Below, one piece after another: positions 1 through 64,000 of a stretch of 64,000 nucleotides of DNA. Both the position numbers and the translations under genes were made by a program. Position 1 is the stretch's first letter. Each line of letters opens with the position of its first letter. The DNA is taken from contig OX337237.1 of the NCBI GenBank assembly GCA_946965045.2, positions 1,736,001 through 1,800,000 of the forward strand, in the 5' to 3' direction. The DNA is from Epithemia pelagica. Lineage: Eukaryota > Protista > Bacillariophyta. The notes under the pieces are model-generated. The model saw nothing but the letters and a program-made list of their open reading frames with translations, was not told the DNA's origin and did not search any database.

Positions 1-235
1 CGACGCCCAGAGCTTCTTGTTCATTTCTCAATGTTGGATTGTGTCCTGTCCGCGATTGTCGTCGTCGCATTGGGGAATCACTCGAGTTCCGATCACTCGA
101 GTTCCGATCTCTCTGGTCCTTGGAGGCTTTTCTACGAATCGCGGAGTTCTTGTTGCCTCCACTGAGTCTTCGAGCGAACTTGCCGGGTGTTTTTGTACGA
201 GATGGCGATGAACGTACCGGTGGGTGATTCTCCAT
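1..235 (-). CDS. 5' part of an unknown protein-coding gene running off the left window edge (MENHPPVRSSPSRTKTPGKFARRLSGG...)
   Basis: Hand translation: ATG at 235-233 opens a stop-free frame to base 1 (78 codons). It is Ser/Arg-rich and includes a 15-bp duplication encoding DRNSS twice. It is absent from the ORF track, probably because it is truncated. Confidence 0.55.
   Translation of the reverse strand, partial: MENHPPVRSSPSRTKTPGKFARRLSGGNKNSAIRRKASKDQRDRNSSDRNSSDSPMRRRQSRTGHNPTLRNEQEALGV
77..109. repeat. 15-bp tandem duplication ATCACTCGAGTTCCG x2 (plus ATC)
   Basis: Exact copies at 77-91 and 92-106; in frame within the minus-strand ORF. Confidence 0.85.
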
Positions 236-1591
236 CGATTGCGACCTTACGTAGTCTATTTCATCTTGGCTTTTCTCCAGTCCGATCACGCGAGTGAGAC
301 CTTTTCCGGAATATCGGGAAATCATGGGGTAGTCTGAACTGTGCCTGTCGTGTTCACTAGACCCTAACCTATAGTGTGGTTGCTGCATTTCTTGTTTTTC
401 AAACGTGAGCCACCGGCCACGAAGAGTTGCTTGGCTAGCCTCTGCATCGCCAGTGTCTATCAGTCCAATGGGGAGACTTTTCTGATTTACATCACTCACC
501 CGTGACCGTGAACTCTGCTTACCCGATGGATTGCTCTGCCATAGCGACTTCATGATGGGATGAACAATGGAAAATGATGAAAAGAGAAAATGAAATCTAG
601 TAATATTTTGGACTTTGGACTCCCTATGGCTCTACACTTATGTAGTATTTTTGTCGTCATCCCGGAGCTACTACTTGACCTAATTTATGTCACTTACATT
701 GGAATCTCTTATGTGTTTCGCTCTCCGTCGCTATTGGCGACGACACAGACTAACAATATGAGAAGCGTGAGATCGTTTTGTGCGCTTTGCTAAAAGTATG
801 TGGTCGGCGTGCGTCCTGCTGTTGCGTCATTCAAATACTATTGGCTTTCCTTCCGTGCTGTGTTATGTAGAGGATGCGTTGAACGGGCCATGGAATAGCG
901 AGGATGCCGAGATCCAACACGCCACGAAATAGATGGGCACGAGGACGAAGCATCCCCCATATCCCATCCCGCTCCGTTCACACGGTTCCTTTTGGTGTAG
1001 CTCCAACTCTGAAGCAGTATATTTTCCCCGATGAGGATAGAGAGTCACCTGAAATGTCTCTTACCTCACCATGTGCGTCATGATTTGTCTGCACAACTAG
1101 AGTAAGAATGACTACATTGAGAGTATCAACTATCAACGCCTTCTTTCGGGCACCTGGCAGTGGCAGTGGCAGTGGCAGAGTGTGGGTGTGGATTATGGAT
1201 TACAAGTAACAAGTTACAAGTATCATTTTTTACCACATCGCTTTGTCGCGTGGTCGTCTCAACTCTCAACTCTCAAAAACAACAACGAGCGCACGAGGGC
1301 GCCGCGCCAGCGCAACATAAGCTCTCTTCTTACCTCATTATGTAAACGCGCGCCTTTCCACGTTCAACGGATAGATCTTACAGGTACTTAAATGGATACT
1401 TCGTCTGCGCGCGGGGAGATTCGATCCTGAATGCTCACAAAATGGAAGAAGAAGAAGAGGAGACGTTTCTTCGTCAACTTCTGTTGTCTGAGTTTATTTT
1501 CCCGTCGATTTCATTCTTCTCGTTCATGTGCGCAAGTACGCGTGAGATTTGAAGGCCATCGACCGAAATTTGATCCTTTCCAAGAGCAGCC

Positions 1592-4219
1592 ATGAGCTCT
1601 CGCCGCTTGTCACTTGGAGGATCAGCTCTCCGCGAGATCTCAACAAACAGCTCTGCACGAAGACTGTCGCTCGGCGGTGCTCGTCGTTCAAACACTCCCC
1701 TAAAGGACAGGCGAGAAGCTCTTGAAGACTGGAGGCGCACTTCCCGCGGCAGAGATCCATCAAGTGATGCGGAAAATGTGAACAATGATGCGAAACGGCC
1801 CAGGACACAGGTTGACTGCCCTCCACTTCCACCCTCCACGGCACAAAAGCTCGCGGAGCCTGGAATGACGGCTCTGGAGCGCTACCGCCTCAAAAAGCAG
1901 CTCAAGCAGCAACAACAGGAGCACACTGCTCGACCACCCCGGAGCTCAGCTCATGAGGTAGGACAGACGACAACTTCTCGGTTGGTTTTGTCTGAGGACT
2001 TTGATGATGAAATTTCGTTCAACTCTGGTGCACACACGTCAACTCCAGCATCGCGCCGTCGTTTGGCTAATGGTCGTGCACGACGCAGATCACATCTTCC
2101 GCCAAAGCAAGATGACACTGAAACAACGGTGGACTTTGAGCCACATTCTTTCTCTCAAAATAGTGAAACATCATCCTATACACGGAGTCGCCATCATGAA
2201 TTGTCGCAACAAACTCTCAGTCAGTTGACAACTGAATCAGAAGCAAATTCTCCCGCAGTGTATCTTGAAACAGTTGGAGGAAGTATTGAAGCAGGGCTAC
2301 GATCGCGCTTACGTGAAATGGAGCATCGTATTGATCAACTAGAAAAGGACAAAATGACGTTGCTCGTGGCTAAGGCTCCCCTTGAAGCTCGTCTTAAACA
2401 AAAAGAAGAAGAATGGGAGACAAAAGAGAAACGACTTGTCAATGAGGTCGATGCGCTTCGACGAGAAAGCAGGGAGGCAGAAGATCGTTTTCGTGACCTT
2501 CAGGCTTCGTACGATGGCGTCGAGGGAGAGCTTAAACGCATGCGACTTGAAGCGAAGAAGCCTTCGAATCCAAATACTGCTCGGGGAAACATGGAACAAA
2601 CACGATGGGGCCGAATGTATCAAAACGACGAAAGTGACTCGGAACTGAAGAAGCAACTCAAGGCGGCGCTTGATGACAACAAATATTTGAGAGGGGAAAA
2701 AGTGTCGCTAGAGAAAGAGCTTCATGGGACCAAGATCGAATTCCAGGCCGTGTCCCGAGCCCTTGACGAGCTACAACTCGAATACGATAGTCTAGCGCAA
2801 TGTAGTAGTGAGAATCGGGATGCTGAAATCCAACTTGAACGCCTTACAACAGAGCATATTGCGACCTCAGCGCAGCTCAACGCTGTCTATCAGGAACTGG
2901 CAGACACTAAGGCAAGAACGGAAGCTGAGGCCAGGGCTCAAGAAGAAGATCACAAAAAGTCCATCGAAGATCTCAGATTTCAGTTGAGTGTCGCAACGGC
3001 ACGTGCATCTAATTCAGGCTGTCGTCGAGAAGGCGGCACAGATGACACTGCTGTCTTGCAAGCAAGGAACGAAGAGCATCTTCGTCGAATCGCAGATCTT
3101 GAAGCTGAAGTTCGGAAAGGCGAGGAGATACGACGTCAAATGCACAACCGAATTCAAGAGCTTCGCGGGAACATTCGAGTGTTTGTTCGGACTCGTCCAT
3201 TTCTTCCTGGAGACAGTGATCAGAATGAACCAGCAATTGAGGTTGCTCCAGATGGTGAATCTCTTGCAATTGAAGACGCCCGAACGTCTAAACTCCACAA
3301 TTTCAGCTTCGACAAGGTCTTTCCTCCTTCTGCGGGACAAGATCAGGTTTTCATGGAAGTGGCTGACTTTGTGCAGAGTGCACTCGATGGATACCATGTT
3401 TGTTTGTTTTCTTATGGACAGACTGGCTCGGGCAAAACTCATACTATGCAAGGGAGTGGCAACAGTGCGATGAGAGGAATCATCCCACGAGCTGTTGAGC
3501 AGATATTGAATCAAGCTCGCAAGCTGCAGTCACAGAAATGGGATTTCAATCTTTGTGCATCTTTTTTGGAAATATACAACGAGGAACTAAAGGATTTGCT
3601 CGCTGGAAAGTCTAATGGTACAAAGAGCAAGCTTTCAATCAAGCGATCGAAAGGCGGAAAGAGCTATGTCGACGGACTTTCTGAGTTGAAGATTGATACA
3701 AACAATACCGAAAATGGCATGGAACAGCTCCATGAAATCATGACCATTGCAGCTGGGGCAAGATCTGTCGCAAGCACGAAAATGAATGCACAGAGTTCGC
3801 GTAGTCATTCAGTCTTCATGCTACACCTTCGCGGCTATAATGAAGAAACCGGAGCTGAAGTTCACGGTGCACTCAACTTGTGTGACCTTGCAGGAAGCGA
3901 GCGTTTGGATCGAAGTGAAGTTGGAAATGATGCTAAAAGACTTCGTGAAACTCAAGCCATCAACAAGAGCTTGAGTTGTCTTGGAGATGTCTTTAATGCT
4001 CTAGCACAGGGCGCCTCGCATGTGCCCTACCGAAATTCGAAACTCACGTACTTGCTTCAGGACTGCCTTAGTGGTGACGGCAAAGCACTGATGTTCGTCA
4101 ATCTTAGCCCAACTCCTGCTAGCAGCAATGAAAGCCTTTGCTCACTGAGGTTTGCCCAGCGAGTTAACCAAGTCGAACTTGGCAAACCTACAAAGCATAT
4201 TCAATACAAGAATCATTAA
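1592..4219 (+). CDS. Kinesin-14 family C-terminal motor protein (KIFC1/Kar3/Ncd-like)
   Basis: 875-aa ORF with disordered N-tail and long coiled coil. The neck MHNRIQELRGNIRVFVRTRP leads to a motor domain with P-loop GQTGSGKT, switch I SSRSH, switch II DLAGSER and HVPYRNSKLT. Confidence 0.95.
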   Translation: MSSRRLSLGGSALREISTNSSARRLSLGGARRSNTPLKDRREALEDWRRTSRGRDPSSDAENVNNDAKRPRTQVDCPPLPPSTAQKLAEPGMTALERYRLKKQLKQQQQEHTARPPRSSAHEVGQTTTSRLVLSEDFDDEISFNSGAHTSTPASRRRLANGRARRRSHLPPKQDDTETTVDFEPHSFSQNSETSSYTRSRHHELSQQTLSQLTTESEANSPAVYLETVGGSIEAGLRSRLREMEHRIDQLEKDKMTLLVAKAPLEARLKQKEEEWETKEKRLVNEVDALRRESREAEDRFRDLQASYDGVEGELKRMRLEAKKPSNPNTARGNMEQTRWGRMYQNDESDSELKKQLKAALDDNKYLRGEKVSLEKELHGTKIEFQAVSRALDELQLEYDSLAQCSSENRDAEIQLERLTTEHIATSAQLNAVYQELADTKARTEAEARAQEEDHKKSIEDLRFQLSVATARASNSGCRREGGTDDTAVLQARNEEHLRRIADLEAEVRKGEEIRRQMHNRIQELRGNIRVFVRTRPFLPGDSDQNEPAIEVAPDGESLAIEDARTSKLHNFSFDKVFPPSAGQDQVFMEVADFVQSALDGYHVCLFSYGQTGSGKTHTMQGSGNSAMRGIIPRAVEQILNQARKLQSQKWDFNLCASFLEIYNEELKDLLAGKSNGTKSKLSIKRSKGGKSYVDGLSELKIDTNNTENGMEQLHEIMTIAAGARSVASTKMNAQSSRSHSVFMLHLRGYNEETGAEVHGALNLCDLAGSERLDRSEVGNDAKRLRETQAINKSLSCLGDVFNALAQGASHVPYRNSKLTYLLQDCLSGDGKALMFVNLSPTPASSNESLCSLRFAQRVNQVELGKPTKHIQYKNH

Positions 4220-4425
4220 GTGAATCTTCACGGGTCTTTTAGTACAACATTTAACCGGACATTTGAGCTATTAATAAAATGAAATTGATAGTGCAGATTC
4301 TTCATGACGACATCGAAGATGTTTTCCCCTGTCTATTATCACCAGTATTGGTCATCAGTAGCATTATCAATGGTACAACGAGATCGGGTTTTGTATGATT
4401 TCGGAAGTTGAACAACGAAGAGTCA

Positions 4426-7092
4426 TCAGAACGGATTTTTTGTTTTCCATCCCTGGGCCGTTTCTTTGACGGCAGCTCCAAGTACACCCATGTTGAAGAC
4501 ATCATTTTCCTCGTAGATTCCTGGCCACATGGCACAATTGAGTAAAACCTCCAAGCTCGTTGCACTTCTTATGTCTTCGATATCAGAGCTATCGTCGTCT
4601 AACATGGTTTCTCCAAGGTGATCGATTTCAGGTTCGTACTCTGAGAAAGATGCAAGCATGGAGCTACCACTTTCGGTGTTCACATCTCTGTCATGGTCAA
4701 TTTCGACTTGACTGAAATCAACTAGAACTTCATCCTGTGCATTTATTCGCTCCCCGAGGACGTGGTCTTCTGATCCTTCACTCGAATCATTTGTGGTGGA
4801 CGAGGACTTCTCGACGACGAGCGTTCGAAAATCAGCTTTGTCAATTGCTTCTTTTGCATATGCCAACCAGTTCTGCGTGGTGGCACCAGGGGTTTCTTTT
4901 AATACCTGTCGTGGTGGTTCCTGCCAATCGCGCGTCTTTGTTTGAGCATAGTTTCTGGCTTTGGTCCACACCATTGTTTGTCCCGACTTATCTTTCGGTG
5001 ACGGTTCGTATATCTTCAATGAAGATTCCTTGGACTGCATCTCCATTGCATCTCCAACACCTTGTTTTTCTGCTTTTCGTTGTTTTCGTCGTCGTGGCGA
5101 ATAGCGAGTTATGCTCTCGATAGATTTCTTTTCAGTGGCCGAACTTCCTGAATGGCTGTCAGTATGAGATAGACTCTTGTACAATGTTTTCCTTGTAGAA
5201 CTTGTCTTGGAGGAACTTTTAGAAGCATTTCCATCTTCCGAGGTTTCATCATGTTTAGCTGTATCCAAGAATTTTGCTCCGTGCGAGGAGGACTCAGATG
5301 AGATCTTTCGTCTGATCGTTTTATCTTTCGAGACTTTCGTTTGGATCTCCACGGCATCCATCGTCCCCGTTTTTCGCTGTGATGTGTTCGGGTTCGGGCT
5401 TCTCCAGAAGTTTTTTCGTCTAGGGGTTTGCAGTGTCTCTGCTTCAGAAAAAAGAGATTGTTCTTCTTCTCGGAAACTTTCGTTTCCGCTCGTTGACGGA
5501 AGTCGACAGAAAATTGGTGTCCGCTTGCGTGGAGACAAACTTGTCGCCTTGCCGTCGTCGTTGCCTTTCGCAGAGAGGGGAGGAAGTCCACTTTTATCTT
5601 GTTTTGAATCCTTGCTGACCTTCACTGCGATACTTTCCGCTAAACGTATTGCCTTGCCGTCCTGGTTGCCTTTCACGGAGAGAGGAGGAAGTCCACTTCT
5701 ATTCCGTTCCGTTTGTCTTGAGCGGGCAGAAACATCCGATCTTGAGGCTTCTCTCAAAGCCGGACCATAATCGTCTTTATCGCAAGATGCTCTTTTCCGA
5801 CTATCGTCTTCCCATGAAGTAGCATTGAACTTGAGGTATGAACGTTGTTCCGAGATGTTTGGAATCTCTTTGGTTACATTCCTCTGCATGTCATTACTCT
5901 CGACCTGACTCTCACCAGTCCGCCGTCGAGCTAGCGATGAAATCTCTACGATACGGTATGGCACCTCTACGCCCTCCTCTCTACCCGGTGAGATTGGGGG
6001 AAATGGCACGGAATCTCCCTTGTCCCGGGCACGAGGTGAGTGCGACGGGCGCAAACCAGACCCCTCGGGGAACTCATCGACTTCTCGTAGAGCCGAGTTT
6101 CTCGGAGACCGGATTACCTTGGAGGCAACGCCTTCCTCCTTCATCGTCTTGATTGGAGCCGGATTTGACGATTCAAACGAGGCTTTCGCCGGTGCAATTT
6201 CCTCGTCCCTCAACGTAACGTCTTCTTCCTCGCCATGCTTTTCGGCTTCAGTAGATCCGTCGGAGTCGGCTGATACTTTTAGGTCTTCTTCTCGGTCTAA
6301 AGCCACTTCGGAGTGAACAACACTTTGTTCGTGTGACAGTGACTCTACCAAGAGAAGATCTGATACAGACCTTTTTTGATTGATCATGAATTCTTCTACG
6401 GTGAAGGTCTTTGCTTCGAGAGATGATGGATTCGGAACATAGAGCTCGTCATCCTCACCATCTGATAGATCTTGGTTTGTGCTGCATGTACTATAACTAC
6501 TTGATTCCACGGCCTGAGAAAACCTTTTGGGGACGACCGGAGGAGCTGATTGTTCAAGCCTTTCATTATCCTTCTTTTCGTCCAGAGGGGACAAACCCCG
6601 CACACTCTGGCTTTCAGCGGTCCTGCGAGGTGACGAATAGTGCTGTTTCGGCTTTGTCGATGCGCGTGTCGTCATTTTCACCCTTGTGACGATAGCTTTG
6701 TCTTCAATTTGACTCCTTGTTTTCCGAGAAGCACAATCGCTAACGGAGTCGTTTTGGTGTAACTTGGATGGGCTTTCTTCAAAGGACGGAGAAGAACTGT
6801 CGGAACTAGTGCTGTCGAGATTGATGGTGCGCTTTTCTTGTGCCTTTGCGTGATTACTTGAACGATGGACTGGGGCTTTCTCTGTTCGTTGGGTACGTCT
6901 TGGATACTCATCTTGTGTCTTCCTTGGAAGCCTGGAACGGGAACTACTCTTTAGTTTCGGCATCCTCGTTCTAGCGGTTGAGTAGGCTAAGAAGTCATCC
7001 TCACTCTTCCAACTTTTGCTGAACAGATCCAAGATATCATGATCACGGTTGCTCAGCTTTTTGCGCGATGATCCGACCAAATGACGAGGCAT
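4426..7092 (-). CDS. Large low-complexity Ser/Lys/Arg/Glu-rich protein of unknown function
   Basis: Uninterrupted frame 4426-7224; first ATG at 7092 (MPRHLVG...). No recognisable domain. Contains a duplicated motif SGLPPLSxKGNxDGKA. Confidence 0.7.
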   Translation of the reverse strand: MPRHLVGSSRKKLSNRDHDILDLFSKSWKSEDDFLAYSTARTRMPKLKSSSRSRLPRKTQDEYPRRTQRTEKAPVHRSSNHAKAQEKRTINLDSTSSDSSSPSFEESPSKLHQNDSVSDCASRKTRSQIEDKAIVTRVKMTTRASTKPKQHYSSPRRTAESQSVRGLSPLDEKKDNERLEQSAPPVVPKRFSQAVESSSYSTCSTNQDLSDGEDDELYVPNPSSLEAKTFTVEEFMINQKRSVSDLLLVESLSHEQSVVHSEVALDREEDLKVSADSDGSTEAEKHGEEEDVTLRDEEIAPAKASFESSNPAPIKTMKEEGVASKVIRSPRNSALREVDEFPEGSGLRPSHSPRARDKGDSVPFPPISPGREEGVEVPYRIVEISSLARRRTGESQVESNDMQRNVTKEIPNISEQRSYLKFNATSWEDDSRKRASCDKDDYGPALREASRSDVSARSRQTERNRSGLPPLSVKGNQDGKAIRLAESIAVKVSKDSKQDKSGLPPLSAKGNDDGKATSLSPRKRTPIFCRLPSTSGNESFREEEQSLFSEAETLQTPRRKNFWRSPNPNTSQRKTGTMDAVEIQTKVSKDKTIRRKISSESSSHGAKFLDTAKHDETSEDGNASKSSSKTSSTRKTLYKSLSHTDSHSGSSATEKKSIESITRYSPRRRKQRKAEKQGVGDAMEMQSKESSLKIYEPSPKDKSGQTMVWTKARNYAQTKTRDWQEPPRQVLKETPGATTQNWLAYAKEAIDKADFRTLVVEKSSSTTNDSSEGSEDHVLGERINAQDEVLVDFSQVEIDHDRDVNTESGSSMLASFSEYEPEIDHLGETMLDDDSSDIEDIRSATSLEVLLNCAMWPGIYEENDVFNMGVLGAAVKETAQGWKTKNPF

Positions 7093-7857
7093 TTTCCTTG
7101 ATGTTTTGGAAGGATGAACACACAGAGCTTTTGATTCAAACGGGGTGTTTCCTCTCTGAGTTTGTGGAGGTGGATACAGACTATTGTTTGAACGTTGTCG
7201 AAGAAAAGTGTGGACCCCAGCCAAGCGACGATCCCTGTTGTTTCTTGCTGTTGTGAGAATCGAGGTCGTCGGTGATGCCTAACAGTACGCCGCCCGGCGC
7301 ACAAGAATATGCTTGAAAATAAGCCCTGCTCTCCGCCGATTCTACAACGTCGACAATTAGCGGTGTGATGCGGTCGCCAATATGGCGTATCTGATGATAG
7401 AGAGCATGAATTATCCATCACATGATGGATATGACTGATTACTACAATAACTTGTGTAGTCTAGTGAGTAAAATATCAATTAATGAAGTATATAATATGA
7501 TGCAATATGATCATACTATATGATTTTCATTGATAATTTCCTCGCCTTCATCTCGCTTGCTCGGATTTCTGTTTTTGTATTGCCTTCTCCAGAGAGTACT
7601 ACTTACGTCTATATACGATGATATACACGACATCCACCATCCACGAGTGAGAGTCGCATTGGCGACGTTTTGGATTTTGGATTTGTCCGCAAACCTCAGT
7701 CCATGGTCCATGGTGGTACAAACAAGAAAACCGAAACAATCCACACCCGTTCCCCGTAGACCACAACCAAAGCAAGAGTCCGAAAACGTTAATGTTTCTG
7801 GACTCCCCTCCTCTCGCTTCAAGCTGAACTAGGGATCGACAATAAACTCAGAGTAGG

Positions 7858-8390
7858 ATGGTTGAGAACCACGAGAGCAATCCAGGTGCAAGTCAGCCTT
7901 TGTTTGAATTTCAGGACAAAAAGCAAAGAAACTTGTTCTATTCCCTCGTTTGGGTGTTTCTTGTTCTTGTGATTGTATTGCCATTGGGATCGTTCATTGC
8001 ACCTTTTTGGTTGGTTCTTCAACTCTTCGAACCCCTGTTGCCAGTCAGTAAGTGGACTGATAAGGAATTTGGTTTGATGTTGGAGCATCTATACGGCGCC
8101 ATCTAAAAACTACTGCCCACGTTTTCATTGCCATGGTATTTCTTGCATTAACCTTGAATCGACAGTCAGAGACGTGAACGAGCTGTTAGAAAAGTAAGAA
8201 TTTCTTTGTTGCTTGTTATTTTCGCGGGAAAACGTTCTCATCTAAATCTGCATATCTTCTTTTGATCCTTCAATTCAGACTTCTTACATGGCCGAGAAAG
8301 ATGGGCCTTGCAATTTTCGAAAGCAGAGAAACTTTTCCAAATCCATTTGAAACGGATTCCTCAAATCCACCGTCATCTGCTTCGGTCTAA
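7858..8390 (+). CDS. Small membrane protein, 3 exons (7858-8047, 8166-8193, 8279-8390), 109 aa
   Basis: Donors GTAAGT (8048) and GTAAGA (8194) with acceptors CAG (8165, 8278) give a 330-nt CDS. It reads ...LVWVFLVLVIVLPLGSFIAPFWLVLQLFEPLLPVIRDVNELLEKLLTWPRKMGLAIF..., ending TAA at 8390. Confidence 0.75.
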
Positions 8391-8942
8391 GCACACGGAT
8401 TATTTGGCGTATCGTTCCCATATTTGAAGTCCGTGGATGAGAGATAGCCCAGGCGGCATGGACACATTAAGTAGTGGCTGTATCGAGCGTGAGGCAATGG
8501 TTAGAATGGAATTCAGTTTCTCTTGTCGATCGTGCATTGTGGCGGCAAGAGCGAGAACCCGAGTACCTGCCCCCATTCCTAGCAAAGAACTAAGAAAGCA
8601 GCCTCTCTGTACATTATGCCTTCTTTTGTTTAGTGTCAACAGTCAAGAAAGTAGACGAGGTTGAGAGTTGAGAGGGCGATAACTTTGTGTAGTTGTAGCA
8701 GTAGGAGCATTTTTTGCGACAACTATACTTCCCACATACTATGGGAGTATGGGACACGGGACCCAGCTAGTGGAACCCGCTGATGTCTTGCGGGATCGCA
8801 AATATCCCACATCATGATGAGACACAAGTCTCGGAAATTCGCTCCGGTTGTCTCTTGACAATGGGCTGCGACCTGCGACCTAACTGTCTCAACTCCTTCG
8901 AGAGATTTTGCTAGCGACTGTCCGTAGACCAAGGTACCAACA

Positions 8943-10906
8943 ATGTCACAGGAATCAGTTGGGAGAGATGAAGTGAGCGGAGAGCAGAATCGGTTAACCC
9001 AAGACTCTCAAGGTTCAGCCCATGAATCGCAGCAGCATACATCTAGTGGGTCCACGACACGTCTCAATACCAAAGATAGAAACGGCGATGATTCTTCAGT
9101 ACCTCCTGGCGTGAAAAGAGAGAGTGTTCAACTTTCGACAAGCAGCTTATCGAGGTCTTATCCTTCTCATTCACAGTATGGGTCATATAATTCACCACCT
9201 CCTGTTTCTCCTCAGGCAGATTTGGGCCGTATGCATACAAGAATGCACCCTGGTCCCCATGACCTTACATCATCAGCATCATCGGGATTTGAAAACGAGA
9301 GCCCTCCTTCTTCTTTCGGACAAACCACTTTTTTAATGTCAGCAGGAGCCGTTTTGGGATTGACGGCGGCAGCTGCTGTGAGATGGTTGAATGGAGGCGA
9401 TTTTGCTATCTTCCCGGATTCAGCATCTTCTTCCACTGGAAACACTAGTATCGGCCTGAGACCAAAAAGCTCTCCATTAGTTTCGAATCATCACATTGAT
9501 CCTCAATCAGCTCCCGATATTCGCAATCGCAGTACCGGCCAACTTTCCGACTCGCATGATTTGTCGAACCAGGATGAAAGCGTTTCCCGTCAACTTCACG
9601 AGGACATCAATAGCTTGGTGATGCTCTCCGTGATCAAAGTAGGCAGCAGGCATCGTTAGTACAACAATTGGTTCGTCGAGATGGCACTCGATACGTCGAC
9701 CAATCCATGGACTTGTTGAGACAACAACAGCAAGCAAGTGGAAACAGACTCAACCAAGAATCCATGGAAGTTGTGCATGGAGATGAAAACGGTGGGACTG
9801 GGATCCGGACAAACTTGAACATTATACTAGACCATGTGACGTATCTTCAACAAAGTTTAGAAAACAGGGACACAAATGGGAATTCTCTTGACATCGAAAG
9901 CTTCCAGATGCGCCTAAGCGATATGAAGAAAGTACTGGAGTCTTGCATCGACAAATCGACCACAGCAACAAAGGTATCGATTTCAGAAAAACCGTGCAAC
10001 TCGGTCGTATCTTTTGGTCCCCCTTCAGCAGTTGGATTGACACCCTCTAAACTCCAAATTTCTGCAAATCTTGAAGAAGCGGTGGTGACTGCGATGCCCA
10101 TCGAATATTCTGGTCTAAGCAGCGCGGCAGGACTGAATGCACTTGATGCGTCCTTACAGAAGCTCTTTGAACAGAACTCACATGACATGTTGCGTGAAGG
10201 AACCCCCCTTTTGTATTTGTACGTCAGCAACCTGGAGAAACATCCGCTTATGCCAAGATATCGCAAAATTTTTACAAGCAATGAAAGTTTTCAGACTAAA
10301 ATTCAACCGTTGGTTGGCGGAATAGATCTCCTAAAAGCTGTCGGATTCACGGAGATGGAATCTAGTTGGCAATGGTTACCGGCTGAGAGTAAGAGTGATG
10401 CTCATGACCACCCTGAACACCAAAAACAGAGGGAAGAAGAATATTTGGAATACTTGAGAGAAGCTGCCAAGGCCCTGAAAACGATGCAACAACAACTCCC
10501 TCCGAAGGAGAGCGAAGCAGCGCCATTCCCGTGCTCGCCCTTACGTGTTGGACTTGAAAGCCTTTCGAGAACAATATCTAGTCACGAAAAGCTTCCTTCC
10601 GATGCATCGAGTTCATCGGTCGCTGCTCCTTTGAATGATGCGTTGCGAGCCGCACTTTTGTGTCCCCAAACACCTGACCCCTCAATAAAATCACCACCCA
10701 TCCCCAAAAAACAGATTTTCATGAATGATGACGTCCATGACGAAGGCTCTGGCAAGACGTTGCCAGTTGCTGTTGAACAAGACGGTTCATCAGCAGGCAT
10801 TCCGTGTCCCTCGTTTTCAATACGGGGACAAAATAAAAGCACTGGGGTGATCGAAAGTGAAGAAGCTGTAGAACTAGATGAGACGACGAACGCACTTTGG
10901 AAATGA
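8943..10906 (+). CDS. TM + coiled-coil + PUB-domain protein, split by a 1-nt frameshift at about 9619
   Basis: ORFs 8943-9659 and 9668-10906 join as LHEDINSLV/DALRDQSRQQASLVQQL if one base is restored. Hydrophobic segment AVLGLTAAAAVRWL. PUB signature LYLYVSNLEKHPLMPRYRKIFTSNESFQTKI...GGIDLLKAVGF. Confidence 0.75.
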
Positions 10907-11503
10907 ATTTCAGATTGGTAGTTCTTGCTGGTGACTTAGTCCTTCGATCAAGTTTGTTACGAAACGCCTCTAGAAGCGAAACATTAAACGGAACAACGTG
11001 GTAATTTCCCCTCCCGCAATACAATGGATTGGCCCACAGTCCGCGCATTCCCAGCATGCCTTGATCTGGGGAGCTAAACATTATTCTGTCTGTTTCATTG
11101 GCTATTCTGTAGCAAAACAAGCCACAACCTTTTTGTCGTCTGTGTTCTTGTTCGACAAGAAGTGCTCACTAAGAGTAGGTAACCTTAGCTGTCTGATTCA
11201 AGGGATAGCAGTTTTGATGCGTACGTGAACCCTGACAAACACCACTCTTAAGCGGCTATTCTGTATCCAGAAGGTAGATTTTACGTTGTTCTTTCCGTAT
11301 CTATCGCTGGGGAGTGAAGTATGGTGCAGCGGCAAGAGTGACCAATCACGCCATCACGACAAAGGACAGCAGCAGCTCTGATCTGAGATCCTCGAAGTCA
11401 AGGAACTATATCTAGAGCCGAGGACTTGGAATACCCGAGTTCAAAGGGAAGAGTTCATAAAATTATAACAAGTCAGCGATTCAGGGTGAATTAGCTATCC
11501 AAT

Positions 11504-12289
11504 ATGTTGACAAGTCGTATCATGATGAATCGAGGCCTTTTGAGGTCTTCGAACGTTCGCTTGCTAACAACAAACCTTCCGGTGACCGCGAAGACATCAG
11601 TTCATGACGATGGCAACGAAGTCGCTGTTTCCTCTGTCGCCGAGAAATCCAAAAGGATGCGTCAGGATGATGCATTTTTGGTCAAAGGACCCACCGGTGA
11701 AGGAGTCCCTGCCCCGATTCTTCCCGAAGACCCGTCTGAATTGTCATACATGGATCCTGCTGATCTGGAAAACGAAGCGTCAAGATTCAAAATGGATGGG
11801 TCACTGCGAAAGGTAGTAATTCGCCAAGAACCGAAAAGTGCTCGCCAGGCACCGATTGATAATGAGTATTTCTGGCACATCAAATTTGATGAAGATGGTA
11901 GCAGTGCTGAAAATTGGAATAATTCCCTAATGGGCTGGAGGTCAAGTGGGGATCCGTATCAGACCGGTCCTCCTTTGCAGTTTAACAACGCCGCTGAAGC
12001 GGTTTATTTCGCGAAAAAACGTGGTTGGAAATATGTTGTTGAAGAACCGATCATGCGCATTATGGGTGACCTCGAGCAACAGTATCAGGACAATTTCTTG
12101 CCTCAAGCTATTGCTGCTCAAGTGAAAACGGAAGGAATCAATTGTCGTCATTGGGAACGATCTGCGGCTGGATCCTCGCATTACTTCCGGCCCCTCAAGT
12201 ACCATGGAGATGGAACCGTTCGACAGCATGGAGCCAATCGTGAAGGCGAAATTGCTCAAGGTGTGCCGGGATACTACAAGAAGAGGTAA
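11504..12289 (+). CDS. NDUFS4: NADH:ubiquinone oxidoreductase subunit NDUFS4 (complex I 18-kDa subunit)
   Basis: Arg-rich mitochondrial presequence-like start; motif WNNSLMGWRSSGDPY...LQFNNAAEAVYFAKKRGWKYVVEEP...YQDNF. Confidence 0.9.
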   Translation: MLTSRIMMNRGLLRSSNVRLLTTNLPVTAKTSVHDDGNEVAVSSVAEKSKRMRQDDAFLVKGPTGEGVPAPILPEDPSELSYMDPADLENEASRFKMDGSLRKVVIRQEPKSARQAPIDNEYFWHIKFDEDGSSAENWNNSLMGWRSSGDPYQTGPPLQFNNAAEAVYFAKKRGWKYVVEEPIMRIMGDLEQQYQDNFLPQAIAAQVKTEGINCRHWERSAAGSSHYFRPLKYHGDGTVRQHGANREGEIAQGVPGYYKKR

Positions 12290-12653
12290 TCACATTGATT
12301 GCGTTTCTCCTAAGTTGCTAGCCGACCATCTTTTGTGAATCTTCCAAAGAGTGAATAGTTGGGTAGGAGCTAGGATTACACTAAACATGTCGGATTGAAT
12401 TATTGTTCCCCTTACCTCTAGGTAGACCTCCTTCGTTCTACCGTAGCATAGAGGAGAACGCCGGAGTCTCTTGTTGTTGCTCCTTCTCGCTCTGCCTTCG
12501 GTATCCAATGCCCTTTGAATTATTGTAGTGGAGTCTCCTCAAACGATGGGGAGTTTGGTATTCGAATCGTGCGCCAGCGGTTAAACCCGTCAAGACATTC
12601 GCGGAAATCTTGGTCGTCGCGTTCACTCAACGCACAGAAACGAAGAGGTGACC

Positions 12654-13753
12654 ATGAACCCCGAATAGTAAGTGTTTGAAAGACATACAGATCGGTCTCA
12701 ACCGGTGCATTTGTGAGCTTTGTCGTTGAGATGAGAGGAGTATCTGGCTGGTGCAACATGGCAGTAGGAAATGAGCTTCCTCGTTTCTAGCCGGTCGAAA
12801 TTCCGAAGTCGTTTCGTTTCGATTTCTTTAGTATAGATACATACAGAGTGGGTTGTTCGAGAATGAGAAAAATGATCCGGACTTGTACGCATTGCATGGT
12901 GTATTATCTGGTATAACTTGCAGCATTCATGTTGGTGTTGGTGACAGTGTATAGAAAAGATTTAATGGCCTCTGAATGGATTGTGCTGGTTATCTGCGTA
13001 TTTGCAATGACGCTTTGTGACATCGCCTTCTTCTTGCTGTTGTACTCACACGATTCCATTCTGCTTTAAAACAGCGATTATCTTTTCAAGCTTCTTCTCA
13101 TCGGAGACTCTGGTGTCGGAAAATCATGTTTGCTTCTGCGGTTCGCTGATGATACGTACACCGAGTCATACATCTCCACGATTGGAGTCGACTTTGTAAG
13201 TGTTTCTTTGGATCTTTCGACGACAACCGAGTGGTGGAACTTGTTCTTATGCTATCTCTCCTTTTGTCTTGTGCAGAAAATTCGTACTATTGAATTGGAA
13301 GCGAAGACTATCAAATTGCAGATTTGGGACACCGCTGGCCAAGAACGTTTCCGAACCATTACTTCGTCGTATTACCGCGGTGCCCATGGAATCATTGTTG
13401 TTTATGATGTTACGGACGCCGACTCGTTTAACAATGTGAAACAGTGGCTCCATGAAATTGACCGGTACGCGGCAGAGAATGTCAATAAGCTCTTGGTTGG
13501 AAACAAGAGCGATTTAACTGGCAAGCGTGTTGTCTCGACGGAGCAGGGCAAGGAGTTCGCTGACTCTTTGGGAATTGAATTCTTGGAAACTTCTGCCAAG
13601 ACGTCTTCCAATGTCGAGCAAGCCTTCCTTACCATGGCCTCTCAAATCAAGGCCCGAATGAAGACCCAGCCTGCTGCCGCTGGAGCACAAGCCGGAAAGG
13701 GCGGTGTGTCATTGCGTTCGCAACAAGTGAAGCAAAACAACGGCTGCTGCTAA
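12654..13753 (+). CDS. RAB1: Rab1/Ypt1 small GTPase, 3 exons (12654-12667, 13075-13195, 13277-13753)
   Basis: Spliced product [49 protein letters not shown]...[22 protein letters not shown]...NKSD...ETSAK, ending in GCC. GT-AG introns at 12668-13074 and 13196-13276. Confidence 0.97.
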
Positions 13754-14209
13754 GCGTTTCTAGTACATGTGGATTGGATGATCTTTGGGTGGATGGACAA
13801 TGTAGACCCGTTACACGGCTAAATGATATGACACTCTCGGCCGTGGTGTTTTAGACACAAATGTTTTAATTTCAATTCCGTAGTTCCTCTATGACTCTGT
13901 TTATCAAACTAGCGCAGCAATGTTCGATGGCGTGATGCGTGATATCCAATGAAGATTAAAGAAATCTAAAACGCAAAAAACACAGTCGTCTACAGAATAC
14001 CAAGGTGTCCGCAACAACTCGAGTGAACTTAGTAAAGGAGGGAAACTTCCCTTTTTCAACTTGGTGAAGTATCGATTAGTCCTATCCCAATGCTGTAATT
14101 TCGTAGTTCTCTAATAATGAGCTACATAGTATGAGCTGAATCGAAGAGGTGATCGCGGGATTGCCACATCTTGACAAGATACTGCTTGGGAACACGGCAC
14201 GACAATTTT

Positions 14210-15164
14210 CTACAAATCTTCGTCGTCATCGTCTGGCAGTGGCTGCGCTGCAGCATTTGCGAGGTCTTGTTCGTACTGCTGTTTCTGAGCAGCATCCAAT
14301 GAGGCCTCCGGAGGACGAAGGGCGGGAGCTTCAACAAAGTGAAGGTTGTTGTCGCCGGCCAACTTGCGTGCCAACCACAAAAAGGGCTTTTCGAAGTTGT
14401 AGTTCGATTTGGCAGAAATATCATAGTACTGCAAATTCTTCTTGCGATGAAAGGTGATTTGCTTGGCCTTTACCTTTCGGTCTTTGATTTCAACTTTGTT
14501 GCCACAAAGTACTATAGGGATATTCTCACAGACACGGGTTAAGTCCCGATGCCAGTTTGGTACATTTTTGTAAGTGATGCGGCTTGTCACATCGAACATG
14601 ATGATCGCGCATTGGCCCTGAATATAGTATCCGTCACGAAGACCCCCAAATTTCTCTTGTCCTGCTGTGTCCCAGACATTGAACTTGATGGGACCACGAT
14701 TGGTGTAAAAAATCAGAGGATGTACCTCCACACCCAATGTAGCTACGTATTTCTTTTCGAATTCACCTGTCAAGTGACGCTTGACAAACGTGGTCTTCCC
14801 AACACCACCTATCATAAAGAATAAATTTCAATGGTGAGAAAGAAAGAAGGATAGGGAAGCATGCAGAAACGTGAGATCGACAAATGATGGACTCAAATGC
14901 ATAGAATTACGGCGGATACTTACCGTCGCCCACCAAAATGAGCTTGAATTCAGGGGTTGCGTTTTGTTGTGCCTGTCCAACAGAATAAGTGAAAATACGT
15001 GAGGATCGCATCGCTTGCCGTGTTGAAGTTTGTGACTGTCCATTGTTCATGTGCACGTCCTAAACTCAAGGGAAGCAATGAAGCGCATCGGACGTCCGAC
15101 GCGGAGACCTTCGCTTCCGTGAAACATCAACCCTCTCCATGGTTAGATCTTATCTACTCACCAT
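14210..15164 (-). CDS. RAN: Ran GTPase, 3 exons (15164-15162 ATG only; 14972-14924; 14808-14210)
   Basis: Spliced product [38 protein letters not shown]...[17 protein letters not shown]..., acidic tail DDDDEDL. GTGAGT and GTAAGT donors with AG acceptors. Confidence 0.95.
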
Positions 15165-15577
15165 CTCTTTTGTTACGATTGCGATATGATGAAGAAAAGA
15201 GGCGCGTCTCGTTTCTCACTTCGAACTTCGAACGGCAACAAAGACTGAGTGTGAGGCGAATGGCGAACGAACAGCAGCAAGCAATGATCGTTGGTCTCAT
15301 CGGCTGTCGGCGCGCGCCTTCGAAGTGTCTGCTCGCCTGTCCGCGCCTGAACCCGGGACTCACGACTCATCACTCAACCATCAACCACAGACAAAAGTCC
15401 AGAGCAGCACAAGGGGAAACGATCATTGATCATGCTCAGTTGTTCTCTGGGAATGAAGACGTAAATCAGCCTTGGTTCTGCTTCTGTAGCCATAAGGTAG
15501 CTACGGCTGGTGCTGGCTGGTTGGAATCCTCCTGTTCGACTCCCTACTCCTACATCATCGAGTACGGTGGTTGAACC

Positions 15578-17998
15578 ATGCAATTTTGCTGTCATTTACG
15601 GCTGGTTTTCTTCTTTCTTTCCACAATCATGACACCTATGTTTGGGAGACGATACCAGGCATTCTATTTGTCAGCCATCATAGCGGAGCGAAAGACACAA
15701 GGAAATCTAATTGGTCGGACAGGAATGAGAGGTTGGGCATCAATCGCTTCATTTGGTTTCGGTCACCTGGCTCCGCGGCGAAGGTCACCACCGAGCGGCG
15801 GTGCTTTTGCATCGTCGCTTTCAACTCCATTGCATAGTCAACATATGACACCGTCGAGGCAATCTTTTGCGTTGGTATCGCGTCGAACATGTAAATTGTT
15901 CAGCACTAGCAATGTTGAGTCAGACAACAACAATCCAACACAGGAATGGAGAACTCATCTATCATCCTCCTTTGTTTGCCACATTCTTGTTCCGAGTGGT
16001 GATAGTGACGGAGCACCTATCACAGTTGAAGCTACTGTTTCCCAGGCGTTGAAGGAACGAAACAGTGCGAACAAAGATGACGTTGTAGAGTATAAAGCGC
16101 AAGACTTGATTTCGTTGGGGGCGGTTTGGTTCTTGTCTGCCGACGCCCCGCGAGATCCGGCGAAGGGCGTCAAAATAAGACGGTTGTCTTCGGACGAAGC
16201 TACAATGCCGCTTTCGGCGGGAGATTATTTAAGAGTTCACGTGGATCCACGTCGCTTTCCAATGGTTTATCGATACGATTGGAATGCTCGTTACATTGAG
16301 AAGGAACCTCTTCATGAGGGTAACGACACGGATAGTGATATACCGGAGAGTAAACTCACAAAGGAAACTCAGAAAATAGGTATTATCGTCGGCGAAGATC
16401 CAGGCAAGGGATGGTTGGTCATCAACAAACCATCTCATGTACCTGTTCACAAGACTGTGGACAATGGTATCGAAAACGCACAAACTTGCTTATATCAGGC
16501 ACGAACTGCGCAAGATGCGACGCTTAGTAAGGATGTCATCGCTACACTGGGGGAGGATGTGTATGTTCACCCCACCCACCGACTGGACCAGAACACTTCT
16601 GGATTGTTGGTCGTGGCGACTGCTAAAGTGTTTGCTGCGTACTACTCGGCACTGCTTCGGACGAAAACTGAAAAACGACTCGACTCAAAGGGTGGCCACA
16701 TCCATTCTGATTCACCGGGAGACCGTCATGAAGGAATTCACAAGCTGTATAAGTGCCTTGTTTGCTTGTTACCAACAAATTCCACCGATTTGTATGTACA
16801 AGAACAAGAACGACTGGTCGGGAATGAAACAATCATGTCTAATGCCACAACGCCTTGGTCTGTCGTGAAAGCAATGCAGTTTTTGACAGATTCTAGGAAC
16901 AAAGTCATCCGACACTGGTTGGAACCCACCATACGAGCCCCCAAGAGATTCTGGAATAAAGTTCCATGTCCTGACACGAATACGGAGGGTCGAACGAAGA
17001 ACACAGCTTCTTGGCTTGAGTCACTATTGAAGATCACCTACGTCGGCAAACCCTGTGCCTTGGTGGGCAATGCGAAGGGCGAAGACCTAGCTGCCCAGTT
17101 GTGGGGGGATGTCGACAAAAAAGATAACTTTTCTTTTTCGAATGGTGAGACTTCCGTGCATGCCATGCCGGAAGCATGTCAAGCAGTAGTTGAACTGCAT
17201 ATTGAGCTCCTTACAGGAAGAACGCACCAAATCCGTGGTCAACTTTCCGCATTGGGTTTTCCTCTCGTGGGCGATGTCCAGTACGGAGGAGCCGTTGAGC
17301 GGAAAAGGAAAGTGCAAGCAGATGGGAGCGTCAAATCTCCCATCCCATTCCGATTGGCTCTTCAGTGCCACCAGCTCGAATTCTTAGACCCTGACGAGGT
17401 GGAGAATGACGATGGGGAAACTAAGCTGATTCCATCCACACGTTGGAACCGGTTTACACTCAATCATTCGTGGTGGTCCACGTTTCTGCACCAGTATCAA
17501 ACGGATAGCAGTAACCAGGAGTATTTGGACCAGGACGCAACCATGAATTCCGACAATGAGGAGTGGGTCAGTGGTGCGTCCGAAAAAGATACGATAGGCC
17601 AAGAACAGAAGAACAAAAAGAGACTGCGGTCCGAGTATTTGCCAGATCGTGTGCAGCTTTCCCCCGGCAAAAACAAGTATGTTCTCGTCCGAGCATTTGC
17701 GAGCGACGAAGAAGAACAAGAAGAATATTGGTTTGTCAAGTCGGCCACACCCAGAGAATGTGGTGGTCCATATCACGGGAATGTTGCTCAGGATTTGCGT
17801 GAATGGATTGAGGCTGCGGGATACGACGTGGAGGTAACGGGAGGAGGTAGGATTGACTATGATCGTGATCGCAACACGTGCCTTGTTTATGGCTTTAGTT
17901 ATGGATTTGGTAAAGGAAACCATGAATTTGCGGTCAAGATCATTCGAGAGCATACGGGGATTTTGGCATCGTTTGACAACACGGATGGAATCTATTGA
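15578..17998 (+). CDS. RluA-family pseudouridine synthase fused to a C-terminal Janus/Ocnus (PHP14 phosphohistidine phosphatase-like) domain
   Basis: RluA motifs INKPSHVPVH, HRLDQNTSGLL and LLTGRTHQIR...LGFPLVGDVQYG. C-terminal 17642-17995 has NKYVLV...YHGNV...GGGRI...YGFSYGFGKGNH, which matches PHP14 motifs. Confidence 0.88.
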   Translation: MQFCCHLRLVFFFLSTIMTPMFGRRYQAFYLSAIIAERKTQGNLIGRTGMRGWASIASFGFGHLAPRRRSPPSGGAFASSLSTPLHSQHMTPSRQSFALVSRRTCKLFSTSNVESDNNNPTQEWRTHLSSSFVCHILVPSGDSDGAPITVEATVSQALKERNSANKDDVVEYKAQDLISLGAVWFLSADAPRDPAKGVKIRRLSSDEATMPLSAGDYLRVHVDPRRFPMVYRYDWNARYIEKEPLHEGNDTDSDIPESKLTKETQKIGIIVGEDPGKGWLVINKPSHVPVHKTVDNGIENAQTCLYQARTAQDATLSKDVIATLGEDVYVHPTHRLDQNTSGLLVVATAKVFAAYYSALLRTKTEKRLDSKGGHIHSDSPGDRHEGIHKLYKCLVCLLPTNSTDLYVQEQERLVGNETIMSNATTPWSVVKAMQFLTDSRNKVIRHWLEPTIRAPKRFWNKVPCPDTNTEGRTKNTASWLESLLKITYVGKPCALVGNAKGEDLAAQLWGDVDKKDNFSFSNGETSVHAMPEACQAVVELHIELLTGRTHQIRGQLSALGFPLVGDVQYGGAVERKRKVQADGSVKSPIPFRLALQCHQLEFLDPDEVENDDGETKLIPSTRWNRFTLNHSWWSTFLHQYQTDSSNQEYLDQDATMNSDNEEWVSGASEKDTIGQEQKNKKRLRSEYLPDRVQLSPGKNKYVLVRAFASDEEEQEEYWFVKSATPRECGGPYHGNVAQDLREWIEAAGYDVEVTGGGRIDYDRDRNTCLVYGFSYGFGKGNHEFAVKIIREHTGILASFDNTDGIY

Positions 17999-18663
17999 GA
18001 GTTACGACAATGGATCTGGACCACGACTCAACACACTGGACAGTGTCGAGACTTGTGGCTCATGAGTATTATCTCCACCAAGAAGCACGAAACGTGATTA
18101 GGCTCAGGAACAGGATCGCGTTTCTTCTGGAGCACGATGAGGAAATACGCCAGGAATCAGGGCTGTGGAGGCTCGTTCTTGATGGAGACCTCGGCTTGGA
18201 ACTGTGCCTCCCCTATTGGCGTGAAACCTTTCAAACATCGACTACTTTTGCTTGGCGTCATTGTTCATGTGTTTGGACAATGGACGAGAACATGCGCAAA
18301 AGGGTATAGTGAGAAAGAGTTGAAGCGGATAGAGGAAAGCTAGCATCGATGTTCAGGTTCTACCTAGTCGGAGTATATTTTTGGACAGCTAGGGCGTGTG
18401 AATTATAGCCCAACCAACTGTGTCCTCATCGCTACATCTGAGTGGTTCCGGACAGCTAGCCGTCAAGGCTCGTGCAATGCGGAATCATAATTTTGACCCT
18501 TGGACTCTTCACAAAGGTATCTTGCTCTATCCGTATTGATTGGTTGTCCTTTCCTTGTTGATCCAATCGCCGTGGGTAAAGATCATCAAGGTAGTTGCAA
18601 GTTCTTATTTTGGAACGACCGCCACAACCATTCCAGAAGATCTATCTACACTCGAGACAGGAA

Positions 18664-21600
18664 ATGGATTCATCCTCCCCCTTGACACGGGATTCCTCTT
18701 CGTCATTGTCCCTGATCGTTGCCTCCCAACCGTGTACCAGGACTGTGTCGTTGTTTGTGCCAGCCATTGTGAGCGCGCTTCTCTTTCTGTATCCCATTGC
18801 AGCGGTGGTCGTTCTGGCCGGCACTAGTGACAGTTTGGAAACTCAAGGGACAAGTCCCGAGACCACCACAACCACAATACTCGCCAGCTCGTCGAATTCC
18901 GTAGTCGCGTCCTCCTCTATCGTTCACGATGACACTTCGTCACCACCGATAGTACCGTCGTATCATCACAAACGAATGCCAACATTGAGAGCCACTCGCA
19001 GACGACAGCCACCTTCCGAGACAGCCCGAGCAGAAGGTACCAAAGTTCCAACCGAGACAACGGGATCCCCATCCTCCAAGGATATCCTTCGTGAAAGGGC
19101 CAAGGCGACCGAGGATCCATGTCCCGAACAGGCAATCGAGCACACGGTACCAGCACAGAATGCCGAGTCCTCCACGGTCCAACAGTCTCGAGACGACCAT
19201 CCTTCTCGGAAACCATCAGTGACTCGTCAATCCATGTATTCTTCACGTCGTCGTACGGGACAAGGCAGTACCGCTCGCTTGCAGACCAACGACAGGGCCA
19301 ACGGGGAGCCGCACTGTCCCGTCGGACAAGTTCCCAGGTGGATGGTGACTACAGGACTCCAAGGCAGCATGATCGAGAGAACCGGGTCGGCGCAGTCCGA
19401 CCTTGGCGACAATGATCAAGGATCCATCAAGACGCTCCACAACGCCCGAAAAGGACAAGAACAGGGAATGACAGAAGAAGGGAATCGACTATCAATAATG
19501 TCTCCTACTGGGGGCAATGACCTTGATGGTATCGGTATCTCTTCACCACAGTTCGATGAAACGAAGAGTCGTCCCTCAGATAGCGACACGACCAGTACCG
19601 TTCCAAACAGTGAGGATGACGTCCAAGGAAATGATCACGTCGATTCGGATCAAACGAGTCCATCACGTATCCACCACGGAGTTGCCGTGGATCGAAGCAA
19701 AGTCATGGATCCTCAAGACATGCCTGACAAGGATGGGGAATCGTATTCTAGCATACCCAGAGCGACCGACCAATTTCCATCTGTGGAACGTGGGCCGCAA
19801 CCGACCAAGACGCCTTCCCTCAATCTAGAAAACGTGCCGCTGGGCCACCCTTCCAATCGTCGAATGCTTCGGTCCCTTGCAATCCACACCAGAGAAGCTA
19901 GTAGTGAAAATGACAGGGAAGGCTCGAAGGATGTTCCATGTTCGGAACGGTCCAACACAATGACGCCTGCATCCAAAATAGATGTCACGCACAAGATGGA
20001 ACTATCGTCCTTTTCAAATGTGCAAGCTGCCAAGGAACAGGAGGCTAGGAAAACTGGGAAACGATCCAAGGATAAAGATGATACAGATGACAATTTCAAT
20101 TCTCGACCCTCGGAAAAGAGCACACTTTCCGACGAGAATCAACACAACCACTCTTCCCAACAATGGTACTGTGTACCAGTCACAGCACCTCCCAAGCAGT
20201 CTTTATCGTGGAGCATTCCTCCGACCGCCAACAAGGAGGACTTACCTAACGTTTCTTGGATGGATCATTCTACCGGTGAGAATGGTGTGGCTCCATCACC
20301 AATAGCTGCCATGGATTCCCATCCTCTCGCATGGACTCTGCAGGAGATTCCTTCCGTTCCTATACCAAAAGTGGTTTCCATTTCAAAAGATCAGCCATCG
20401 ATCAAGGAACCCAAGATGGCATTACCAGCAGCTTCCACCCCAACACCTGCACCGCTTGTCACACCAAGTTCATGGCACGTTCCGAGTGCTGAACCTTCCA
20501 CCCGTCTTCTTCCAACGGCAAAGGTACTTTTGAGTACAAATACTTTTAGTGACACAGCAACCTCAGTGCATTCGGAAACTTCACCAAATGCAGCCACGAA
20601 AGAGCCAATGGTGCAAATCACTCCCAGTCGGGCTCCATCCACAAAGTTCCCAGAGCAGGAAGGTCACACCTCCCCGAGCTTGCAGCCATTGGTGGTATCC
20701 ACAAGCCAAGACATTAAACCGTTGGGTCACAAAGTATGGAACACTGGAAATTCGCGTTCCCCTGTTCCCCATCCAACTGTGGGACACACATCCACGCCAC
20801 GCACGGTCCCGCCTCCAACCATGCCCTACCCGTCTCCGAGACCCCCCATTACTGCACCTCCAACCGGTGTGTACGCGAACGAGCAACCCACTGCCTGGAA
20901 TCGTGCTGATACCGCGGTTCCTTCCCTTCCCAGCGCTTCATTAGAGCGCATCCAAGATGTGGTCGAGATCACCCCGCGGCATCTTGGAGATCTTCCCTCC
21001 TCATCCGACAGTAACCCGGTCACAACGATTAGCCCCACTTCCTTCCCAACTGAAGGTCCTACCGTTCTCCCCACAGAAGGTCCCACTGTGCTCCCTACGG
21101 AAGGTCCCAGTGTACTTCCCGCCGAGGGCCCCACCGTTCTTCCAACAGAAGGTCCCACTGTGCTACCTACGGAAGGTCCCAGTGTACTTCCCACCGAGGG
21201 CCCCACCGTTCTCCCCACAGAAGGTCCATCTGTGCTACCTACGGAAGGTCCCAGTGTACTTCCCACCGAGGGCCCCGCCGTTCTCCCCACAGAAGGTCCA
21301 TCTGTGCTACCTACGGAAGGTCCCAGTGTACTTCCCACCGAGGGCCCCACCGTTCTTCCAACAGAAGGTCCATCTGTGTTACCTACGGAAGGTCCCAGTG
21401 TACTTACCACCGAGGGCCCCACCGTTCTTCCAACAGAAGGTCCATCTGTGTTACCTACGGAAGGTCCCAGTGTACTTACCACCGAGGGCCCCACCGTTCT
21501 CCCCACAGAAGGTCCATCTGTGTTACCTACGGAAGGTCCCAGTGTACTTCCCACCGAGGGCCCCACCGTTCTTCCAACAGAAGGTCCATCTGTGTTACCT

Positions 21601-24134
21601 ACGGAAGGTCCCAGTGTACTTACCACCGAGGGCCCCACCGTTCTTCCAACAGAAGGCTCGACGAATCGGCCCGAAGATGGTGAAGAGGAGGACGAACAAG
21701 TTCGGCAACTAGAAAATACTGACTTCTCAATTACTGTTGTCGAGTCAAGGTCAAATTTTACAGAATCTGATGGAAATTCCATTCATTGTGATTTTCGGTG
21801 GCTGGAGCGAGGAATCGCACTTTCTAATGTTGATCAAGCGGACATCCTGGAACAAGCTTTCTTTCTCAAAGTGAGTGGTACAAAACAGAATAATTCAGGA
21901 ACACGTGAGGTGACAGTGATTGATACCGGCAATGTCACAAAAAGTAATCAGTGGCAACTTGGGCCACCCCATGGTTCTTGTGGTGGACAGGATAAAGTGA
22001 ATGGAGTAGGTGGACGAGTGGGTGGTTTGTTCCCCAACTGTCCAGCACAAGGCACGGCGCTAGTGTTGCAACGCCATGACATTGTTGGTGTGGAAGGATG
22101 CATCAACTTTGACTTTGTTGACCCAGTCGATCTCAAAGGAATGGGAATACTGAACGTCCCAGATGAGGGAACTATTACAATCAGTGTAAGTTTGAATACT
22201 CACTGACTTCATTTCACGTGGATGCTTTGGTGCACAAACTTCTAATCGACTTCGTTATTCTAAATTTATACACTGCAGATTACGGATGCAGACGGAGATG
22301 ACTGCATCATCACAAGTCCAAAAGAGGCAGGACGAAATTCCCTTTGGTTTGTCAACGCAACGGATTCAAACTTTCAAAGGAAGAGTGCCGTGTTGATGTC
22401 TGTTTGTTCTCCGACTGTCTTTGCGATCTCTTTCCTTGATTTTGTACATCGTGGAAGGGGCGTTGAGGAGGAGCTGGTTCCTGTTTTCGCAGAATCCGAT
22501 GAAGCACCATCGGAAAAGGTTGCCGCCCCATTGTCCGAGGCGAACGGCACGGCTGCTCTTCCTTCCGCGGCAACGAATGCATCATCAAAACAATGGGTGG
22601 AAGCAGATTCTGTCATTTTCAATGAAGCTATGGAAGTTCTTACCGAGGAGGACATATATTCGGTTTCTGAGGTGGAAACGTGGGCTGATACACCAACCAA
22701 ATTTGTACATTGCGACTTTGCTGGATTGGTGGAAGGTGTAGGTCTGTCTGACGTTGATCAAAGGGATATTCTCGAGCATTCCTGCGCCTTTGCCGTGACT
22801 GGCACTAATGCTGATACGACTGGCTCTCGGTCTGTAAATGTGTTGGATAGTTCCAATATTTCGCGTCGTGATGGCGTGTGGGATCTTGGTTCTCCCCACT
22901 CGTCTTGCGGTGGACCAGCGAACGTACCAGGGATCAATTGTACATTTTCCAACTGCATGTCCCAAGGAAATATTCTATACGTGGAAGAAGAAAACATGTC
23001 CTCAATGAAAGGTGGCTGTATGAACATTGATTTCGTGGACCCTGTTCAGATAACGGGAATAGGGGTTTTGAACATGCCAAACGAAGGAACAGTGAGGGTA
23101 ACGGTATGTCTCTCAAAATTTATCGAGAATTTGTTGGCTGAAAATTTGTCTCATCCTGTTTTGTTTTCTTCTTCTAGACCATAGATGCCGATGGAGTCGA
23201 CGGGGTCGTGACATGCCCTGGGAGCGTTCGACTGAATTCATTTTGGGTAGTGAATGAGACTCATCCAGACGTGGACAGCCGACGTGTTGTATTCGTTTCT
23301 ATTTGTTCGCATGTGGCAGTTGGATTAGCCTTCGTCGATTACTACAGGACCGATCATAGACCGAAATCGGCAGCTACGGAGGCACTTCTCAGTCAAAGTG
23401 TCACCCCAGATGAACCATTGTCCAACTTTTCCAGGTGTAATGGTCATATCACTGGCTTCTCACTAGTGGAAATCTCAGCACGTGGTGATATCGGCACGGT
23501 TCTTCCGGGATACGAATCCTTGTTCAATGGCCAGCGAGTGATTCCGTCGGAGCTTCCAGAGCATGTGGCCGTTGTGGCCCTTACTGGAAGCGTGGTAGAA
23601 ACTGTCCAGTTTATTGGAATTGGACAAAATGTTTCTGTAGCATCACGTCCGTTCCTGCAGCGAATGGCGGGAGATTGGCTTGGGTCGGCACAGGTGTCAG
23701 TAAAGATCCAAGCCAATGCGTATGCTCAAAACAAGACGAAAGTTGGATCATGCGAGGTTGAACTTGAAGTTGAATCGCCGCCCGTTCCATCTTCGGAAGT
23801 TGTGGACTGTGGACCGGGTGTGACAGGCTTCTTATTGCTGGATCGTGATGGGAATATTATCCCTGGATATGATCATTTGAAAAATCGCCAAGTCATTAGT
23901 GGGGAAGGACTGCCCCAAGGCGTTGATGTCGCAGTTCATTACGGAGAGCTGCTTGGAGCTGTGAAGTACGAAACGGACATATTGGATGATGTTTATGAAA
24001 CAGACTACCCTTTCCGTGTCAACGTAAATAACTTCCATGTTCCCGGAAAATACCATCTAAAGGCACACGGATACGGCGACCAGGACTTTCTATCTAAACT
24101 GAACAGCTGTGAGATCTATTTTGAGGTGCGTTGA
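18664..24134 (+). CDS. Large secreted or membrane-anchored mucin-like surface protein, 3 exons (18664-22185, 22279-23103, 23178-24134)
   Basis: N-terminal hydrophobic segment and Pro/Thr/Ser-rich stalk with PTEGP(T/S)VL repeats. Then two homologous Cys-containing domains (DLGSPHSSCGG...NC...GC.N.DFVDPV) and two related C-terminal domains (..GFxLx...PGYxxLxNxQxI). GT-AG introns keep the frame. Confidence 0.85.
21046..21660 (+). repeat. Coding minisatellite: 25 full 24-bp units plus a partial unit, organised as a 72-bp trimer
   Basis: Units counted from the translation PTEGP(T/S)VL. Synonymous codon pattern cycles every third unit (acc/gag/ggc; aca/gaa; acg/gaa/agt/gta). Confidence 0.95.
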
Positions 24135-24304
24135 CTGTCTCATACGCAAGGAGTGCATCAGCAGACTTTTTAGAGATAGACCGTTTCATAATAGTAGGAT
24201 TACAATTTTATGATACTGGATAGCGTCTCAATCTCAATTCATTCACCACTGTTTTTCCCAAACTACTGATACAAGCGCTACTTTGTGCAGGGCAAGCAAA
24301 TGCT

Positions 24305-25321
24305 TCATGTCTGAGTTGACGCTGTCACATCCATGGTGAAGTCATAATTGATTGTGGGGATGATGGAATTGACAAATTTCAGGAAGATGAAAAGGTACAT
24401 TTCAACCGTGGGTTCATCGCCAGCTGCGGATCCCTTTTCACCTGCAGATTCAACCGAGGCTGCATTGGAGGCTCGAATCAAATTCTGTACAATTCGTTTC
24501 ATAACCTTGCCATGTTGACATGGATGAATGGAAGCATGCGGACCAGCCACATGCGGATGATTCTCAATTGTCACAGTTTTGTTGGCATAATCTGTCATGA
24601 CATCTTCCATCATTTCTTTTGCCGACAGTGGTTGCCCCGAAGCCGAAGTCCCCACCATCCAAACACGAGGGGTTTGGTAATATTTGTCATAAGTGATACT
24701 CAAATCGTAGGTTCGCACCTTGAGTAAATTGTCTGAGCCATTATTATTGCCTCTCGAGTTTGCACCACTATCAACTGCCGTACCTGTGGCTGCATCTTCA
24801 TCGGCCAGTACATTGTCATCCTCAAAATCCACCATGTCAGCGTAGTCGTTTTCTTCCTCTGGTGGATCTGTCGGCGGTGCGGTGGCTGCAGGTTTTTCAG
24901 GTTGTTCGACAATCTCTCCTGTTTCATCAACAATGTCAAAGTCATCTTTAATATTGTTCGGTTCTGTATCGGGTCGTAACACTGTGGAAATAAGCCACTC
25001 GTCGTCGTCAGCGTCAGCATTGTCTCCAGCATTTGCCTTTTGTCGCTGTAGAACTTGAGTCAGTTGTTCTTCCAATTGCCCCACTCGAGTTTGACAAGGC
25101 ACATTTCTTGTCACGAGATATTGCTTGTTCGGTGGCAAATAACTGCGTTGTTTGGAGGCATCTCCCGATTCCCAACTCCAAGTGGGGCAACGAAAGACCA
25201 ATTCATCCCCGGCTCGAACAAATTCGTCGGGTGTCAACACTCCCTTTTCAAGAAAGGCAGTCTTTGTTCTCATGGGATAGGCCCATTCTCGGACGCCTCT
25301 CAAGTAACCCAGCGTAGTCAT
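24305..25321 (-). CDS. ATG3: Autophagy E2-like enzyme ATG3
   Basis: FLEKGVLTPDEFVRAGDELVFRCPTWSW; RTYDLSITYDKYYQTPRVW; catalytic HPC in ASIHPCQHG; YLFIFLKFVNSIIPTINYDFT. Confidence 0.96.
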   Translation of the reverse strand: MTTLGYLRGVREWAYPMRTKTAFLEKGVLTPDEFVRAGDELVFRCPTWSWESGDASKQRSYLPPNKQYLVTRNVPCQTRVGQLEEQLTQVLQRQKANAGDNADADDDEWLISTVLRPDTEPNNIKDDFDIVDETGEIVEQPEKPAATAPPTDPPEEENDYADMVDFEDDNVLADEDAATGTAVDSGANSRGNNNGSDNLLKVRTYDLSITYDKYYQTPRVWMVGTSASGQPLSAKEMMEDVMTDYANKTVTIENHPHVAGPHASIHPCQHGKVMKRIVQNLIRASNAASVESAGEKGSAAGDEPTVEMYLFIFLKFVNSIIPTINYDFTMDVTASTQT

Positions 25322-25607
25322 TGCTCACTTTTTGCTCACGGATACTTGTGGATGTTTGTCACTCCTCAATCGGCAACAATAGATTCTTCTTCCTCTTTTC
25401 CGTAAAACTGTTCGTGTGAGACACTTTGACGGGTCTCACCAGAGATCCTTACATCCAAGCGGGTCGTTAATCATGCGGGATTGAGCTCTCCTGAAACGTG
25501 TAAAAAAACCACCGACCACTCATAAGGAGAACTCTGAGTTGTCGGTTGATCATCGTCTTTCGTTCATTTTTCTTTTCCCTCGTTGTTTCCCCCGTTCATG
25601 TTTCGGT

Positions 25608-26986
25608 ATGCCTGAGCTTCCCGAGGTAGAACAGTTCCGAAAGGTAAGGTTACGACAGAAATCAACAAGCTAGTTTTTCCATTGGTGCAAAGCGTTGTCA
25701 TGTCGAGCAGCGATAACAAGATCCTTACTTCTTTTCGACGTCATTTTCTTGTGACAGATTCTCTTGCCCCTTATTTCCCAGTCCAAATGTCTCGATATTT
25801 CCTTGGAGAATACGGACAAACCTCCCCGAGTGTCCATATCCTCAGAGGAAATTGATGTCCTTAAGAAAGCCAAGGTGGTGTGTACGGACGTTCTACGCAA
25901 AGGTAAACAAATATGTATGGTACTAAAGCCGTACGCGACTTGTCAAGGCACGACGAGCAACAGTTGTCCACCCGATGAATACTTTTATTTGTTTCTACAT
26001 ATGGGAATGACTGGCTCGATCAAATCTCCTGGAATCCTCTCTTGGCCATACTGGTCCTTTGAAGGAGGCGCTCAAAGCAGATGTGGAGGAGGAGGCCAAA
26101 AATTTTCCACCTCAGTATGCCCGTATGACGTTTCGAGCCGGCGACTATCTTGCTGGTAGGTGACGTGTAATGAGCATCCAACTCATCGGGTTGGTGAAAA
26201 CAAAATTTCTAACCTCGTACCTTTCTGTGAAATTGAAACAAAGCTTTTTGTGATCCACGAAAATTTGGTAAAAGTCTCTTGTCCAAGGATTTGTCCAACA
26301 GCTTTGACGACCTGGCTCCTGACGCCTTGTCGATCACTCAAAATGAGGCAGAATACAACAACGCTTTAAGGCAGCTCACCAACCAATCCACTGGCATCAA
26401 GAGTCTTTTGCTGGATCAAAAACGTGCTGTATCGGGTGTGGGAAATTGGGTGGCCGATGAGATCCTCTACCAGATCAAAATGCACCCCGACCAATACTAT
26501 CTGACCGAAACACAGGCCACTCAGCTACTGGAAAAATTAGAAGAAATACTAGCCATTGCGGTCGATTGTCTGAGAAAAGGCGAGTCGTATCCTTCGTCGT
26601 GGTTGTTTCAATACCGTTGGACCAAGAAGAAGGCGGGAAAAGATAGCATGGGTAGACCTCTTTCATTTTTGAAATCTGGTGGACGAACATCTGCCATTGT
26701 ATTACCTGATCAGCGCCTGAGAAAATCTCAGAAACCGTCCACCAGTCTGCAGGAGGGAGACGACTCTAACAAGGACCGCTTACAAGCATCTGGAACAACA
26801 TCTGAAACTGGAAGGCGGAAACGCAAAAAGACGAACGACAGTGAAGGAGGGGCACCCCAACGCAACAGAAGGACAAAGCATGAGACATCCAAGAGTAGAA
26901 AAAAGGGCTCACACGCAACTGGCTCACCTTCAACCTCTGAAGAATCCTTGCCCATGCGCCGAAGTCCCCGATTCGTTTCACCCTAA
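25608..26986 (+). CDS. FPG: Formamidopyrimidine-DNA glycosylase (Fpg/MutM, eukaryotic zincless-finger type); introns 25644-25757 and 26156-26243; 1-nt frameshift at about 26037
   Basis: N-terminal MPELPEVE; RKGKQI; HMGMTG; FPPQYARM; FCDPRKFG; H2TH KSLLLDQKRAVSGVGNWVADEILYQ; GGRTSAIV in place of a Cys4 finger; basic C-tail. Confidence 0.9.
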
Positions 26987-27713
26987 AATATTTCTCCTCA
27001 TTATTTACCCTCCTTTCCATGGAAGAGTTCACTAGACTCCTAGAGAGGAGTACAAAGATTAATGATCCACCTACCGCTATGTTTTTCAGGGATTGGGGGG
27101 ACGACAGGTAGAGGCAGTATATTCGTCCCGTAATGTCTGTTTCTCCTTGTACTCCCTAGCATGTGTTGCGTCCTACTTATTCGTGAATGATGGATGATTA
27201 TACCGATGCACAAAATAAGCCGAATCACGAAAATACAAAACTCATACTCCGCTTGGGAGTGACGGATGACGCTCGTGAAACTTGGATTTTTACCTTGTGT
27301 TTTGCGCTGTTTTACTTTTGCCGCTATCGATCATAGTAGTGTAGTCTTACCAGTACAATCCACATGGACTGTCTCACGGGCATAGATATTTCAGTGTCTT
27401 GTTGGTGTCCATTTTCGTTCGAGGCGAATCTTCAATCAACGGCACTTTTCGTGCACAAATGCGTGCACTTTGCGGTGCAAGGTGCGCGGTCAGACCCAAA
27501 ACCCTGAAAGGGAACCATCATCGCCACAGAAGTTCGTCGCACCAACTGGGTCCTCATCCTCGTTGCCCCCCAAAATACGAAAGACCAAACCGCAGACGAA
27601 CAAGAACCTACCAAGTTCCAAAGTCGGAAAGAGACCTGCATCGTGGCTTGTAGCCCAAAAAGGTCAAGTTGTGGAACGATCAGCACACAAAAACAGAGAA
27701 AGCAACAAAAAAC

Positions 27714-29495
27714 ATGACGACTCCCGGCCAAAGTCAGAAATCGCCTCGAACCGTAATCAACGACGAAGATGGGCCGTCTGATGGACAAACGGAAGTCTTT
27801 GTATCCCCCAGCTACTCCTACTCCTACGATACCGCTGATGAGGAGAAAAACCACCCAATCGAACGAGAAGTGGGGCAAGATGAACCTGAACCAGAACCAG
27901 AAGAGGCCGTCGCATCTACCGAAAACGCCCCTCAGAAACATAGCTCCTTCATGGACGCTGCAACCAGCGAGGCGTTGCGACCTTTTGTGATTATTTCAAC
28001 GTCCTACCTGCTTTTTACCATCACCGATGGCGCCATTCGTATGATTGTGCTATTGCACGCCTACAACAAGAACTTTTCGGCTCTTCAAGTCGCCATCATG
28101 TTTACTCTGTACGAACTAGCCGGTGTGGCGACGAACCTGGCCGCTGGTGCAATGGGAGCCCGTTGGGGTATTAAGTTGACGTTAGTACTCGGATTGTGTT
28201 TGCAGTTGCTCAGTTATGGTCTCTTGTACGGTTGGCAAGATTCATGGTCGCAGACCACTTCCATTATATACGTTACCATTGCTCAAATGTTTGCTGGTGT
28301 GGCGAAGGATCTGACAAAGCTTGGAGGCAAGACAGTCACCAAACTCGTCACTCCGGAAGAAAAGGACACACAGCTTTTTAAACTGGTCAGTTTGTTGACG
28401 GGGTGGAAGAATTCTCTAAAGGGCGTGGGGTACTTTTTGGGAAGCGCCCTACTTCAGTTTAGTTATGAACTTGCTTTGGCGGTCATGATGGGTCTCGTGT
28501 TGTTGGCTCTGCCATGGGCCATCATTGGCCTTTCGAAAGATTTGGGAACGGCAAAATCGAAGAACGCTACGATGAAAGATATTTTCAAAATGGACAATCC
28601 AAATCTGAATATTCTGTCGGCGGCCCGTTTGTTCCTCTTTGCTTCTCGTGATTTCTGGTTCGAAGTTCCCTTGCCGTTTTTCCTGCGGAGTCCCTCTTGT
28701 GAAGGTCTGGGCACACAAGTTTGTAGTACAGATTCGGATTGTGGGTCAGGGGCTGTGTGTGACTTGGGTGCACTGGTGTGCGAGAATCTGAACACTGGTG
28801 GTGGCTGCGGAGGATTGTCGTTGGACCGTGTCATTGTGGGGGCCTTTTTGGGTGGCTATATCATTCTGTATGGACAAGTTCAATCGTGGACACCCCAGCT
28901 TGTGACAGGACCATTACGCCAAACTCCACCCAACAAACTAACCGAAGTCTTTTGGGGTATTATCAACTGCTTCCCGACGCTTGCTGCTGCAGTCGTTATG
29001 CAGTGGTCACCAATGTTCGACAACAACCGTACGGATCCCATGACCGTTTTCCTCGTTGTGGTAATTATCAGCTTTGCGATTGTCTTTGCGATCAACTCGT
29101 CCATCCATTCGTTCCTTGTTGTAAACTATGCAAGTAAAGACAAGGTAGCCGTGTCAGTGGGATTTTACTACATGAGCAATGCAGTCGGACGTTTATTTGG
29201 CACCCTGGGCAGTGGTTTACTTTACACCTATGTCGGCGAAGAACTCAACGAGTTCTCAGGGAATGATGCCGTGGCAGCTCTAGCCGCTTGCTTCTTTGCA
29301 GGCACAGCGAGTAGCCTGTTGGCAGCACTCATCACAACGAAAATCAAGGACCAAAAATCAGGCCTCATGTGTGGTCCTTGTTTGACCTTGGTCAATGCCG
29401 AAGAGACCGAGATAGAAGAAGAAGTGGTCAATGACCAAGATAATGAAGTGTCTACCAACAACCCCAAAACGCAGTCGGCAAAGTCGATAGCATGA
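27714..29495 (+). CDS. arsJ: MFS transporter of the ArsJ (organoarsenical efflux) type
   Basis: YLLFTITDGAIRMIVLLH, LYELAGVATNLAAG, GVAKDLTKLGGK, LFKLVSLLTGWKNSLKGVGYFLG, ARLFLFASRDFWFEVPLP, FAINSSIHSFLV and VGFYYMSNAVGRL follow the ArsJ motif series as I recall it. About 12 TM segments. First ATG at 27714. Confidence 0.8.
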   Translation: MTTPGQSQKSPRTVINDEDGPSDGQTEVFVSPSYSYSYDTADEEKNHPIEREVGQDEPEPEPEEAVASTENAPQKHSSFMDAATSEALRPFVIISTSYLLFTITDGAIRMIVLLHAYNKNFSALQVAIMFTLYELAGVATNLAAGAMGARWGIKLTLVLGLCLQLLSYGLLYGWQDSWSQTTSIIYVTIAQMFAGVAKDLTKLGGKTVTKLVTPEEKDTQLFKLVSLLTGWKNSLKGVGYFLGSALLQFSYELALAVMMGLVLLALPWAIIGLSKDLGTAKSKNATMKDIFKMDNPNLNILSAARLFLFASRDFWFEVPLPFFLRSPSCEGLGTQVCSTDSDCGSGAVCDLGALVCENLNTGGGCGGLSLDRVIVGAFLGGYIILYGQVQSWTPQLVTGPLRQTPPNKLTEVFWGIINCFPTLAAAVVMQWSPMFDNNRTDPMTVFLVVVIISFAIVFAINSSIHSFLVVNYASKDKVAVSVGFYYMSNAVGRLFGTLGSGLLYTYVGEELNEFSGNDAVAALAACFFAGTASSLLAALITTKIKDQKSGLMCGPCLTLVNAEETEIEEEVVNDQDNEVSTNNPKTQSAKSIA

Positions 29496-29895
29496 TCTGT
29501 CGCTTGGTAGTGTGAGCTTTACTTGTCAACTTTTATGTTTACAGCATGTATTAATCGATGATAAAAAAGGAGAAGTACATTGAAGCATGGCAAGTTCTAT
29601 GTTTCGGAAGGACAAGCATGTGATAGTATTGACATTCATCTCGTTCCAGTTGTAGTAATAGTACCAATAGGAAGGAGTACAAAACGCAGTCGGCAAAGTC
29701 GATAGCATGATCTGTCGCTTGGTAGTGTGAGCTTTACTTGTCAACTTTTATGTTTACAGCATGTATTAATCGATGATAAAAAAGGAGAAGTACATTGAAG
29801 CATGGCAAGTTCTATGTTTTGGAAGGACAAGCATGTGATAGTATTGACATTCATCTCGTTCCAGTTGTAGTAATAGTACCAATAGGAAGGAGTAC
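29466..29895. repeat. 215-bp head-to-tail tandem duplication covering the last codons, stop and 3' UTR of the ArsJ-like gene
   Basis: Copies at 29466-29680 and 29681-29895; the only difference I found is ATGTTTCGG versus ATGTTTTGG. Confidence 0.95.
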
Positions 29896-30345
29896 ATTGA
29901 TCAACGCATCCCACAAGTTACAGTGTTCATTTTGCTAGAGGCTAGTAGGAGTAGTTGCACCACAAGGGACAAGGATTTCTCACGTATACGGTTTACGCCC
30001 CATCGAGGCCTTTCTCATTTCTCATTTCTCACCGACGGGATGGTTCATGGTTTCCGTTTTCCGTTTTCCGTTCCGCTTCTAAAGTTTTCCAAAAAAACTC
30101 AAAAAATAGCACAAAATCAGCCCAGTAACCAATAACATAGGAGTAACTGACTTGAGGATCACAGGTTGCCAAGTGTCAAGTCATGATCTCAAGCTTGCAG
30201 ATGGTGAAGTGAATATCCGGTGTTGGGTAAAACAAAATCTGATCTCGAGGATCAACGGAATTGCGGAGACGATAAAGGCTTTTCTTCGGTTCGCAATCCT
30301 TGTTAGTTGGTTGCTTTTGTATCGCGCCAAATCCCCAACCACACC

Positions 30346-31229
30346 ATGTTGACCTCTCGTGCTCTGTGTCAATTGACCCGTCTTCGTACTCCGACGACGA
30401 CAACAACGGGACTGTTTGGAAGCATCGTTCATCGCAAGTACCAGCACAGGGACGTCGTGTCTTTACCCAATATGACTACTGACTACAGCATTGAAGATGC
30501 GAAAGACGATACGGGGGTCGATGACAACGACATTGTTGGCGATGACGACGAAGTTTGGCACTACCTCGACAACATTCCGGAAGCAAGTTTGGGTTACGGT
30601 TGGTTCGACAATGAAATGGCATTATTGTGTCAATCTGTCGACCTGAGTACCCGCAAGTTTACGAATAGTCCTCGTCCGTACGACAAGCGACCAGCCGATG
30701 TTCCTGCACAGCATCCGATACGGGCGGTGGCCAAAGTCCTGGATTTGGCCCCTCCGGATTCGACCATCCGGATATATTGCTACGCCTTGTCGGACCCCTT
30801 TGAATTGGATCTATTCACTCATCATGGGGGGGATAAAACCGTCAAGATCATCATGCAGCCTTGTGACCGGTCCGTTGGCCGCATCAAAGATTTTTGAAGA
30901 GGTTTGAAAGGGTTAACAGCTACGATGTCTTTTACTCGCGAGTCCAACTTCGAATTGCCGACACTACCGAGCGCGGGTGCACGCGGTACTCTTCCAGGCA
31001 CGACAAAAGAGTGATGACAAACAAGAATTGCCTGGTTGGATCATACGACATGACCCCTGTGGCTAGGTGTGCGAACTGGGAGGAAATGGCCTTGACCGAA
31101 ACAACCCAGCACGAAATCGACGGTTTTGACGCCCTTTGGGAAACCCTGCGAGGTCGTGAAATTGAAAGTGTTTATCCATCTTTCTACCCCGATACATTTA
31201 GAGTGCCAAAACGTCGTCGCGAATCATAG
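30346..31229 (+). pseudogene. Single-domain phospholipase D/Nuc (PLD6/Zucchini-like) protein with a frameshift in a T5 run at 30891-30895
   Basis: IRIYCYALSDPF...VKIIMQP joins KRFERV...SSRHDKRVMTNKNCLVGSYDMTPVARCANWEE, a variant of HxK(x4)D(x6)GSxN..A...N.E. Arg/Thr-rich presequence-like N-terminus. Confidence 0.6.
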
Positions 31230-32405
31230 TTCAATTTATGCGATGCTGTCCCTCATTGCGTTGAACAAATCATACGACGTAAATTGGAATTGTTCTTCGA
31301 TTTTATTTGCGTTTATTTCGTTGCCTTTCTTGGGGAATATCATGCAAGCAGGGTTAGGGTCTGTAATGATAATGGCAATTGGAATATTTTTTAAACGAAA
31401 TACAATTTAGATTTTGCCTGAGTTCTAAGCGATGAGACGCTTGAGCACTTCAATTTGATGGGTGTAAATAATACTCGTCTACGACAATCCTCGCTTTTTT
31501 GCGAGTATCCGATCAACGAATGGCAACTGTCGGGGTATGGTTGGATCCGCCGAAGCTGATTTCGACAATGCTGTACCGAAGGAAGCTTCCCAATCCTTTT
31601 GATTTGGGGCAAGGAGAACGTGTCCGTTCCCTACGCAAATTGTATCCGAATGAAAGAGATTGCCTCCGAGTTAGGCACCGCAATATCAGAAGTCTCCTTT
31701 GACGGAATGCCTAAATCCTAAAAGAGCCTGCGCTTTGGGAGTACAACTTTGGGCTTCAAGATCCTAATATCCCCCTTCCGCGTGGCATCGTCAAAGATGT
31801 GACTCCACCAGAAAAGCACACAATTACTGAAGAGCAGCTTCAAACGCTCGAAAGAGACGGTAATGTGAATCGTCGAAAATCGAAAACGACTTGGAAACAT
31901 TTGCGCACTCGAATCTTAGGCCAACGTCTGCGCACCCTAGAAATGTGCTATGAAAACGAGGAGAGAATCTTGACGGATTCTTATGACAGGAATTATGTCC
32001 AAGCCTTAAATTTGTTGTGTACTTGCGAGGCCTCAGGCTCCCATGGCCGTGCCCTTGTTGTTGGACAAGTATATCAGACAAAATCAGACGAGACATGGCA
32101 ATATGCCACTGCCTTCGTACTTGCTTGATATGCAAAAACCGAACATAACAGCTGGCGATAACATTCATTCCGTTCTCGTCCATGCATTAAGTGTTACATT
32201 TTCACCACCCCCACCTCCCGCAACGGAATAGACCAGCCCCATTTTACTTGAAGGATGTGGAAAAGTCTTTGAGAGTTGTCATTCCTGTAGCTGCGGTGAA
32301 AAAAGCCAGTGATAAGTATAGGGGGAACAATTTCTCGTTCAACTTTTTTATTTCCGTGGACAACTTCTCAATGTCGCATGATAGGCGGTCCCACTGGGCT
32401 TCGAT

Positions 32406-33497
32406 TTAGGCTGAGAGTCGATCTTCCGCCTCTTTACTGTCATTCTTAAGACCTTGGAGCTTCTCTTTCGTTTGTTTCATTTCAGTTTCGCAAAAGTTGC
32501 ATTGTGGTGATGACAATCGGTTGAATGACCGCGATACCGTGTTTATGTTCTCTTTCACTCCGTTATTCCAATACGGTATCCCGAACACTCAACCGATTGT
32601 TATGCACAACACAACTGGTGCGAAAAAGGGCGTCCAAACGAAAGACGACCGAGCCGGTAGCAAACGAGTGAAAACGACAATGCACTGTCAAGCGAGAAGG
32701 CCATCAACACCAACAATATACGAAACATGCCAAGAGGAGTCATTTTATTCAAAGAAAAGTGTCAAGAATTCCACGACATCGAGCCACGCTCGGTGGGCCC
32801 AGGCCGAATGGAGGGGCAACCATCCTTGATGATTGGCAATAACTTGGGGAGGGGGTGTACAATCGGCCAAGGCCACAAAGAGTTGGACGGCTTGCAGGGA
32901 GGGTTGGTGACTGCACAAGACATGAAGGGGACGACTGCCAATGGCATCAACCGGTTTTTGTAAGATCCAAGGCATGCTTTGCAAGGTTTCTTGGGCGCGA
33001 CGTAAATTCAATAATTGGGCATTACGACAGTCACGATGAAACTCACGCAACTCATCTTCTTTGTCTTCCCAAGACGGGGAAGCAGAAACGGGTCCTTTTT
33101 CTTGAGGATATGTTGCTTGTTTCGTGTTCGAGTCTTGATTGTTGAGAGTGCTGCTGCCGCTTTTGGTAGTGGCACCCGATGCGGCCCTTGGTGTGGTAGT
33201 GGTGCCTCCTCCTCCTCGTGATACTGTTGTTGTCATGGAAGCCGCATGATTGACCATGGACAAGTTGTAAATGCTGCTTGTGTCGTGATGATCCCAACAC
33301 CAAGGTCCGCGGCATGTGAGACCGTTGGGTCGGTCCCCCCTTGTGGTTGCCGGTACGAGTTCCCCGTCGGGACGAAGCGCTGCTAGTTTGCTGTTGCTGC
33401 TGGTTCCTCTTCGAAACAAGCGGTTGAGCAAGCCCTTGCCGCGTTTTGATCCATCTTTGGTGGTTTCGGTACGATAGAACAATGAATTGTCTTCCAT
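32406..33497 (-). pseudogene. Degraded ankyrin-like repeat protein with C-terminal coiled coil
   Basis: PLHVLCSHQPSLQAVQLFV and GWLPLHSAWAHRAWLDVVEFL resemble ankyrin-like PLH repeats. The frame stops at 32745, and a coiled-coil-like fragment lies at 32406-32588. Confidence 0.45.
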
Positions 33498-33979
33498 GGG
33501 ACCACCACCACCAAACAAACGCTTACTACTATTGTTGATTGTTGCTGTGGTTGGTTGCACTCCGGGAGAATAATTTTAGACTCTAAATAATATTGCATTG
33601 GGTGGCAGCGGTCTCTTCGCTGCTCGTCGTTCGCAGTTTGGGCCCCCGAGTGTGAACGCGCGACCGAAAACTCGCCCCGGCTTGGGGGTAGGTGACTATT
33701 CTGCGTCTGCGGGAACAAAAATTGATCACCTCCTAGCGTGTGGAATAGAAGGTACGTTTCAACGAAAATACAACCTCCTGAAAGCCCCCCGCTAGTGAGT
33801 GAAAAATTTTTTACCGCTTCATATCAGTAAACTTCCGTCGTCTCCCTTTGATTCTCACATTCTCATCCGGTCGAAGTCTTGGTTGCTCCAGCAACACTAC
33901 CTTCAATAGACTCTGCAGCAGATCAATCGTTGCATATTTCTTGAACCGATTGCACAGAAAGTAGTGAAACAGAGCGCAA

Positions 33980-35241
33980 ATGAAATCTTCACCGCCCAAG
34001 ATATCAAAGCGTACCATAGAACAATTGTGTGATTCGGTCAGATCCAACCCGGTAACCATAGTGGTTGGTCCGACCACTCAGGTTCCTCAGATCTTGGTGG
34101 ACCAGTTGGGTGGTCGCATTCTTTCCACTCAGCCACGTCGTTTGGCTGTCGTCGCGGTTTCTTCTCGGGTGGCAAAAGAGCGGGGTGTTCTCTTGGGAGG
34201 ATCGGAGGTAGGATATCATGTGGGACAGTCCAAGAAGGCCATGTCATGTACCCAGCTCTTGTTTGTCACCGCTGGGCTCTTCCTGGAGCATCTGTGCTCT
34301 TACGGTGTCAAGGAATTGCTAAAATACGAGGCCATCTTGATCGATGAATGCCACGAACGATCCCCCGAATCAGATTTGGTCTTGACCATTATTCGATCGT
34401 TTCTGATCCGCTATGCTGCCTCTAAGCCTATTCGAATTGTTCTCATGTCGGCAACATTTGATCACGCGCGATACAAGCAATATTTCAAGTCTGTTGTACC
34501 TGGCTGTGATCACATTGCGACCATCAATCTCGAGACTGCGGCGTCTTTTGAAGCCTTTCATGACAGTGTCAGAATTAACTACCTCGATGATATCTTTCAA
34601 CGCATCCCTTACCTTGCCAGCCGACATGAGGAATTTCGCCGTATCAACAAAATCAATCCTGATGAAGAGCTAATGGGAGACGATGCGGGGAAGTCACTGT
34701 CCAAACGACTTGTCGAGTTTGTCTTGGATCTTGTTCATGGATTGCATCAGGAACAAGACTTGTTCATGAATTGCATCAGGAACAAGAGACGTCAAACCCA
34801 AGTGGAGTTTTTCTTATTTTCGCTCCCACTTACCGACATTTGGAGCAACTCTATCAGGTCTTGAAAGACAAGAGACAAGAGACCCAAGGAACCTCTCTTC
34901 TCGTGGAAATCTTCAGTTCTCCACTCTTCCGTAGACGTAGACCACTGTATGGAGACCATGGAACAGGATGGACAAACTGGTGAATCCTCTGTATCACCTG
35001 TTAGTCGCAAGATTATACTGGCGAGTGCAATTGCGGACTCATCCGTGACCATTCCTAATGTATCGGTTGTCATTGATTTATGCCGCGCTTTGGAAGTATC
35101 GTGGAATTATGAAAAGAAGAGACATATACCCAAGACTGTGTGGGCTAGTCATTCTATTTGCGATCAACGCAAAGGTCGAACCGGCCGAACATGTTCTGGC
35201 AAAGTATTCCGTCTTGTTCAACAGTCATTCTATCTGACTCA
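33980..35241 (+). pseudogene. 5' half of a DExH-box RNA helicase (DEAH/RHA clade), disrupted
   Basis: STQPRRLAV, VGYHVG, DECH, MSAT, ILASAIADSSVTIPNV and QRKGRTGR are present. Walker A lacks GxGK. A 29-bp duplication and a +1 frameshift break the frame, and the gene ends at the LINE insertion. Confidence 0.88.
35226..35241. repeat. Left copy of the 16-bp target-site duplication CATTCTATCTGACTCA
   Basis: Identical to 44309-44324; flanking bases differ on both sides. Confidence 0.95.
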
Positions 35242-35323
35242 CTTTTCGGCACCGCGCGGTTTTGGGAAGCTACACAGTAACTACTAGTAACGTAGAATTC
35301 TACGTAGTTCTGTACTGCTGACC

Positions 35324-37970
35324 ATGGCCGAAGCTACGGAAGGCTCCGACGTCGATTCCACCATGGATACTCACCCAACCAACACCAACACGAACTCCAG
35401 CGAACCCCAGGAACCCCCTGTTCTGTTCTCTGGCCCCGCCTCCCCTTGGTTCCAGTCACGCTGGCGCTTAGAAATCCGTCTCGCCAATGACACCAACCAT
35501 GCTTTCGATGCTGGTAAGTGGTAAGGCCTATCATAACTTTGTGTCTACCGCTCTCCAGGCGTTCCCCAACGCTATCCATTTTTGCACGAACGATGGATCG
35601 ATGTACTTCACGGAACAGTCTCAGATGCCGTCCCCTACCGATTACCACAACTATTTTCAAGGTGCGCGCTCCAGCAGGCCCGAACACGGGGCTTATCGCT
35701 TCTATATGGTTCTCGCTGTTCAGACCTACGGACTTCCGATTCAAGATATGAAGCACAATAAGCAGTTCCTAGAGTTCCTTCATTCAACTGACACATGGCT
35801 GACGTATCATAATCTCGATAGTTTGGACATCCAATCCGCTGGGTTCTTTACCTTGCGTCATCCTCACTGGACCTTTTTGGAAGGATTCCATTTCCGTGCG
35901 AAGAATGCTTTGAAGGACTACCTCCAAGATCTGGATATGGGTACCTTGTCTCCCGACCAAGTTGCCGCGGTCCGTCCCTACAAAGACCGTCATTACCCTT
36001 TGCCGCCGTTCGATCTCTGCATCCAGAACGTCCGGGCATACTATTCTCGCTCCTCCCAGCAGAATGATTCGAATGCCACAGGCAAACCTCAAGCCAAGTT
36101 CATTTCGGCCGAAGCTCTGGAGTTCCGCTGCGCCCGGGCGCACATTGACCTCTTTAATTGTCTACTTGATGGCGTTACCTCCAGAGACATTTGGTCCCTA
36201 GGTAGATTTGCATCGTATCAACTTCGCCGTGACAGCGCCGACCACTTCCGCGCATGTGTATCCGAACAAAATACATTCTTGCAATCGACATCCTACATTC
36301 TGCTCCAAAATGTGGACCGAATTGTTCTCGATGGTATGATTTCCGTGGATCACCTCAATAACATCCCTGGCTTTGAGGATGCGATGCATTCTATTCCCCT
36401 TCGCGGCCTTCTCCTCACACTGAATGGCTCAGACACCGATGACTCAAAAAACACGCCCCGATTTCTTGCCTTGGAACCGGAAACTCGCTATGGTTCGTGG
36501 AAGCTTCTTTGCCCAAGCGCAAACTTGCAGGCTAACAGCGAATGGTTTGACGATCATTTTCTCCGTCTGTATACAAGTGTCCAGACGTATGCCGCCCTAC
36601 CAAGCCACTCTGCGTCTCGCCAGCCGTTCCGAAGAGCCATCCGATCAGATCGCCACGCCCGTATTGCTCAGATGGAAGCAACTGGACTCAATATGGACCT
36701 CCCGAAAGGCACCCATCGCCCGACGCAACGAAAACCAATCGTCAAAGTCATGATTGATCAGCAATCATTTCCGGAGTTAGTGAATCCGTGGCAACCGATT
36801 TCCAACCCAACGGCTCCTCCCCCATCACGCATGAAGAAACTTGGCAAACTAAAGAAACAGGTCTCCTACGCGGACGCAGTGACAGTTTCCTCCAATCAAT
36901 CAACGGCGCTCACCTCTGCTACTACTACGGTCACGAACGCATTGGAGACTAAGGTTCAACAGCTGGAAAAACAACTTACCGACCAAGCCGATCAGTCTAA
37001 ATCCTTGCGTCAGGAATTATCTTCACTCAAGGCCACAGTAACTGAACAGGCGGCACAACTGACCACGGTGCATCAGGCACAAGAGACGGTTACGAACACC
37101 CAAACCGAAATGCAGCAACAAATCGCGACCATCCATCGTACGCAGACGGAACAAATAGCCCACCAGCACCAAGTTTCTACGGCTCTCGACCGTATCTTCC
37201 ACAGGTTGGATTCGGTTGTTTCCCAACAACAATTCGAACAATTGACGTCCCTCCTCCAGCGACAACAAATCCAGTCCAATATTCCAGCTCCAACTCCCAG
37301 TCCCCAACAAAATACTGGCGATACAGCCGCTCCACCTTCCCTTGCCACCAACACCACAGCTCTGGCAACCGCGGATACTCCAGCTCGGACTTCCAGTCGT
37401 CCTCGCGAGGCCACCACCTCCGATGACCCCGAGACCAATAGCCCACCTCACAAGCGCACATGTCCTCCAGCCCTTTCTCCGGATACTCAATTTGCGCTCG
37501 AAAATTCGTCCCCTATCCACGTCCCGGACGAAGCCCCAGCAATGCCCCAAGCCAGTAACCAACCACCAGCTCCAACAGCTCTTTTTCCCTCGGCTCCCGC
37601 TCCCCAAGCTCCATCCCAAGTCAGTCCCACCCCAGTCTCTGCGTCGGCCAACGCCGATCCAAACAGCTCTTCCACCCAGGACCCCACCACGGCATCAACC
37701 ACGCCGCCTCCAGCTCCGCCAACTCGTATTATGGCTCTTCGGAATGATATCGCTAGAGAGGTGCCAAACCAGTCTCGGCCATCCAATGCGATTATCAACC
37801 CCTATACATCCCACAGGTCTTCCAGCCAGAGTAACCCCCGGATCCAGCCTAACCGTGACCGTGCCGACAACACCCCAAACGGCCACTCCACTAGCCAGAC
37901 CGGGCCAACCGGACACAACAGTGCTCCCTGCCCACCAGCGGCACCAAACCCCCAAAGCAACCGACCTTAG
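35324..37970 (+). pseudogene. LINE ORF1 (Gag-like), frameshifted by a 7-bp duplication TGGTAAG at 35512-35525
   Basis: ATG 35324 in ACCATGG context. Removing one TGGTAAG copy joins ...FDAGK to AYHNFVST... Long coiled coil (ALETKVQQLEKQLTDQ...) and Pro-rich tail. Confidence 0.8.
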
Positions 37971-38151
37971 TGATCAATGTGATCACTTCCATCCATCTCC
38001 ACCCAGTCCACCACCATCGCCTCCACCAGCACCCGACCCCTCACCCCCACGTATCATCCAAACAAGCATCCATGACTTTCCAACTTACCCAACACCAAGC
38101 AACACCAATGATTCCTGGGGCGACCCGTGTCTGCCCAAGGCCGAACATCAT

Positions 38152-41100
38152 ATGCGCATATACTTCCAGAACATAAATGGTTTGAAGGCAGCCTCGGATT
38201 TTAGTCACGTCCAAACTCTTGCCATCACAGCACTTGGCGCTGAGATCGACGTTCTCGGATTGGCGGAAACAAATATAGACTGGCGGCACCGCGAGGTAAA
38301 CCACACGATCTTTCGGCAATTCAACCAAGTGCTTTAACCTTGCACCCTGGCTACAGCAACCACCAATATCCGTTACAACACATACTACAAGCCGGGGGGC
38401 ACCTGCCTATTGGCGCATGGCAATTGGCAGCCTCGTTGTCGCCGTCTTTCCGACCCGATGCAGATGGGACGCTGGTCTACCTTACTCATCCGTGGCCGTC
38501 ATCGCAGTAAATTGGCCATTATTTTGGCGTACCGAGTATGCAGTCAGGACCCAAGTCAGGCGGGCGGGCGCACAGCTTACATGCAACAATGGCAAATGTT
38601 GCGAACACAGCACCCAAACTGCACCCCAGATCCACGTCGTCAATTTTTCATCGATCTAAAGGCAGAAATCGCACGGCTAACAACCGAGGACTACGAAGTG
38701 GTGGTTATGCTAGATGCGAACGAAAGCATGTACGATCGGAATAGCAACCTTCTCCAGTTTGTCCAAGAGAGCCAACTGACAGATTTACATCTCCTTCGCC
38801 ACTCGGCCATTCATTCCAACCCACCAGGTACCTACCAACGAGGCTCCAAACGGCTTGACTACATTTGCGGCACCAGGCTTATCGCGAATTGCACTGCACG
38901 GGCGGGCATTTCGGCGTATCACGAGTACTTCTCGTCCGACCATCGCGGTCTGTACGTGGATTTGGATGTGAATCAATTCTTCGGCGGCCAACCGACGCCC
39001 CTTGATATCACGGCCACTTGCCTTCTTCATTCCCACCGTATTCAACACGCTATGGCCTATCGATCCCACATTCTAGAATATTCACAACAGCATAAACTGA
39101 CACAACGTTCAGAGGCACTCGAACAGCTCGCTTGTACCGACCCATCACACCCCAGCATCCCGAAGATGCTCAATGGCATCATTGAAGATTTAACAAGAGG
39201 AATGCTAGCGGCGGAAAAGAAGTGCGGGGCACATCACTCCCATCCTTGGTCCCCCACCCTGGTCAATGCATGCCGCCGAGTTCGTTTTTGGAGGATTTGG
39301 CTTTCCGAACTCAGAACAGGCCGTTCCTTTTCGAATGAACGGGCCCAACTGGCATCCGAGGCTCAATGGAAACCTCCCGAGATTCCTATTCCGCCAACCC
39401 GCCGGATACTCATACGCCACCTCCGCCAAGCCAAAAGCCACCTCTCGGAATGTGAAAGAAAAGCCGTCTTGTTACGCGAGGAATTTTTAGAAGAGCGCGC
39501 TGAATATTGGGCCAAGGTTCTAGACCAAAAGAAATCCGCGGTTCTCGCCGGTCTCCATGGAGTCGAAACCATCCAACGAGTTTTCTACAGATTCCGCACT
39601 ATGCTACGGAAGCACCAATCTGGAGGTGGCCTCGCGTCACTCAAGGTCCCTATCACGGATGACAATGGAGTTCCAACGACCGAGTACGAATGGTTACACG
39701 ATCCTGACGAAATCGGGCCTCGATTGATCCAACGTAATCTCAACCATTTTAGTCAAGCCCGTGGCCCGTTCACACAAGGTCCGGTTCTCGAATGTCTGGG
39801 ACGCAACGCCGCCCATGGCCAGCACGGTATTCAGAAGGCACTGGCACTCACTGACATTACACCAGCCACCAAAGCATTATTGGGTCAACTCCAAGGCACT
39901 CCATTACCCCGTATCTCCAATACCATCACAGGAGCCGACCTCCGCCAGAAATTTCAACGGTGGTCAGAATCGACATCTACGTCACCAAGCGGCGTTCATC
40001 TCGGCCACTACAAATCGCTGCTATTGCTTGACATCAAGAAACCAGACAGTGCTCCGGCTGCCCAGATGGCCCACCAACCCGATTCAGTAGCTACGTCCAG
40101 GGCGAATCAAGACCGCAGTATTAGCGACCAGATAACCACCCACGACGATTCATTGACTCAAAGCGCTCCGGCCTTCAATAGTTGCGCCCATCTTTTTGAT
40201 GTAATGGGCCACGCATTGACCGCCTCCTTCAAATCCGGTCACGTGGCTGACCGCTGGCTGACCGTCCACAATACTATGCTAGAAAAGGACCCCGGAGATC
40301 CCAGAATCGATCGGCTTCGAGTAATCCATCTTTTTGATGCGGTATGGAACGCCGGCCTTGGCATTCTCTGGTCTCGTCGTCTCATGCCTCAATGTGAGCG
40401 TCACTCTGCCCTCCATGAGGGACAATGGGGATCCCGGCAAGGAAAAAAGCCATCGAATGTGTTTGCATCAAACAATTCACATACGAAATAGCGGCATTTA
40501 CAAGGACCGACCTCGTTACCTTTGACAATGACGCCAAATCTTGCTATGACCGCATCGTCATGGCATACGCCCTCGCATGTTGTATCCACCTGGGACTTCC
40601 CGAAATGACAGCCGTTGCATTCGGGAAGTTTCTCGACGAAGCACGCTATCACGTCAAGACGGTTTTAGGCGTCTCCAGCGACTCCTACTCGCACGGCGAC
40701 GACGACAAGGACCTTCATGGTCCAGGACAAGGCAGCCAACCTGGCCCATTTTTATGGGCAATAGAGTGTTCTCAAATCATGGAGGCCCTAACAAAGCATT
40801 TTACTGGCGTCAATCTATGCACACCAGACCGCGAACTACAAATTGCTCAAGCACTCCAAGGCTTTGTCGACGATGTTGCAAACGCATCATCCAAATTCCA
40901 AGAAACTTTACACCATTTCACCGAATTCACGTATACCGAAGAACAATCCCAGCAATTCTTACACCTTCTAGTCCAGGAGGCCACTGAGATGGCTCAGTGG
41001 TGGGAAACGCTTTTATGGCACTCGGGTGGACAACTCGAGTTCCGTAAATGCTTCCTGTACATTCTCCACTGGACATTTGACCCGTCCGGCATCCCTCTTC

Positions 41101-44100
41101 CTGCTACCGTAGATCAACTCAAGGCCATGGGAATCTCCGTGTCTCTTACCAACAGTGACGACAACACTACGACGGAATTACGACACATGGACTGTTCAGT
41201 GGCAACCCGCACATTGGGCTGCATGGTCGCCCCTAACGGATCTTCCAAGCTTGAAGTCTCTCACCTAGCGAAGAAAGGCCACCGGTTGGGTGTTGCGTTA
41301 GCAGTGAACAAAATCAGCAGAAAAGCCTCACGTACCTTCTATCGTTCTATATTTCTCCCATCGATGACATACTCTCTCCCCAGCACTCATTTATCTTACA
41401 AAGACTGTCAAACAATACACAAATCCTCGACCGACCAGCTTTTGAATTCTCTCGGATTCCCACGGAATTTTCCCCATGCACTTACTTTTGCTCCTCGGGA
41501 ACTTGGTGGCGTCGGTTTCACTCACCTTTGGGTGGAACAAGGATGTCAACACCTTCATTCGATTCTGCTCCCGACCCTCCGGGGCCAACCGAATATATTA
41601 CGCAAAACATTGGTGATTCTACTTAAATGGGCCCACCTTTTCTCTGGATTCATCTTCCATCCCTTGCAAGATGTTGACCAGCGCATTCCATATCTTCCAA
41701 GTGGCTGGTTCCAGGTTACCCGCGACTTTCTCGCCGAGAGTGATGCCTATCTCGAGCTCCCCGAAAATGAATTCCCGACACCCCGACTACTTCGAACTGG
41801 CGACTCAAACTTGATGGAAACGGCATGCCGAGGCAAATGGACCCCACGAGAATTGATGCATATCAACAATTGCCGATTGTTTTTGAAGGTTCGGTTCCTC
41901 TCCGAGGTTTGCACGCTGTTGGGCGACGAGCTCTACGCGCCTTGTCTTACCGGCGGCTCACCAGCTTTATCACAACCGCCTGCTACGGAACTGTGGCCCA
42001 TTCAACAATGCCCAGGCGAGACCCAATGGGCTCTATTCCGTCGATTTTTACGCCATACATACTGCCGTCATCATCGAACAAACAAGCTCAAAGATACACT
42101 TGATAGCTGGTTACCTCATTCTACTACAAGACTATGGCCGGCCTACTATAACATCACAAATGATCAAGTTCTCATTCGGTGTCACGGCGGAACCTATCTA
42201 CGATATCATACTTCTGGTTGCGGCGTAACAGCGCTCTATGACAGAACCATCGAAGTCCCCATTTACCCTATCATCTCCCAACTCCCAGCCAACTGCTTCC
42301 CCACACGAGTCAATTGGCCCCGCCGTATGTGTGCCATCCCCCCGGTCTTCAACTACGACGGGACATATGATCCAGGACCACCACCACCCGGCCTCATCGA
42401 CAGTTTCCAACATCAACACCCCCATTTTGAGGATTTAGAGTTCGTAGTACAAGAAACTGGGCAACAACAACTATTTTCGGCCTTCAATACTGCGGTCACT
42501 CTTCCCGAGGTTTATTTCGTTTGCGATGGAGGATCTCGGCCCCCGACGGGCTCTTTCGGATGGGTGATAGGCGACGAGCACGATGAATGGCTCAAAGCCA
42601 ATGGACCAGCTATGGGCTGGCCCATGTCGTCGTTCCGCGCGGAAGCATGGTCGATTTGGAACTTGTTGAGCTTCCTCCGTCACCTGCTCCTCCATCACGG
42701 ATTCCAAGGCAACCCCATCCAAATTCTTACCATACACACCGACAGTTTAAGTTTTATTCAACGATTCCAAGAATTACAGTCCTACGGCGAACTGTGGTAT
42801 TCCTCAATCTACATGCGCAAAGACATCGACATCTTCACCGAAATCTTCGCCACATTGCGCACGTTCCCGTATTACATTCAATTCGAACACGTCCCAGGTC
42901 ATCAAGACAACGAAGTCAGCTATTATTTTCTTTCAAGACCCGCCCAGCTCAATGTTCAGGCCGATCTTATGGCCACGGCCGCTTTGGATCGCCAACCACT
43001 AGGCCACCGACCAACCATACCCTGGCTGCCCAACACGAAAGTACGCCTCGTTACCGCTGCACACGGTCCCCAAACAGGCGACGAATTGTCAACACTACGC
43101 AAATTGTTTCCCGGTAAACGACTAGCCTCGTATTTCCATCACAAATTCGGGTGGAATGATGCGGCCCACCAACTCATTGACTGGGTCTCCTTCGAACAAG
43201 CTACTGCCAAGACCGAGATTTCCCGTACCTTCCTGGCCAAACTCCTCGTAGGCTGGTTACCCACCAATTCTCGGCTATCCCGCTACGAGCCCATCTCGGC
43301 CCACTGCCCAAACTGCCCCTGTGATGAGACGCAGACCCATCTCTATACCTGCCGCAGCTACAAATGCTGGCGGGATGCATTTCGCAAGAACATAGACGAT
43401 ACAATGCGGACTCTCTATACCGAACCAAGTCTCCACAACCATATCCTCCAATGCATCGATCACTTGCTTATCTCACCGCGACCCGAACCACCGGCTCCGT
43501 GTCCTGACGACGACTTAAATGACTACGGCGCGATGCTACTGTTTCGGGGTTTCCTCCCTAGAGGATGGAGCGTCCACCAGACTGCATACCTGGCCGATCA
43601 CCCGCATATCACTAATCAGAAGCACCCTCCTCCTCCATGGGCACCCACCATGATATCTCATCTGTGGTACGCCAGCAAGGACCTATGGTTCCAACGGAAC
43701 CAGACTGTACACAAACATACCAACGAGGACAGACCCCACACCCGCCGCCGTCTCGAAAACATGGTTCGCCAACTGTACCGAGCTGGCAATACACTCAACC
43801 ATATTGACCGTGCTCCGTTCGAACAACCACTGTCACAACGTTTAACTTCGTCATCTACGGCCGAACTTCGAGATTGGCTGACTGTTATGGGCCCAGTCGT
43901 CGCAGCGGGCCAGAAACGACAAACCAACCAGCAATATCTCCATACACCAGACATCCGACGATTTTTTCCCACCGTCGCAACGAACAAATCCTCTTGCGGA
44001 CCCAGGACGGCCCACCCTCGACACTATGATGGACGACTTCCACCACAACAAGACATCATTCGAGCTTATTTTCCCTTCCTACGACACTCTACTTCCAATT

Positions 44101-44141
44101 CAACCACCAACACAACAGGGGACAACAATCACCCGTCCTAA
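38152..44141 (+). pseudogene. LINE ORF2: AP endonuclease, reverse transcriptase, RNase H, CCHC-like finger; in-frame TAA at 38335-38337 and a -1 indel in A6 at 40443-40448
   Basis: APE: YFQNINGL, LAETN, PGGT, MLDANE, RLDYI, SDHR. RT: LEKDPGDPRIDRLRVIHL, DAKSCYDRI, GQGS, GFVDD. RNase H: CDGG, FRAE, TDS, HVPGHQD, NVQADLMA. Finger: CPNCPCDETQTHLYTC. Confidence 0.92.
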
Positions 44142-44308
44142 CTAACCGTCCAATGTCATCCGCTCCCTTGTCCCTTGTTCAGTCCAATTCCTCAACATTC
44201 TAATCCCCTAAACCCGTCGCTCAGGCCGCGGTAGACGATTCCCCCTCATGTATGCCATAAGATTCGGATAGTCTTAAAAAATAGAAGTTACTTATATATA
44301 TATATATA

Positions 44309-44324
44309 CATTCTATCTGACTCA
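44309..44324. repeat. Right copy of the 16-bp target-site duplication
   Basis: CATTCTATCTGACTCA directly after the (TA)8 tail. Confidence 0.95.
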
Positions 44325-46247
44325 TTTGCAACCCTACGAAACGGCACAGTTGACTCTGTCAAGTTGCCGTGATGAGGCGCTCAAATTGTTGTGCTGTGCA
44401 TCCAAAATTCTCACGACAAACAACAACCAGAACCTCCTCCTAGATTGTCTTGATCCACCTTCTGAACCTGTGCTGGATCAAGCGTTGGAGTATTTGCAAG
44501 GAATTGGAGCGTGTACAATGAACCGTCGTGAAGTTCCAGAGCCAACCTCGGCAGGAAAGCTCATGGTGGCGCTATCCTTTCCTGTAGAAGATGCCTACAT
44601 GATTTTGACAGGCGGTAGATTGGCGTTGATGCATGAGGTTCTAGCAGTACGAGCGATAGCCACACACAAACCCATGCCTATTATTCATCATTTTGGAGAG
44701 ACTCGGCAGAATTATGACATTCTGTCTAGGTTTCACCCCGATGTTCAAATGAATCAGCCTACTTCTGTCTTATTGGCCCATTTGGCTGCATTTTTCTACT
44801 GGGACAGAACTTGGAATTCAAAGAGGTGTCAAGCAATGCTGGAGCAGTTCTCTGTCGCAACGTCACGAAACATGGATTTGGATGGTGAGGATCCCAACGT
44901 GACTATGTCACCCATTGATGTTCCATCTACGGAGATGACTCCGTACATGAACGGCGTCGTTTCCAGTGCCAATCCATGCTGCGATGTGGCTAAATGGACC
45001 GTCGAACTCGAAGCAAAACACACAGAGTGGTGCGAACGGATGGAAATCAGTGCAACTGCTGTTCGAGGCATTGCAGAACTCTTTGCCAGTTCTGTCAATG
45101 TCTTTTACCGCTCGGATTTCGAACCAGCGTGGCTACGATGCAGTCAGCCAACGCCTCATTGGCACTGCAATGGCTTGTCTTGTGATAAAGAAGAACAAGA
45201 TCTGGCAACGCTTCAGGATTTGCCTGAGTCAACCACCGCCATGTTCTTAAATGGAACCTATGGTCATTCACGAGGCAAAGCCCTCGTAGGCTCCTAACAG
45301 CACTGTGCGATAATCCGGCCTGGGCTTCGCAGTATGCATCCAGTCTAAGGCCGTTGAATTCCCAAGTTTCGGTGCTTTCTTCTCCACCTCCGGATGGAAG
45401 AATGGCGTGCATCCATTTCCTCCGTGGAAATTGCCAAAATGGAACAAATTGCCGGTTTTCACACAACGTCAATGCAACTCGCCCCCCTTGCAAGTACTTT
45501 TTACTTGAAACATGTAGAAAGGGCAGTGCATGCATGTTTTCCCATGAAATACAGGACCCACGTGAGATACGCTCTCAGGTTGCGAGCAACCCGTCTCATT
45601 TATTGGATGCAGTTGCTCCATCTCTCGAGTCCCTTGGCTTCAAAGGAGGCGTGATATCGTGGTACTTGAAAGAGTTTCCCTCTAACAATACACTACTGCT
45701 GAAAGACGCGTGTTTTGCCTTTACGCAGTCTTTAATTACTCTTGGTCACACTCCCAGATTCGTATCTGATTTTTCGACACAGGTGGGCGGCGCAGAACAT
45801 CCCAGGGAAATCGGTTCAATTTCGATACTTTATGCCAACCCAAGCCGTCTCCATACGAACGAGCAGGTTAGACAGCTGCTCTTTGAGATCCAAAACTTTG
45901 TTTGGATGTTTCCGTCCACAGAATCCGAGGAAGATGACGGTAGCCAAGAGTCTCTGGTATTCGCAACGCTCTTGAGTCTCGCTCAGCTTGCTCGCACGAA
46001 ACATGGCTTTAGTATGAGTTTTGGTGTTTCATTCCATTCCGACCAGTTTTCTCGATGGAATGTGCTAAGAAATGCTATTCGGTTGGGTTGGAAGCTTAGT
46101 TCCTGGGAAGCATTTGAAGTCAGTGACTTTCCCAACTTCAAACCCAGAGGAGGAGACAGCGGTAACGAAATGATTGTTCCCGAATCTTGCCGACTTTATC
46201 GCTTCATATACGACGCACCAGGGAGAATCGAACTTGATTTAAACTGA
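44309..46247 (+). pseudogene. 3' half of the DExH helicase: HA2-like region, two tandem CCCH zinc fingers, C-terminal domain; probable 1-nt frameshift at about 45278
   Basis: FYLTHLQPYETAQL resumes the helicase frame. CLDPPSEPVLDQALEYLQGIGA and AGKLMVALSFP are HA2-like. Fingers: CIHFLRGNCQNGTNCRFSH and CKYFLLETCRKGSACMFSH. Confidence 0.85.
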
Positions 46248-46477
46248 AAGCCATTTAGCGAAGAGGTGAATTGTGAGAAAATTTGACGAGTATCGACCAG
46301 CACGACCACGCCGCTATATGCTGGTACCAGTTATCATCATTGCATGGCATATATATCCGCACCTTTCTCCAATTAAGGTTGAAGTAACTCGTCCTAAAAA
46401 GACAGTCTGGAGCAAGAGTTTATCAAGAATTGTCTTCCTCTGGACGTAGAATGAGTTCAACACGATGAGAAATACTT

Positions 46478-48114
46478 CTACCCTGTCTCACCCGAAAATA
46501 TCCTCCGCTGCTCGTCCCAGTTCTTGGGATCGTGAAACCAGCTCTGTGTCATGTTGGTGTAAAGCAGAGGACGCCGGACACCCTCAGAAACGTTTGCCAT
46601 ACCTAAAAGAACACAATAAACTGAGGACGCAAAAACACAGTGGAAAAGGTCATCTTTCTGTTGGGCGTACCGAAATGAAGAATCCGGCAATCGAATATGA
46701 GCACATCTCCTACGTGGAGAAACGGCCGTACCACGAAGGATTTCCAGCTGCGTTTTGAATGTTCGTCACCTGACGTGTTTTGTGCGCAGAATTCGAGGGT
46801 GTGAGAACCATGAACAAAGGCCGTTTGACCCACTGTAGGATCTGATGGTGAACCAGGTGTAAACAAGTTTATGTAATGGGCAGGTAGACCGTCTAAATGT
46901 TCGAACAGGTGAGGAGTATCAGCATGGACAGCTTGGTCGGCGCTACCTGGGAGACTAATGATCCCTCCGATCGGGCCTATTCGAATATCTTGATAACTTC
47001 CGTCAGGTCCGCTTCCTGAAAAGTTATATCTCCCAAAGTTTCCAGGATACAACGCATCATTTCTTGGATTCATTACCCGACGAACAATCTCTAGCACATC
47101 CTGGTCGCCTCGGAAGAAGAATTCAGGGGTATTGGTTGATTCCTTTTGGGAAGTAAGCGGGGTTTTGGCTGTGACAGTCCACGCGCGATTTCCCTGTGAT
47201 GCACCTCTTGTCCGATTCAACGACGGTCCATGTCTCAAGTCCATTCGTAAGTCTTCCCGCATTGACAATTCACGATAGGCGGAGGGATCTGCTCTCGATA
47301 GGTGAGGCTGGAAAAGGTCGACACCTTCCATTTCAAGCAATCTGGCTGCAGCAAGGTCAAGGTCCGACAAAACTGCATTCCCCCATTCCTGACAGACATG
47401 AGGGTCCAACAGTTGAGGAATAACACAATAACCAAACTGGTTCAAACATTTCACTGCTCTCGCGACTGATGTCTCGGAGAGACGTTTGCTGGTTTGCTCG
47501 TAGACATTCGTGGAAACACATGCTTCCTGGAGGCGTTCACGTTCTCTTTGTTGCTGTAATTCCGTCTGGCGCAGCCATGTGCAACATGCGGAGTGATTCT
47601 GGATTGTACAAGTCCATTTTTGCATCATCACCATCTCTAAATCCTTTGAAGCAAAGACAGGCTTCACGTCATGCATTTGCCAGATATGTGGATCCCACGG
47701 AACGGCGTCCAACGCACATTTTAGGAGACAAAGAACTCCACCACGGACAATCGACTTCTCAAGTTCCTGTCTTTTGCTGGTGTGGGACCAGCTTTCACCC
47801 AGAAAAATAACTGCATCAAATTTTTGATGAACTGTCTGGGTACCTTGCGATGGCAATAAGAACCCTCTCGAGACAAGACTTTCTTCTATTATTTTCTTTT
47901 CTTGTAGGACTTCATCTGAAGTTTCCTCTTGGGCTATTCTGTAAGCAACGTTGATGGCAACGCAACCAAGGCGGATTTTTTGTTTCAAATAGTGCTGGAC
48001 AAGGAAGCTTGTCAAGCCTTGTACAAACTCGTCGGTGGATTTCTCAACAGGTAATGCTCCATTATCATCATCAGATTCATCGCCGAAAGCGTCCCATGGA
48101 TCGGTTTCATCCAT
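46478..48114 (-). CDS. PhyH-like 2-oxoglutarate/Fe(II) dioxygenase, 2 exons (48114-46671, 46602-46478); an upstream in-frame ATG exists at 48189
   Basis: HxD motif QAVHADTPHLF, GQTAFVHGSH, GDVLIFDCRILHFG|MAN...RRPLLY. 68-nt GT-AG intron at 46670-46603. Confidence 0.85.
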
Positions 48115-48566
48115 GTTTGAGGAAGTAAAGATATAATAAAGATCGTAACAGGGGTCGCAAATCGCAAAATCTCTCACATCGGCCCCCATTCCCTAAAAAG
48201 GGGGTGCATGTTCAGGAGGTGATGCTATGATAGCTACTCCTATCTCCTATTTATGATAACCATAGCAGCTTTCCATAACCTGTCTACCTAGAAGAACCTG
48301 TGTATCACAAGAACGTGGACACCTGTACGGCTATCAAAGTTGACGCAATTGGGATATCGAAACTGGTCCAAGTTCAAGGAGTTTTTAAGTTAAAAGGTGA
48401 CAAAATGGACCCTCCGGAGATGTACCTGCACCCATCCATCAAGGCGAGGATAGGTTCTGGGACAGCAGAAGAGAACCATTGAGTCGACTACCACCCACAA
48501 GGTTATTCGCGACACAGTTGAAGTCGCCATGAGAACAAGGAGTGCATTGAGACCCCAATCCAAGGG

Positions 48567-51500
48567 TCAACATTCGATGAGCGGTCTTACACAGTTTTTC
48601 TCAACGCAGATGTCAACAACTTCACCGTTGCTCACGAAGTTCGATATTTGGCGAATAGCAGCCACATCCTGTCGCAAACAGACGTGCACTGCTGTCTCTG
48701 TTCCAAATTTATCGGTTCGCGGAAGCAAGTCCAATTCCCGTAGAAACAAGAATTCAGTGAAGGTAACATTCGAGTGGAATTTCCCCTGAACTGAATCAGA
48801 CGCCGAAGAGAGTCCAAATATTTCTCTTGGATGATGTGGAAGAAGTCTGGCATCAAATCCACGAGCCAAGGCTTCCGCAGCATTTGTCGGTACAGTTGCA
48901 TCTCCAAGTCCTGCTTGAATTAGTATCGGAGGAAATGGCTCATTCACTGGCTGTGCAAGAAATCCTGAACCCTCTGTGGAATCCCAACCCATCTGGATAA
49001 GAGCAATCAACATTCGAACATGACGATTATTGTAGAAGTTGAGTAGAAGGAGGGCGTCGTATCCTTCGAAGGCAAGAGACCTCGTCATGATAAGTGCAAA
49101 TGGAGTTCCAGGTACTCCTAAAACTGCGCGGTCAATCAATTCAGTGACCCCAGACAACGCTACATAGCCAGCCCCAAGAATCCCACCTTGAGAGTTACCA
49201 TAGAAAGCGTAGGGAGGGTTGTTTTTCTCGGGTCGATAGATTCTGCCCTCATAGTCGAAATCTAACCAATCCGTCGCCCACATGGCGTTGCGTGCGAAAT
49301 GTTGCATTGCAAGTTTGCATGCATATCCTTGAATCAGATTGTCGCGTATGGCCTGGAACATGGAGGGTCTTGCAACCAAAGTCTTCATGACAAACAAGAG
49401 GTCGTAGGCCGACATTCCACGCCAGTCCATGGCAATGACAACATATCCTTCTTCATCAGCTAGGCGCGTCACGAAAGAGAACGTGGCCTCGTCTCTATCG
49501 AAGAAAAGACCGTGTCCATATTCCAAGACCCCCGAGACATCCCTTGGTTTCACTTTCTCATTAATACTTATGTCGTCCACGGTAGATGCCCACACGGAAC
49601 ATGGCAGATGAACGCGAAACTTTGCAGACCCAATGAGTGTTGGAATTCCAGATGCGACAGCATCGTCGTCCAAAAACGAAGCTCGTTGTCCAGCTCCAAA
49701 ACCCTCTAAAAACCAAGGGACATCGATTTCAGCGTTTAACGTTTTCGCATAGTGTGTTCCTTCCTCTAAACAGTTTTGCTCTTCTGTACTCACAAGACGA
49801 GAGTGTTCTGCCCATTCCCAACTCTCTTCCGACACAAGCTTCATAGTGGCGTCACGCACGGCCCGCACTGGACCCAACTGCGAGTGTTCACTTATGGTAG
49901 GAAAATCAAACAGAAGTTGAAGAGCTTGCGAGTCAGAAGAATATGAAAACCATGGTGCTGCCTGTTCTAGCGCAGGGATCACAACTTCTCTATACCGTGT
50001 CGCCCTTTCGTGGTCATCAGAACGTCCTGCCATGAGTGCCTTCAGTCCTCTGGTGGGTGGCAGACGTTCTCCAGACGTGGCATTTACGGCTCCGACAACA
50101 GCAAGCGCGTAGTGGTTGTTGTGTTTGCATGGACGAGCGGGGAAAACCAACACAAGTGGGTTCTCAGGATCTAGGTAATCAATCTCGGCTGAATGTGGAA
50201 CCAGTTCCTGGGCATTGACGTCAAGCAACAGAGTTGTCGATTCCCGCGTAATGCTTTTCGCAATATTAGAAGGTCCCATTAACGTGGTCACGTTGGAATT
50301 TACAAGATTCGGGTTTTGCGTGAGAGCCTCGTTGGACTCCTTCAAACCATTGATGTAGAACATGATTGGTCCCATGGTTGGAAAGCCGTCGAGTTTATTC
50401 AGGAAATTGGCATGGACAAACTTGTTCCGAGCTTTCAGAGGAGGAATCACCTCGGGGTGCAGATTCACTCGGTACCCTGTACGTGAGGTATTGCTTCTTG
50501 ACATAAAATGGTAGGACGGAAACGGAAGCATACACTCTGTCGTATCTAAAGGATCGCAATACCTCCCACCAAGCTCGGTTGCCGGTGGACCAAAACCCAC
50601 AAAATATTCCACCAGCGAAAAAAGAGACCATACCAAAAGAAATGCTGCCACAAAGGACGCGATTAGCCATAGTTTCCGGATCCAGGATTTCGTCGTTTCA
50701 ACAGTCCTCACTTTCCACACAAAGAAGCCTCCTGTTACAACATAGTAATTTCGAGTTGATGGAAAGAAACGGCGGTACCAGAACAAGACTCCGAAAAGAA
50801 CTCTTAACGATGCCACAAAATATCCACCCAGAGTCGCTAGACGTAGCACAGCCTTATAATGAACGTACTCCGGTACGGCACTTCCATCGCATTCTGTCAA
50901 GAAAATGTAGTCAACGTTTCCAAATATGAGCGGATACACCCAGCCAAAAAGCGCTATGTCCACAATCGACGATAATGACGTCAAGCAAGAAGTGAGACAG
51001 GGTTGACGGCGCGATCTATTCAGCTGCTTCTGAGATAAGAGCATCACTGAGGAAAGACCTGAAACACAATTAAACAAAAGATGCCCAGCGAGAAGAAGAT
51101 CAATCCACATTCGTCCCACCATATCAAAGAAAACAGACATCAACAGAACCAAGATGGGAGCAGTACAGCAAAGACTCAAAATAGAAAACGGGAACCACTG
51201 CTGGGAGAATACGTAAACTTGATGAAACTCATGATCATCGTGCCGAGATTCCTCGTCTTCCATTCCATAATCAGCATTCGAAATTTCCAGCCCTTCTCGC
51301 CTATTGTTCGATCCTGAAACAGTTGCGTTCCATGAACGAAGCGATTCTGTATCACCCTCAATGTCCAGGTTCGATGGCGACGAAGAATCCATTTCGTGTG
51401 CGTTTGTCGAGTATACCAATGAACCCACTTCACTATTGATGACATCTGTTGTTTGAGTTGAGGAATTTCCGTCCGGAATTTTCACGGATCCTCGTGCCGT

Positions 51501-51794
51501 GCTCAAAATCCCCGACAAGACATTTCTTTTCTTGCTCGCCATTTGTGCCATGAGGCTTCTTTTAACTTCTTCCTCTGTCAATATCAATGGATTATGTTCA
51601 TCGGTGCCAAGTTCTCCTTTGGCGAGTTGAGAGTTCACGCTTTCGTCTCGCTTGGCTCTTGTCTGCAAAAGCGAGACGGAATCATGATCGTGCAATGGCG
51701 GAGCGGTGAACGCTCCACCCGTTTCATGTTGTTCTAATAGCGTTGGACTGTTTTCATCATCATCAACGCCTCCAATGTTGAAATTCTTCATCAT
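48567..51794 (-). CDS. Multi-TM protein with large C-terminal bacterial-type alpha/beta-hydrolase (lipase-like) module
   Basis: Intronless 1075-aa ORF: acidic N-tail, about 5-6 hydrophobic helices, CDPLDTTECMLPFPS, LNKLDGF, YGHGLF, and nucleophile elbow YGNSQGGILG. Confidence 0.75.
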   Translation of the reverse strand: MMKNFNIGGVDDDENSPTLLEQHETGGAFTAPPLHDHDSVSLLQTRAKRDESVNSQLAKGELGTDEHNPLILTEEEVKRSLMAQMASKKRNVLSGILSTARGSVKIPDGNSSTQTTDVINSEVGSLVYSTNAHEMDSSSPSNLDIEGDTESLRSWNATVSGSNNRREGLEISNADYGMEDEESRHDDHEFHQVYVFSQQWFPFSILSLCCTAPILVLLMSVFFDMVGRMWIDLLLAGHLLFNCVSGLSSVMLLSQKQLNRSRRQPCLTSCLTSLSSIVDIALFGWVYPLIFGNVDYIFLTECDGSAVPEYVHYKAVLRLATLGGYFVASLRVLFGVLFWYRRFFPSTRNYYVVTGGFFVWKVRTVETTKSWIRKLWLIASFVAAFLLVWSLFSLVEYFVGFGPPATELGGRYCDPLDTTECMLPFPSYHFMSRSNTSRTGYRVNLHPEVIPPLKARNKFVHANFLNKLDGFPTMGPIMFYINGLKESNEALTQNPNLVNSNVTTLMGPSNIAKSITRESTTLLLDVNAQELVPHSAEIDYLDPENPLVLVFPARPCKHNNHYALAVVGAVNATSGERLPPTRGLKALMAGRSDDHERATRYREVVIPALEQAAPWFSYSSDSQALQLLFDFPTISEHSQLGPVRAVRDATMKLVSEESWEWAEHSRLVSTEEQNCLEEGTHYAKTLNAEIDVPWFLEGFGAGQRASFLDDDAVASGIPTLIGSAKFRVHLPCSVWASTVDDISINEKVKPRDVSGVLEYGHGLFFDRDEATFSFVTRLADEEGYVVIAMDWRGMSAYDLLFVMKTLVARPSMFQAIRDNLIQGYACKLAMQHFARNAMWATDWLDFDYEGRIYRPEKNNPPYAFYGNSQGGILGAGYVALSGVTELIDRAVLGVPGTPFALIMTRSLAFEGYDALLLLNFYNNRHVRMLIALIQMGWDSTEGSGFLAQPVNEPFPPILIQAGLGDATVPTNAAEALARGFDARLLPHHPREIFGLSSASDSVQGKFHSNVTFTEFLFLRELDLLPRTDKFGTETAVHVCLRQDVAAIRQISNFVSNGEVVDICVEKNCVRPLIEC

Positions 51795-52103
51795 GTGTCC
51801 ACAATGAGAAAACTATGCTATCATAGGAGTACATAGATTAGGAGAGTAGGTAGTCCTTGTGGAGTCTACCTAGCTCCGTAGCCATAGCTATTCGGTCCCA
51901 TTTAACTCCCTACTAGGAGTACGTACCATGCTATGGAGCCACGTGACCAGAAATCGCACTTTGGCCCCTTGCATTGCTTCTACTGGAAAGACGGAAAGCT
52001 TTTTCGGGAAATGAAAGCTGAAAGAAATTGAATTACGGAGCAGCTCACAGGACGACGACTACTTCCAAGTTCCAAGAGAACGTGTGGACTTGAGTAATCG
52101 GAA

Positions 52104-53773
52104 CTAAAACTTAAAGTTCTTTCCAAGATCGTCGTCATCGTCATCCTCTTGTCGCTTTCTCTTTGATGCATTAGTGTTTCCGGTCGGCATGGCTTTGGAA
52201 ATGACACTCTCAACTCCTCCATCTGGTGCTGTTGGTACTGCGTATGTTCGTTCCGAAGCAAAGACGACACCTGCCTGATCCCCCGCCCTTGTTTGTTCCA
52301 AGACTTGATACAATGGTTTGGGAGGTGCTGGAGTTTCACCGCCTTCTTCTAGTTTGCGAAGGTTAACGGGAGCTGTCACAGACGTAGGCGCAGCTGGAGG
52401 TAGAGGCAAAATGGATTGAACTCCCTCTTCCTCGTTTTCTTCCCCTTCTTCATCAGAATCTTCCATATCATCCGACTTCTCGTCTTCACTCGATTCAACA
52501 TCGTCAGGCTCGTCCTCGACCACTCCAGTTGGCAACGCGCCCCATGATGCTTTTCCAATCATTTTACCATCGCTAGTGACAAGGCTTTCTGTGCTATCAT
52601 CTTTAGAAGTGTTGGTACCAGGGAGGTCAAAAGGGTTTCCGCCATACAGAGGCCTCCCATAGGGGTCGACAGGGGGTTTGCCCCAGCCGCCAGGATGGAA
52701 TCCATAACGACACTCCTCGTGGGGAAGAGGCGCATTCAACCCTGGAACTTTCAGACCTGGATACGACGGAGGAGGACCATAACGCTGCATGTTCAGTAGC
52801 CACGGAGGAGGGGCGATTTCTGCTGTCATTCCTAGTGCTTCACGAAGCCTGTTGGATAATTTTCCGGTGGATTTCTTTTGAATGTCCACTTCTAGTTCCT
52901 TTCCTTCATAATATAGATCTCCGAACTTTGTCAAATTGGAAGGTTTCGTCTGGTATTTGAAGAACGCATCATGGAGCGTTCGATAATCAACATCTATCGC
53001 TCCCATTTTCGGAGCGACTCGACTTCGGTTTTTTTGTTTGGCTGACATGTTCGATTCAGCTTCCGCTACGGTGTCCCGTACTTCTGTTATTCCTGTTTTG
53101 ACAATGAAATCTGGAAGTTGGAATGGTGGTTTCTCAAAACCTCTCTGGTTTCTGGAATGTGAGAAAACATAGGTTTAACAAACCATCGTTTCAAACAGAC
53201 AGGGATACACCCAGACACTTATACGCCACTCACCTTCCCTTGCAGGTATTTCCGCTTGCGCCCCCAATGTCTCGGAACAGGGACCGAGCCTGGCGCCGCC
53301 TTTAGTTGAATTAAGAAATCAGGGTCTGCTGCGGTGATATCATGGGCCTCTACCAAGTCAGGCCGCACCACGCGGCGTTTTAGTGCAGCAACAGTCGGGC
53401 GTAGTTTCTCTCTCAATTTCCGTTTACTCAACACGAAGTGTCCGGTGCCATGTCCATCTTCATCTTCTGTAAAATCCCCTAAATCATCCCCAGAAAGTCC
53501 GGAATCCACCTCACCCTTGATGTCTTCGGTGCTATTATTTGACACTACTGCGAATTTGGCTTGAAACCGTTTGAGTTGTTCCAACAGCAGATCATATTTT
53601 CCACCGCCTGAGGAGTCCACGAGGTCTTCGGCAACATATTCAATTTCAACATGAATGTCATTTTCTTGTTGCTTATCCGGATCATTCTGTTCTTCTTGCG
53701 CTTTGCTTTCTGCCTTCGCGAGCTTCTTGCGTTCGCGCTTCCGTCGATTGCGTTCCGCGGTCGATAATCCCAT
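52104..53773 (-). CDS. SF3B2: Splicing factor 3B subunit 2 (SAP145/Cus1), 2 exons (53773-53234, 53144-52104)
   Basis: RPDLVEAHDITAADP...VPVPRHWGRKRKYLQGK|RGFEKPPFQLP...DVDYRTLHDAFFKYQTKP...GDLYYEGKE; PSP domain PPPWLLNMQRYGPPPSYPGLKVPGLNAP...GGWGKPP. Confidence 0.95.
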
Positions 53774-54021
53774 GGTTGTTTCAGCCTGTTGTGCTGCAGG
53801 AGTGCGATAGTGCGTCTGGCATTCGTACGTTTCGTTCGAAGGGCCGAGTCTGTCTGTCCGACGTCCGATGCCGACGGGGTCGAAGTCGAAGATCTTTCTT
53901 CGCGACGCTTCTTGTTTCTTCGCCACAGGAAGATTTACTATCTACAGAATCATTCCACCGTTTGGAGTCACCCTGGAGTGCCAATCAACTCTGTTCAAAA
54001 GTAACATAATCCAACGATATC

Positions 54022-54956
54022 ATGGCGCAAGCTGCTCTCAATCGACTTGGCAACATCAGTGCCGCGCTAGCCGTGGGCACATTCACGGTTTCACAATGTC
54101 TGTACAACGTTGACGGTGGAGAACGAGTTGTGATGTTTGACAGTTTGCGAGGTGGTGTGATGGACAAAGTTATTGGAGAAGGAACGCACTTTATGATTCC
54201 AATAATACAACGTCCCATCACTATGGATGTTCGCACAAAGCCCCGCGAGATCCCGTCCATGACAGGAACAAAAGATCTTCAAATGGTTAGCAGTACGTAT
54301 TTACCATACTTTCATCGAATTTGTTCCCAGACGTGGGACCTGTCTAACATACCCTTCACTTTGCAGTCAAACTCCGAGTTCTATGGCGTCCGATTATTGA
54401 TCAACTCCCCCGTCTCTACCGAGAATTAGGCACTGACTTTGATGAGCGTGTTTTGCCGAGTATTGGGAACGAGGTCCTCAAAGCTGTCGTGGCGCAATAC
54501 AATGCAGAGGAGTTGTTGAGCAAACGTGCCGAAGTTTCGGAACGCATCAAGCGCGAAATTGTGAAGCGCGCGTCTCATTTTCATCTCACTTTGGACGATG
54601 TGGCCATCACGCACTTGACGTTTGGTCGTGAATTCATGAAAGCCATAGAGGCCAAGCAAGTCGCTAGCCAAGAGGCGGAGCGCCAGCAGTGGGTTGTAAA
54701 ACGTGCCGAACAAGAGCGTCAAGCAGTCGTTACTCGTGCCGAAGGAGAAGCTGAGGCCGCTGCTATTATTACCCAGGCAATGGAGAAGACCGGTTCTGCG
54801 ATCATCGAAGTCCGTCGCATTGATGCGGCAAAGGAGATTGCTGGTAAACTGGCAAACTCTCGTAACGTGGTGTATCTCCCGTCAACAGGCGGAGGTGGTG
54901 ATGGAAAGAGTGGGTCTAGTGGCAGCAATCTTTTGTTGGGCATTGATACCAAGTAG
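54022..54956 (+). CDS. PHB1: Prohibitin 1, 2 exons (54022-54292, 54367-54956)
   Basis: LYNVDGGERVVMFD...GEGTHFMIP; TGTKDLQMVS|IKLRVLWRP; LPSIGNEVLKAVVAQYNAEELL; LDDVAITHLTFGREFMKAIEAKQVASQEAER. Confidence 0.93.
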
Positions 54957-55072
54957 CTAGTCATTATCAACTTTTTGTGTAGATCGAGGATGGAAACACC
55001 GTTTGAGTACTACCTTTAATCTGCAAATGAGAACCTGGGCCCATTAGTATGCATATCCAACCTCTCATTACT

Positions 55073-56843
55073 TTACTCCATACCCTCCGTCGGATCCATC
55101 TGACCTTTATTACCCATCTGTTTCCCTGCTCGCATAACCTCGTCCACAAGAAGCAATTGGTTCGCTAAGACCGTGGAGAGGTAGAGCGACTGTCGTTTGA
55201 CGCGTAAATTATCCCACACTCCCGCGTCAATTGGGCTCATTGGTAAGCCACTATCAATGTCAAGACCAACGGGAGAGCTTCCACTTGATGCTTCGTCCTG
55301 CAGCGCTAAAATAGTTTCCTGGACATCATGACCAGAGTTTGACGCCAAAGTCTTGGGGATCACCAGCAATGCTTGAGCAAAAGCTTGGATTCCAACCTTA
55401 TACTTTCCCTTGGTTTCTTTGGCTACTGTTTCTGTTAGATGTTGATGAAGCGCAACTTCCACAGCTCCAGCTCCTGGAACAACGCACTTGTCTTCGAGAG
55501 CGTTTTTCACTGTTCGTAATCCATCCTTAACAGCGTCTTGAATCTGAGATATGGACAACTTGTTTGGTCCATGAAGAAGAAGCGTACAAGAGTGGGCATT
55601 TGGACAGTCTTCAACGAATGTGTACTTTGAATCATCATCATCGTAACTGACCACACGAACTTGCCCGGCGTGTCCTAGAACGTCTTTGTTTAGGTCTGAA
55701 AGCGAAAGCAAGATTTGACCTCCAGCTGCCAACACAAGTCGATCCAAGTTTCGCCGCTTTGCACGTCGCAAGCACAAGATGCCTTCCTTAGCAAACATAT
55801 CAAGCGACAAGGGATCTACTCCTTTCTGATTGATGATACAGAATGTCTCGCCGTTTGTGCAGACTTCACGTTTGAGAGCGACAATCTGGCGACACCGCTC
55901 ATCAAGCCAGGCACGTTCGGATTCGACAAGTTTTTCTCGCTGTTCCGCAGTTTGATAAGTGAAGGAGGTTTGTGTTTCGGTCTGCTCGTATTCTAAGCTG
56001 ATGTTACAGGTTAGAATGAACACATTTTTTAATGATGTAGGCATATCAGGGTGGCGATTGCCATGGTCCAAGACCAATCCCTTGACAAAGCGACTATCAC
56101 TTGCAGATTGGCGTTGCAAAGTCATTATTTCGACGCGCGTTAAATCCAATGGTTCACTGGGAGATGTCCAAATTGTTTGGATGGCTTGTACCACTGCTGA
56201 CGCGATCTGCAAAAAAATTCCAAAAAGCCAAGCGATGAGAGTTTCGGATCATCCAAGAAGGAAGTTTCACCCGTTTGCTTACCTGAGGAACGAGTCCTGG
56301 ATCCAGCTTCGTACCGAGCGTGGTGGTGGCAACCTGAGTAAGAAGATTTGTCATTGCTAAACTGGATATGTCCGTTTGATTTGTTTCATTTCCTTCAACT
56401 TCCGTGAAAAGAGGCACCTCATGAGTTAGAGTTTTAAGGAATTCGAGACTTGCGTCTCTCGCAATATCATAGCCCTTCGTAAGCACACGTGGATGCAAGC
56501 CTTCGGACACTTGTCGCTGCGCTTGTTCCAACAAAGCTCCAACGAGCAAGACTGTAGACGTCGTCCCATCACCTGTAATATCATCCTGGGCAGTTGCCGT
56601 TCGAGCAATCAAGGCCGCTGTAGGATGCTGGATTTGCATTTCTTTCAGAAGCGTTAATCCATCTTTCGTTAGTTTAAGTTGATCCAAAGTCCCTCCAACG
56701 AGGAGCTTGAGAGTACCTTTCGGACCCAAGTTACTGGAGAGCACTTGACTCAAACCAGATGCAGCAGCGCAGTTGACCGCCAAAGCTTGTCGTGAGTGCA
56801 CAATCTCCGCGTTAGGTGATAGTTCTTCCAATGCCGACGTCAT
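55073..56843 (-). CDS. CCT6: Chaperonin CCT subunit zeta, 2 exons (56843-56283, 56206-55073)
   Basis: [68 protein letters not shown]-like [30 protein letters not shown]. Confidence 0.95.
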
Positions 56844-57349
56844 GGTTAAAAGTTAAAGGGGTGGAGAAAAATGAATGAGAGCAACGACGAATATTTCAGA
56901 AAAAAGGGAACGCACTTAGGTCGCATCATCCCTTTTCGGTGATTATGAGTGATGATGATTGTAACCTTACGCAAGATAGCACTAATAGTACGTCTTCCAA
57001 TCTAGCAATGCGAGTTTGAAGCTTTGGCCTTGGATTATCAAAATAGTCTAGATTTTCGATACAAACTTAGCATCGAAGTGGATCTCTTATTATTACTGTC
57101 ATTTCTTTGTTGAACCCCTAACCCATGATTACGATATTGGTGTAGCATAAACTTTCCGTGTGATAATACCGATACAATTTGTCTTTTCATCGATTCCAGA
57201 TTGGTGCGATGGGCAAAAGATAATGCTCTATTCCATAAGTCTCACGGGCACTCGAAGCTACAATACCTAGTGATGCGACTCGCGGGAAGACAAGAAAGGC
57301 CCAACAATGATAGGCAGCAACGTGCATCAATAACGTCCAAGCTTCGATA

Positions 57350-58306
57350 TTACTGTGCCTTGCGTTTGACCTTGCCAAGCAAAATATCGCTATTTTTGAT
57401 ACCTCCCGTTGACGATAAGCCTTTTGATGATTTCCGTTTTGGGTATTTTGCTCCCAACAATCGCTTCTCGACGTTATCAAACTCAGATTGATGTCCAGTG
57501 ACAAACAACTCCAGGTTTTCCGACTCCTTCTGAAATTTAGATGCCCACTCCTCGAGATCATTTTGCTTATTTTGAGGGTTTGCCGGGGAAGGGGCCATTC
57601 CCAATTGCTTCAGTGTGATTTCTTGTTCTCTTATTTCCATTAGAGGCTCTGCACCCATGACGAGTTTGAAAAAGCCCCGAAGACCGTACATCGTGAGGAA
57701 ATACCACGAGATAGATGATACATAGGATGGGTCAAGGTCGGGCATGGAATCTGCAAGCCCTTTCTGAAACATTGATTTGAACCCAGAAGTTAGAGCGAAT
57801 GGTATCTTGAGCATGATGAATCCCGAAAAGAAGTACTGAATGCCCTGCATCATGATCATGTTCTGAACCATGAAGGCCATGTTTCCCTTCAGCATACCCA
57901 TCGGATTCATCATGGCGGCCATTGGGTCGTCGTCTTCGGATCCATCATTGCTTTTTTCGGATTGTTTCTTCTCGTGTTGATCAATGAACATATCGGCATG
58001 ATCAGTCAGTTCCTGAATCACGAAAAGTCGGCGGATGTGCCATCGAGTTGTGGATATGTAGTGTGATGCTCCCGATTTCAATTTAGTTAATCGATTGAAT
58101 TGGTTGTTACAATGCACTCCGACTGTTTTGCTTTTCTCATACGGACCCGCTAGGTAACGTCCAACCAACCCTCGCAACAAACCAGCGATAACCATTACCA
58201 AAAAGAGCGGTAACACCACCCAGTCACGAATAGCTGGATCGAGAAACAAGGTTGATCCAACCCGATCTGGATTCGACTCAATAAGCGAAGTGAAGGTTGC
58301 CGCCAT
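57350..58306 (-). CDS. EMC3: ER membrane protein complex subunit 3
   Basis: LFLDPAIRDWVVLPLFLVMVIAGLLR; NPMGMLKGNMAFMV...FFSGFIMLKIPFALTSGFKSMFQKG...LDPSYVSSISWYFL. Confidence 0.94.
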   Translation of the reverse strand: MAATFTSLIESNPDRVGSTLFLDPAIRDWVVLPLFLVMVIAGLLRGLVGRYLAGPYEKSKTVGVHCNNQFNRLTKLKSGASHYISTTRWHIRRLFVIQELTDHADMFIDQHEKKQSEKSNDGSEDDDPMAAMMNPMGMLKGNMAFMVQNMIMMQGIQYFFSGFIMLKIPFALTSGFKSMFQKGLADSMPDLDPSYVSSISWYFLTMYGLRGFFKLVMGAEPLMEIREQEITLKQLGMAPSPANPQNKQNDLEEWASKFQKESENLELFVTGHQSEFDNVEKRLLGAKYPKRKSSKGLSSTGGIKNSDILLGKVKRKAQ

Positions 58307-60699
58307 GCTTGAAATTAGTTCTCCTCTTCCACTCTCTTCTTCAGTTTTTCAAGTTTTGACTCTGCTGTTGGATAAAGGTCCCTATTTCGGGGGTACGGAA
58401 GTACAGAATGCACAAATGAACGAAACTTCCCCTGTTTGAAGTTTGAGTCTGGGGGGACCCCTTATTTCTAAGTAGTAGTTTTCGGTTTTTGTTTTTTGTC
58501 CTCGGCTGCAAAAAGGGCACAGATGATTCGAAAATTTTCTTCGTGCGCAGTTTTTTCAAAGGGTCAGCGCCAGCCGTGTCGAAACGTCAGCCTGCCATCG
58601 ATCGTTTAAAATCTGAACGCCGGCCTCGAATCGTATTTTGTGCCACAAACCATCTCATCATCCATGACTCCACTCTCGTTTACTCCTTACCCCTCAAACT
58701 AAAAACACATTGCTTGTAGCCTTCAGCACTTTTTCTCTTTTTCATGAATCAATCCCTTCCATCTTATAGGTAACGAGATTAATACAGTTTATCCGACCCT
58801 TCTATTCGAATAAACACTACGATCGACAAATGAAACCAGAAGAGAAAAAATCTCTTGTGGCCACATAAAATGGCATCGAGCCCACTGACAAGCTGGAAGG
58901 AAGGGGTTTGATAAGGATTAAAGAGGTAATCACTCGATACGACAATGATATAGTTATGATAGGAATAGGTTGCAAATAGTTGATGATATTGTGATTACAT
59001 GAAGTGATTATCTAGATTGGATCCTTTCGATCCCCGGTTCCCATTGATGCAATCCTGGATCTTGGATCAAGGTGTAAAAGACTTCTAGACAGAAAAGATC
59101 GCCGTCTAGTGCCTACTCTCACTGTGTGCCTATTACGCGCGAAAGTGTGCCAGTGGGCACATAGTTTCAACTAGATAGAACTCGACCAATATCAGCCTTA
59201 TGATAATGATCGGATGCTCCTTTCTTATCTCTAAAGCATCCTCTGCCACCACTTGATGCCCCATTTGGCCATAGGACTTTTCATGGTTGTAGGAGAGCCT
59301 CTATCAGAGGTTTTGTGCAGTGTGCAGTGTGTGGGCACACTTTGGGCACACTCTGGAAACTCATTTAAAGCTCGACTAATGGCCTTGTTATCTCCTAATA
59401 TTCAAACTTGTTGGCAATGCACGGCTCCTGGGTCTCGTCAGACTCAAATGACAGAATGTGGTCCACACCAATGGACGAATTGCGCTTCCCAAGTGTGCGA
59501 GATGCCATGTTCTCCTTGTCCGACTCGTGTTCATCATCGTTGTTGTAAGTGCATTCCATTCCATTGAGGTTCTTCACGGCATCTGAACTCTGTTGATTGT
59601 TGCATGATTTCTCAGACAGGTTCGCCTTGAAGTGCATGGTCATCAGCATGTAAAAAGGAGGCGGAGACGATGACTTCTTTGCCGGACAGAAAGCAGACAA
59701 ATTCTTGTTGTCATCGTTGGCTTCCGAAGTGGCAATGAGGACATTGCTCTTCTGCACTTCCTTGACTTTTGGTCCCTTCTTGTTCTTCATGCTGGGAGGA
59801 TTCTTCTTCATCTTGTTCGACACTTTCTTGCTTGCTGTTGTTGTCGTCTTCATTGGTTTTTGAGATGACTTGGTTTTGGCTTGGTTGGCACCGGCAGCAG
59901 GACCAAGAATGAAGCTTGTCACCATCGCTTCATCCGACTGTGCCTTGATGCACTGTTGATTGCGCAAACTTGTTCGACGGCCGTTGATAATAGTCGACGT
60001 GGTGCTTGTTGTCTCTCCATGCATTCAGGGAAAATGTGAGAAGACCAGTCGTGTATGTTGCAATAGGTTCCGAACGGAACTGAAAGTCACGCCTGCTGTC
60101 GACAAAATTTCTTAACTAGGAGGTGCGGGCCATGACACAACGCATGGCGCAAAAAAAAATCCATGCCCTCACAAATCCCAAAACGAGAACGGAAACAAAC
60201 ACAGCAACAAACCTCGTGCATAGCTGCAACACGGACAAGTAAGTAAAGCACAACACACCAACTAATAATGCTACGTGAATTTTCTTTCCCTTTCTCACAT
60301 TTTGAACAGTTCCAACACATCAATTATCCTCAGCATGATGACGACAAAGAATAAGAAATTTCAGACCATGCAACTTGTGAACCTTTTTTCTATTGCTGGA
60401 TGGATTCCTCTTGGATCCGTTTGCGTCCAGCAACGAACCTACCAGCAACAAGGTTCCCCGTCGCAACACCAAGAAAAACACCAACCGCAACAACAAGCAC
60501 GTCCCGTCTCCTCTATACCCCTACAGTGCACAACCCATTGTGTTTCAGCAACAGTCCTAACGAGACAAATCGCTCGTGGTCTACGTTCCTCCGTTTCTTC
60601 CATAGTGTTGCGAGCATCACCTCCTCTGTATCAATCCTTCCGCCCATACATACTACTTAGATCATGTTCTTCATTGGTACGCACTTGCTTTGTCCAACT

Positions 60700-62090
60700 A
60701 CCACTACTAGTATATGTTCCAAGTGGTCCGGAAGGAACCCTGCCCATTGTGTGTCACCCGACGCATTGGGAGCTTCATAAGACAACCTGTTGCAATGTCA
60801 CCAGAAACCTTTTGGAATGAAACAAACAACAATAAAACGGATGAGTTGGTCTCCTTCAAAACGGCCTGGAACAGCACAGCAACTTACCTTGAACTCTGTC
60901 CCCAGCGGCTCTGGCTTACGCTTAATATAGAACAAGTTGGGGAGTGTTGACATTTGTGTGGTCCTTGGTTGGAAGGCACTCATTGTCTCATCCATGGTGA
61001 TTGTGGATGAGGAAGCCACGGTTCTCCGACGGTTGTTGTTGAACTCGTCGACCAATGGCATTATCTGGTTCCATTTTCGGCCGTGGTTGTCCCCTTCGAA
61101 GGCACGGGGAAGAACCTCTTTGCTGTCGAAGAACCAAGTCTTCGACATCACATTCATGCCGTTCTTGCTGACATTGATTCTGGGTGAAAGCTGCCGATGA
61201 GACGAATCCTCATTAAAAAAAGACGAATACCACCTTTGTGACACGGAGCCACTCTGATCACGATGCCCCAGAACACCCACCACTCATGCTCAGTCACAGC
61301 CCGGAAATGTCGGCTTCTCACTGCCTTCATTCTGCTCATTGATTGCTGTGTTTAAATTGTGCAGCTGCTTTTGCCAACTACCTGTAAGACAAACAGAAGA
61401 AGGTGAGAATTAGTCAGACCATCTTGGCAACACGGCATGGCAAATTCAACAATCAATCACTAACCTGGACACATATGGATCAAAAGGCGCAAAAATGGAA
61501 AGTCGTAGCTTTGGTTGGTGGTTGACAAGTTGGTAGGCAAAAATGACGGGTGGAAGTCATATCCGATAACACCAACATGCTCAAACTCTTCAACAGGATT
61601 GTCGGGTGTTGAGTCACCATCAACAATTTGCCACGTGAAAACGCGCTCGTCGTAAATTTTGCGAAGATCTCTACGCCCGGTAAGTGAAAGAGTCACTTCC
61701 TCGTCACCGTCAAACAGCACATTCCAGTGGGGCGTGCCTTGAATACTGTCTGGGTGCTTACCGACTGCAGTCCCATAACACGGATTGTTTTCCTTCTCCT
61801 CTCTGACCCTGTCACCAATCTCGATGCTGTTTTCACTTGGTGGACCAACTTGGACAGTCCAGTAGTTTTCCTCTACCAACTGTTTTTCTGTTCATGTAAT
61901 GCTGGTATCTGGTTCTACACACCTACCTGCTTTCAAGTTCATTAGCAAGGGCGGCACTATTTGGATCGATTGGATCTTCGTCGTTGGAAAAGAAAAACGT
62001 ATAGTCTTCCACCATGCCGTTGATGTATGGATCCAACGACACATCCGACATCTCATCATCATTCGTCTGCTTAACAGCAGGAATGAACAT
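60700..62090 (-). pseudogene. Decayed piggyBac-like (DDE_Tnp_1_7/PGBD) transposase gene with introns
   Basis: FLRLLIHM.PG|SWQKQL, VTEHEWWVFWGIV, KWNQIMPLVDEFNNNR, ITMDETMSAFQPR, LPNLFYIKRKPEPLGTEFK|VSGDIATGCLMKL. Putative ATG at 62090. Multiple stops and frameshifts. Confidence 0.75.
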
Positions 62091-62599
62091 ACACTACATA
62101 GCTAGGCTAGAATCGTCTAGAAATACCCTTAAAAAATGGGCAACCAGGAATCTACATCTCTCAGTTACTGTCAAATCAGTTTTGCTGACGTTGCATTCGC
62201 GACTCACTTAGATTCACGATTTTCTCACTCCCACGTAACTTCGCGATGACGAACGATGACACTAAGATGGATCGTCGTCGTGGACGAATTGGCAAGTGGG
62301 CGACAGGAGATCGTGTGTGTATCAATATTCGTTGGATCCAGCGCTATGACATGTGTATACCTTACCTGTTCCACCATGGAAAGGGTTGTATTTCGTTTAC
62401 GGCCATACCAAGCCCCTCCTTGATACAGTTTCATCCACCATACCGAATCGACCAAAAGTCCCTTAAGCGGTCGGTTGGTTCTTGGAACGCCTTTCTGGAT
62501 ACAAGGAAGATGGAATCTTTCGTGTCTGGGTGTTTCATCCATACTACGTCCCATTCCTAGCTCGAATGATGTGCTGGATGATTTTGTTTGGCAGCTCTT

Positions 62600-63000
62600 G
62601 ACCAAGAAGGCAAACCAGCAAAAGATTGACAAGGAGAAGAGAATCTACGAAGAGTTTGGTCGGGTCCAGTTTCTTGGCTTTATTTGATGGACCGAAATGG
62701 AAGCACCAACGCAAAATGGTTGCTCCTGCATTCAATTCCAGTTTTCTTCAGCATGTTCATGATTGCGTCTTCGGTCGTCTCGAGAAACACTTTTCCTGCA
62801 CTACGACAAAGGTCAACAGAATGCAAGCAATGAATGGAGTAAATTTTCTCATCATTTGGATGCGATGGAATGGAGTGCTCGATTGGCTCTGGATGTCATG
62901 GGGCTCGCTTCTTTCTCGTATAGTTTTGGTGGAATGGAGTCTTTTACGGGCCATGATAAGAGTAGGCCGCAGAACAACAAGACCATTGCATCGTTGCCAT
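62600..63000 (+). pseudogene. Cytochrome P450 fragment
   Basis: C-helix WxxxR in GPKWKHQRKMVAPAFNSSFL, followed in another frame by DAMEWSARLALDVMGLASFSYSF. No heme-binding Cys region found. Confidence 0.75.
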
Positions 63001-63656
63001 ACTTAGATGCAGTGGTTCGCAATCGCTGCGATTGCATTGCCCTGGGTGGGAGGAACGTGTTTCAACCGGATAGGTTTCTTCATGACAGAGAAAGCAGGAA
63101 CCAACAGAGAATGGTTCTTTTCCCATGAGAATCAAGCCTCAAATTGCTCGATAAGGTGGGATGGTGAACGAACAAACAAGTCATTCTCTTATTCCTATTA
63201 ATTTGACGCAATAGTACTGCTATGGGAATTCACACGTTGCAACGGGCAACTCGAATGTTTGGCCTATGTCTGGACAAGATGCGCCTTAAAAAATTCTGTC
63301 TTCGGTTCAAAGAAAAGGGGACCATTGCTCCACCCGACCACTTTCTTGAGTTTTTCCACCAGAGCTCCCCGAAATTTTTCAATGGGCTGTAAGTCACTGC
63401 GCATGATTTTACCATCAATGGCTGGAGACCGATCGACCCCCACTTGTTTCATTCGCTTGTTCAATTTTTTGCTCACATCTGCCTTTTCAACAAGGTTCAA
63501 TCTTTTTTCCTATCAATTTCGTTTGACTCGTTAGTCTTTTCGTCGAATGTTTTTTCAAGCTTTGAACGAAGTGTCTCTGAGGCTTTCCGGTGAGTTGCTC
63601 CTCATTAGCTTTTCGTTGTCTCCCACTTGCAAGCTCCTCATCCTTTGCCTTTTCAA

Positions 63657-63998
63657 TCACATCCATAGCAGTGAGTATGTGTGACTTGCTCGCAGGGCAC
63701 CTGTTGGACTGGTTTTCAGTACTGAAGACGCTTCTGACTCATTGACTTTTCGCGATGCTCTCTTGTTAATGGTAGATCGTGCTAAAACTACTAGGACACT
63801 TTGGATGCCTTGTCCACGTCCTTGGGTTGCCACTATGGATGATTCACAAATGCAAGCTTCAATGTAATGTGTCGAACTCATCAATGGAAGAACATGGGTC
63901 AGTATCCAGTCTCGGAGCTGCTTCATGTCTGAGTCATGATTTGTCACTGTGTCATCCCAGAGTCCCTGGCAGTTCTCAACATCTGCAAGCTTTGTCAA
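63657..63998 (-). pseudogene. Possible gene or transposon relic truncated at the window edge
   Basis: 113-aa frame (VLPLMSSTHYIEACICESSIVATQGRG) that loosely recalls transposase-derived proteins; no diagnostic motif. Confidence 0.25.
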
Positions 63999-64000
63999 TG

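Follow-up and report, generated by a model that had tools for sequence, protein, structure and literature searches.

A full-length APE-RT-RNase H LINE within a helicase coding exon of the diatom Epithemia pelagica

Results and Discussion

Insertion site and termini

In the genome of Epithemia pelagica, a gene for a DExH helicase with CCCH zinc fingers is split by about 9 kb of DNA. The locus raises the question of what this DNA is, how it entered a coding exon, and to which lineage it belongs. We analysed the surrounding stretch of 64,000 nucleotides (the window) and conclude with high confidence that a full-length diatom LINE was inserted by target-primed reverse transcription into the coding exon of the DExH/CCCH helicase, in the same orientation as the gene. 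The main features of the locus are as follows:

33980..35241, + strand: host DExH helicase, upstream part with the DEAD-box and Helicase_C regions (PF00270 and PF00271 matches)
35226..35241, + strand: 5' target-site duplication (TSD), 16 bp, exact match of 44309-44324
35242..44308, + strand: full-length LINE, 9,067 bp, without LTRs or TIRs
44309..44324, + strand: 3' TSD, the second of only two occurrences in the window
44325..46247, + strand: remainder of the host helicase with its tandem CCCH zinc fingers (the frame goes on in ORF 44326-45297; zf-CCCH matches fall in ORF 45354-46247)

An exact search of the 64-kb window finds CATTCTATCTGACTCA twice, at the two TSD positions, and a one-mismatch search of the same stretch adds no further match; two matches occurred in none of 100 shuffles. 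The 16-bp duplication reported in an earlier note on this DNA is thus exact. Because its copies lie 9,083 bp apart, the insert measures 9,067 bp, and its last 16 bases (44293-44308) read (TA)8. The host frame (ORF 34949-35287) enters the 5' repeat at codon position 2, and the 3' repeat exits in identical phase into ORF 44326-45297. Removal of the insert and one TSD copy therefore rejoins the helicase frame, as had been predicted, with ...QQSFYLTH running directly into LQPYETAQL....

Helicase motifs V and VI lie directly upstream, and the insertion falls about 12 codons past motif VI, in agreement with its assignment to the inside of a coding exon. The C3 helicase paralogue aligns up to ...FRLVQQSFY, and the alignment of the nearest helicase (37% identical) stops at the insertion point; no paralogue reading contiguously across the site was found among the helicases compared, each side of the gene being searched on its own. 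The insertion represents a clean case of exon disruption. The host helicase already looks impaired, and the functional consequence of the insertion is therefore probably small.

The outer ends of the element can be defined to the base. Its 5' terminus, CTTTTCGGCACCGCG..., and its 3' terminus are common to the full-length copies on C13, C9 and the ENA contig ctg1349l, and no terminal repeats of at least 20 bp (LTR or TIR) were found within the element.

Domain architecture of ORF2

The second open reading frame encodes four recognisable modules, whose coordinates are:

38152..44141, + strand: ORF2 (APE-RT-RNase H-CCHC), about 1,995 codons counted from the Met with which the APE begins, mapped via pairwise alignment
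38170..38941, + strand: APE (Exo_endo_phos) endonuclease domain (PF03372 on the intact C13 copy)
40069..41928, + strand: reverse transcriptase with N-terminal extension, fingers, palm and thumb (AF2 model, Foldseek and family profile)
42525..42965, + strand: RNase H domain (AF2 model, Foldseek and conserved acidic residues)
43305..43352, + strand: C-x2-C-x7-H-x3-C zinc knuckle, followed by a Trp-rich C-terminal region

ORF2 lies in three pieces in the window (38152-38337, 38338-40491 and 40425-44141), and the intact frame of the C13, ctg1349l and C9 copies spans 2,297 codons from stop to stop. Pfam searches with the window's four ORF pieces gave no match at E 0.01, nor did phmmer with ORF2 against the PDB. 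When the intact C13 ORF2 is cut into domains, PF03372 reaches 31.1 bits against a cut-off of 24.5; the family profile matches APE2, ExoIII and APE1 chains in the PDB, and among the relatives the APE catalytic columns N, E, D/N, D and SDH show no or almost no variation.

For the reverse transcriptase, Pfam RVT_1 scores 16.9 bits on the C13 domain, which is below threshold, as is the RNase H-like match. The AF2 model of the RT (pLDDT 90.7) is nevertheless of the LINE type: R2 and human LINE-1 ORF2p account for all of its 14 top Foldseek matches (E 4e-17 to 3e-13), and DRT and group II RTs come next after a gap of about 10^5-fold. These best structural matches cover fingers, palm and thumb, and the APE is N-terminal as in L1; sequence identity to either protein is only 10-14%. 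In the PDB, the family profile finds the R2 RT (E 2e-6) but not L1. The motif A Asp (40530) and the FVDD motif (40863-40874) are both invariant in relatives. L1 lacks an RNase H and uses poly(A), and R2 is a site-specific element with a C-terminal restriction-like endonuclease (RLE).

The RNase H model (pLDDT 88.9) finds bacterial and archaeal RNase HI as best matches (E 4e-7, probability 1.00, TM 0.6-0.7 on target). Its catalytic residues D1459, E1498, D1531 and D1605, with codons beginning at 42525, 42642, 42741 and 42963, are conserved to at least 90% in 47-49 relatives, while the zinc-knuckle residues C1719, C1722, H1730 and C1734 are invariant across 47. The order APE, RT, RNase H proposed earlier is borne out by these results.

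RLE-type LINEs of the CRE/R2 group are defined by a C-terminal PD-(D/E)xK nuclease that follows a CCHC motif, without APE. This element has an APE, and at the sequence level the 260-aa tail past the CCHC motif has neither invariant acidic or Lys residues nor a Pfam match. With its RT, N-terminal APE, TSDs, truncated copies and tail, the element is an APE-type non-LTR retrotransposon; the RNase H with catalytic DEDD downstream of the RT corresponds to the I/Ingi/Tad-like architecture.

Classification of the family

The family is a widespread diatom LINE, of which the window copy is a well-preserved but ordinary member; the locus supplies a base-exact reference copy for a diatom-wide family that ordinary domain models largely miss. 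What is more challenging is its placement.

Ambal elements are long and combine APE with RNase H, and their name, a slang word in Russian for a hulking man, would be apt for elements of unusual length. Membership of the present family in this Repbase clade, which we could compare by name and description only, has in our view an about even chance. Ambal is listed as a protist-only clade, and a Pleurosigma diatom genome paper gives a relatively high share of "LINE/Ambal". The family does occur in protists including diatoms, which is compatible with Ambal without being diagnostic; all its named relatives are diatoms (Fistulifera, Fragilariopsis, Epithemia), and its clade is large in the genome, with at least 65 RT matches at 30-33% identity and ORFs of up to 2,063 aa. 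One paper writes the clade as "CRE-Ambal", a RepeatMasker label. The early-branching RT implied by this label would fit the profile match to R2-type RT rather than L1; yet the prefix also implies kinship with RLE elements, whereas the window element carries an APE and no recognisable RLE. The literature that we found on Ambal otherwise consists of name lists.

A somewhat less than even probability falls to a diatom-restricted APE-RT-RNase H lineage outside Ambal, which would be either a clade without a name or a deep offshoot within the I/Ingi/Tad-like group of RNase H-bearing LINEs. In its domain order, APE-RT-RNase H-CCHC, and in its short-repeat tail the element is reminiscent of the I group (I factor, Ingi/L1Tc, Tad1, LOA). 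Further common features are two ORFs, an RNase H that follows the RT, a Cys/His motif close to the C-terminus, 5' truncation and TSDs of variable length. The I factor itself ends in (TAA)n short repeats and not in poly(A). In contrast to the I group, however, the window ORF2 of about 2,000 aa is roughly twice as long, ORF1 has no Pfam-detectable CCHC or RRM, and the tail is (TA)n. The failure of the Pfam RVT_1 and RNase H models on the family would also suit a separate lineage. Word and profile searches return proteins from diatoms and marine metagenomes only (weakest listed match E 2.5e-94), and a profile search for named outgroup LINEs gave only family members among the matches listed; the missing outgroup matches, however, partly reflect the choice of candidates in the word-based search. 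It is doubtful that the family represents a deeply divergent, diatom-restricted and formally undescribed non-Ambal clade of APE-RT-RNase H LINEs that forms the dominant LINE group of the genome and is still transposing, with one hemizygous copy carrying an intact ORF2.

ORF1, 5'UTR and coding lesions

Comparison with the three other full-length copies (C13, ctg1349l and C9) defines the coding state of the window copy:

35242..35323, + strand: 5'UTR, conserved between subfamilies
35324..37970, + strand: ORF1, without known domain, frameshifted; opened by ATG 35324 as in other copies
35512..35518, + strand: lesion 1, tandem duplication of 7 bp (TGGTAAG) by which ORF1 loses its frame; missing from all three other copies
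38335..38337, + strand: lesion 2, TAA nonsense codon within the APE (AAA, Lys, in C13 and ctg1349l; AAG in C9)
40443..40448, + strand: lesion 3, loss of 1 bp from an A-run shortly before RT motif A; the run is longer by one base in all three other copies

Over 81 nt the 5'UTR is identical to that of the C13 copy, at a synonymous divergence of about 5%, and it can be aligned with the C9 copy and with a C1 fragment. In ORF1, about 500 aa at the N-terminus are conserved; a coiled-coil-like stretch and a tail rich in P, S and T are further features. Pfam searches with ORF1 of the window copy and its relatives gave no match, only sub-threshold coiled-coil-like noise, and the ESM Atlas no usable one. 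ORF1 is homologous to the 1,244-aa ORF1 of L060, a 46%-identical metagenomic relative (E 9e-34).

In the window, the frame from ATG 35324 stops after 66 codons, and the remaining 827 codons (35487-37970) are open; lesion 3 shifts the ORF2 frame from 38338-40491 to 40425-44141. All element ORFs lie on the + strand, i.e. in the helicase's sense direction, as the earlier note had stated; they do not form two clean ORFs. The note's term "complete" applies to the ends of the LINE only, since the copy is coding-defective with three lesions. Judged from its sequence, the window copy is now dead, by an ORF1 frameshift and by a nonsense codon and a frameshift in ORF2.

It is very improbable that this copy is still coding-competent and that all three lesions are assembly errors. 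Length changes in homopolymers and short tandem duplications are of the types that assemblers can make, so that such an origin is conceivable for the 1-bp deletion and the 7-bp duplication; for the TAA codon, a base substitution, it is less likely. The contig ERZ21939226:ctg1359l, probably not an independent source, is identical over 23.5 kb with gene calls that stop at the same places, and the sister copies reveal that lesions are common in the subfamily: all three young copies have an ORF1 lesion, and no fully intact copy was seen.

In three of the four full-length copies, ORF1 is interrupted within 14 codons. A programmed stop or readthrough was considered here but is not our leading reading, because the ORF1 of L060 aligns across that point and runs unbroken.

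Sister copies and recent movement

The genome contains ten copies of the element, all of which end in (TA)n after a conserved 3'UTR hairpin; the tail of the window copy had correctly been read as (TA)8 rather than poly(A). The three further full-length copies occupy unrelated loci with TSDs of their own (C13, 17 bp; C9, 14 bp; ctg1349l, 17 bp with one mismatch). Furthermore, 5'-truncated copies, between 51 bp and 3 kb long, have the same 3'UTR and (TA)n end; TSDs at C8 and C18 measure 11-14 and 16 bp. Over six insertions the TSD length ranges from 11 to 17 bp, and the six TSD-defined sites have no clear nick-site consensus.

The window, C13 and ctg1349l copies are 98% identical and differ mostly at synonymous sites, whereas the C9 copy is only 66% identical to that of the window. 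These close sisters agree with the proposal of a young insertion. Between copies, dN/dS amounts to 0.20 for ORF2 and 0.06-0.26 for ORF1 against C13 (pS about 0.05), which supports purifying selection as the probable regime.

A public contig from E. pelagica carries the ctg1349l copy, which is missing from the analysed assembly (there are two public assemblies). At its empty site, C2:3105257-3105273, the flanks abut with an overlap of 17 bp and a flank identity of 99.5-99.9%. From this pair of filled and empty alleles, which documents very recent movement of the subfamily in Epithemia pelagica, and from the intact ORF2 kept by two 98%-identical sisters (C13 and ctg1349l), we infer that the family moved very recently; activity is here read from sequence. 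For the window's own site, a search with three neighbouring gene products led to one public contig with the locus, which is identical to the window, and no empty allele was found.

Proposed mechanism of insertion

The sequence shows directly the domains, the exact ends, the TSDs and the tail, as well as the 5'-truncated copies and the covarying 3'UTR. Insertion itself would have proceeded as it does in L1, R2 and I elements. The APE would nick the bottom strand where the future TSD has its left edge, and the 3'-OH thus freed would prime the copying of element RNA into DNA, starting at the (TA)n end. A second nick in the top strand, 11-17 bp away, would then give rise to the TSD, while the RNA template would be degraded by the RNase H domain. 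That the segment is instead an intron of very great length, or two loci wrongly joined, is hardly credible: its boundaries read CT...TA and not GT...AG, the exact TSD coincides with termini that other copies set independently, the host ORFs to its left and right are in phase, and a sister copy has an allelic filled/empty pair.

The 3'UTR and the (TA)n tail

Reverse transcription by target priming would start at the 3' end of the element, which comprises two parts:

44142..44292, + strand: 3'UTR, with a structured part at 44214-44274 (conservation and covariation across copies)
44293..44308, + strand: (TA)8 tail

About 90 nt of the 3'UTR are conserved in 10 of 10 genomic copies, whose bodies differ by up to 34%. 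The fold consists of a hairpin (44214-44231), nested stems (44233-36/44271-74 and 44240-42/44266-68) and an apical hairpin (44245-50/44256-61). Across copies, 95% of cells in the stems are paired, as opposed to 25-43% when partners are slid, and five of the six apical hairpin pairs show compensatory changes. Covariation reaches 0.143 versus 0.061 in shuffles, a value attained by none of 500 shuffles, and supports a conserved structure. A search of the entire element against Rfam gave no match up to E 1; hence it contains no known ribozyme or 3' element.

"Stringent" LINEs (L2/CR1-type, e.g. UnaL2) recognise their own 3'UTR stem-loop. The window LINE, although of a different clade, resembles them in having a conserved, covarying hairpin directly upstream of a short-repeat tail, and by this analogy its RT probably recognises its own RNA through the hairpins beside the tail. 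The use of (TA)n tails together with a conserved 3'UTR structure is a property of the family: tail length varies among copies from about n = 2 to 8, and L060 ends in (TA)7 after the conserved 3'UTR hairpin.

Insertion site and host reading frame

The window carries a real, base-exact and young insertion of a non-LTR retrotransposon (LINE) within an exon of a DExH/CCCH helicase gene. Across the 64-kb window, exactly two copies of the 16-mer CATTCTATCTGACTCA are found; allowing one mismatch adds none, and two matches were obtained in 0 of 100 shuffles. The following features define the locus:

34949-35287: upstream host ORF with Helicase_C motifs V and VI
35226-35241: first copy of the target-site duplication (TSD)
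35242-44308: inserted element, 9,067 bp
44293-44308: (TA)8, the 3' end of the insert
44309-44324: second copy of the TSD
44326-45297: downstream host ORF

The upstream ORF enters the repeat in codon phase 2, and the second repeat leads into the downstream ORF with the phase unchanged. Excision of the insert and one repeat copy therefore restores the reading ...QQSFYLTH-LQPYETAQL.... The break lies about 12 codons past helicase motif VI (QRKGRTGR...FRL) and separates the helicase core from the C-terminal part, which contains two CCCH fingers. An earlier note had proposed an exonic insertion with this TSD, a (TA)8 tail and a frame restored on excision, and all of these are borne out.

Judged from sequence, the helicase itself looks already impaired. 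The Walker A motif GxGKT of DExH helicases is missing and reads ...VVGPTTQVPQ... instead, just the second half of the Pfam DEAD model is matched, and two frame changes occur at about 34780 to 34950. Unless introns account for them, these defects are probably older than the insertion, since the LINE is little decayed; the helicase (33980-34990) may already have been a pseudogene when the LINE inserted. The frame changes adjoin a near-duplicate of the string TTGCATCA(A/G)GAACAAGA.

Domain architecture

Pfam scans of whole ORFs, applied to the four long ORF pieces of the window, gave no match, so that other evidence is required for a domain claim. It was drawn from a natural intact copy. In the 60.5-Mb genome from which the window comes (23 contigs, named C1, C2 and so on; the window lies on C10), a full-length copy with 98% identity is found on C13. 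Its ORF2 is uninterrupted, with 2,297 codons from stop to stop; counted from the Met at the start of the endonuclease domain (APE), there are 1,995. At the N-terminus, 297 aa match Pfam Exo_endo_phos with 31.1 bits (cut-off 24.5), and a profile built from 47 relatives matches APE2, ExoIII and APE1, as well as the R2 reverse transcriptase at E 2e-6. For the reverse transcriptase (RT) region, modelled with AlphaFold at pLDDT 90.7, the 14 best PDB matches are R2 proteins or human LINE-1 ORF2p (E 4e-17 to 3e-13); the next matches, to DRT and group II intron RTs, are about 10^5-fold weaker. The region after the RT (pLDDT 88.9) matches RNase HI (E 4e-7, probability 1.00), with conservation of at least 90% in the family for the four catalytic acidic residues. 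Further on come an invariant C-x2-C-x7-H-x3-C motif and a Trp-rich tail. Taken together, these data identify APE-RT-RNase H(-CCHC), with a long ORF1 ahead, as the real architecture, in agreement with the earlier reading as an APE-RT-RNase H LINE; the Pfam models miss the RT and RNase H because these have diverged too far. The element has neither LTRs nor TIRs, and no Rfam match.

Between APE and RT (window 38950-40060), about 370 residues contain strongly conserved motifs (PWSP, RNxxHFxQAxGTPFT, ESTSTSPSGxHLGHYKAL) with no match to a Pfam family.

Copies, termini and mode of insertion

A genome-wide search with a 96-nt 3'-end probe answers the call for sister copies: only ten genomic copies carry the 3' end, three of them full-length (window, C13, C9) and the other seven truncated at the 5' end, with lengths from 51 bp to about 3 kb. 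Each copy terminates in (TA)n (n about 2 to 8) downstream of a conserved 3'UTR of about 90 nt; (TA)7 also ends a sediment-metagenome relative whose RT is merely 46% identical. The 5' terminus CTTTTCGGCACCGCG... is common to the full-length C13 and C9 copies, a copy on a public contig from the same organism (ERZ21939226:ctg1349l) and a C1 fragment. TSDs, readable at six insertions, measure 11-17 bp.

Target-site duplications of six insertions
Window copy (C10): 16 bp
C13 copy: 17 bp, plus 17 extra nt at the 5' junction
C9 copy: 14 bp
C8 copy: 11-14 bp
C18 copy: 16 bp
ctg1349l copy: 17 bp, one mismatch

No convincing nick-site consensus was seen among these six sites; CA(T/A) starts three TSDs and GA follows four. 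At the 5' junction of the C13 copy, about 17 non-templated or foreign bases separate the TSD from the element's first base; at this position a single extra A occurs in the C9 and ctg1349l copies and an extra TA in the C18 copy.

Two elements make up the 3'UTR fold: a hairpin and, after it, a nested three-stem structure. In this fold 95% of cells are paired, versus 25-43% with the partners slid, compensatory changes occur at five of the six apical pairs, and covariation lies above all 500 shuffles. The ends, TSDs, truncated copies and 3'UTR fold are signatures of target-primed reverse transcription by the LINE. By analogy, its own structured 3' end is probably what the LINE recognises, and the order in which the strands are nicked would likewise follow known systems.

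On the minus strand at C10:3389171-3389206, unrelated sequence is fused to a 100%-identical match to the LINE's first 36 bases. About 660 bp beyond, an ORF starts with a Cys/His-rich stretch resembling a BED-type finger. A template switch or a chimeric element could explain the junction.

Coding state and age

The window copy is structurally full-length and coding-dead. Three lesions were called against the C13, ctg1349l and 66%-identical C9 copies:

Lesions of the window copy
35512-35518: 7-bp tandem duplication; the frame from ATG-35324 ends after 66 codons
38335-38337: TAA replacing Lys, inside APE
40443-40448: A-run one base short, just ahead of RT motif A

The description of the element as complete hence applies to its structure, but not to its coding capacity. 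Gene calls on the public contig ERZ21939226:ctg1359l end at the same places as the window ORFs; over 23.5 kb its sequence and that of the window do not differ, so it is probably the same data.

In three of the four full-length copies, ORF1 is broken within the same 14 codons (equivalent to window 36395-36450), by a stop codon in C9 (TGA) and ctg1349l (TAA) and by a 1-bp deletion in C13; in the window copy this stretch is open. The clustering is odd. Because a relative's ORF1 is continuous here, the interruptions are read as lesions at a mutable A-rich spot.

Between the window and C13 copies there are 173 differing sites (1.9%), mostly synonymous (dN/dS 0.20 in ORF2 and 0.06-0.26 in ORF1; pS ~0.05), with hardly any change in the UTRs. 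The bulk of the divergence therefore dates from active lineages that were under selection, and post-insertion decay of both copies together amounts to at most ~1%. The strongest sign of recent activity is the third full-length copy of the 98%-identical set, at ctg1349l 2497-11557 (98.4% identical, ORF2 intact with 2,297 codons). It is missing from the genome assembly, where its flanks abut at C2:3105257-3105273 with a 17-bp overlap and 99.5-99.9% identity; the two are a filled/empty allele pair. The insertion had been called fairly recent, and the low divergence, the UTRs and this sister copy with its empty allele uphold that. For the window's own insertion, look-ups with three neighbouring gene products led to a single public contig, identical to the window, and revealed no empty allele. 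The ctg1349l copy sits inside another repeat of about 1.35 kb, present in at least 10 copies at 84-99% identity.

Relatives and clade

A word-based search yielded 65 relatives and a profile search 85, typically 1,800-2,200 aa long. Those with names come from the diatoms Fistulifera solaris, Fragilariopsis cylindrus and Epithemia clementina, the remaining ones from marine or sediment metagenomes; Atlas neighbours are likewise diatom clusters. Within the genome, the element's RT finds at least 65 further copies of the same clade, 30-33% identical, many with open frames of 1,900-2,063 aa. The genome's major LINE clade thus includes a ten-copy subfamily of which the window's element is a member. 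The window copy is a useful reference for diatom TE annotation.

Whether this clade is Ambal, as previously proposed, we consider an even bet. In the open papers searched, Ambal appears mostly as bare name listings; one diatom genome paper reports 'LINE/Ambal', and another paper uses the RepeatMasker form 'CRE-Ambal'. The 'CRE-' prefix points to relatives with a restriction-like endonuclease (RLE), whereas our element carries an APE, and no RLE is recognisable in it.

On an 11,589-bp JGI metagenome contig with a relative of the LINE, a stretch of about 110 nt at the start recurs identically near the end, which could reflect a tandem arrangement or terminal repeats.
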